Shown: positions 1-64,000, counted from the stretch's first letter. The stretch: 64,000 nt of DNA from Myxococcales bacterium (GCA_020633335.1 JACKDU010000002.1:314730-378729); one strand, 5' to 3'. The notes: a model not told the origin generated them from the letters alone. Made by a program: numbers and translations.

Positions 1-1742
1 GGCGGGTAGACCTCGAGAGCGACGCTCGCGTCGACCTTGGCGAGCGAGCGGGCCTCGGCGAGCGCCGCCTCCAGCCCGCCGAGCTCGTCGACCAGGCCGC
101 GCTCGCGGGCGGCGGCGCCGGTCCACACCCGCCCCTGGGCGATCTCGTGGATCTGCTCGTAGGTCTTGCCGCGCCCCTCGGCGACCCGAGTGACGAAGAT
201 CTTGTAGGCCGCCTCCATCATCTCGAGCATCGACGCCCGCTCGTCGGCGGTCCACGGCGTCATCATCGACCAGAGCGCCGAGCGCTTGCCGCGGCCGATG
301 TGATAGGTGTTGATGCCGATCCGCCCGAGCGCCTTGTCGAGCGCCAGCTTGCCGCCGACGACGCCGATCGAGCCGGTGAGGGTCTCGGGGAGCGCGAAGA
401 TCTTGGTCGCGTTCGTCGAGATGTAGTAACCGCCCGAGGCCGCCACCCGGCCCATCGACACCACCACCGGCTTGCGGGCCTTGGCGGCGACGATCGCCTG
501 GGCGATCTGCTCCGACGCGATCGCCGAGCCGCCCCCCGAGTTCACCCGGAGGACGATCGCCGCGATCTTGTCGTCGTCGGCCATCCGCCGGATCGCGGTC
601 GCCAGGGTGTGGCCGGCGATCTGCCCGCGGGCGCCGAGGATCCCCTCGCCGTCGCCGTCGATGATGTTGCCGAGCGCGTAGACCAGGGCGACGTGGGGGA
701 CCTGCGGGGTCTTCGGCGGCATCAGCCCGAGGAAGACCTGGAGCTTGGAGAAGTCGAAGGCGCCCTCCCCCTCCTTGAGCTTGAGGGTCGTCCACTCCGA
801 GCCCGCGAGCGCGCCCGCGCGGAAGTCCTCGAAGACCGCGACCTCGTCGACGAGGCCGGCCTCCTTCGCCGCCTCCGCGTGGAAGAGCGCGCGATCGATC
901 GCCGCCACCGCGGCCCCCTCGTCGAGGCCGCGCCCCTCGGTGAGCCCCTTCTTCTGGGTCGCGTAGTACTGATCGACGATCGCCCCGAGGGTCTCCTCCA
1001 TCTCCTTCGAGGGCGCGGTCCGGGTCAGCGGCTCGGCGGCCCCCTTGAAGGCGCCGACGTGGATGAAGTCGGCGACGATCCCGAGGCGATCGAGGAGCCC
1101 CTTGATGTGCACCGGCGTCGCCGCGGCCCCCGAGATCGTGATCATCCCGTGGGGCGGGAGGCCGACGCGATCGCAGGCGCTGAGGAGGTGGTAGACCGGG
1201 TTGAAGGCCATGTCGGCGTGGCAGGCGACCTGCCGCGCGCCGCCGCCCTTGAAGGCGACGAGGCCGGCGCGGAGCTCCTCGGCGCTCGACCAGTCGAGCG
1301 CGAGCTCGTCGATCCGCAGGACGAGGCCCTTCACCTGGGGATCGGCGGCGGCCTTGGCGAGGCGCGCGAGGAAGGGCTCCAGCTCGAGCGTCGGCGTCGG
1401 CGGGCCGCCGAGCGAGAGCGAGACCTCGGTCATCTCCGCGACCTGCCCCTCGAGGCGCATGCTCAGCCAGTGGGGCTTGTCCTTGGCGAAGCCGGCGGAG
1501 GCCTTGAGCGCGTCGTAGGGGCCGGGCTCCTCGAGCTTCTGGGCCATCATCGCGCCCAGCGGGCCGAGGTTGCCGAGGCCCGCCATCCCCGGGATCGCCG
1601 GCGCGTCGTCCTTCTTCTCCCCCTCCTTCTCCTTGTCCTTGTCCGCGTCGGCGGATGCCTCCCCCTTGTCGGCCTTCGCGGGCGCGACCTGGCAAGCGGC
1701 GAGGAGAGTGGCGAGGGTGAGGAGAGCTGCGCGTGTCATCAT
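1..1742 (-). CDS. sppA: Signal peptide peptidase SppA (protease IV), C-terminus cut by the window edge; lipoprotein-type signal peptide (LLAAC)
   Basis: The minus-strand translation begins at the ATG at 1742 as MMTRAALLTLATLLAAC and contains the SppA/ClpP-clade serine motif VAASGGYYIS and the paired protease-IV domains. The listed + ORF 147..1781 is its antisense shadow. The frame has no stop inside the window, so it is absent from the ORF track. Confidence 0.8.
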   Translation of the reverse strand, partial: MMTRAALLTLATLLAACQVAPAKADKGEASADADKDKEKEGEKKDDAPAIPGMAGLGNLGPLGAMMAQKLEEPGPYDALKASAGFAKDKPHWLSMRLEGQVAEMTEVSLSLGGPPTPTLELEPFLARLAKAAADPQVKGLVLRIDELALDWSSAEELRAGLVAFKGGGARQVACHADMAFNPVYHLLSACDRVGLPPHGMITISGAAATPVHIKGLLDRLGIVADFIHVGAFKGAAEPLTRTAPSKEMEETLGAIVDQYYATQKKGLTEGRGLDEGAAVAAIDRALFHAEAAKEAGLVDEVAVFEDFRAGALAGSEWTTLKLKEGEGAFDFSKLQVFLGLMPPKTPQVPHVALVYALGNIIDGDGEGILGARGQIAGHTLATAIRRMADDDKIAAIVLRVNSGGGSAIASEQIAQAIVAAKARKPVVVSMGRVAASGGYYISTNATKIFALPETLTGSIGVVGGKLALDKALGRIGINTYHIGRGKRSALWSMMTPWTADERASMLEMMEAAYKIFVTRVAEGRGKTYEQIHEIAQGRVWTGAAARERGLVDELGGLEAALAEARSLAKVDASVALEVYP

Positions 1743-1889
1743 TTGCACCTGTGCGCCAGGGTAATCCCTGGTCCGGGATGATGCGACCCTGACGGGCCCC
1801 CTGCGGTTTCCGCATGCCGAGGACGCGCCTTCCCCGCCGCCCCTCCGCGCCGACGCGCGCCTGCGCGCGCGTGTATCCTCCGCCCACCC

Positions 1890-2960
1890 ATGCAGCCGCC
1901 CCGCCGTGAGCCGCTCGCGGTCGCCTCGCTCGCCGAGGTGAGCCCCGATCCCGACCAGTTGATCACCGTCTTCGCCGCGGTCCAGGCGATCCACGCCGGC
2001 CGCACCAAGGCCGGCCGCCCCTTCTACGACCTCAGCCTCGGCGACGCCTCGCGGACCCTGAGCGCGAAGATCTGGGACGACGCCGGCGAGGCGATGCAGA
2101 GCGCGGCGACCCTCGAGGTCGGCCAGGCGGTGAAGGTCCTCGCCCGCGCCGACACCTACCAGGGGGCGGTCCAGCTGGTGGTCCGCCGCCTCCGCCCGGC
2201 CGAGGACGATGAGCCCGGCTACGACCCCTCCCTCCTCTTCGGCGACGGCCACGCGATCGTCGGCGACCGCCTCTGCCGGACCCTCGTGATCGACATCGAG
2301 ACGGTCCCCGGGACACCCGTCGCCGAGCTCCCCGCCGGGGTCCACCACGCGATCGAGCGCTTCGCGGCCCGCGACGGCGGGGACGAGTCGCTGGTGATGA
2401 GCCTCTCGCCGATGCTCGGCCGGGTGATCTCGCTGGCCTTCGGCGACGGCGACGTCGATCCCCGCGAGCAGGAGGCGACCGTCCTCGTCGTCCCCCACCC
2501 CGATCACCCGATCACCGACCCGCCCGAATGGCTGCGCCCGGTCTCCGAGGCCGACCTCCTCCGCGCCTTCTGGACCCTCGCCGGCGCCGCCGACGTGGTC
2601 GTCACCTACAACGGCCGCGGCTTCGACATCCCCTTCCTGATCGGCCGCTCGCTGGTCCACGGGATCAGCGCCCGCGTCGATCTCATGGGCAGCCCCTACA
2701 GCCTCCGCCCCCACCTCGATCTCTACCGGGTGCTCACCGGGGGCGGCCGCGCCCTCGGCCCGACCGGCCTCGACGTCGTCTGCTGGGCCCTCGGGATCGA
2801 GTCGCCGAAGGGGGCGATGGACGGCTCCAAGGTCTCCGAGGCCTACGCCAGGGGCGAGGTGCGGGCGATCGCCGAGTACAACCGCGGCGACATCCGGGCG
2901 ACCACCGAGGTCTACCAGCGGATCCGCGATCGGATCCTCTCCTTCCGCGAGGGCTGGTAG
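1890..2960 (+). CDS. Predicted 3'-5' exonuclease: OB-fold N-terminus plus an RNase H-like PolB-type exonuclease domain (YprB/PF13482-like)
   Basis: The translation carries an Exo I-like motif LVIDIETVPG, an Exo II-like motif VVTYNGRGFDIPFL and a downstream YxxxD. The N-terminal ~120 residues have OB-fold character. Confidence 0.6.
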   Translation: MQPPRREPLAVASLAEVSPDPDQLITVFAAVQAIHAGRTKAGRPFYDLSLGDASRTLSAKIWDDAGEAMQSAATLEVGQAVKVLARADTYQGAVQLVVRRLRPAEDDEPGYDPSLLFGDGHAIVGDRLCRTLVIDIETVPGTPVAELPAGVHHAIERFAARDGGDESLVMSLSPMLGRVISLAFGDGDVDPREQEATVLVVPHPDHPITDPPEWLRPVSEADLLRAFWTLAGAADVVVTYNGRGFDIPFLIGRSLVHGISARVDLMGSPYSLRPHLDLYRVLTGGGRALGPTGLDVVCWALGIESPKGAMDGSKVSEAYARGEVRAIAEYNRGDIRATTEVYQRIRDRILSFREGW

Positions 2961-2969
2961 GCGCCGCTC

Positions 2970-2995
2970 ACGACATGTCCCTCAGGACATGTCGT
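2970..2995. terminator. Perfect 11-bp hairpin (aCGACATGTCC-ctca-GGACATGTCGt) between convergent genes
   Basis: Read directly from the sequence. It lies 10 nt after the TAG of the exonuclease gene. The core GACATGTC palindrome recurs at 59307..59340. Confidence 0.5.
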
Positions 2996-3007
2996 AAGGC
3001 ACGCGCC

Positions 3008-3066
3008 GGCGCCCCGAAAACGAAGAACGGGACCCCCTCGCGGAGGCCCCGTTCACGGGTCCCGAA
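3008..3066 (-). terminator. Rho-independent terminator candidate for the atp operon
   Basis: On the minus strand, after the atpC stop, the sequence reads CGGGACCC-gtgaacggggcctccgcgag-GGGGTCCCG followed by TTCTTCGTTTTCGG. Confidence 0.45.
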
Positions 3067-3078
3067 GCGGGCCCGAGC

Positions 3079-3498
3079 CTAGGAGGCGGCGGCCCGGATC
3101 TGGGCCTCGAGCCAGCGCTGCTCGTTGACCAGCTTGCGGTGCTCGATCGCATCGATCGGCCCGCTGTCCTTGCCGAGCTCGGCGTTGACCTCCTTGAGGC
3201 GGTCATGGACCTTGGTCAGCTCGATCTCGTCGACGGTGAGCGCCCGCTCGGTCAGGATCGACACGCGACCGTCGCGGGTGACCTCGAGGAAGCCAGCGCC
3301 GATCGCCAGCCGCTGCGAGGTGTCCTTCTCGCGGAAGCGGATCACGCCCGGGATCAGCGGGGTGATGAAGGGGACGTGATCCGGGAGGACGCCGAGCTCA
3401 CCGGCGATCCCCGGGACCTCGACCCCCGGGACCTCGAGGCCGCTGCGCTTGGCCCCCTGCGGGGTGAGGATGTCGAGGGTGATGGTGCTCTGAGCCAC
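3079..3498 (-). CDS. atpC: F1 ATP synthase epsilon subunit
   Basis: The 139-aa product MAQSTITLDILTPQG... matches the epsilon-subunit N-terminal beta-sandwich. It is the last gene of the atp cluster. Confidence 0.9.
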   Translation of the reverse strand: MAQSTITLDILTPQGAKRSGLEVPGVEVPGIAGELGVLPDHVPFITPLIPGVIRFREKDTSQRLAIGAGFLEVTRDGRVSILTERALTVDEIELTKVHDRLKEVNAELGKDSGPIDAIEHRKLVNEQRWLEAQIRAAAS

Positions 3499-3537
3499 GG
3501 GCTTGCTCCCTTCCTACGGGCGGGCCGAGGGCCCGGA

Positions 3538-5157
<1,620 letters not shown>

Positions 5158-6045
5158 CTAGCCCTTGAGGGCTTCGGCGCCGCCGATGATTTCCATGAGT
5201 TCGGTGGTGATGGCGGCCTGGCGCTCGCGGTTGAACTGCAGCGTCAGGTCGTTGATCATCTGGCTGGCGTTGTCGGTCGCCGAGTTCATCGCCGTCCGAC
5301 GGGCCGCGAGCTCGGCCGAGATCGAGTTGAGCAGCGCCTGCTGGAGCTGCGACTCGAGGGCGACCGGCAGGAGGTGGCTGAGGAGCGCCTCGCGGCCCGG
5401 CTCGAAGACCGGCTCGACCGGCGGCGCGTCGGGATCGACCTCGGCCGGCGCGAAGGGCAGGAGCTGCACGGTCTGCACCTCCTGGACCAGGGCGTTCTTG
5501 AAGAAGTTGTAGACCAGGTAGACGATGTCGGCCTGCGGGGCCGCGCCGTCCGGCGGCAGGAAGAGGCCGGTGGCCTCGGTCGCGACCGCCTTGACCGTGT
5601 CGATCAAGTTGTCGTGGTTCGGGACCTCGTGGAAGTACGAGGGCTTGACCCCGGCGTACGTGAGGCCCGAGTTCCCCTTCTTGCCGATCGCGATGACCGT
5701 GATCTCACGGCCCGCGGCCTTCTCGCGCTTGATCAGCGCGACCGTGGCCTTGATCGCGTTGGCGTTGAACGCCCCGCAGAGGCCGCGATCGGCGCTGACG
5801 ATCACCACCGCGACCTTGCGGATCTCGGCCCGCGCGGCCATCAGCGGATCGACCGCAGCGTCGTCGCTCGCCGCCGTCAGGGCCTCGACGACCTCGGCCA
5901 GGCGGGTCCCGTAGGGGCGCGCGGCGGTCACCGCCTGCTGGGCCTTGACCAGGCGCGCGGAGGCGATCCGCCCCATCGCCTGGGTGATCTTCCGCGTGTT
6001 CTTGATCGAGCCGATGCGGTTGCGGATCTCTTTGAGATTACCCAT
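5158..6045 (-). CDS. atpG: F1 ATP synthase gamma subunit
   Basis: Canonical gamma-subunit N-terminus MGNLKEIRNRIGSIKNTRKITQAM. Confidence 0.9.
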   Translation of the reverse strand: MGNLKEIRNRIGSIKNTRKITQAMGRIASARLVKAQQAVTAARPYGTRLAEVVEALTAASDDAAVDPLMAARAEIRKVAVVIVSADRGLCGAFNANAIKATVALIKREKAAGREITVIAIGKKGNSGLTYAGVKPSYFHEVPNHDNLIDTVKAVATEATGLFLPPDGAAPQADIVYLVYNFFKNALVQEVQTVQLLPFAPAEVDPDAPPVEPVFEPGREALLSHLLPVALESQLQQALLNSISAELAARRTAMNSATDNASQMINDLTLQFNRERQAAITTELMEIIGGAEALKG

Positions 6046-6084
6046 CGCGTCCCCTCCGGCGAGCCTTCGTCCGCGAGCCGGCGG

Positions 6085-7611
<1,527 letters not shown>

Positions 7612-7681
7612 GGGGAAGCTCGCTTGCGTGGGGCGCCCGGGGGCGCGAAATCGATCGGTGGGAAGTTGGCTGGCGGCGGCG

Positions 7682-8236
7682 CTAGGTGCCGCTGAGGGTG
7701 GTGCGGAGGGTTTCGAGTTGGGTCTGGACGCTGCCGTCGACGACCATCGAGCCGACCTGGCAGACGACGCCGCCGATCAGCGCGGGGTCGACCGAGCTCT
7801 CGAGGACGACGGTGCGACCGGTCGCCTGCTCGAGCGCGCGGGTGAGCTTGAGGGTCGCGTCCGGGGTCAGCGGCCGCGCCGAGCGGACGCTGGCGTGGAC
7901 CCGACCCGCGAGCTCATCGGCCATCTCGCCGTAGAAGCGGGCGATCTGCGCGACCCCGGAGATCCGGCCGCGCTCGAGCACGTAGGTGAGGAAGGAGAGC
8001 ACCGTCGCGTCGACGCCGAGGCGCCGGCAGACCGAGGTGAGGACCGCGCGGCGCTCGCTCAGCGGGTAGCGCTGGGAGTCGAGGACGCCGCCGAGGGTCG
8101 AGCCGCTGCCGTCCTCGACCTTGATGGCGTTGGTGAAGTCGCTGAGGCCGCGGCCGAAGGTCTCGCGCTGCATCGCCGTCTCGGCGAGGAGCATCAGCGC
8201 GCGGGCGTAGCGACGGGCGAGGCTACCGGGGATCAT
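7682..8236 (-). CDS. atpH: F1 ATP synthase delta (OSCP) subunit
   Basis: 184 aa with an OSCP-like N-terminus ([13 protein letters not shown]), positioned between atpF and atpA. Confidence 0.85.
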
Positions 8237-8877
8237 CGGGCGTCCTTGAGGGAGGTGGTGGAGAGGTCGGTGGCGTAGCCGTCGACCAGGCGGCGCTGAT
8301 CGGCGTCGTTGAAGCGGCTGATCAGGAGCTCGCGGGCGCGCTCGATCGCCGCGCCGACGATCTCGGCCTCGATCGCCTGACGGCGCGAGGCGGCCTCGCG
8401 CTCGGCGGCCGCGTTGGCGGCCTTGACGATCTTCGCGGCCTCGGCCTCGGCCTCCGCGAGGATCTGCTTGCGATCCTCCTCGGCCGACGCGCGGGCGGAC
8501 CCGAGGATCGACCGGGTCTCGCCCTCGAGCGCGTCGATCTTCGACTTGTACTCGGCGAGGACCGCGTCGGCCTTCGCCCGCGCCTCGGTCGCCTGCTCGA
8601 GCTCGCGCTTGATCGCGTCGTGGCGCTCCGCGTTGCTCTGCACCAGGTTGCGGAAGATCAGCTTGTTGAGCAGGAGGACGAGGACGACGAAGTTGATCAG
8701 GATCCAGACGAGCCCGATCCGCGGATCGCTGTCGCTCGGCCAGTTGAAGAGGGTGATCCCGTGGTGCTCTTCGCCGCCGTGGCCGCCCGAGGGGGAGGCG
8801 CAGGCGTCGCCCGCCAGGGTGAGGGTGATCAGCGCGGGACCGACGGTCCCGACGAGGAGGCGGAGCTTGTTGGTCAT
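8233..8877 (-). CDS. atpF: Fo ATP synthase subunit b
   Basis: Starts at the internal ATG (MTNKLRLLVG) of the longer listed ORF 8233..9423. It has a single N-terminal TM helix then a long charged coiled coil. Its ATG overlaps the stop of the upstream b' gene as ATGA. Confidence 0.8.
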   Translation of the reverse strand: MTNKLRLLVGTVGPALITLTLAGDACASPSGGHGGEEHHGITLFNWPSDSDPRIGLVWILINFVVLVLLLNKLIFRNLVQSNAERHDAIKRELEQATEARAKADAVLAEYKSKIDALEGETRSILGSARASAEEDRKQILAEAEAEAAKIVKAANAAAEREAASRRQAIEAEIVGAAIERARELLISRFNDADQRRLVDGYATDLSTTSLKDAR

Positions 8878-9341
8878 CAGATCGCCCTCCCGAGCAGCTT
8901 GCCGGCGACCTCGGCCGCCAGCCCCTCGATCTCCCCCTGGAGCGCCTCGCGGGCCTCCTGGGCCTCGCGGGCGGCGGTCTCGCGCGCGACCTCGAGCTCG
9001 CGGCCGGCGCTCGCCCGGGCGTCGGTGACGATCCGGCTGCGGGTCGCCTCGCTCTCCTTGCGGGCGTCGTTGCGGATCCCCTGGGCCTCGTCGCGGACGC
9101 GGGCGAGCTTCTTGTCGTACTCGTCGCCGAGCGACGAGGCGTTGCCGGTCAGGCGCTCGGCCTCGGCGACCGCGCCGGCGATCGCCTGCTCGCGGCGCTC
9201 GCGGGTCTCGAGCCACGGCTTGAAGAGGAGCGGATGGAGGATCAGCATCAAGAGCAGGAAGATGCCGAGCTGCAGGTACGCGGTGCCGTCGATGTCGACG
9301 ACGGGCGCGGCCGCGACGAGGATGGGTGCGAGGATCTGCAT
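8877..9341 (-). CDS. Fo ATP synthase subunit b' (second b-type subunit)
   Basis: 154 aa with an N-terminal TM helix (ILAPILVAAAPVV...LLLMLILHPLLF) followed by an E/R/A-rich coiled coil. It is translationally coupled to atpF. Confidence 0.7.
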   Translation of the reverse strand: MQILAPILVAAAPVVDIDGTAYLQLGIFLLLMLILHPLLFKPWLETRERREQAIAGAVAEAERLTGNASSLGDEYDKKLARVRDEAQGIRNDARKESEATRSRIVTDARASAGRELEVARETAAREAQEAREALQGEIEGLAAEVAGKLLGRAI

Positions 9342-9696
9342 GGTCCTTGGCTCTTGCTCTTGGCCGGGCCGACCCCTTCCTTGAGGTCAATCTCCGGGCT
9401 CTGCCCTTGCCGCATCCCGGCAAGGCGGCGCGCTACTACCACGGGGGTCCGTGGTCGTCAACGCCCGGCCCGAAGCCCGCGGCCGGCCGGCCCAGACGCC
9501 GCAGAGCCCCCTCTCCTGCCCTCCCCGGCGAAGCTTCCGCCGCGACCTCCGCGGGCGCGGGCGGAGCGACGATCGAGGAGGGCGACGACGCGGGAAGGCT
9601 CACGCGACGGCGATCCCTCCGGACACGACGAGACCCGCCGGATCGCCAGCAATGGCGACCGGGCGGGCCCTTGGAGCACGGCGGAGAGGGCCGCGC

Positions 9697-10077
9697 TCAC
9701 TCGCTCTCGGCGAGGGCGATCTTCGGCTTGTCAGCCTCACGCGCGCCGCCGGAGCTGTCCATTCGGCAATTGCCCTCGAAGATCGCGCCCTTCTGGATCA
9801 TCAGGGTCGGGCTCAGGAGGTTGCCGTAGACCCGGGCGGTCTCGTGGATCTCCAGCGAATTGGCGGCGACGATCTCGCCCCGGATCAGCCCCTCGATGAT
9901 GATGTTGGAGGCGTGGATCTTCGCCTTCACCTCGGCGGTCTCGCCGATCATCAGAGTGCCCTTGGTGTCGATCTCCCCGGAGAAGACGCCGTCGATCCGG
10001 ACCGCGCCCTCAAATGTGAGCTTCCCGTCGAAGCTGCTGCCCTTGCCCAGGATGGTTGTGATCTCGTTGGTCGCCAT
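9697..10077 (-). CDS. Bactofilin (DUF583 polymer-forming cytoskeletal protein)
   Basis: From the internal ATG the product is MATNEITTILGKGSSFDGKLTFEGAVRIDGVFSGEI..., with the bactofilin beta-helix repeat pattern. The upstream part of listed ORF 9697..10173 is non-coding. Confidence 0.8.
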   Translation of the reverse strand: MATNEITTILGKGSSFDGKLTFEGAVRIDGVFSGEIDTKGTLMIGETAEVKAKIHASNIIIEGLIRGEIVAANSLEIHETARVYGNLLSPTLMIQKGAIFEGNCRMDSSGGAREADKPKIALAESE

Positions 10078-10323
10078 CGTTGTCTCCTCCCGCGCGGGGC
10101 TCCCGCGCGGGTTCGCCCCGGTCCATGACCGCGCGCACCCTAGCGGGAACCAGTGCGCCTGGGTACTGTACATTTGTCCAAAGGGTGAGGCGCTCTTTCG
10201 CCCCTCACGAAAGCCGTTGGCGAAGTCGGCACGCCTGGCATAGGCTGCCGATCCGTGAGCTCAAAACCGGAAGACCCGCTGGCTCGCAGGATCGGTCGCG
10301 GCTCCTCGGACGACGAGGAGAGC

Positions 10324-11292
10324 ATGAACGACGAAATGCGCGACGCGCGCAGCGATGATCCACGCGCGGTCGATCTCCTGCAGGCCTTCAAGCGGGCCCA
10401 CGCGGTGCTCCAGGCGCTCGTCGGCAACACCCGCGACGGCGAGACCCTCATCGTCGCCACCGACGCGAGCGGCTTCCCGGTCGCCCAGCGGGTCATCCGC
10501 CGCCCCGACGGGCTCCCCCACGCGATCGTCGTCGGTCGCCACAACCGCTGCACCCTCAACATCCCCAACGACTCGCGGGTCAGCCTCCGGCACATCCTCC
10601 TGACCGCCTGGCCAGGTCAGGGCTCGCTCCGCTTCCGCGGCTACGACCTCGGCGGCCGCGCGGGGATCGTCCTCGCCGACGGCAAGCGGGTCCCCGGCTT
10701 CTCGGCGCTCGGCCACGTCGCCCTCTCCTTCGGCCGGACCGCGATGTTCGTCCTCCCCGGCGGCAAGGTCGGCCTCGATCTCCTCGCCGGCGACGCGCCG
10801 GAGGCCTTCGAGCGCCTCACAGGCCTCGACCCCCGCGGCGGCGGCGTCCGCCTCGCGCTCTCGGCGATGGCCGAGCCCAGCGTCGCCCAGATCGGCGGCT
10901 ACCGGCCGATCGACGTCGACCAGAAGCCGGCCTCCCGCGGCCTCCTCCGCCTGCGCTCGCTGCAGTCGCGGACCGGCAAGGGCGGCGACAACGTCCGTGA
11001 GCTCGACGTCGACTCCGAACAGCTCCAGCGCGGCCTCCTGATCGGCCGCTACAGCGATCGCTGCTCCCTCGCCGGCTCCGGCCGCAACCTCTCCCGCGTC
11101 CACGCGCTGGTCGCCGAGGAGGGGCCGACCTCGCTCCTGGTCTACGACCTCGCGAGCACCAACGGCGTCCGCCCGGGGCATGAGACCGACGGTCCGAGCC
11201 ATGCAGTCGTCCGCCTCCGCGAGGGCGAGCCGGTGATGCTCGGCCACTTCGAGCTGAGTTGGGCGCCGCCGGCCGGCGTCAAGGTCCACTGA
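10324..11292 (+). CDS. Tandem FHA-domain protein
   Basis: Two FHA-like segments: AIVVGRHNRCTLNIPNDSRVSLRHILL and LLIGRYSDRCSL...SRVHALVAEEG..LLVYDLASTNGVRP. The ATG at 10324 has GAGGAG upstream. The listed longer ORF starts at a GTG at 10255. Confidence 0.65.
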   Translation: MNDEMRDARSDDPRAVDLLQAFKRAHAVLQALVGNTRDGETLIVATDASGFPVAQRVIRRPDGLPHAIVVGRHNRCTLNIPNDSRVSLRHILLTAWPGQGSLRFRGYDLGGRAGIVLADGKRVPGFSALGHVALSFGRTAMFVLPGGKVGLDLLAGDAPEAFERLTGLDPRGGGVRLALSAMAEPSVAQIGGYRPIDVDQKPASRGLLRLRSLQSRTGKGGDNVRELDVDSEQLQRGLLIGRYSDRCSLAGSGRNLSRVHALVAEEGPTSLLVYDLASTNGVRPGHETDGPSHAVVRLREGEPVMLGHFELSWAPPAGVKVH

Positions 11293-11451
11293 TCGGCGGC
11301 GCCTCGTCGGCGACAGACGGGCGCTGAGCGCCGTTGCCCGGTCACCCGCGCGGCGCCGTAAAATTACCCCGACGATCGCCGCCCAAAAGCCGCCCAACTT
11401 GTGCTAGGAGACCCGCAGTCACCGGGCCATTCCCGGGCGAGTGGGAGTGAT

Positions 11452-12165
11452 ATGAGCGCACCGAAGAAAACCGCCAAGCGCGGCCTCGCGGGGCTGATGG
11501 ACTCGACGATCGGCGCCAAGATCCTGATGGCGCTCACCGGCTTCGTGCTGGTCGGCTTCGTCGTCCAGCACATGGTGATGAACCTCCAGCTCTACGCCGG
11601 CCCCGAGGCCCTCAACAGCTACGCCCACAACCTCAAGCACATGATGGGCGGCGGGTTTGTCTGGGGCGGCCGGGCCTTCCTCCTCGCCTGCATCGCCATC
11701 CACATCCAGATGGCGATGAAGCTGACCAACCGCAACCGCGACGCGCGGCCGCAGCGCTACGCCGCCGGCCAGCGGACCCAGGTGACCTCCTACGCCGCCC
11801 AGTTCATGGCGCTCACCGGCGTGGTCATCCTCCTCTTCGTCATCTACCACCTCCTCCACTTCACCGGCGGCGTCGTCCAGCCCGACAACTTCCACGTCCT
11901 CGACGCGGAGGGGCGCCACGACGTGTGGCGGATGGTCGTCACGTCCTTCAAGGACCCGGCGACCTCGATCGCGTACATCGTCGCCAACATCGCCCTCGCC
12001 TTCCACCTCAGCCACTCGGTGACCTCGATGTTCGCCACCCTGGGGCTCCAGAGCGGCCGCTACCGCCCGATCCTCGCCAAGGTGGGGCCGGCGATCGCGG
12101 CCTTCGTCCTCCTCGGCAACCTCTCGTTCCCGATCAGCGTCCTCGCCGGCCTGGTCCACATCTAA
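11452..12165 (+). CDS. sdhC: Succinate dehydrogenase cytochrome b558 membrane subunit (single-anchor, Bacillus type)
   Basis: Five-TM membrane protein immediately upstream of sdhA. The ATG at 11452 has GGGAG 5 nt upstream. Confidence 0.8.
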   Translation: MSAPKKTAKRGLAGLMDSTIGAKILMALTGFVLVGFVVQHMVMNLQLYAGPEALNSYAHNLKHMMGGGFVWGGRAFLLACIAIHIQMAMKLTNRNRDARPQRYAAGQRTQVTSYAAQFMALTGVVILLFVIYHLLHFTGGVVQPDNFHVLDAEGRHDVWRMVVTSFKDPATSIAYIVANIALAFHLSHSVTSMFATLGLQSGRYRPILAKVGPAIAAFVLLGNLSFPISVLAGLVHI

Positions 12166-12177
12166 GGAGCCATCGCC

Positions 12178-14096
<1,919 letters not shown>

Positions 14097-14097
<1 letters not shown>

Positions 14098-14861
14098 TGT
14101 CTGACGAGAAGATGAAGATCACGTTGCATGTGTGGCGCCAGAAGGGCCCGAGCGCCCCTGGCGAGCTCAAGACCTACAAGGTCGACAACGTCAACCCGCA
14201 CATGTCCTTCCTCGAGATGCTCGACGTCCTCAACGAGGAGCTCCTGCAGAAGAACGAGGATCCGATCGCCTTCGATCACGACTGCCGCGAGGGGATCTGC
14301 GGGATGTGCTCGATGGTCGTCAACGGCCGCCCCCACGGGCCCCGCAAGGCGACCACGACCTGCCAGCTCCACATGCGCTCGTTCAAGTCGGGCGACGAGA
14401 TCTACATCGAGCCCTGGCGGGCCAAGGCCTTCCCGATCATCAAGGACCTGATGGTCGACCGCTCGGCCTTCGATCGGATCATCGCCTCGGGCGGCTACGT
14501 CGCCGTCCACACCGGCGGTGCCCCCGACGCGAACGCCCTGCCGATCGGCAAGAAGGACGCCGACGAGGCCTTCGACTACGCCGCCTGCATCGGCTGCGGC
14601 GCCTGCGTGGCCGCCTGCCCCAACGCCTCGGCGATGCTCTTCGTCGGCGCCAAGGTGGCCCACCTCGGCAAGCTCCCGCAGGGCGAGGTCGAGCGGCGCA
14701 GCCGCGTCCTCAACATGGTCCACACCATGGACACCGAGGGCTTCGGCGCCTGCACCAACCACGGCGAGTGCTCGGCCTCCTGCCCCAAGGAGATCCCGCT
14801 CGAGGCGATCATGACGCTCAACCGCGACTACGCGCGGGCGAGCTTCAGCGGCGACGAGTAG
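14097..14861 (+). CDS. sdhB: Succinate dehydrogenase iron-sulfur subunit
   Basis: Start overlaps the sdhA stop as TGATG. Fe-S cysteine clusters [17 protein letters not shown] and [12 protein letters not shown] are present. Confidence 0.9.
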
Positions 14862-15016
14862 GCGGCCGCCAGGCCGTCACGAGGTCGCCAGCGAGGGGGC
14901 CGACGTCCGCGTCGGTCCCCTCGCTTGTCTCTCATGTCTCTCCAATCAACCCGCCAGAAACGCAAAGAGCCCCAGCCCGGTGGGCTGGAGCTCACGTGGT
15001 CGCGAAGCTCGCGACC

Positions 15017-15223
15017 TCAGCTCGCGCGCGCCTGCTTCGGCGTGTTGTAGAAGAGCGTGATCGTCAGGCAGTGGAACTCCGAGTCCGAGCTCTGGGTGAC
15101 CACCTTGTCGACGATGTCGACGCCGGGGTTGGCCGCCAGCCACTCGTTGATCCGCTCGCTGATCTGCTCCCGCTCCCACGCCTTGGTCGCCGAGAACACC
15201 TTCACTCCGGTAAATGCCACCAT
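15017..15223 (-). CDS. Small conserved-looking hypothetical protein (68 aa)
   Basis: GC3-biased ORF with its own hairpin plus T-tract terminator downstream (about 14960..15000). No family recognised from the sequence. Confidence 0.4.
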   Translation of the reverse strand: MVAFTGVKVFSATKAWEREQISERINEWLAANPGVDIVDKVVTQSSDSEFHCLTITLFYNTPKQARAS

Positions 15224-15394
15224 GGTCCTCCCACATCGCGGCGCATTGTGGAGACGCCGCCCAGTCGAAATCTAGGGCGGTTCTACACCATCCCCGGAAT
15301 TTATCCAGCTAAAATCGCGCATCCTCCGGCGACCCCCCGAGGGGCTCGCCCGGCCGAAGAGCCGCCGAAATTGGCGTAATCGGATTCGCAAAAC

Positions 15395-16315
15395 ATGCAA
15401 ACGCAATGGGCCACACTCACCCTCCACCTCCGCCTCGACTCTGCCAGCGGCACCTCCAGCGAGGACCAGGTCGACGCCCTCGCCGCCCTCCTCGGCGAGG
15501 ATGAACGGATCAGCGGGGTTGAGGTCCGCGACGCGACGACCCTGGGGGGAAGTAGCGACGATCCTCAACTCATTGTTTACACCGACCCTGCGGCGATTGA
15601 GGCGCTGCGGCCGGACGTCGCCGAGCTCGCCCGCCGCCTCGGCATCGACCTGACGATCGACGCGGCGATCCGCGACGATGACGACTGGCGCGACTCCTGG
15701 AAGCAGTTCTACGCGCCGATGCGCCTCGGCGGCGGCGCCCTCCTCCTCCGCCCGAGCTGGATCCCCCGCGAGCCCGGCGACCCCGAGCTCGAGGTGGTCC
15801 TCGATCCCGGCCGGGCCTTTGGGACCGGTCAGCACGAGAGCACCCGCCTCTGCCTCGAGCTCCTCTGCCGCCTCGCCGCCGCCGGCCGCCGGCCCCGACG
15901 GGTCCTCGATCTCGGCTGCGGCTCGGGGATCCTCGCCCTCTCCGCCGCCCGCCTCTTCGGCCCCCTCGATCGCCTCTGCGCCGTCGACTTCGACCCCGAG
16001 GCGACCGAGACCACCGCCGAGAACGCGGCGATCAACCACGTCGACGGGATCGAGATCGTCACCGGGACGATCGACGACGTCGCCGGCGACTTCGACCTGA
16101 TCCTCGCCAACATCCGCCCCTCGGTCCTGATCCCCGCCGCGGCCGCGATCACCGGCCACCTCGCCGCCGGCGGCGACCTCCTCTGCTCCGGGATCCTGAT
16201 CGAGGAGGGCGACGAGGTCGCGGCGCCCTACCTGGCGACGGAGGGCCTGACCGATCGCGGCCGCGAGACCGCGGGCGACTGGGTCGCCCTCCACTTCGCC
16301 CGAGGCGCGGGATGA
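15395..16315 (+). CDS. prmA: Ribosomal protein L11 methyltransferase
   Basis: DWRDSWKQFYAPMRLGGGALLLRPSW plus the SAM-binding motif VLDLGCGSGILA. Confidence 0.85.
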   Translation: MQTQWATLTLHLRLDSASGTSSEDQVDALAALLGEDERISGVEVRDATTLGGSSDDPQLIVYTDPAAIEALRPDVAELARRLGIDLTIDAAIRDDDDWRDSWKQFYAPMRLGGGALLLRPSWIPREPGDPELEVVLDPGRAFGTGQHESTRLCLELLCRLAAAGRRPRRVLDLGCGSGILALSAARLFGPLDRLCAVDFDPEATETTAENAAINHVDGIEIVTGTIDDVAGDFDLILANIRPSVLIPAAAAITGHLAAGGDLLCSGILIEEGDEVAAPYLATEGLTDRGRETAGDWVALHFARGAG

Positions 16316-17022
16316 GCCTGCGGGTCTTCGCGGGCGCGCCCGGGGCCCTCGAGGCGGGCGCGCGCGTCCGCCTCGACGCCGAGGAGTCCCACTACCTGCG
16401 GCGGGTCCGGCGGGCCCGCGACGGCGCGGCGATCGAGATCTTCGACGGCGTCGGCGGGCTCTGGAGCGCGACCCTCGAGGGCGGCGACCCGAAGGCGAGC
16501 GTCGCGGCGATCATCGACGCGGTCCCCCTGCCGCCGCCGCCCCCTCGCCTCACGCTCCTCCTCGGCCTCCCCGAGCCCTCCGCCGCCCTCCAGGCGATCA
16601 CCCAGGCGACCGAGCTCGGGGCCGCGGCGATCGTCCTGGTCCGCTGCGCCCGCAGCCAGAACACCCACCCCGGGCCAGCGCGGGTCGAGCGGGTCCTGCG
16701 GGCCGCCCAGCGCCAGTGCGGGCGGCCGCTGCCCCCTCACGTCGAGGGCGTCGAGGGCCCGCTGGGGCTCGCCGAGGCCCTGGCGATCGCCGCCGACGAT
16801 CCGGGCTACTTCGCCTGGGAGGCGCTCCGCGGGCAGGACGCGCCGCCTCCGAGGGTCAGCGCTGGAGCCCGCCTCCTGGTCGGTCCCGAGGGCGGCCTCA
16901 CCCGCCCGGAGGCCGACCAGGCCGCCGCCGCCGGCCTCCAGCCCCTCGCCCTCGGCCCCTGGACCCTCCGGACCGAGACCGCCGCCCTCGTCGGCCTGAC
17001 GCGCCTCCTCTTCGCCCCCTGA
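16312..17022 (+). CDS. rsmE: 16S rRNA (uracil1498-N3)-methyltransferase
   Basis: Overlaps the prmA stop as ATGA. RsmE-like N-terminal PUA-like region and C-terminal SPOUT region (LLVGPEGGLTRPE). Confidence 0.85.
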   Translation: MSLRVFAGAPGALEAGARVRLDAEESHYLRRVRRARDGAAIEIFDGVGGLWSATLEGGDPKASVAAIIDAVPLPPPPPRLTLLLGLPEPSAALQAITQATELGAAAIVLVRCARSQNTHPGPARVERVLRAAQRQCGRPLPPHVEGVEGPLGLAEALAIAADDPGYFAWEALRGQDAPPPRVSAGARLLVGPEGGLTRPEADQAAAAGLQPLALGPWTLRTETAALVGLTRLLFAP

Positions 17023-17110
17023 CCTCCGCCCCTGACCGGGGCCGCGAAGAGGCTCGAAGGCCCCACTCGAGGGCCGCCGCCGGCGATCGTCCGTGATACC
17101 CTGCGGGCCG

Positions 17111-17692
17111 ATGCCGCTGTGGTCCTCCGCGCTGCGTCCAGGCCCCTGTCCGGCCTGCGATGGGCCGCTCGCCGCCGACCTCGCCACGCAGGCGCGCCCG
17201 ACCTGCCCGAGCTGCGGGCTCGTGCTCGCGCCTCGCCGGGTCGCGGGCTTCTGGCGCCGCCTCCTCGCCGGCGCGCTCGACCTCTTCGTCCTCCTCCTGA
17301 CCGCCGGTCCGCTCCAGCGCGGGGTCCACTGGGCGCTCGGGATCGAGGCGCCGGTGCGCGGCGATCTCTCGCTCGACACCCTCCTCCTCTGGCTCGCGCT
17401 GCCCCCCGAGAAGGTCGTGATCTGGATGGTCCCCTTCCTCGGGATCGCGGTCGGCTACCTCGTGATCTTCAGCGCCCTCGCCGGCGCGACCCTCGGCCAG
17501 CGCGCGCTCGGCCTCGAGATCGTCCGCGGCGACGGCGGCCGGCCCGGCTTCGTCCGGGCGACGATCCGCGCCCTCGCGCTCCTCCTCGGCCTCGTGCCGG
17601 GCGGGCTCGGGGTCCTCTGGATCGCCTTCGACCGGGAGAAGCGAGGGCTCCACGATCACCTCGCGCGGACCTACGTGGTGAGGCGGAGATGA
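17111..17692 (+). CDS. RDD-family membrane protein with an N-terminal zinc ribbon
   Basis: CPACDG...CPSCG followed by the RDD-domain TM core. The alternative GTG start at 17093 is the one listed in the track. Confidence 0.65.
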   Translation: MPLWSSALRPGPCPACDGPLAADLATQARPTCPSCGLVLAPRRVAGFWRRLLAGALDLFVLLLTAGPLQRGVHWALGIEAPVRGDLSLDTLLLWLALPPEKVVIWMVPFLGIAVGYLVIFSALAGATLGQRALGLEIVRGDGGRPGFVRATIRALALLLGLVPGGLGVLWIAFDREKRGLHDHLARTYVVRRR

Positions 17693-18030
17693 GGCTCAAG
17701 GACTACCTGGAAGCGACCGGCATGCTCGACGAGCGCGACCTCGTCGACGCCGAGAACCGCGCGCTGATCTACGGCGGCAGCCTCGACACCTCGCTCCTCG
17801 AGCTCGAGGCCCTCGACCCGGTGCGCCTCGACGCCGCCCTCGCGGCCGCCCGCGGCCTCCTCTCGAGCCCGCCCGAGCTCCTCCTCCAGGCGCCGAACCG
17901 CCGGCCCTGGGAGATGCTCCCGGAGATCTGGATCGAGGAGCGCGAGGCGGTGCCGCTCGCGCGCTTGGTGGAGCGAGTCGAGGGGCTAGCGCCACCTGTC
18001 CTTTCGGACATCTTCCACGCGCGAGCGCTA
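17689..18030 (+). CDS. Hypothetical protein, 3' end unresolved
   Basis: The ATG overlaps the RDD gene stop as ATGA. The first ~110 codons look coding and low in Arg (MRLKDYLEATGMLDERDLVDAENRALIYGGSLDTSLLELEALDPVRL...). The frame has no stop until 18831, and beyond ~18030 it is the Arg-rich shadow of the convergent membrane-protein gene. A missing stop or a frameshift is therefore likely. Confidence 0.3.
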
Positions 18031-18648
18031 GCGCCGGGCGAGGCGCCCGACGATCACGATCGACGCCAGCAGCGAGAGATCGATCGCCGGGCCGATCGGC
18101 GCGCCCGCGAGGCTCTGGAGGCGGAACCAGAGCGCGCCGCCGGCGACCAAGAGCGCGCCCCAGCGGATCCACCAGCGCAGCGGCGGGCGCCGGCCGTCGC
18201 CCCGCGCCCGGAGCTCGGCGCTCCGGAGGATCATCGCCACCGACGTCACCGCCGCGAAGCCGATCAGCGCGTAGGGAGCGACCGGCCCCTCGGCGCCGAT
18301 CAGGTGGAGCGCGAGGTAGACGAGATCGGCCTGGATCAGCGAGACCAGCGCCGAGATCCCCAGGAAGAGGAGCTGCGAGCCCGGGGCGAGCCCGGCGGCG
18401 CCGATCAGGAGGCCGAGGAGGAAGGGCGCGCCGACCATCAGGAGCATCGGCACCGCCGCCCAGCCGACCGTGTTCAGGAGCTCCCAGGCGACGTCGAAGA
18501 ACGAGCGCCCGCCGACCGTGAGCGGCAGGGCGCCGGCGAGCCCGAGGCCGATCCCCGCCAGCGCGACCTCGCCCGGGATCGACCCGCCCGCGCGCGCCGT
18601 CGTCGCCCCGTCCCCGTCCTCGCCCCAGTCCTCGTTCGCGTCGACCAT
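18028..18648 (-). CDS. Polytopic membrane protein, hypothetical
   Basis: 206 aa with 5-6 hydrophobic helices. It looks coding, whereas the overlapping plus-frame does not. Confidence 0.55.
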   Translation of the reverse strand: MVDANEDWGEDGDGATTARAGGSIPGEVALAGIGLGLAGALPLTVGGRSFFDVAWELLNTVGWAAVPMLLMVGAPFLLGLLIGAAGLAPGSQLLFLGISALVSLIQADLVYLALHLIGAEGPVAPYALIGFAAVTSVAMILRSAELRARGDGRRPPLRWWIRWGALLVAGGALWFRLQSLAGAPIGPAIDLSLLASIVIVGRLARR

Positions 18649-18733
18649 GGTCGTCCGACGATACCAGGTCAGGCGCCGGCCCCGGGCGGGACTCGGCGTC
18701 CTGCCCGGGCCGGGGCTTCGTTGGTCCAGGGAG

Positions 18734-18807
18734 CGCGCCCGGCAGGTCTCGAACCTGCGACCGCCGGCTTAGAAGGCCGATGCTCTATCCAGCTGAGCTA
18801 CAGGCGC
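18734..18807 (-). tRNA. tRNA-Arg (anticodon TCT)
   Basis: Cloverleaf folded by hand: acceptor GCGCCTG/CGGGCGC, D-arm GCTC..GAGC, anticodon stem TCGGC/GCCGG with loop CTTCTAA, T-arm GCAGG-TTCGAGA-CCTGC. Confidence 0.8.
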
Positions 18808-18812
18808 AAGAG

Positions 18813-18886
18813 TCGGGGCGAGAGGATTTGAACCTCCGGCATCCTGCTCCCAAAGCAGGCGCGCTACCAGGCTGCGCCACGCCCCG
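18813..18886 (-). tRNA. tRNA-Pro (anticodon TGG)
   Basis: Acceptor CGGGGCG/CGCCCCG, anticodon stem CCTGC/GCAGG with loop TTTGGGA, T-arm GGAGG-TTCAAAT-CCTCT. It lies 5 nt from the tRNA-Arg. Confidence 0.8.
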
Positions 18887-18976
18887 AAGGCCCGGGACCA
18901 TACCCGAGGAGCGCGGGGCCGTCCAGCGGCCGCCCGGACGCGCCGTCGACGCGTCCGGACCCGGCCCTTCGGGGCC

Positions 18977-19639
18977 CTAGCCCGCCAGGAGCCCCGGCAA
19001 GGCCGCGAGGAAGGCCGCCGTCGCCGCCCCACGGTGGGAGCGCGCGCCCTTCTCCTCCGGCGTCAGCTCGGCGACCGTCCGCGCGCCGCCGCCCAGCCAG
19101 ACGAAGGGATCGTAGCCGAAGCCGCCCGAGCCGCGGGCGACCGTCCGGGCGACGCCGTCCCAGCGGCCGCGGAAGACGCACACCCCCTCGTCCGATTGCC
19201 CGGGGAGCGCCCCGCCGTCGACCCGGCCGACCGCGAGCGCGCACACGTAGTGGGCCGGCGACGAATCGAGGCCGCGGGCCCGGAGCTCGTCGCAGAGGCG
19301 CTGGTTGTTGTCGGCGTCGCTGGCCCCGGGGCCAGCGAAGCGCGCCGAGTAGACCCCGGGCGCCCCCTCCAGCGCGTCGACGCAGAGCCCGGAGTCGTCG
19401 GCGACCACCAGCGACGCCCCCTCCTCGCCGAGCCCCCGCAGCCAGGCCGCGAAGCCGAGCGCCTTGAGGGTCGCGTTGCCCTCGAAGGTCTCGCGGTCCT
19501 CGACGACCTCGGGGAGCGGGCCGAGCTCGGAGGCCGCGAGCACCTCGACCTCACCGACCCCGCCGAGCCCGGCGATCGCCCGCTGGAGCTCGCCGACCTT
19601 GTGGCGGTTGCCGGAGGCGATGATCACCCGCCTAGGCAT
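18977..19639 (-). CDS. rdgB: dITP/XTP pyrophosphatase (HAM1/RdgB)
   Basis: From the internal ATG the product is MPRRVIIASGNRHKVGE...FGYDPFV. Its ATG overlaps the rph stop as ATGCCTAG. Confidence 0.85.
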   Translation of the reverse strand: MPRRVIIASGNRHKVGELQRAIAGLGGVGEVEVLAASELGPLPEVVEDRETFEGNATLKALGFAAWLRGLGEEGASLVVADDSGLCVDALEGAPGVYSARFAGPGASDADNNQRLCDELRARGLDSSPAHYVCALAVGRVDGGALPGQSDEGVCVFRGRWDGVARTVARGSGGFGYDPFVWLGGGARTVAELTPEEKGARSHRGAATAAFLAALPGLLAG

Positions 19640-20363
19640 CGGCCACCTCGAGCGCCGCCGCCTGGATCGCAAAGAGCTGGCGGCAGCCGTGCTCCGCGAG
19701 ATCGAGCATCCGCGCGAGCTCGGGCCGCGAGAAGACCCCGTCCTCGCCGGTCCCCTGGATCTCGACCATCCCCTCCCCGCGCATGACGACGTTGAGGTCG
19801 ACCGCGGCGACGCTGTCCTCGGCGTAGGGGAGATCGAGGAGAGCGCTGGTCTCCTTGCCGCCGCCGAGCGCGACCATGCCGACCGAGACCGCGGCGACCG
19901 GGGCGATGATCGGCGCCGCCTCGAGGATCCCCTGGGCGACCAGGCGGCGCAGCGCGATCACCAGGGCGACGTAGCCCCCGGTGATCGACGCCGTCCGGGT
20001 GCCGCCGTCGGCCTCGATCACGTCGCAGTCGCAGATGATCGAGAGCGGCCCGTCGCGGCCGACCAGGCGGCCGAGATCGACGGCGGCCCGCAGCGAGCGG
20101 CCGACCAGCCGCTGGATCTCCTTGCCACGACCGCCAGGATCCCGACGACCGCGCGGCCGGGTCGCCCCTGGCAACATCGAGTACTCGGCGGTCACCCAGC
20201 CGCCTCGCTTGAGCCAGCCCGGCGTCTGTGGCTCCAGGTTGGCCGTGCAGATCACCCGCGTCCGCCCGGCGGTCACCAGGGCCGAGCCGAGCGCCTGGCC
20301 GATGAAGCCGGGGCTGATCGTCGTGGGTCGGAGCTCGTCAGGTCGACGTCCGTCGGCGCGCAT
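19632..20363 (-). CDS. rph: Ribonuclease PH
   Basis: From the internal ATG the product is MRADGRRPDELRP...TRTASITGGYVAL (243 aa). The listed ORF extends upstream into an Arg-rich non-coding stretch. Confidence 0.9.
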   Translation of the reverse strand: MRADGRRPDELRPTTISPGFIGQALGSALVTAGRTRVICTANLEPQTPGWLKRGGWVTAEYSMLPGATRPRGRRDPGGRGKEIQRLVGRSLRAAVDLGRLVGRDGPLSIICDCDVIEADGGTRTASITGGYVALVIALRRLVAQGILEAAPIIAPVAAVSVGMVALGGGKETSALLDLPYAEDSVAAVDLNVVMRGEGMVEIQGTGEDGVFSRPELARMLDLAEHGCRQLFAIQAAALEVADA

Positions 20364-20463
20364 GGGCCCGGAGGCTAGCGATCTGGGCACAAAAAACAAG
20401 GCGCCCGGAGGCGCCTTGGTCTGCGGCGAACAAAGGTGGACGCCGCGCGGACGGAGCGGAAGG

Positions 20464-20727
20464 CTACTCGGCCGGAGCCTCTTCCTTCTTCTCCTCGCCC
20501 TCACCGGCGGCCTCGTCCTTCTTCTCCTCGCCGCCGGCGGCGTCGTCCTTCTTCTCCTCGCCGGCGGCCTCGGGCTTGGCCTCGTCCTTCTTCTCATCCT
20601 TGCCTTCGTCGGCCTTGGCCTCCCCCTCCTTCTTGGGCTCCTCCTTCTTGGCGTCGCCGCCACACGCAGGAGCAAAGAGAGAAAGGGCGGTAAGCGCCGC
20701 AACCAGGAACTTGCTGTCGAGCTTCAT
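20464..20727 (-). CDS. Small K/E-rich lipoprotein (87 aa)
   Basis: Signal peptide plus lipobox (LFAPAC) then a KKEE/EEKK low-complexity tail, encoded by about 30-nt DNA tandem repeats (ctcgtccttcttctcctcgcc...). Confidence 0.5.
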   Translation of the reverse strand: MKLDSKFLVAALTALSLFAPACGGDAKKEEPKKEGEAKADEGKDEKKDEAKPEAAGEEKKDDAAGGEEKKDEAAGEGEEKKEEAPAE

Positions 20728-20969
20728 GGGCAGATCTCCCTACACAATTGATCGGTGGATCGAGTCGTGTCCGTGACTCTACGCCAAAATGCGGCAAATC
20801 GGCAACGATCGCGTAATCCAGTGCGCGTCATCCACATTTGAAGTCTAGTTTTGCGCACTATCGCGCGAATTGACTTCCTGATAACTGCCATTCCTCCACT
20901 CTCATGCCGTGGGGAAGCTCAAGCACCCTGCCGTGGCGAGCGCCTACGCCCGCCCCCTATCCTCCGCGC

Positions 20970-23039
20970 ATGCTCCAGCAGATCCGAGATCAGGCCATCC
21001 GAGCGATCTTCCAGCCCGATCCCGAGGCGCCCCCCCGCGCCCTCCTGGTCGCCGGGGCCTGCGGGAACGTCGGCTTCGGCAAGCTCGGCCAGCTCGCCCG
21101 CCTCCTCGGCCGCCACGGCGTCCCGGTGATCGCGCTCGACCTCGCACCGGCCGTCCAGGAGGTCAAGAGCCGCCTCGCCGAGGCCTTCGGCCGCCGCTTC
21201 TCGGCCCCCGAGATCGCCGAGATCACCGACGCGATCACGATCGTCCAGGGCACCCTCGCCGACGTCCCCGAGGCCCTCCAGATCGGCTTCGTCTTCGAGG
21301 CGATCCCCGAACGCCTCGATCTCAAGCGCGCCTTCTACAGCGCCCTCCGGACCCGCGATCCCGAGGCCTTCATCTTCTCGGCGACCAGCGGCCTGACCTC
21401 CCACAAGCTCTTCGACGGCCTCGCGGGCGCCGAGCGCTGCGGCGTCCTCCACCCCTTCTTCCCCCACCTGACCAACAAGCTCTGGGAGATGCCGATCCAC
21501 GGGGCGGTCACCGGCAAGGACGAGGTCAAGGCGATCCGCCGCCTCTTCGATCGCCTGGGGATGACCCTGGTGCCGGTCGCCGACGTCCCGAGCTTCGCCG
21601 CCGATCGCCTCTTCTGCGGGATGATGCTCGAGGCGGTGCGGATCCACGCCGACCTCGGCCTCACGCCCGCCCAGGTCGACGACGTGTGCAAGCAGGTCCT
21701 CGGCACCTCGCCCTTCTACGTGCACAACCTGATCCGCGGGGCCAACGGCCTCTCGGCCCACTGCATGGAGCTGATGGTCGAGGAGGTCGACTCGACCCTC
21801 TACGCGATCCCCGAGGCATGGCGGCCCTACATCGCCGATCCCGGCAAGCAATGGCCCTACGAGCGGGGCCAGCGCTGCCCGCCCGAGCACTTCGCGGCCG
21901 TCCGCGAGCGGATGCTCGGGATGCTCTTCGCCCTCACCGCCTACATGCTCGAGCACAAGATCGTCGCCCTCGACGCGCTCAACTACCTCGCCGAGAAGGC
22001 GCTCGCCTTCCGCGAGGGGCCGCCGGCGCTGATCGAGGCGCTCGGCGCCGAGGAGGCGATCGCGATCACCCGCCGCTTCCTCGAGGGCCAGGCGATCACC
22101 CGGGCCGACGAGGTCGCCCCCGTCGCCGCCCTCGACCCGGCCGCCGGCAAGGCCCCCTGGGGTCAGATCTACGTCGGGACCAGCGTTCACGACGGCGTAG
22201 GCCTGATCTCCCTCAAGCGGACGACCCTCAGCGACACCTTCCTCGCCGAGATCGACGCGGCCTACACCGCCCTCGACGGCGACCCCGCGGTCAAGGCGAT
22301 CGTCATCGCCCCCGACGGGCTCTTCAGCCGGGAATTCGGCCACGGCGCCGATCTCAACGCCTTCGTCCCGGTCCTCGGCGACCGGGCGGCCGCGCTCGCG
22401 CTGATCCAGCGGTGGAAGCAGACCCTCGGCAAGCTCCGCGGCGGCAAGCCGACGGTCGCCGCCCTGGTCGGCCGGGTGCTCGGCGGCGGCCTCGAGCTGG
22501 CGACCTCCTGCCACGCGCGGATCGCCGCCGAGGGGACGATCCTCGGCCAGCCCGAGACCACCGTCGGCGTCCTCCCCGGGCTCGGCGGCTGCCACCAGAT
22601 CCACCGCTTCTCGGCCGAGGACGCGTTCGGCCGGATCTCGGAGCTCCTCCTCACCGGCCACGCCTTCAAGGCCGAGGAGGCGGCGGGCTGGGGCTTCGTC
22701 TCGAAGATCGTCGGCGTCCGCGAGCTCCCGCAGGCGAGCTTCGCCTTCGCGGCCGAGCTCGCCAGCGGCGCGCCGCTCCCGGCCTTCCGCGAGGCCGCGG
22801 CCGAGGTCGCGGTCGATCGCGGCGTCGACCCGCGCAACGAGCAGGGCGTCCCACTCGACGCCGACCTCCGGGAGCTCCTGGCGGCGACGATCGAGGCCTG
22901 CGTCGGCAAGCCCTGGGCCGAGGCCTCGGCGATCGAGGAGGCGAAGGCGGCCGAGAGCCTGGCGATGTCGACCTCGAAGATCGGCGTCGCGGCGATGCTC
23001 CGCGGCAAGGCGCCGGCCTTCCAGAAGCCGCTCGCCTAG
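20970..23039 (+). CDS. Fused 3-hydroxyacyl-CoA dehydrogenase (N-terminal) / enoyl-CoA hydratase (C-terminal), FadB-like but with reversed domain order
   Basis: N-terminal Rossmann motif LLVAGACGNVGFG plus HCDH core. C-terminal crotonase motif ALVGRVLGGGLELATSCHARIAAE. ATG at 20970 (MLQQIRDQ). Confidence 0.8.
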   Translation: MLQQIRDQAIRAIFQPDPEAPPRALLVAGACGNVGFGKLGQLARLLGRHGVPVIALDLAPAVQEVKSRLAEAFGRRFSAPEIAEITDAITIVQGTLADVPEALQIGFVFEAIPERLDLKRAFYSALRTRDPEAFIFSATSGLTSHKLFDGLAGAERCGVLHPFFPHLTNKLWEMPIHGAVTGKDEVKAIRRLFDRLGMTLVPVADVPSFAADRLFCGMMLEAVRIHADLGLTPAQVDDVCKQVLGTSPFYVHNLIRGANGLSAHCMELMVEEVDSTLYAIPEAWRPYIADPGKQWPYERGQRCPPEHFAAVRERMLGMLFALTAYMLEHKIVALDALNYLAEKALAFREGPPALIEALGAEEAIAITRRFLEGQAITRADEVAPVAALDPAAGKAPWGQIYVGTSVHDGVGLISLKRTTLSDTFLAEIDAAYTALDGDPAVKAIVIAPDGLFSREFGHGADLNAFVPVLGDRAAALALIQRWKQTLGKLRGGKPTVAALVGRVLGGGLELATSCHARIAAEGTILGQPETTVGVLPGLGGCHQIHRFSAEDAFGRISELLLTGHAFKAEEAAGWGFVSKIVGVRELPQASFAFAAELASGAPLPAFREAAAEVAVDRGVDPRNEQGVPLDADLRELLAATIEACVGKPWAEASAIEEAKAAESLAMSTSKIGVAAMLRGKAPAFQKPLA

Positions 23040-23091
23040 GCGCGCGGCGGCGAGCCCGGGGCGCTCCGGTCGTCGGCTACAATCGCCGCCG

Positions 23092-23622
23092 GTGGCCGGG
23101 GTGCGCGACGCGTTGGTGGCTCTGCTCGTCCTCCTTGGCGGCTGCCGGGCCTCCTGGGACTACCCGATGATCGACTACGCGATGGTCCCGCTCCCGAGCG
23201 GCACCCCCTGCGCCGAGCTCGTGGCTGAGGCGCGCGAGCGCGGCCTCTCGGTGATCGTCAACAACCACACACACGTGCTCGCCTGGGACGAGACCATCCT
23301 CCTCCGCGGCGAGCTCAAGCGGCTCCACCGCTCGGGGCGATATCTGCACGCGCAACGGATCCGCGAGATCCAGGCGACGCTCGTGTGCGGCTCGACGGCC
23401 CACACGCTGCCCGTGCGGACCTGTCGGATCCGCGGTCGAGCCTACGGGGTCTTCGATCTACAGGCGCTTGAGGGCGTCACCGAGGTCGGCCAGCTCGATG
23501 CGCCCTGCCTCCTGAATTTCAATCTCCGCACCGGCAACCGGTGGAGCCCTTGGATGAGCTCCCAGGGCCACACGGCGATCGTCCGCCGATCGCCCCGCGC
23601 GATCCTGGAGGGCGGCCGGTGA
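23092..23622 (+). CDS. Hypothetical lipoprotein
   Basis: Lipobox LLVLLGGC. Locally lower GC and atypical codons (cga, cta, aat). Confidence 0.45.
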   Translation: MAGVRDALVALLVLLGGCRASWDYPMIDYAMVPLPSGTPCAELVAEARERGLSVIVNNHTHVLAWDETILLRGELKRLHRSGRYLHAQRIREIQATLVCGSTAHTLPVRTCRIRGRAYGVFDLQALEGVTEVGQLDAPCLLNFNLRTGNRWSPWMSSQGHTAIVRRSPRAILEGGR

Positions 23623-24221
23623 GGCCAAACACGACCCTCCTCGCCCTCCTCGCCCTCGCGGGCTGCGCCCCGCCGTGGGGCGTCTTCGAGATCCAGCAAG
23701 GCTTCACCGTGAGCGAGCAGGCGGAGCGCTGCGAGACCATGGACGAGCGAGTCGCCCGGGACGGTATCTGGCGCCCGGAGTTCGTCATCATCGGCTTCGA
23801 CCGGCGCTACGTGATGCCCTACGCGACCGACGAGCGCTGGGTGCTCGACCTCAGGGGCTACGACAAACGTGAGGTCACGGAGATCCGCGAGATCCGGCTG
23901 CGCTGCGGCGAGGAGGAGCGCGAGCTCCGCGTCCTCCGGTGCGGCGCGCGGGCCTACGTCGATCCCCGGCAAATCGCCGACTGGTACGGTCGCGGGGACC
24001 CGGAGACCCCCTGCTGGCTCAACATCGTCGCCGACGACGTCCGGGGCGAACTCCACGGCATCGAGATGGTGATGCTCCGCCCGAGCCTGCGGCCGGCGCT
24101 CGCGCCGCTCACGGCCTCCGATCAACCGAGCCACGGAGACCCGCCCGCGCCGGAGACGACGGAGCCACCGACGGCGAACGAGTCGGCGACGGCCGGGAAC
24201 GACCCGACCGCGGACGAGTGA
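23619..24221 (+). CDS. Hypothetical lipoprotein
   Basis: The GTG start overlaps the upstream stop as GTGA. Lipobox LLALAGC and an acidic P/T-rich C-terminus. Confidence 0.45.
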   Translation: MRPNTTLLALLALAGCAPPWGVFEIQQGFTVSEQAERCETMDERVARDGIWRPEFVIIGFDRRYVMPYATDERWVLDLRGYDKREVTEIREIRLRCGEEERELRVLRCGARAYVDPRQIADWYGRGDPETPCWLNIVADDVRGELHGIEMVMLRPSLRPALAPLTASDQPSHGDPPAPETTEPPTANESATAGNDPTADE

Positions 24222-24233
24222 TCGGCGGAGCCC

Positions 24234-34479: not shown

Positions 34480-36111
34480 ATGTCTCGCGCTCTCCTCGCC
34501 CCCCTCCCCCTCCTCGTCGGCCTCGCGCTCGCCGGCGCCCCTCGCCCGGCCGACGCCTGTCAGTACGCCAACTGCCAGTCGGACGGCGCGGTCAACAAGC
34601 CGGCCGACTTCGCGCTCAGCCTCCCCTTCAAGTCGGGCGAGACGGTCAAGGTGCTCTCGGGCTACGGCCCCAACGCCGGCTCGTCGCTCCACTGCCGCGC
34701 CCAGGACTCGAGCTGCGCCAACGACTGGCATGCGCTCGACCTCGTCCTCCCCAACCAGGCCAACTGGGGGAAGGGACAGCCGGTGGTCGCGGCCGCCAGC
34801 GGCACGGTGATCGCCGCCGGCTGGGGGACCTCGGGTTGGGCCTCCTACGGCCAGCGCGTCTACATCCAGCACGACTACAACGCCGACGGCCACAAGTACG
34901 TCACGATGTACGCCCACCTCGACACCGTCGCCGTCTCCCAGGGGCAGAAGGTGGCGATGGGCGACACCCTCGGCACCCTCGGGCAGTCGTGCAACGAGGC
35001 CAAGAGCTGCGCGAACTTCTCGACCCCGCACCTCCACTTCGCGCTCCACCGCGACTCGAATTTCGGCGGCTCCGGCAGCGGCGGCTCCTACGGCGGGCGG
35101 GCGACCGTCCCCGAGCCGATCGACGGCTACTCGAACCTCAAGCAGGGCGACCTGATGACGTCGATGAACGGCGACGAGGAGCCGCCGCCGCCGCCCCCCG
35201 ACATGTGCAACGCGATCCCGCCGCAGGGCGCGATCCTCGAGGACGACGGCCCCTGCCTCACCCTCGGCGGCAAGCCGGCGAACTACGGCGAGATCGCCGG
35301 CAACGGCGGCCACGCCTACCACACCGCCCTCGACGTCCCCTCCCCCGACTACGCCGAGGGCGGGATCTGGCTCCTCAACTTCGAGCAGGCCGGCGACTAC
35401 GAGCTCTCGGTCTTCGTCCCGGCCGGCCTCCCGAGCCCGGCGAACAAGGCGACCTACAAGATCGCCTTCAACGGCCAGGCGACCAAGGCCTACGTCGACC
35501 ACGCGGCGGTCGCCGGCAACTGGGCGTCGCTCGGGACCTTCACCTTCGCCGCCGGCGGCGATCAGTGGGTGCGCCTCGGCGACAACTACGACCTCCCCGG
35601 CGACAACGGCAAGCGGATCGCCATCGACGCCCTCAAGATCGTCCCCGGGGTCGCGCCCTGTGAGTGCATGCCTGGCCAAACGGACAGCTTGCCCTGCGGC
35701 AACAACGGCGAGCAGACGCGGACCTGCGACGGCTGCAGCTGGGGCCCCTGGTCGATGTGCTCCGACGACTCCGGCACCGGCGATCCGGTGACCACCGGCG
35801 ATGACAGCGGCACCGCCACCGGCGCGGGGACGGGGGGCAGCGCGAGCTCCTCGGACTCCGCCTCCGGCACCGGCGGCTCCGACGGCTCCAGCGGGGGCGG
35901 TGGCTCCGACTCCGCGGCGTCATCGTCGTCGGGCTCGGCCTCGGGCTCGGCGACCGCCGGCGTGACCTCGCTCGGCTCAGCCAGCGCCAGCGGCTTCTAC
36001 GACGAGCCTGATAGCGGCTGCTCGTGCCGCAGCACCAGCACGGATCCCGCCGCCCTCGTCGGTCTCTTCGTCCTCGTCGGCGTCGGTCGGCGCCGTCGCC
36101 AGCGCTCGTAA
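34480..36111 (+). CDS. M23/LytM-family metallopeptidase with a C-terminal MYXO-CTERM sorting signal
   Basis: M23 motifs HxxxD (GHKYVTMYAHLDTV) and HxH (TPHLHFALH). C-terminal GCSCRS...LVGLFVLVGVGRRRRQRS. Confidence 0.75.
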   Translation: MSRALLAPLPLLVGLALAGAPRPADACQYANCQSDGAVNKPADFALSLPFKSGETVKVLSGYGPNAGSSLHCRAQDSSCANDWHALDLVLPNQANWGKGQPVVAAASGTVIAAGWGTSGWASYGQRVYIQHDYNADGHKYVTMYAHLDTVAVSQGQKVAMGDTLGTLGQSCNEAKSCANFSTPHLHFALHRDSNFGGSGSGGSYGGRATVPEPIDGYSNLKQGDLMTSMNGDEEPPPPPPDMCNAIPPQGAILEDDGPCLTLGGKPANYGEIAGNGGHAYHTALDVPSPDYAEGGIWLLNFEQAGDYELSVFVPAGLPSPANKATYKIAFNGQATKAYVDHAAVAGNWASLGTFTFAAGGDQWVRLGDNYDLPGDNGKRIAIDALKIVPGVAPCECMPGQTDSLPCGNNGEQTRTCDGCSWGPWSMCSDDSGTGDPVTTGDDSGTATGAGTGGSASSSDSASGTGGSDGSSGGGGSDSAASSSSGSASGSATAGVTSLGSASASGFYDEPDSGCSCRSTSTDPAALVGLFVLVGVGRRRRQRS

Positions 36112-36114
36112 GAT

Positions 36115-36202
36115 GTCAGGGCCTCGACGGCGGTGGGGAGGTAGACGGCGAACGACAAAGGGGAGGTCGAACGCCACGCCGTCGAGACCCTGACCTCCCC
36201 AC
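36115..36202. other. Crossing inverted repeats (A-B-A'-B') capable of forming a pseudoknot or mutually exclusive hairpins
   Basis: A 36115-36132 pairs with A' 36177-36194 (17/18 matches). B 36133-36142 pairs with B' 36193-36202 (10/10). The element sits directly after the M23 peptidase stop. Confidence 0.35.
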
Positions 36203-36363
36203 CATAGCGAGCGCCACTCGACTTGACCAGCCACGCCGCGCCGCTCCGCCCCGGCGAGGGAGGTGCGTCCTGTGGGCACCCGGCCGATGTCGACGCCCGG
36301 CGCGAGGGGCGACTCACGTCCGCGGTCAAGGTGAGACGTGTCGCGGCCTGCCCGACTGGTGCG

Positions 36364-37125
36364 CTAGCAGCCGCCCTTGTGGCAGGTGGCGCAGCTCGCC
36401 AGGAACTCGCCGTAGAGGGCGGCGCGGTGGGCAGGTTCACGGACCGCCTTGCCGCTCCCTGCGAGCTCGTGAACGCGGTTCCGCAGGGCGACTATCTCTT
36501 CGGGCAGCTCGACGTTCTCGGTGAGATCCTCGGCATGCATCGGCGACTCCGCCAGGACCTCCGCGCCCCGCGCCCAGGCCTTGTCGGAGGGCGCGATGAG
36601 GCCCTCCCACATCCGCTCCGCGGCCCATTGGTGACGCATCATGTGGGGAACGACGCCCTCGACCCGGTCGGGCGGATCGAGCACCTCGGGCCGCGGGCCG
36701 ACCCCGAGCGCGCGGTGACACTCGCCGCAGACCGCCGCGAGGCTCGCGGCCTTGGCGGCCGCCTCCCCGATCTCCTGGGCCGCGACCAGCCCCTGAGCCT
36801 CGCGCTGCATGTGCTCGACGTGCGCGCGCCACCCCTCCGGGTACTCGGAGACCTTCATCTCCTCGGCGAGCCAGCGGGCGGGCTCCCGCAGGTCCTCGAG
36901 CTCGCCGGCGATCACCGCGTCGCGGATCCGTGCGGCCTGCTGGAAGTGCTCGATCATCGGCGGATGGTTCGCCGGGTGCTCGGCCTTGGCCGGCTCCGCG
37001 TCCGCGGGCGCCTCGGCCGACTTCTCGCCGCTCGATCGCTCCACCGTCGCCTTCTCCTCGCCCCGTGACGAGCTCGAGCAGGCCAGCGGAGCGAGGACGA
37101 GGAGGAGCGGAAGAAGCCGTCGCAT
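36364..37125 (-). CDS. Di-haem c-type cytochrome lipoprotein
   Basis: Lipobox LAPLACSS and two CxxCH motifs (CGECH, CATCH). Start at the internal ATG 37125. Confidence 0.65.
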   Translation of the reverse strand: MRRLLPLLLVLAPLACSSSSRGEEKATVERSSGEKSAEAPADAEPAKAEHPANHPPMIEHFQQAARIRDAVIAGELEDLREPARWLAEEMKVSEYPEGWRAHVEHMQREAQGLVAAQEIGEAAAKAASLAAVCGECHRALGVGPRPEVLDPPDRVEGVVPHMMRHQWAAERMWEGLIAPSDKAWARGAEVLAESPMHAEDLTENVELPEEIVALRNRVHELAGSGKAVREPAHRAALYGEFLASCATCHKGGC

Positions 37126-37216
37126 GGTGGCCTCAAAAGCTCGCACGAGCGCCGCAGAAGCGCCAAATTGAAGCGCCCTCGCGCCTCGGCAATCCTTGCG
37201 CCAGGCGCCGCGGTCG

Positions 37217-37873
37217 CTAGCCCGCGCTCACGAGGCCGATCGGACAGCCGACCCCGGTCCCGCCGATCCCGCAGTAGCCCCCCGGATTCTTGGCCAGGTA
37301 CTGCTGGTGGTAGTCCTCGGCGTAGTAGAAGGTCGGGGCGTCGACGATCTCGGTGGTGATCGCCGGGAAACCGGCGCCCGCGAGGCGCTCGCCGTAGAGC
37401 GCCCGCGACCGGGTCGCCGCGGCCGCCTGGTCGGCGTCGAAGGTGTAGATCCCCGAGCGGTACTGGGTGCCGACGTCGTTGCCCTGGCGCATCCCCTGGG
37501 TCGGATCGTGGCTCTCCCAGAAGACCTTGAGGAGCGCCTCGTAGGTGGTCTTCGTGGGATCGAAGATCACGAGGACGACCTCGTTGTGGCCGGTGAGGCC
37601 GCTGCAGACCTCGCGGTAGGTCGGGTTGGGGGTGAGGCCGCCGGCGTAGCCGACCGCCGTCGAGTAGACCCCCGGCTGCTGCCAGAGGCGGCGCTCGGCC
37701 CCCCAGAAGCAGCCGAGCCCGAACATCGCCCGGGCCATCCCCTCCGGGAAGGGCGGGACGATCCGATGACCGGTGACGAAGTGGACCTCGGGGACAGGCA
37801 TCGCCTCGGCGCGCCCCGGGAGGGCCTCGGCGCGCGTCGGCATCTTCAGCTTGCGGGGATCGACGGAGAACAT
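37217..37873 (-). CDS. msrA: Peptide methionine sulfoxide reductase A
   Basis: GLGCFWG active-site motif. Starts at the internal ATG (MFSVDPRK...). Confidence 0.9.
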
Positions 37874-38073
37874 CGCGGCTCGGCACCATAGCAGAGGCGC
37901 GCGGCGGCGGCGCGGCGATCGCAGGTGGAGGCGGCGACGGGCGCCTCCAGGCTTCGACCGCCGATCTCGCTCCGGATCGTCGCCCGCGATCTCGCTCGGG
38001 GGGCCGATCCGCGCGGGCGATCGAGGCTGGCCGGCGCCAGCCTCTCCGGGCACACTCGGGGGGACCGAGGCCG

Positions 38074-38817
38074 ATGTTCCTCAGCGCCTACATCTTCTCG
38101 CTGGTCGCCGGCGGCGTCGTCCTCCTCGCGTCGATCGTCTTCGGCGGCCATGACGACGCCGACGCCGACGGCCCGGCGGCCCTCCACGCGGGCGACGGGA
38201 TCGGGGACGTCGACGCCGACGCCGACGTCGGGGACGTCGACGCTGACGCCGACATCGACGCCGACGCCGACGCGGATGTCGACGCCGACGCGGATCACGG
38301 CGACGGCTTCGCCCACCCGCACGCGGACGTCGACGCCGGCGCGCTCATCCACGTCGAGCGCGGGCAGCTCTCCCGGCGCAAACGCCGCAACCCGCTCCTC
38401 TCGACCCTCTCCTCCCTCCGCTTCTGGACCTTCTTCGCCACCTTCTTCGGCCTCACCGGCGCGGTCTTCGAGGGGCTCGGCCTGGTCGGCGCGATCCCTG
38501 CGATGATCCTCGCGCTGACGATGGGCGGGCTCATCGGCACCACCGCCACCGTCGTCCTCCGCCGCCTCGCCGCCGGGACCACCGGCGCCGCGCCGACCAG
38601 CCGCGACTTCGTCGGTCAGAGCGGGCGCGTCCTGGTGCCGGTCCGCCCCGGCGGGCTCGGGAAGATCCGCCTGCAGATCCAGGGCACCACCGTCGACATG
38701 CTGGCGACGACCGACGAGGGAGAGATCGACGCCGGTCAGCTCGCGCTGATCATCGAGATCCGCGAGACCACCGCGATCGTCGTCCGCCAGGGGCAGCTCG
38801 CCGCCAGCGAGCCCTGA
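38074..38817 (+). CDS. NfeD-like membrane protein (short form, C-terminal OB-fold) with an Asp/Ala repeat insert
   Basis: TM helices and a C-terminal NfeD beta-barrel ([31 protein letters not shown]). Between them lies [28 protein letters not shown]. Confidence 0.65.
38152..38340 (+). repeat. (GACGCC)n imperfect hexanucleotide microsatellite inside a coding region
   Basis: gacgccgacgccgac... units read directly from the sequence. They encode the DA repeats of the NfeD-like protein. Confidence 0.7.
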
Positions 38818-38942
38818 CGCCGCACGCCCCACGTGTGCAGGGATCGCGGCCCGGCTGTGACCGACTCGTGACCCGGGGCTCCGCGCGCCAGGGTACGATG
38901 GCGGCGCCGCGCGAGTCCGCGCGGGCCCCCGAGGAGCGCGAG

Positions 38943-40604
38943 ATGGCCGAGCGACGCGATGATCTGAGCAAGCCCAGGACGACCACCGACCTCCCCCGCC
39001 GGGACTTCCTCCGCCTCTCCCTCGGCGGCGCCGCCCTCCTCGCCGGCTGCGGCGACGACGAGATCGGCGACTCGGCGAGCGCCGGCACCAGCGGCTCGAC
39101 CGGCGAGACCACCGGGGGGAGCGGCGGCGCGTCGACCTCGAACGGCACCAGCGAGACCAGCGGCGGCGCCAGCGAGAGCGCCGGGAGCACCACCGGCGAC
39201 GGCACCTCGACCGGCGATCCCTCGACCAGCGGGAGCAGCGGCGACACCTCGACCACCGCGGTCGACACCGCGACCAGCGGAACCACGACCGAGGGCGACA
39301 CGACCACAGGCGACGAGCTCTGCGCCGGCGAGGTGATCGCCTTCGACCCCGAGGCGATCCCGCTCGACGACGAGACCTTCCCGCTCGCGGTGATGGCCGG
39401 CGAGATGAAGCCGACCTCGATCATGGTCACCGTCTTCATCGCCGACGGCGCGCCGAAGACCCTCCGAATCTGGCGCAAGAGCCAGGAGGACGGCTTCGTC
39501 GAGCTGATCCACGAGGCGCCGATGATCCCGACCCCCGAGGGCTACGCGAAGCTCGCGGTCGAGGGGCTCTGCCCCGGCACCTGGTACTACTACGGCTTCT
39601 TCGCCGGCGATCCCGACGCCTTCACCGGCCGCTCGATCATCGGCGAGGTCCGGACCGCGATCGCCGACGACGCCCTCGAGACCCTGACGATCGCCATGAC
39701 CGCCTGCAACGGCTCGTCGCTCGACTGGCCGGCGCTCGAGGTCACCGCCGACGAGTACTACGACGTCTTCATCCACCTCGGCGACATGGCCTACAACGAC
39801 GGCGCCGAGACCCTCGAGGAGTACCGCGCGAGCTGGAAGAAGTACCTCTCGGTCGCCGGCTTCAAGCTCGCCTACGCCCGCGCCGGCCTCTACGCGACCT
39901 GGGACGATCACGAGATCGACGACAACAGCAACTTCGATCGCGAGACCATGGACCCGCAGGAGCTCCAGCGCCGGCAGAACGCGATGGACGCGTACTTCGA
40001 GCTGGTGCCGATCGACGCGGAGGGGCCGAATTACCGGCTCTGGCGCTCCTTCCGCTGGGGGATGACGGCCGAGATCATCGTCCTCGACTGCCGCTACGAG
40101 CGGCGGCCCTCGCAGAAGCTCTACATCAGCGCGCTGCAGATGATGTTCCTCAAGGACCGCCTGCTCAACTCGCCCTGCCACTTCAAGATCGTCATGAACT
40201 CGGTGCCGATCACCAACATGCCGCTCCCCTGGGACATCGCGGCGAACGACCGCTGGGAGGGCTACCCGGGGCAGCGCAAGGAGGTGATGGACTTCATCAC
40301 CCAAAACGACATCACGAACGTGTGGTTCCTCTCCGGGGACTTCCACGTCTGCTTCGTCTCCCGCCTCGAGCCCTCGGGGAGCGCGCTCGCCAACCGCACC
40401 CGCGAGATCGCGGTGACCGGCGGCAACGAGAACCCGATCCCCGAGATCCTCACCCAGCTGAACCAGCCCCAATTCGACTACGGCACCCACAAGGCGCGGG
40501 GCTGCGTGCTGACCTTCGATCCGATGGCCGACGCGGTGAACGTCCGCTTCATCGATCCGCAGAGCGGCGTCGACCTCTACAACAAGTCGCTGACCCAGGC
40601 CTGA
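38943..40604 (+). CDS. phoD: PhoD-like alkaline phosphatase/phosphodiesterase with a Tat signal and lipobox
   Basis: Twin-arginine motif PRRDFLRLSLGGAALLAGC. PhoD metallophosphatase core (HLGDMAY, WDDHEID). The ATG at 38943 has GAGGAG upstream. Confidence 0.8.
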   Translation: MAERRDDLSKPRTTTDLPRRDFLRLSLGGAALLAGCGDDEIGDSASAGTSGSTGETTGGSGGASTSNGTSETSGGASESAGSTTGDGTSTGDPSTSGSSGDTSTTAVDTATSGTTTEGDTTTGDELCAGEVIAFDPEAIPLDDETFPLAVMAGEMKPTSIMVTVFIADGAPKTLRIWRKSQEDGFVELIHEAPMIPTPEGYAKLAVEGLCPGTWYYYGFFAGDPDAFTGRSIIGEVRTAIADDALETLTIAMTACNGSSLDWPALEVTADEYYDVFIHLGDMAYNDGAETLEEYRASWKKYLSVAGFKLAYARAGLYATWDDHEIDDNSNFDRETMDPQELQRRQNAMDAYFELVPIDAEGPNYRLWRSFRWGMTAEIIVLDCRYERRPSQKLYISALQMMFLKDRLLNSPCHFKIVMNSVPITNMPLPWDIAANDRWEGYPGQRKEVMDFITQNDITNVWFLSGDFHVCFVSRLEPSGSALANRTREIAVTGGNENPIPEILTQLNQPQFDYGTHKARGCVLTFDPMADAVNVRFIDPQSGVDLYNKSLTQA

Positions 40605-40619
40605 GCCGGCAGCGCCCGC

Positions 40620-43600
40620 TCACTTGCGCGGCGGCAGCTTGGGGAGGCGCGGGAGCTTGAGCGGGCCCTTGGCCTCCGGCTTGCTCGGCGCGGGGGCCTT
40701 CGGCGGAGGCCGCGGCGGCCCGCCCTCCTCGACGCGCGTCAGCATGCTCTCCGAGATCTCCTCGATCTCCTCGATCGCGTCCTCTGCCGGCGGCTGACGA
40801 CGGGCCGAGGGCGGCGCGAAGGAGCCGCCGATCCCGACGTCAGGCAGCGTCGTCGGCGTCCGGATCGCCACCCGCACGGTGCGATCGGGGGAGGTGCTTG
40901 TGCGCGAGCCGGGCTCGACGCGGATCGGCTCCGAGCGGCTCGGTTGGGGCGCCGCAGGACCGGACGACGGTCGAGCGCTCGCCGGCTTCGGTGACGGCGC
41001 CGGCGCGGGCACGACCGGCGTCGCCGCGACGCTCGGCTTCGCCAGCGTCGACGAGGCCGGAGACGCGCTCTTCGACGCCGCGGTCGACGTCGACGGTGAG
41101 CCGCCGAGGAGCGGAGCGACCGGCGTCGCCGCTGGCGCGCCGAGCTTGCCCGGCGAGCGCGAGGTCGGCGGAGCACCCAGCGTCGGCGCCACGGGCGTCG
41201 CCACACTCGGCGGCGCGCCGATCGTCGGCGCCGCCGGCGTCGCCACCGGCGCACCGATCGTCGGGACCACCGGCGTCGCGCGGATCGTCGGCGCGACCGG
41301 CGTGACGAGCGGCGCAGCGATCGTCGGCGGCGCGCCGATCGTCGGCGGCACCGGCGTCACCGACGGCGCGCCGATGCGCCCGGCGCTCAGCGGCGGCATC
41401 CCGAGGAGACCGCCGACCGTCCGGGTGTCGCTCGCAGGCGGGCCGAGCGGCGCGGGCTCCCGCACCGTGTCCTCCTGCCGCGGCCGAGGGGCGGGCTCCC
41501 GCACGGTGTCCTGCGTCGGCGGCCGCGGTGCTGGCTCCCGCACGGTGTCCTGCCGGGTGGTCGACACCGCCACGATCGGCGCGGTCCCGGAGTCGTCGGC
41601 GAAGATGTCGACGTAGTCCTCCTCCGGCGGCGCGGCGAGATCCGGCGCGACGAGCCCCTCCGGGTTGGTCGCCCCCGGATCGACCTCGACGCCGACGCCG
41701 TCCTCGGGCCACTCCTCATCCTCGGGCCACTCCTCGCCGCCGCTCAGCGTCTCGACCAGGATCCCGCTGGCGTCGAGGCCGAGCGAGTGCTCGACCGGCT
41801 CGGAGTGCCAGCCCTCGTCGCCAGCGGGGGCCGGCGCGGGCCGACGCACCGTCTCCTCGGAGCCGATGCTCGGCGGCGGCCGGCGCACGGTGTCCTCGGT
41901 CGGTCCAGACGTCGCCTCGGGCTCGGGTTCGACGATTTCGAAGTCGCCGGAGGCGGCAGCGACCGGGGCCGCGGTCGCGCTCTCGTCGACCGCAATGTCG
42001 ATGTCAAAGCTCTCCGTCGCCGCGGGCGCAGGCGCAGGCGCACTCTCCCGAGACTTCGCGAGCTTGGCCTCGAGGGCCGCCCGCGCCCGCGCGGCGACGG
42101 AGCCGAGGTCCCGCATCGTCGTCGCCCGCCGCTTCGGGGCGTCCGCCGGCGGCCCGAGATCGCCGAGCTCGACCTCCTCCTCCTCGAAGGTGATCGTCAG
42201 ATCGAGCGCGCTCTCGCCGGCCGGCGGCTCGTCGATGTCGTCGATGTCGATGTCGATCGCGCTCGACGAGGACCCGCTCCGCTGGAAGTAGCGCCCCGAG
42301 GTGTCGGCCGTCGCGTGCCTGTCCGTTCGGACATCTTGCCGCCCCTGGCCGGCGGAGGCGACGTTCTGGGGGGCGCCCCCCCGCCGCCCCTGCGCGTGGG
42401 CCTGGGTCTGCGGGTTGACCACGTTGGGCTGCTGGGCGTAGCGCGGCTGCGCCGGCCGCGCCTGCACCTGATTGAGCGGATTGCCCGCCTGCGGGCGCGC
42501 CTGCACCTGATTGAGCGGATTGGCCGACTGCCGCCCCTGCACCTGGTTGAGCGGGTTGTAGGCCTGCGGCTGCGCCTGCTGCTGCTGCCAGCCGCCGCCG
42601 TGGACCTGGTTGAGCGGGTTGCCGCCGGCGGCGTAGGGGATCGGGCTCGGCGACGGGGTCGCCACGTGCGGCTGGTAGGCCATCGGCCGCGGCGTCGGCG
42701 TCGCCGCGGCGGTGCTCGACGACATCGGCCCCGACGGCGTGTAGACGGCGGCCATCTGCCCGAGGTTCGGGCGGTAGAAGATCGACGGCGGCATCCCCCG
42801 CTCCTCGATCATCTCGGCGAGGATGTCCTGGACGACAGCCTGCATCACCGCCGCGCTCGGCCAGCGATCTTCGCGGTTGAACATCAGCGCCCGATCGACG
42901 ACCTCGATCACCCGCGGGCTGAGGTGGGGCGCGAGCGTCCGCAGCGAGCGGGCCTGGGACTTCGCCGCCCGGATCAGGCGCTCGACCACCGAGCCGTTCA
43001 TCCCGTGGACGGTCTCGCCGGTGAGCGCCTTGAACATCGTCGCCGCGACCGCCCAGAGGTCGGCGCGCCCGTCCATGTCGTCGTTGCTCGCCCGCGCGGC
43101 CTCCGGCGAGACGTAGGCGACGGTGCCGAAGACGATCTCGGAGGAGTGGACGCCGGCGACCGCCGGCAGCTCGCGGACCCGGGCGAGGCCGAAGTCGAGG
43201 AGCTTCACGATCCCCGCGCGGGTCAACATGATGTTGGCCGGCTTGATGTCGCGGTGGATGATGTCCTTCGCGTGGGCGGCCGCGAGGACGTCGAGGAGCT
43301 GGTCGGCGATGCTGAGGACGTCGATCTCGCGGAGGACGTGCTCGCGGGCGAGGCAGCTCTCGAGCGACTCGCCGTCGAGGAGCTCCATCACCAGGTAGAC
43401 GTCCCCCTCCTCGGTCGCGTCGTCGTCGATCACCGTCACCGAGCCGGGGTGACCGACCAGGTTGGCGGCGTAGCCCTCCCGGAGGAAGCGGGTGCGCGCC
43501 TGAACGTCCGAGACGTACTTCGGGTGGAGCATCTTGATGGCGGCCCGGGTCCCGTTGCGGTGGGTCGCCTCATAGACCGCGGCCATCCCGCCCACGTCGA

Positions 43601-43673
43601 TCAGACGGTCGAGATGGTACTTGCCGCGGAGGACCTTCCCCACGCGCTCCCTTGCAAGCAGCGTCAGATCCAT
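40620..43673 (-). CDS. Ser/Thr protein kinase (catalytically intact) with a roughly 700-aa low-complexity C-terminal region containing tandem repeats
   Basis: AIKMLHP, HRDIKPANIM, DFGLAR and APE motifs. Repeats NPLNQVQ(G/A)RP x5, DTVREPAPRP x3 and PTIGAP/ATPVAPT x about 8. Confidence 0.85.
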   Translation of the reverse strand: MDLTLLARERVGKVLRGKYHLDRLIDVGGMAAVYEATHRNGTRAAIKMLHPKYVSDVQARTRFLREGYAANLVGHPGSVTVIDDDATEEGDVYLVMELLDGESLESCLAREHVLREIDVLSIADQLLDVLAAAHAKDIIHRDIKPANIMLTRAGIVKLLDFGLARVRELPAVAGVHSSEIVFGTVAYVSPEAARASNDDMDGRADLWAVAATMFKALTGETVHGMNGSVVERLIRAAKSQARSLRTLAPHLSPRVIEVVDRALMFNREDRWPSAAVMQAVVQDILAEMIEERGMPPSIFYRPNLGQMAAVYTPSGPMSSSTAAATPTPRPMAYQPHVATPSPSPIPYAAGGNPLNQVHGGGWQQQQAQPQAYNPLNQVQGRQSANPLNQVQARPQAGNPLNQVQARPAQPRYAQQPNVVNPQTQAHAQGRRGGAPQNVASAGQGRQDVRTDRHATADTSGRYFQRSGSSSSAIDIDIDDIDEPPAGESALDLTITFEEEEVELGDLGPPADAPKRRATTMRDLGSVAARARAALEAKLAKSRESAPAPAPAATESFDIDIAVDESATAAPVAAASGDFEIVEPEPEATSGPTEDTVRRPPPSIGSEETVRRPAPAPAGDEGWHSEPVEHSLGLDASGILVETLSGGEEWPEDEEWPEDGVGVEVDPGATNPEGLVAPDLAAPPEEDYVDIFADDSGTAPIVAVSTTRQDTVREPAPRPPTQDTVREPAPRPRQEDTVREPAPLGPPASDTRTVGGLLGMPPLSAGRIGAPSVTPVPPTIGAPPTIAAPLVTPVAPTIRATPVVPTIGAPVATPAAPTIGAPPSVATPVAPTLGAPPTSRSPGKLGAPAATPVAPLLGGSPSTSTAASKSASPASSTLAKPSVAATPVVPAPAPSPKPASARPSSGPAAPQPSRSEPIRVEPGSRTSTSPDRTVRVAIRTPTTLPDVGIGGSFAPPSARRQPPAEDAIEEIEEISESMLTRVEEGGPPRPPPKAPAPSKPEAKGPLKLPRLPKLPPRK

Positions 43674-43949
43674 CTCGCTATCCCGACCCCTGCGCCTCTC
43701 CCCCGGTGATCGCCTGCATCAAGCAGACCAGCCCGAATATCCTGGACGTGGGGCCCCAGGATCGCCAGAGAAAACTTCGTCCCGCGGGCCCGTGCGGGCG
43801 CTCGGAGGCGACCTTCCGGGGCCGTGGGCGAGGGACGAGTCCGCGCCGCCGCCGGCGCCCTGGCGAGCGCCGAGCGAGCGCCCCTTGTCCGTCGGAGTCC
43901 GCGCGTGGCATACCCGAGGGGCGCTTTCGCTCGACACGGAGGTCCCCCC

Positions 43950-44504
43950 ATGAAAGCCCACCACGCCCTGCTCTCTGCCCTCCTCGCCGCTGCCGTCGCC
44001 TGCGGCGGCCAGGACGACGGCAAGACCCGCGGAAACATCGCCAAGGCCTTCGAGAACGCGGCCGATCCCGAGGCCAACGCGAAGAAGGCCTCCGAGGACA
44101 TGAAGCGTCTCAAGGAGCGGACCGCCGCCAAGCAGGAGGCCGCGATCCGCGAGGCGATCGACGCGGTCACGGTCGCCCCGCCGGCCGCCGGCGTCGACCT
44201 GAAGCGCGCGTGCGCTGGCATGCGCGAGGCCTACGACCAATTCGTCCAGCGGCGGATCCAGCACGACACGACCGAGCTCGACCGCTGGAACGTCTTCAAG
44301 GCGATGGATCTCGACAAGGCCGAGGCCGAGTGCCTCGATCACAAGAGCGTCGAGGTCGCGCTCTGCCAGCAGCACGCGTTCGAAAACGCCTCGCGCGAGG
44401 TCACGCGCTCGCGGGCGGGCGAGATCCTCAATCGCTGTATCGACAAGTACGGCAACCAGCTCGGCGCGCTGCAGCCGCAGACCGGCGCCGTGACCCCCTC
44501 GTAG
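43950..44504 (+). CDS. Hypothetical lipoprotein
   Basis: RBS ACGGAGG, signal plus lipobox LAAAVACGG. Helical and charged. Confidence 0.5.
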   Translation: MKAHHALLSALLAAAVACGGQDDGKTRGNIAKAFENAADPEANAKKASEDMKRLKERTAAKQEAAIREAIDAVTVAPPAAGVDLKRACAGMREAYDQFVQRRIQHDTTELDRWNVFKAMDLDKAEAECLDHKSVEVALCQQHAFENASREVTRSRAGEILNRCIDKYGNQLGALQPQTGAVTPS

Positions 44505-44534
44505 GGGGTTCCCCGGCCGCCAGCGCCCGAAGGA

Positions 44535-45449
44535 TCATGCGCATTCAAAGATCGCGCGCGCGCGATCGAAGCGCCGCTCCCGGAGATCTCCCTCGTCGAT
44601 CGTGAAGAAGATCCGCCCGGCGTCCCCCCACATCATCCCGGTCCGCGGGAAGCCGCTGCCAACGGGTGGATCCGAGTCGATCTGCAGGAGGAGGCGCTCG
44701 CCCTGGCGGAGCCCCTGGCTCTCGATCAGCTCGGGGTGACCGAGGAGGTGGTGACGCGGCGCCGCGCGCCCCTGACCCTGGGCGGCGGCGACCTCGAGGG
44801 CCAGGCGATCCCAGGCGTCGACGTGCTCCTCGATCACCTCGGGATCGAGCCCGGCGGCGATCAGGCGGCGCGGCGTCGGCAGGGTCCACACGCGCACCGG
44901 CGCCACCGGGGCGCCGCGGTAGACCTCGTCGGCCGCGAGCTCGGAGGGGCGGATCGTGTAGCGGAGCGCGTCGCGGTCGACGTCGGCCCAGAGCACCTCC
45001 GCGAGCGCCCCCTGATCGGGGTAGAGATCGAAGACCTCCATCGCGTCGGTGTAGAAGAAGAAGAGGAAGCCCCGCTCCGGGAGGAGCCCCGGCGCGACCA
45101 GCGGGGCGACCTCGGCGAGATCGATCTGGGCGACGAAGGAGAGCGGATGGCCGACATGGCGGGCCCAGCGACGGGCGTTCGGCGAGCTCGGGAGCCCGCG
45201 AAAGGTCGGCCAGCGAACATCGTCCGGGAGGTCCGGGAGGCCGCCGATCCGCGAAGCGCCGCTCGGTCGGTCGCTCGCAGCGAGCTCCTCGTCCTCGTCG
45301 TCGGCGACGCTCGTCGGAGATGGCCGCGGGACCAGGCGGAGCGCGGGCTCGAGGAGCTCGATCATGCCGTCGACGAGCGCCCGCGGCAGGGTCGCGCCCG
45401 CGCGCAGGCATGCGTCGATGGCTCGCGCCTTGAGGTCGTCAGCGTCCAT
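44535..45449 (-). CDS. DUF1963 (YwqG-like) family protein
   Basis: C-terminal MMWGDAGRIFF-type motif and the overall YwqG-like pattern. Confidence 0.65.
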   Translation of the reverse strand: MDADDLKARAIDACLRAGATLPRALVDGMIELLEPALRLVPRPSPTSVADDEDEELAASDRPSGASRIGGLPDLPDDVRWPTFRGLPSSPNARRWARHVGHPLSFVAQIDLAEVAPLVAPGLLPERGFLFFFYTDAMEVFDLYPDQGALAEVLWADVDRDALRYTIRPSELAADEVYRGAPVAPVRVWTLPTPRRLIAAGLDPEVIEEHVDAWDRLALEVAAAQGQGRAAPRHHLLGHPELIESQGLRQGERLLLQIDSDPPVGSGFPRTGMMWGDAGRIFFTIDEGDLRERRFDRARAIFECA

Positions 45450-45744
45450 GATCGAGGGGAGCCCGCGCGCCGGGGCGCGGGGCCTTGCGCCAGCCGCAGC
45501 GAGGCGAGCGCGAGCGCCGGGGAAGATCTGTGCTCCGGTGGTCCAGCAAATCCAGGGGCCATGGTGTAGTCGCGCAGGCCATCGCGCGCAAGCGCGGCGA
45601 GCGACGCGCCCGGGCCGCTCGCCCCGCTCGCGCTTGGAGCCAGGCGCGCGCGGCCCTCAGGGGCCGGCGGCCCCCCACAATTGCGCAGCGTGCCGCCGGC
45701 GCGGTTGCCTCGCTCCTCGCCAGGCGTGAGACTATTTCCTCCGC

Positions 45745-47966
<2,222 letters not shown>

Positions 47967-48185
47967 CCTGAGGAGCATGAGCCTTCATGCATGTCCCATG
48001 CGACATGCACGAATGCTCACCTTGATGCGCCCGACGTGAGCCCGTGCGCGGCCCCGCGCCCGCGCCCGCGCACGTCGTAGGCGCGCGCGCACGAGCGTTT
48101 TACCGGGCTTTTACAGGCTCCAGAGGCCCTCCTGGGGGATGCTCCGTTCAAGCCCACCACGCACCTGCCCCCCCGGAGAAGAACA

Positions 48186-49355
48186 ATGCGCACCTCCCAC
48201 ATGATCTACATCGGCGCCGCCCTCACCTCGCTCATGTGCGGCACCCTGATCGCCAACGCGATCTGGCCGCTCCCCCAGCCGATGAGCGCCCCGCAGACCG
48301 CCGTCTCCGTCGCCGGCCCCCACAACCTCGCCCCCGCCCCCTCCGAGCGCCCGCGGATCGACGTCGTCTTCGTCCTCGACACCACCGGGTCGATGGGCGG
48401 CCTCATCGACGGCGCCAAGCAGACGATCTGGTCGATCGCCAACCGCCTCGCCTCGGGCGAGCCGCGGCCGGAGATCCGGGTCGGCCTGGTCGCCTACCGC
48501 GACCTCGGCGACGAGTACGTCACCCGCTCGTTCCCGCTCACCAGCGACCTCGACACGGTCCACGGCCAGCTCAGCGGCCTGGTCGCGGCCGGCGGCGGCG
48601 ACGGCCCCGAGCACGTCAACCAGGGGCTCAGCGACGCGATCCACGGGATGTCGTGGGATCGCGGCGATCGGGTCCTCCGCCTGATCTTCCTGGTCGGCGA
48701 CGCGCCGCCCCACGACGACTACGCCGACAACATCACCAGCGAGTCGATCGCCCGCGAGGCCAAGGCCGCCGGGATCACGATCAACACGATCCGCTGCGGC
48801 GAGTGGGCCGAGACCGCCACCGCCTGGCAGAAGATCGCCCAGCTCGCCGGCGGCAAGATGACGACGATCGCCCAGGACGGCGGCGTCCAGGCGCTCGCCA
48901 CCCCCTTCGACGACGAGCTCGCCGAGCTCAACCGCTCGCTCGCGGCGACCTCCCTCGGCTGGGGGAGCGCGACCGACAAGTCGCGGGCCTACCGCAAGGC
49001 GAAGGCCCGGGCCTCGCTGAGCGGCGAGTCGGCGGCCGCGGCCGCCTCCTACTCCGCGAAGGCCGGGCGCCTCCACGACGAGGACCTCGTCACCGCCCTC
49101 GAGGAGGGTCGGATCGCCCTCGATCGCGTCGACAACGCGGCCCTCCCCGAGGTCATGCAGGCGATGACCCTCGACCAGCAGAACGCCTACGTCGACGACC
49201 TCAAGAACCAGCGGGCGCTCCTCAACGAGCGGATCCTCGAGACCTCGCGGCGCCGCGACGCCTACTTCGAGGACAACAAGGCCGCGGGCGGCTTCGACGG
49301 CGAGGTCGTCGACATGCTCCGGCAGCAGGCCGACGAGATCGGCGTCGCCTACTAG
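48186..49355 (+). CDS. von Willebrand factor type A (vWA) domain protein with an N-terminal TM or signal segment
   Basis: MIDAS motif DxTxS in VVFVLDTTGSMGG, plus downstream T and D residues (LVGDAPPHDD). Confidence 0.8.
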   Translation: MRTSHMIYIGAALTSLMCGTLIANAIWPLPQPMSAPQTAVSVAGPHNLAPAPSERPRIDVVFVLDTTGSMGGLIDGAKQTIWSIANRLASGEPRPEIRVGLVAYRDLGDEYVTRSFPLTSDLDTVHGQLSGLVAAGGGDGPEHVNQGLSDAIHGMSWDRGDRVLRLIFLVGDAPPHDDYADNITSESIAREAKAAGITINTIRCGEWAETATAWQKIAQLAGGKMTTIAQDGGVQALATPFDDELAELNRSLAATSLGWGSATDKSRAYRKAKARASLSGESAAAAASYSAKAGRLHDEDLVTALEEGRIALDRVDNAALPEVMQAMTLDQQNAYVDDLKNQRALLNERILETSRRRDAYFEDNKAAGGFDGEVVDMLRQQADEIGVAY

Positions 49356-49566
49356 CGGCAGCCGATCGGGGGTCGCCGAGAGACCACGCGAACGTGGCTC
49401 GCCGCCCCTCCCCGGGGGCCCGGGGCCGCGCCGAGGCGCCGGCCTCGGGCCCGCAACGTCGTTCCCCAGGCGTCACGCGGGCGCCGGGGCCCGCGGCGCG
49501 GGCGGAATCGCCAACCACGCCGAACGACGCGCGTTCGCGCGCCTCCGCCGGCCCGCCGCCCGCTCG

Positions 49567-52500
49567 ATGCACCTGCAAGCTTCGTCCGCGCGCGCTGCCG
49601 ACCTCCCCGTCGATCCCTCGTGCGCCTCGATCGGCTATCGTCAGCCGGTGGTGAACAACGACTCAGGCAGAGGCGAGGCGGGCGCGCCGGGGCTCGGCGC
49701 CGTCGTAGCGAGGAAGTACACGCTCATCGAGGATCTCGGCCCGAGCGACTCGGGCCACGACTACGTCGCCGAGCAGACGACCCTCCGCAAGCGGGTGATC
49801 GCCACGATCCTCGACCCCGAGCTGGCGACCAACGAGGTCTACGCCGCCCGGATCCTCCGCGAGGCCCGGGTCTTGTCGCTGGTCCGCCACGACAACGTCG
49901 CCCGCCTCATCGACTACGGCCAGACCCCGGATCGCGGGATCTACCTGATCCGCGAGCTCCTCGAGGGCTCCGACCTCGGCAGCCACCAGGCCGGGACCAA
50001 GCGCTTCCCGTGGCCGCGGGCGAAGGCGCTGATCCTCCAGGTGATCGCCGGCCTCCGGGCGGCCGCCGGCAAGGACATCATCCACGGCGGGATCCGCCCG
50101 AGCGTCGTCTACATCACCCCGGGCCCCGGCGGCGCCGAGCGGGTCAAGCTCATCGGCTTCGGCCTCATGCCGGCCTCGCGGATCGATCTCTTCAGCGGCG
50201 AGGAGCTGATCGAGGTCGCCGAGTTCGCGGCCCCCGAGCAGGGCGAGGGCAAGGCGGCCGACGGCCGCGCCGACATCTACTCGGTCGGCGTCCTCCTCTA
50301 CAACCTCCTCACCGGCTCCGTCCCCTTCACCGGCAAGGAGCCCCACCAGATCCTCACCCAGCACAACATCGCCCCGCCGCCGCCGCCGCGGAACATCGCC
50401 CCCGACGCCAACATCCCGCCCGCGGTCGAGGCGCTGGTCCTCCGCTGCCTGGCCAAGAAGCCAGACGACCGCCTCCCCGATCTCCTCACCCTCGAGCGCG
50501 AGGTCCGCGAGATCGACGACGAGGGGCGCTCGAAGAAGAAGGGGCCGCCGCCGCGGGTGAGCACCGCCGGTGGCCTCGCGCCGGCGAGCCCGCTCGGCGA
50601 TCAGCCGACCCGCGACTCCGCGCTCTTCGTGTCGATCGAGGCGCTCCAGGGGATGCTCGCGTCAGCCTCCGATCCCGACGCCCAGCTCGGGATCCTCGAC
50701 CGGATGGAGAAGGCGCTGGCGGGCCTCGCGGGCGCCGATCCCGACTCCGACGAGGCGGTCCGCTGGCGCGAGTGGATCCGCCGGGCGCGCGACTACGCCT
50801 ACTTCCAGCTCGGCCAGCGCCACCTCGCCGCCGAGCGCTGGCGCGACCTCGAGGGGGTCTACCGCCGCCGCCTCGAGCTCGCCCCGAGCGAGGAGGACCT
50901 CCTCGCGCTCAAGGGCGCGCTCGCCGGCCTCTACCTCAACAACCTCCTGAGCTACGAGAAGGCGATCACCCTCTTCCGCGAGCTCGTCGAGGCCCAGCCG
51001 GACTCGATGGAGAGCCACCTCGGCCTCGCCCGGGCGCTCGAGCGCCACGGCGACGTCGAGGAGGCGATCCCCCACTACGAGCGCTTCATCGAGCTCTGCC
51101 CCGACGCGACCCGCGGCGCCGAGGAGCTCGCCCACCTCGGCGACCTCCTCCACAACAAGATGAGCGACACCGACGCGGCGATCACCCGCCTCTTCCAGGC
51201 GACGGAGCTCGTCCCCGGCCACCTCCCCGCGCTCAAGCTCCTCGCCGAGCTCTTCCGCGCCCGCCACGAGTGGCTCGAGCTCGCCGAGGTCCTCGAGACG
51301 ATCGTCGAGCACACCCCGAGCAACTACGAGAAGATCGAGCGGGCGACCGAGGCGGGCTTTTTGTGGATCGACAAGCTCCAGGTCAAGGACCGGGCGATCC
51401 CGATGTTCGCCAAGGTCGTCGAGCTCGATCCCGAGAACACCAAGGTCGGGACGATCCTCGGCAAGATCTACTACGAGAACAAGAACTACGTCGCGGCCGC
51501 GCCGATCTTCGACGCGCTCGTCCGCAAGATCGACAACCTCGGCCTCCGCCCGACCAGCCAGGTCGGCGTCCTCGTCCGCGCCGCCCAGGTCGCGCGCGCG
51601 GTCGGCTCGCTCAACAAGGCGAGCAAGCTCTACAAGCGGGCGCTCGAGCTCGACCCCGAGAGCAGCCACGCGCTCCTCGGCCAGGCCGAGCTGGCGATGA
51701 CGCGCGGCGCCTGGGACGAGGCCCGGGTCGCCTACGAGAAGCTCCTCCCCCGCCGCAAGGACGACGACAAGTCGGCGATCCACGTCAAGCTCGCCGAGAT
51801 CGCGATCGCCCAGGAGCGCCCCGACATCGCGATCAACGAGTTCAAGGCGGCGATCGCCGACGGGCCGAAGAACCTCCACGCCCACGACGGCCTCATCGCC
51901 GTCTACCGCGAGCGCAAGGACTGGCGCTCGCTCCTCAAGGCGCTCCAGGGCAAGCTCCCGCAGCTCAAGGGCGACGCCAAGGCCGACGCCTTCGTCGAGA
52001 TCGGCGGCCTCTTCCGCGACCGCCTCGGCGAGCCCGATCGGGCGATCGCCGCGTTCCAGCGGGCCCACGAGCTCCGCCCCAAGGACCAGACCCTCCTCCA
52101 CACGCTCCTCGAGCTCCAGACCGCCGCCAAGCGCTGGACCGACGTGATGCCGATCCTCGACGAGCTGATCGCGATCGAGGCCGATCCGAAGCGGCGCGCG
52201 AAGTACCTCTACACCTCGGCGGCGCTCCAGCGCGACGAGGTCGGCGACGAGGCGGCGGCGATCGAGCGCTTCGACCTCGTCCTCCGCGACGACCCCTCCT
52301 TCCTCAAGGCCTTCCAGGCGATCGACACCCTGATCACCAAGCGCAAGGACTGGCGGGCGCTCGAGCGGGCCTACCGCAAGATGATCAACCGCCTGCCGGC
52401 CGACGACACCTCGCCGCTCAAGCAGCTCCTCTGGCACAACCTCGCCGAGATCTACCGCTCACGCCTCGGCGACTTCCGCTCGGCCGCCAAGGCGCTCGAG

Positions 52501-53616
52501 GTCGCGATCAGCCTCGACCCGAGCAACTTCCAGCGTCAGCTCATGCTCTCCGAGCTCTACGCGATGCTGATGAAGGAGGATCCGGCGAACTTCACGGAGT
52601 CGCTGATCCGCAGCCACAACACGCTCATCCGCCTCGATCCGTCCTACTACAAGAGCTACCACCAGATCTATAACATCTACCGGATGCAGAGCGCGCTCGA
52701 CAAGGCATACTGCGTCGCCCGCACGCTGATCTTCCTCAAGCAAGCGACCGACGAGGAGACCCGCTTCTATCAGAGCGGGCCGCCGGCGGTCTTCCGCCAG
52801 GCCCGCGGCCGCCTCAGCGACGACGTGCTCCGCCGCTACATCCTCCCCGGCGATCAGGATCCGACGGTGACGACGCTCCTCGGCCTGGTCGCGCCGGCGC
52901 TCGCCTCCTGGCGGGCCAAGCCGCCGCCGCCCTCGCTCCGCGGGAGCGAGCCGATCGACACCGCCGAGAGCCCGTCGATCGCCGCCCAGGCCCACGCCTA
53001 CGTCTGCCGGGTCCTCGGCGCGACCCAGCCGGCGCTCTACTTCCAGCCGAGCGAGCCCGGCGACCTCAGCCTCCACATCGTCCGCCGCCGCGGCGGTGAG
53101 ATCGAGCAGCTTGCGATCGCCCACGGCGCGCTCCTCCGCGAGCGCGAGGACGGCGAGGTCGTCTTCGAGGTCGCCCGCGTCCTCGCCAACCTCTACCCGC
53201 CGCACCAGGCCTTCCTCCTCCTCGAGCTCTCCCCCCAGAACCTGAAGCAGCTCCTGGTCGCCTGCTCGGTGCTCGCCGAGCGCGGCGCCAACGAGGGCGG
53301 CCAGGGGGTCGCGGCGATCACCGGCGAGCTCGCCAGCCGCCTGACGCCGGCGGCGCTGGAGCAGGTCAAGGGGCTCGCCCGGCAGCTCAGCCAGACCGAC
53401 GTCAAGGTCTGGGCGCGCGCGGCCGCGATCGCCAACTACCGCCTCGGGCTCCTCCTCTGCAACGACCTCGACGCCGCCGCCCACGCGATCGCGGCCGAGC
53501 AGCGCTCGAGCGGCCAGAACATCAACGGCAAGGACGCGCTCAAGGAGCTGATCGTCTACAGCGTCAGCGAGGCCTACTTCGAGGCGCGGCGCAGCATCGG
53601 CCTCGCGGTCGGCTAG
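49567..53616 (+). CDS. Pseudokinase (Ser/Thr kinase fold lacking catalytic residues) fused to about 1000 aa of TPR repeats
   Basis: Kinase-like region with degenerate motifs: no beta3 Lys (RVIATIL), HRD replaced by HGG (IIHGGIRPSVV) and DFG replaced by GFG (KLIGFGL). APE (AAPEQ) and subdomain IX (DIYSVGVLLYNLLTG) are retained. Confidence 0.75.
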   Translation: MHLQASSARAADLPVDPSCASIGYRQPVVNNDSGRGEAGAPGLGAVVARKYTLIEDLGPSDSGHDYVAEQTTLRKRVIATILDPELATNEVYAARILREARVLSLVRHDNVARLIDYGQTPDRGIYLIRELLEGSDLGSHQAGTKRFPWPRAKALILQVIAGLRAAAGKDIIHGGIRPSVVYITPGPGGAERVKLIGFGLMPASRIDLFSGEELIEVAEFAAPEQGEGKAADGRADIYSVGVLLYNLLTGSVPFTGKEPHQILTQHNIAPPPPPRNIAPDANIPPAVEALVLRCLAKKPDDRLPDLLTLEREVREIDDEGRSKKKGPPPRVSTAGGLAPASPLGDQPTRDSALFVSIEALQGMLASASDPDAQLGILDRMEKALAGLAGADPDSDEAVRWREWIRRARDYAYFQLGQRHLAAERWRDLEGVYRRRLELAPSEEDLLALKGALAGLYLNNLLSYEKAITLFRELVEAQPDSMESHLGLARALERHGDVEEAIPHYERFIELCPDATRGAEELAHLGDLLHNKMSDTDAAITRLFQATELVPGHLPALKLLAELFRARHEWLELAEVLETIVEHTPSNYEKIERATEAGFLWIDKLQVKDRAIPMFAKVVELDPENTKVGTILGKIYYENKNYVAAAPIFDALVRKIDNLGLRPTSQVGVLVRAAQVARAVGSLNKASKLYKRALELDPESSHALLGQAELAMTRGAWDEARVAYEKLLPRRKDDDKSAIHVKLAEIAIAQERPDIAINEFKAAIADGPKNLHAHDGLIAVYRERKDWRSLLKALQGKLPQLKGDAKADAFVEIGGLFRDRLGEPDRAIAAFQRAHELRPKDQTLLHTLLELQTAAKRWTDVMPILDELIAIEADPKRRAKYLYTSAALQRDEVGDEAAAIERFDLVLRDDPSFLKAFQAIDTLITKRKDWRALERAYRKMINRLPADDTSPLKQLLWHNLAEIYRSRLGDFRSAAKALEVAISLDPSNFQRQLMLSELYAMLMKEDPANFTESLIRSHNTLIRLDPSYYKSYHQIYNIYRMQSALDKAYCVARTLIFLKQATDEETRFYQSGPPAVFRQARGRLSDDVLRRYILPGDQDPTVTTLLGLVAPALASWRAKPPPPSLRGSEPIDTAESPSIAAQAHAYVCRVLGATQPALYFQPSEPGDLSLHIVRRRGGEIEQLAIAHGALLREREDGEVVFEVARVLANLYPPHQAFLLLELSPQNLKQLLVACSVLAERGANEGGQGVAAITGELASRLTPAALEQVKGLARQLSQTDVKVWARAAAIANYRLGLLLCNDLDAAAHAIAAEQRSSGQNINGKDALKELIVYSVSEAYFEARRSIGLAVG

Positions 53617-53732
53617 GCGAGCGCGGCCTCCACGGGCCCGGCGGCCGCGGCCGCCCGCCTGACGACGCCCGCGAACGGCACGCAGGGGCCGCGGCGCGCG
53701 TGCGCACCACCTGGCCCTCGGGTCATCGACGA

Positions 53733-54098
53733 TCAGTCGATGATCAGCTCGACCTGCGGCCAGATCTTCTTGAGCGTCGAGAGCGTCCGCCCCTGCCAGG
53801 GCTTGGCGGCCGCCCCGAGGATCGTGATCGTCATCCGCCCGGCCTTGCGCACCTCGATCAGGAAGGCGCCGATCGTCCCGATCCCCGACGAGTTGAGCAT
53901 CTCGAGGTTACGGAAGTCGAGCGTGAGGGTCCCAAGGCCGCTCTGGTGGGCGGCCCGCAGGAGCTCGAGGATCGCCCCGTAGTCGCGGGGCGAGCGGAGG
54001 CGGAGGTGGCCCTCGAAGCGGACCCGACGCTCGGTCGACTCGAAGGCGACGCTGTATTCCTTGTCTTCGACGATCATGGGCTCTCCCTCAACGGCCAA
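53733..54098 (-). CDS. STAS-domain anti-sigma-factor antagonist-like protein
   Basis: SpoIIAA-like LTLDFRNLEMLNSSGIGTIGAFLIEVRKAG with a conserved Ser. Confidence 0.75.
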   Translation of the reverse strand: MAVEGEPMIVEDKEYSVAFESTERRVRFEGHLRLRSPRDYGAILELLRAAHQSGLGTLTLDFRNLEMLNSSGIGTIGAFLIEVRKAGRMTITILGAAAKPWQGRTLSTLKKIWPQVELIID

Positions 54099-54149
54099 GG
54101 GCCGCGGATCAAGATCGGGTGGAGGTGGCGGCGCAGGGTCAGCTCCGGT

Positions 54150-55883
54150 CTAGCGGCGGGTCGGCGGGAGGAGCGAGGCGACCCGCTGGGGGCCGGTGCG
54201 CATCACCTGCGGCGTCGTCCGCAGGACGAGGATAAACGAGAGGTCGTCGGCCGCGACCGCGCGCCCCTGGAAGTCGGCGAGCGCCCGCCGGAGCTCGCCG
54301 GCGAGGCGGGTCGCCGAGGCGTCGCGGGTGTGGCGGCCGACCTCGCCGACCAGCGAGCTCAGCCCCTCGACCCCGAGCATCCGATCCTGCTCGTTGAGGA
54401 GCTCGGAGAGGCCGTCGGTGAAGAGGCAGAGGACGTTGTCGCGGGGGAGCTGATCGCGGGTGACGACGATCTCCTCGTTGACGTCGAGGAAGCCGAGCGG
54501 CGCGTGATCGTGGGTCTCGATCTCGCGGGCGTAGCCGTTGGCGCCGGCGACCAGCGGCGACGGGTGGCCGCAGTTGACGTGCTCGATCGCCCCGGTCTCG
54601 GGGTCGATCACCAGCGCGCACATCGTCACGAAGGACGCCGCCGGCAGGGTCTCGCAGAGGTAGCGGTTGAGCGAGCGGACCAGGGCCGCGAGGCCGAGGC
54701 CCTCGTGACCGAGGACGTGGACCGTCGTGTGGAGGCCGGCGGCGATCAGCGCGGCCTCGAGGCCCTTGCCGCACACGTCCATCACCGTCAGGAGCACGCG
54801 GCCGTCGCGGAGCGGGAGCGCGTCGACGTAGTCGCCGCCGACCCACTTGCACGCCTCGAAGCCGAAGCCGATGTCGAGCTGACCGAGGTGGAAGTCGGCC
54901 GGCACCAGGCGGGTCTGGATGTCGTGCGCCCGCTCGAGCTCCTCCTCGAGGATCGCCTGCTCCTGGGCGGCCTTGCGGGCGACCCAGGCGGCCTCGGCCT
55001 GGCGGTAGAGCTCGGCCGCCAGCGACACCAGCGCGAGCCACTCGGCGGTCGCGTAGTTGCTCGGGAAGGTGACGTAGAGGACGTTGAGCGCGTCGTCGCC
55101 GCCGCCGAGCGGCACCGCGACCGCCGACATCGACTGGACGACCACCGAGAGCTTGAGGAGATCGGTGTTGCCGCCGCCCGAGGCCGCGGTCGAGGCGATC
55201 ACCGGCGTGCCCGAGGCGAGGACGGCGCGGACCACCGTCCGCGAGATATGGGGGACGTCGCGGCCGCCGGTGAGCGACGGCGGCCCGAGGAGCTCGGGAT
55301 CGCCGTCGCCGCTGCGGGCGACCCGGAGGGCCATCGCCGCGGTCCCGCGGAGGTCGCGGCCGATCATCAGCTCGCAGAGCGCGTGGAGGCGAGCGGCGTC
55401 GTCCTCGGTCGCCAGGAGCTCGGCCGAGAGGGAGACCAGGCGGGAGAGCTGCGAGGCGTCGATCTTCGGCGCGCCGAGGTCGCGGAGCGAGCGGACCGCC
55501 CCGACCGGGCTGTCGACCATCGTCAGCCGGGTCAGGGAGCCCTCGGCGGTGATCGGCTTGCGCGGCTGCAGGCCGCGCCCCTCGGCGGGCGCCCGGACAT
55601 AGGTCAGGACGTAGTCCTCGACCTGGATCGCGTCGCCGTAGGCGAGGCGGTGGGCGGTGATCTGCTTGCCATTAACCGCCGTTCCGTTGCGGCTGCCGAG
55701 GTCGCGGACCCACCAGCGCCCGGCCTCGTCGCGGAGGATCTCGAGGTGCTGGCGCGAGACCGTGTCGCTCTCGAGCACGACCTCGACGTCGGGGGAGCGG
55801 CCGGCGACCATCCGGTTGCCGACCATCGGGGCCACGCGGAGGAGGGTGTCCCCCCGGCGGATCTGGAGGTAGCCGTCACTCAC
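54150..55883 (-). CDS. FHA-GAF-PP2C (SpoIIE/RsbU-like) serine phosphatase
   Basis: N-terminal FHA (GRSPDVEVVLESDTVSRQHLEI...SRNGTAVNG), central GAF-like region, and C-terminal PP2C motifs GGDYVD, DVCGKG and FTDGLSE. It sits immediately upstream of the STAS gene on the same strand. Confidence 0.8.
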   Translation of the reverse strand: MSDGYLQIRRGDTLLRVAPMVGNRMVAGRSPDVEVVLESDTVSRQHLEILRDEAGRWWVRDLGSRNGTAVNGKQITAHRLAYGDAIQVEDYVLTYVRAPAEGRGLQPRKPITAEGSLTRLTMVDSPVGAVRSLRDLGAPKIDASQLSRLVSLSAELLATEDDAARLHALCELMIGRDLRGTAAMALRVARSGDGDPELLGPPSLTGGRDVPHISRTVVRAVLASGTPVIASTAASGGGNTDLLKLSVVVQSMSAVAVPLGGGDDALNVLYVTFPSNYATAEWLALVSLAAELYRQAEAAWVARKAAQEQAILEEELERAHDIQTRLVPADFHLGQLDIGFGFEACKWVGGDYVDALPLRDGRVLLTVMDVCGKGLEAALIAAGLHTTVHVLGHEGLGLAALVRSLNRYLCETLPAASFVTMCALVIDPETGAIEHVNCGHPSPLVAGANGYAREIETHDHAPLGFLDVNEEIVVTRDQLPRDNVLCLFTDGLSELLNEQDRMLGVEGLSSLVGEVGRHTRDASATRLAGELRRALADFQGRAVAADDLSFILVLRTTPQVMRTGPQRVASLLPPTRR

Positions 55884-56022
55884 GCGCTGGATCTCCCCGC
55901 TGCACAGCCCGGCGAGGATAACACCTCCAGGGGGCCGCGGAGCCCCCCCGCGCGGTCGAAAGCGCCCGATCAGCCCCGCCGAATGGGGACCCGCACAGGC
56001 GCTGAGGGGCGCGCGGCCGACA

Positions 56023-64000: not shown

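What the first reader, a model, noticed from the sequence alone, without database searches (positions are those of the whole stretch)
49567..53616. TPR-fused pseudokinase: beta3-Lys, HRD-Asp and DFG-Asp all replaced
The kinase-like domain keeps the fold landmarks (glycine-rich loop remnant, alphaC Glu, APE, subdomain IX) but has RVIATIL instead of VAIK, IIHGGIRPSVV instead of HRDLKPxN, and GFGL instead of DFG. It cannot phosphorylate and is probably a scaffold or phospho-dependent adaptor linked to a huge TPR platform. Bacterial pseudokinases are poorly studied.
Basis: seen in the sequence. Interest (0 to 1): 0.6.

Follow-up and report, generated by a model that had tools for sequence, protein, structure and literature searches.

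The report
Dead kinase fused to GltI-like scaffold
This gene encodes a kinase-shaped domain that has lost all four catalytic residues, fused to a copy of the tail end of GltI, the giant scaffold protein of the myxobacterial gliding motor, so it most likely works as a non-enzymatic adaptor rather than a kinase.

Summary
ORF 49567..53616 (+, 1349 aa) is a real gene (GC3 0.95-0.99) with a confident Hanks-type kinase fold (Pfam Pkinase E=5e-22; model pLDDT 91; TM up to 0.89 to PknA). Four independent alignments agree: beta3 Lys->Thr80, HRD->HGG, catalytic-loop Asn->Val180, DFG->GFG, while alphaC Glu99, APE and subdomain IX are kept.

Of 21 short-form genes compared (the window's plus 20 orthologs, all Nannocystaceae and related MAGs), none keeps the full catalytic set. 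Cultured Nannocystis lack only the HRD Asp. The window's subclade has decayed further, with variable residues at the dead positions and a conserved fold.

They align colinearly (40% identity, E=0) with the last ~1000 residues of GltI/AgmK, the ~4000-aa cytoplasmic scaffold of the Agl-Glt gliding machinery. This includes a C-terminal domain with no Pfam or NCBIfam model that matches 5162 cluster representatives.

Both GltI and this paralog tend to sit beside FHA-domain genes; here the neighbour is an FHA-PP2C phosphatase with a small STAS-like regulator.

Best reading: a non-catalytic adaptor. It is a new variant of a known kind and of moderate interest.

The parts
49567..53616 (+). Whole gene: pseudokinase, linker, then GltI-like TPR array and C-terminal domain (1349 aa plus stop)
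   Evidence: ORF; GC3 0.95-0.99 in this frame; full-length orthologs at 44-70% identity.
49567..49692 (+). N-terminal extension (residues 1-42); the start codon is uncertain, with alternative GTG starts at 49648 and 49651
   Evidence: Ortholog matches begin at query residues 26-48. The only in-frame alternative start codons are at residues 28 and 29. Model pLDDT is below 50 for the first 8 modelled residues (residues 31-38).
49693..50508 (+). Hanks-type pseudokinase domain (about residues 43-314)
   Evidence: Pfam Pkinase 53-303, E=5e-22; phmmer to StkP/PknA/PknB, E down to 2.5e-28; AF2 model pLDDT 90.9; Foldseek to PknA with TM 0.79-0.89, E=3e-23.
49735..49758 (+). Degenerate glycine-rich loop LGPSDSGH (residues 57-64)
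   Evidence: Aligned to GxGxxG of StkP and PknB. An Asp inside the loop is conserved across most of the short-form family.
49792..49812 (+). Beta3 strand RVIATIL, with Thr80 (49804..49806) in place of the ATP-binding Lys
   Evidence: Orthologs have either K or T at this position.
49852..49869 (+). AlphaC motif ILREAR, with Glu99 retained
   Evidence: L97, R98, A100 and R101 are invariant and E99 nearly invariant across the ten full-length sequences of alignment A4.
50077..50109 (+). Catalytic loop IIHGGIRPSVV: HRD->H173-G174-G175, Lys->Arg177, Asn->Val180
   Evidence: Val at the Asn position occurs only in this sequence and in the L022/L025 pair; L040/L058 have Cys there.
50149..50166 (+). LIGFGL: DFG->G197-F198-G199 (the metal-binding Asp is lost, the R-spine Phe is kept)
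50227..50241 (+). APE motif (AAPEQ, residues 221-225) at the end of an acidic activation segment with no Thr
   Evidence: Ser210 and Glu212 align to PknB Thr171 and Thr173.
50509..50643 (+). Variable linker ending in the conserved motif QPTRDSALFVSIE (motif 50602..50658; Thr348)
   Evidence: P347, T348, D350, S351, A352 and F354 are invariant across the ten full-length sequences of alignment A4. The motif is conserved in nearly all short-form genes, and the Thr is replaced by Glu in L022 and L025.
50644..52767 (+). TPR/helical-repeat array (residues 360-1067), homologous to GltI residues ~3049-3760
   Evidence: Pfam TPR families between 411 and 990; colinear BLASTP alignment to N. exedens GltI.
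52768..53613 (+). GltI-type C-terminal domain (residues 1068-1349), a mixed alpha/beta domain with no family model
   Evidence: AF2 model pLDDT 92.9. No Pfam, NCBIfam or PDB sequence match. Its profile finds 5162 cluster representatives, always at the C-terminus. It is homologous to the GltI C-terminus.
54150..55883 (-). Convergent neighbour: FHA plus SpoIIE-type PP2C phosphatase (577 aa), the candidate partner
   Evidence: Pfam FHA E=2.8e-18 and SpoIIE E=7e-37. Syntenic in L010, L011, L012 and L014; immediately upstream and co-directional in L022 and L025.
53733..54098 (-). Convergent neighbour: small slr1659-superfamily (STAS-like) regulator (121 aa)
   Evidence: NCBIfam NF047705, E=7e-31, 106.8 bits against a cut-off of 100; weak Pfam STAS, E=0.006; 81-85% identical in syntenic loci.
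48186..49355 (+). Upstream same-strand neighbour: vWA-domain protein (389 aa)
   Evidence: Pfam VWA_4 and VWA. Syntenic at full length in L009, L010, L011 and L014, with a partial hit at the contig end in L012; absent in L013 and in cultured Nannocystis.
40620..43673 (-). Canonical Hanks kinase (1017 aa) about 6 kb upstream, a possible active partner
   Evidence: Pfam Pkinase E=6e-36. Syntenic kinases are present in L001, L002 and L004.

Best explanation
The gene encodes a cytoplasmic, non-catalytic adaptor built from two parts. (1) An N-terminal Hanks-type kinase domain keeps its fold but has lost the ATP-anchoring Lys, the catalytic Asp, the catalytic-loop Asn and the metal-binding Asp, so it is a pseudokinase. 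(2) A ~1000-residue module (TPR array plus a distinct C-terminal domain) is a paralog of the C-terminal quarter of GltI/AgmK, the giant cytoplasmic TPR scaffold of the myxobacterial Agl-Glt gliding (focal-adhesion) machinery.

Shown here: the fold, the four substitutions, their persistence and drift across the 21 short-form genes compared, the GltI homology, coexistence with a true GltI gene in all 20 comparison genomes that carry the short form, and the enrichment of FHA-domain genes next to both paralogs.

Inferred: the GltI-like module docks protein partners the way GltI is predicted to, including FHA domains. Here the candidate is the neighbouring FHA-PP2C phosphatase, which is paired with a small STAS-like regulator. 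The dead kinase head would serve as a kinase-shaped interaction surface, either binding or being phosphorylated by a real Ser/Thr kinase such as the one at 40620..43673. The protein would then couple Ser/Thr phospho-signalling to a GltI-type scaffold without transferring phosphate itself.
For: Fold and substitutions.

Frame.

Family-wide loss: none of the 21 short-form genes keeps K+D+N+D. Cultured Nannocystis species have K, HR[AGVM], N and DFG, so they lack only the catalytic base. The window's subclade additionally lost the DFG Asp (G/A/N/S) and sometimes the Lys.

Core under constraint: more than 50 invariant positions in the domain across ten full-length sequences sharing 44-71% identity with the window protein.

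GltI homology: residues 360-1349 against N. exedens GltI 3049-4046, 40% identity, 10 gaps in 999 columns, E=0. The long-form genes are 3977-4061 aa and sit directly after a GltG-like gene and a TPR lipoprotein gene. In a related cluster (L090), GltG matches at E=2e-111 and GltE at 3.5e-26. [quoted passage not shown]

Coexistence: all 20 comparison genomes with the short form also carry the long form.

FHA adjacency: 33 of 48 GltI loci and 4 of 14 short-form loci have an FHA gene within 3 kb downstream, against 0.066 expected. In L022 and L025 the FHA-PP2C ortholog (48-49% identity) lies immediately upstream on the same strand, 31 bp from the gene in L022.
Against: No experiment or docking was possible, so lack of ATP binding, the FHA interaction and any link to gliding are all inferences.

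The FHA-PP2C gene is convergent in the window, so it is not co-transcribed. It is absent within 10 kb in 9 of 16 informative short-form loci, including all cultured Nannocystis and L013.

The loci compared are phylogenetically related, so the enrichment counts are not independent events.

The window carries no glt genes nearby.

The GltI-FHA contacts in the literature are AlphaFold predictions and do not depend on phosphorylation.

The conserved linker Thr348 is Glu in exactly the two loci with the tightest FHA-PP2C linkage. That argues against a simple pThr348-FHA model.
Confidence: 0.6

Rival explanations
1. It is an atypical active enzyme. The domain would still bind nucleotide and catalyse phosphotransfer or another reaction (AMPylation, glutamylation) using non-canonical residues, as WNK, CASK, SelO or SidJ do.
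For: Several 'pseudokinases' have turned out to be active (review PMC8141879). Lys75 in the beta2-beta3 turn, Arg177 and alphaC Glu99 are conserved. Many heads in the wider kinase-TPR-CTD family keep K, HGD, N and DxG (21 of 85), and one source labels a member Bud32-like.
Against: In this protein all four catalytic positions are lost. The replacing residues are small or hydrophobic (T, G, V, G) and differ between close orthologs, so no alternative catalytic constellation is conserved. Lys75 is also present in orthologs that keep the canonical Lys, so it is not a compensatory replacement. The Gly-rich loop carries Ser, Asp and Ser where glycines are needed.
Confidence: 0.07
2. The kinase-like head is a decaying relic. 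It is functionally irrelevant and on its way to loss, and only the GltI-like TPR-CTD module matters.
For: The catalytic motifs decay progressively along the clade. Many CTD-bearing relatives have no kinase-like head at all (66 of 147 long proteins).
Against: The head is present, full-length and in frame in all 21 short-form genes across genera, at 32-67% identity. Dozens of core positions are invariant, the R-spine His and Phe are intact, and the fold model is confident. GC3 in the head (0.95-0.98) matches the rest of the gene. A neutral relic would have accumulated indels and stop codons.
Confidence: 0.1
3. It is a decoy or regulator of the gliding machinery. The GltI-like tail would compete with GltI for the same docking partner at focal-adhesion complexes, with the pseudokinase head making that competition respond to Ser/Thr signalling. 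This is a more specific version of the best explanation.
For: The tail is 40% identical to the GltI tail right to the last residue. It coexists with GltI in every comparison genome that carries it. Both genes have FHA-domain neighbours.
Against: The partner of the GltI C-terminal domain is unknown. There are no glt genes in the window. The CTD family is far larger (5162 representatives) than the number of gliding clusters would require, so most members probably act elsewhere.
Confidence: 0.2
4. It is an artefact: a mis-called frame or an assembly error hides a normal kinase.
For: None was found.
Against: The coding-phase signal is continuous over 4 kb. Four alignment methods agree. Independent assemblies of related organisms show the same substitutions, HGG and a lost DFG Asp.
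Confidence: 0.01

Closest known systems
GltI / AgmK (MXAN_4863), the cytoplasmic TPR scaffold of the Myxococcus xanthus Agl-Glt gliding machinery
   Same: Residues 360-1349 are colinear with the last ~1000 residues of Nannocystaceae GltI (40% identity, E=0), including the non-TPR C-terminal domain. Both are predicted to be cytoplasmic. Both genes are often followed by a convergent FHA-domain gene.
   Different: This protein is 1349 aa rather than about 3800-4100. It lacks the N-terminal ~3000 residues of TPRs and carries a pseudokinase head instead. It is not in a glt cluster and coexists with a true GltI, so it is a paralog, not an ortholog. The neighbouring FHA protein is a PP2C phosphatase rather than a GAF-cyclase.
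M. tuberculosis MviN (MurJ) pseudokinase domain with the FHA protein FhaA
   Same: Both are bacterial Hanks-type pseudokinase domains with degraded catalytic motifs, associated with an FHA-domain protein. In the MviN case the pseudokinase is phosphorylated by PknB and then recruits FhaA (cited in PMC8141879; placed in family ActPs3).
   Different: MviN's domain is attached to a membrane flippase and has a shortened activation loop. Here the domain is soluble, full-length and fused to TPRs plus the GltI-type domain. No phosphorylation or FHA binding has been shown here.
Kinase-TPR bacterial STK families (PknG, Myxo1, Strep1, Strep2, GN-NS1) of the 2025 bacterial STK atlas
   Same: The architecture is a Hanks-type domain followed by C-terminal TPRs. 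Myxo1 is Myxococcota-specific.
   Different: Those five are described as canonical (active) families. This protein and its orthologs lack catalytic residues, and their TPR region is specifically GltI-like with an extra C-terminal domain. Membership of Myxo1 could not be tested.
The seven named bacterial pseudokinase families (ActPs1-3, GLW, CP1, DYD, DLHK)
   Same: It shows the loss of all three canonical catalytic-triad residues seen in ActPs1-3, GLW and part of CP1.
   Different: None of the seven is described from Myxococcota or with TPRs. Their hallmark motifs (for example GLW replacing HRD) are not present here, where the motif is HGG.
The ~1750-1815 aa kinase-like/TPR/CTD proteins of Polyangia and other Myxococcota (for example P0011, P0014, P0121)
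   Same: They share the three-part architecture and the same C-terminal domain.
   Different: They share only 22-29% identity with this protein and have about 420 more residues of TPRs. Their heads show HG[DNASH] and mostly DxG and have lost the alphaC Glu. The window's head is closer to canonical kinases (31-38% identity) than to these heads (24-33%), which suggests a separate fusion event.

Membership tests
Hanks-type (eukaryotic-like) protein kinase fold, Pfam PF00069 | Bilobal kinase fold recognised by the family profile above the curated threshold | tested here: met
   78.9 bits against a cut-off of 31.7, E=5e-22. The AF2 model has pLDDT 90.9 with canonical secondary structure. TM is 0.79-0.89 to PknA.
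Catalytically competent Hanks-type kinase | Beta3 Lys (VAIK) that anchors the ATP phosphates | tested here: not met
   Thr80 occupies this position in four alignments.
Catalytically competent Hanks-type kinase | HRD catalytic Asp and catalytic-loop Asn | tested here: not met
   The loop reads H173-G174-G175 ... V180.
Catalytically competent Hanks-type kinase | DFG Asp that binds the metal | tested here: not met
   The motif is G197-F198-G199.
Pseudokinase (sequence definition) | Kinase fold lacking at least one of VAIK-Lys, HRD-Asp and DFG-Asp | tested here: met
   All three are lost, and the catalytic-loop Asn as well. The state is conserved: none of the 21 short-form genes is complete.
Pseudokinase (biochemical definition) | No phosphotransfer, with or without nucleotide binding | not testable with these tools
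   This needs purified protein, nucleotide-binding assays and kinase assays.
GltI/AgmK orthologs | C-terminal TPR segment plus C-terminal domain homologous to GltI | tested here: met
   40% identity over 999 columns, extending to the C-terminus of both proteins. The CTD profile hits GltI-position proteins at E=7e-77.
GltI/AgmK orthologs | Giant (~3800-4100 aa) all-TPR protein | tested here: not met
   This protein is 1349 aa with a kinase-like head. GltI genes in the same family of genomes are 3977-4061 aa.
GltI/AgmK orthologs | Encoded in the glt G1 cluster downstream of gltG | tested here: not met
   The window neighbours are vWA, an slr1659-like regulator, FHA-PP2C, a kinase and PhoD, with no Glt matches. 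True GltI loci do have GltG upstream.
GltI/AgmK orthologs | Recruited to gliding focal-adhesion complexes | not testable with these tools
   This needs localisation and genetics.
Myxo1 bacterial STK family (kinase plus C-terminal TPR) | Family-specific residue constraints in the kinase domain | not testable with these tools
   The architecture matches, but the atlas's family models are not available here.
Named bacterial pseudokinase families (ActPs1-3, GLW, CP1, DYD, DLHK) | Family hallmark motifs, taxonomy and associated domains as described | tested here: inconclusive
   This is a comparison with the descriptions only. None mentions Myxococcota or TPRs, and the text search found no occurrence of either term in the review. 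No family profiles were available to score.
MviN-FhaA type phospho-pseudokinase/FHA complex | FHA-domain partner genetically associated with the pseudokinase | tested here: inconclusive
   The FHA-PP2C gene is adjacent in the window and in six of the 15 other informative loci, in two different arrangements, and absent in nine.
MviN-FhaA type phospho-pseudokinase/FHA complex | Phospho-Thr on the pseudokinase protein that recruits the FHA domain | not testable with these tools
   A conserved Thr348 exists in the linker motif QPTxDSA, but it is Glu in L022 and L025. Phosphoproteomics is needed.
Partner-switching module (neighbouring genes) | PP2C/SpoIIE phosphatase plus STAS-type antagonist plus GHKL anti-sigma kinase | tested here: inconclusive
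   The SpoIIE domain is met (E=7e-37). The small neighbour is slr1659-superfamily with only a weak STAS match (E=0.006). No HATPase_c kinase was found among the neighbours scanned.
M48 / zincin metallopeptidase (considered for the C-terminal domain) | Detectable homology to Peptidase_M48, and an HExxH motif | tested here: not met
   There is no Pfam hit in 21 members and no PDB sequence hit. hhalign against HtpX gives probability 0.13% (the HtpX sequence was written from memory and verified as M48 by Pfam, E=1.6e-39). The domain has no HExxH.

The most novel reading that the evidence does not exclude
Myxococcota would possess a large, undescribed class of kinase-headed GltI paralogs. In these, a degenerate Hanks-type domain is wired to the GltI-type TPR plus C-terminal-domain module, and the TPR-CTD module is a general docking platform for FHA-domain effectors (PP2C phosphatases, cyclases, GltG). 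The protein in this window would be the fully dead end-member. It would couple Ser/Thr phospho-signalling and a PP2C/STAS-like switch to gliding-type scaffolds or to another envelope machine.
Probability: 0.25. Interest if true: 0.7.

Novelty: new variant of a known kind. Interest (0 to 1): 0.5.

Why it matters
Bacterial pseudokinases are only now being catalogued. The 2025 atlas and review list seven families, none from Myxococcota, even though myxobacteria have the largest bacterial kinomes.

This locus defines a conserved Nannocystaceae pseudokinase family that shows a gradient of decay. Cultured Nannocystis species have lost only the catalytic base, while the window's protein has lost all four catalytic residues. 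That makes it a natural series for asking what a bacterial kinase fold does once catalysis is gone.

It also ties the family to a concrete cell-biological system. The rest of the protein is a paralog of the tail of GltI, the least understood cytoplasmic component of the gliding focal-adhesion machinery.

Finally, it exposes a very large C-terminal domain family (5162 cluster representatives) that has no Pfam or NCBIfam model. The recurring FHA-domain neighbours give a directly testable hypothesis for what the GltI-type module binds.

Tried and rejected
1. Frame or assembly artefact. Rejected on the codon-phase GC profile and on the same substitutions appearing in independent assemblies.

2. 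C-terminal domain as a degenerate M48/zincin peptidase. This was my reading of a strand-helix motif 'AFxxARHLAYxRP' and a 'W..D..ADRaG' motif. It is not supported: no Pfam hits in 21 members, no PDB sequence hits, and hhalign against HtpX gives probability 0.13%. No M48 genes were found in the fetched loci to build a richer profile.

4. The search for related loci with the CTD alignment failed because no stretch was conserved enough. I replaced it with the full-length ortholog alignment.

5. Genomic context of the distant ~1770-aa kinase-TPR-CTD relatives (P0014, P0024). No conserved neighbourhood was found.

6. The 'AgmK' and 'Bud32' names on relatives are automatic annotations and were not used as evidence.

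7. A literature search on slr1659 gave nothing usable. Perez et al. 2008 (the myxobacterial kinome paper) is not held.

8. dN/dS was not attempted. At 60-70% amino-acid identity and GC3 near 0.97, synonymous sites are saturated and compositionally constrained.

9. Paralogy between the FHA-PP2C neighbour and the FHA-GAF-cyclase next to GltI. Only the FHA domain is shared (38% over 72 aa).

Full report
**1. The observation**

The window is high-GC DNA (about 72% GC). The closest relatives of the gene in question are all Nannocystaceae (Myxococcota), at up to 70% identity. The exact protein is not in the 15-billion-protein collection.

ORF 49567..53616 (+) encodes 1349 aa. In its reading frame, third-position GC is 0.95-0.99 along the whole 4 kb and second-position GC is 0.38-0.53.

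Pfam places a Pkinase domain at residues 53-303 (E=5.3e-22) and many TPR families between about 410 and 990. NCBIfam's best match is the PknB/Stk1 kinase model over residues 44-325 (E=3.8e-47).

**2. The catalytic positions**

Four methods give the same assignments: phmmer alignments to solved StkP and PknA, two MAFFT alignments with orthologs and PknB, and an HMM alignment.

| Canonical position | Residue here | Motif in this protein |
|---|---|---|
| Beta3 Lys | Thr80 | RVIATIL |
| HRD | His173-Gly174-Gly175 | IIHGGIRPSVV |
| Catalytic-loop Lys | Arg177 | IIHGGIRPSVV |
| Catalytic-loop Asn | Val180 | IIHGGIRPSVV |
| DFG Asp | Gly197 | LIGFGL |

The glycine-rich loop reads LGPSDSGH. Several features are retained: alphaC Glu99, the R-spine His173 and Phe198, APE (222-224), subdomain IX Asp236 and subdomain XI Arg302 (exact coordinates).

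The positions that align with the PknB activation-loop phospho-threonines carry Ser210 and Glu212, in an acidic, Thr-free segment.

An AlphaFold2 model built on 21 sequences is confident (pLDDT 90.9, pTM 0.88) and has the canonical order of kinase secondary-structure elements. Its best PDB matches are M. tuberculosis PknA and PknB (E=3e-23; TM 0.79 normalised to the query and up to 0.89 normalised to the target).

**3. Is it a stable pseudokinase or a one-off?**

Full-length orthologs exist (P0001-P0010, 44-70% identity). A scan of one genome per species found 20 short-form genes, giving 21 with the window's. They include cultured Nannocystis exedens, N. pusilla, N. punicea, N. radixulma and N. 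bainbridge.

The motif table shows that none of the 21 keeps the full Lys/Asp/Asn/Asp set.
- The cultured Nannocystis species keep Lys, catalytic-loop Lys..Asn and DFG, but have HR[A/G/V/M], so only the catalytic base is gone.
- The window's subclade has HGG (or HGD), has lost the DFG Asp (G, A, N or S) and has either K or T at beta3.
- The window protein also has Val for the catalytic-loop Asn. Only L022 and L025 share that Val; L040 and L058 have Cys there.

Across ten full-length sequences sharing 44-71% identity with the window protein, dozens of core positions in the head are invariant.

Variable residues at the former catalytic positions, combined with a conserved fold, are the signature of a fold retained for a non-catalytic role. 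They argue against two rivals. A cryptic alternative active site would need conserved substitutes. A neutral relic would have accumulated indels and stop codons.

**4. What the rest of the protein is**

The last ~280 residues have no Pfam, NCBIfam or PDB sequence match. They nevertheless fold confidently (pLDDT 92.9) into a helical domain with a three-stranded sheet.

A profile of this domain finds 5162 cluster representatives at E<=0.001 among 1.84 billion, and 1401 at E<=1e-30. The domain sits at the extreme C-terminus of the host protein, with a median of one residue between the domain end and the C-terminus. Host proteins range from about 300 to 3970 aa.

The genome scan separated two paralog groups:
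- the short form, with a kinase-like head;
- a long form that matches only residues ~357-1349 of the window protein.

Gene calling shows that the long-form genes encode 3977-4061 aa proteins. They lie directly downstream of a ~700-aa protein with an N-terminal FHA domain and an AgmX/PglI-type C-terminus, and of a TPR lipoprotein gene.

In a related cluster (L090), the FHA protein matches NCBIfam GltG over its full length (E=2.3e-111) and the upstream TPR protein matches GltE (E=3.5e-26). This is the gene order of the M. xanthus G1 gliding cluster, gltD-E-F-G-H-I-J (PMC3169522), so the long form is GltI/AgmK.

GltI is described as a giant cytoplasmic TPR protein recruited to gliding focal adhesions. 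[quoted passage not shown]

A direct BLASTP comparison aligns window residues 360-1349 with N. exedens GltI residues 3049-4046. The alignment shows 40% identity and 60% positives, with 10 gaps in 999 columns, and runs to the last residue of both proteins.

All 20 comparison genomes that carry the short form also carry a long form. The window protein is therefore a paralog of the GltI tail, not a truncated GltI.

**5. The wider family**

Most are ~1750-1815 aa proteins from Polyangia and other Myxococcota, with HG[D/N/A/S/H], mostly DxG, and no alphaC Glu.

The window's head is more similar to canonical kinases (31-38% identity) than to those heads (24-33%). Its tail is more similar to Nannocystaceae GltI (36-40%) than to their tails (22-29%).

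This suggests, by inference only, that the Nannocystaceae short form arose by a separate fusion of a canonical kinase domain to a duplicated GltI tail, followed by catalytic decay.

**6. Neighbourhood**

- Upstream on the same strand is a vWA-domain gene (48186..49355).
- Downstream and convergent are a 121-aa slr1659-superfamily regulator (NF047705, above its cut-off; only a weak STAS match), a 577-aa FHA plus SpoIIE-type PP2C phosphatase, and a conserved 600-aa unknown.
- A canonical 1017-aa Hanks kinase lies about 6 kb upstream on the opposite strand.

This arrangement is conserved in L010, L011, L012 and L014. It is not conserved in L013 or in cultured Nannocystis.

In L022 and L025 the FHA-PP2C ortholog (48-49% identity over its full length) lies immediately upstream on the same strand, 31 bp from the pseudokinase gene in L022. 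A 1285-aa kinase and an ECF sigma factor-like gene are nearby. A second, different arrangement that preserves adjacency is better evidence for a functional link than inherited synteny alone.

GltI genes themselves are followed by a convergent ~550-aa FHA-GAF-cyclase gene.

Counting across loci, an FHA-domain gene lies within 3 kb downstream of 33 of 48 GltI genes and 4 of 14 short-form genes, plus two immediately upstream. The background rate in the remaining flanks is 0.066 per 3 kb. These loci are related, so the counts are not independent. The two FHA proteins share only the FHA domain.

**7. Mechanism**

I commit to a non-catalytic adaptor. What is shown and what is inferred are listed under the best explanation.

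Its closest functional precedent is the mycobacterial MviN pseudokinase, which PknB phosphorylates and which then recruits the FHA protein FhaA (cited).

A conserved linker motif, QPT(x)DSA(L/M)FYS, follows a variable low-complexity stretch and offers a candidate phospho-site at Thr348. However, this Thr is Glu in L022 and L025, which is a point against a simple pThr348-FHA model.

I put high confidence (about 0.85-0.9) on 'pseudokinase' and on 'GltI-tail paralog'. I put about 0.35 on the specific FHA-PP2C partnership.

**8. Comparison with what is known, and novelty**

Myxobacterial kinomes are known to contain pseudokinases: 11 of 99 STPKs in M. xanthus (PMC6791715 citing Perez 2008).

Kinase plus C-terminal TPR is a recurrent bacterial architecture, seen in PknG, Myxo1, Strep1, Strep2 and GN-NS1. 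The seven named bacterial pseudokinase families (ActPs1-3, GLW, CP1, DYD, DLHK) include none from Myxococcota and none with TPRs.

I found no paper linking GltI/AgmK to a kinase-like fusion or to a pseudokinase.

The finding is therefore not a new kind of thing. It is an undescribed family and architecture: a dead kinase head on a GltI-type tail. It comes with a usable evolutionary series and a testable partner hypothesis. Interest is moderate.

**9. Dead ends**

My idea that the C-terminal domain is a degenerate M48 or zincin peptidase failed every test available.

The fold searches of that domain were swamped by the TPR residues I had included in the model. The afdb50 library was unavailable.

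The distant ~1770-aa relatives show no conserved neighbourhood.

Noticed in passing
window 52768..53613, and 5162 database representatives: The GltI-type C-terminal domain (~280 aa) has no Pfam or NCBIfam model, although a profile of it finds 5162 50%-identity cluster representatives (1401 at E<=1e-30). It always lies at the C-terminus of its host protein, in hosts of about 300 to 3970 aa, including GltI/AgmK. It looks like a candidate new domain family.
   Followed up: partly
window 46120..46946, within overlapping ORFs 45745..47301 and 45681..47966: There are in-frame coding tandem repeats: 27 nt x 8.7 copies (HHPLNQPAA) and 24 nt x 24.3 copies (PFAQPQQQ). The codon-phase signal switches frame near 46900. 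Downstream, 47292..47966 encodes a TM segment, a polyproline (TonB_N-like) stretch and a helical C-terminus. This may be one frameshifted gene or two genes; I did not resolve it.
   Followed up: partly
window 53733..54098 (-) and 54150..55883 (-): A small slr1659-superfamily regulator (weakly STAS-like, with an NSSGIG motif) is paired with an FHA plus SpoIIE-type PP2C phosphatase. This looks like a partner-switching pair, but no GHKL anti-sigma kinase was found among the neighbours scanned.
   Followed up: partly
window 40620..43673 (-): A canonical Hanks-type Ser/Thr kinase (1017 aa; GxGxxA and AIK motifs present) lies about 6 kb upstream. Kinases of 798-947 aa occupy the same position in ortholog loci L001, L002 and L004.
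   Followed up: no
window 56023..57825 (-): A conserved 600-aa protein has no Pfam match and sits next to the FHA-PP2C gene. It is syntenic at 64-71% identity in L010, L011, L012 and L014.
   Followed up: no
L030 16229..17947, L065 16315..17964, L036 16132..17784, L090 22171..23790: GltI genes in Nannocystaceae and a related MAG are followed by a convergent ~550-aa FHA-GAF-adenylyl/guanylyl cyclase gene. An FHA-domain hit lies within 3 kb downstream in 33 of 48 GltI loci. I did not find this described in the gliding papers I read.
   Followed up: partly
L022 8042..13918 and L025 8043..13900: In two MAGs the FHA-PP2C gene lies directly upstream of and co-directional with the pseudokinase gene (31 bp apart in L022). 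Their pseudokinases share Thr at beta3, Val at the Asn position and GFG with the window protein, despite only 39% overall identity, and they have Glu instead of the conserved linker Thr. This may be convergent decay linked to the FHA-PP2C association.
   Followed up: partly
proteins P0011-P0033, P0121-P0265 (not in the window): There is a large set of ~1750-1815 aa Myxococcota proteins with a kinase-like head (HG[D/N/A/S/H], mostly DxG, alphaC Glu lost), a long TPR array and the same C-terminal domain. About a quarter of all the kinase-like heads tabulated (21 of 85) keep K, D, N and D and might be active. One source labels a member Bud32-like.
   Followed up: partly
window 44535..45449 (-) and 38835..40604 (+): A DUF1963-family protein and a PhoD-like phosphatase are part of the block that is syntenic with the ortholog loci.
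   Followed up: no
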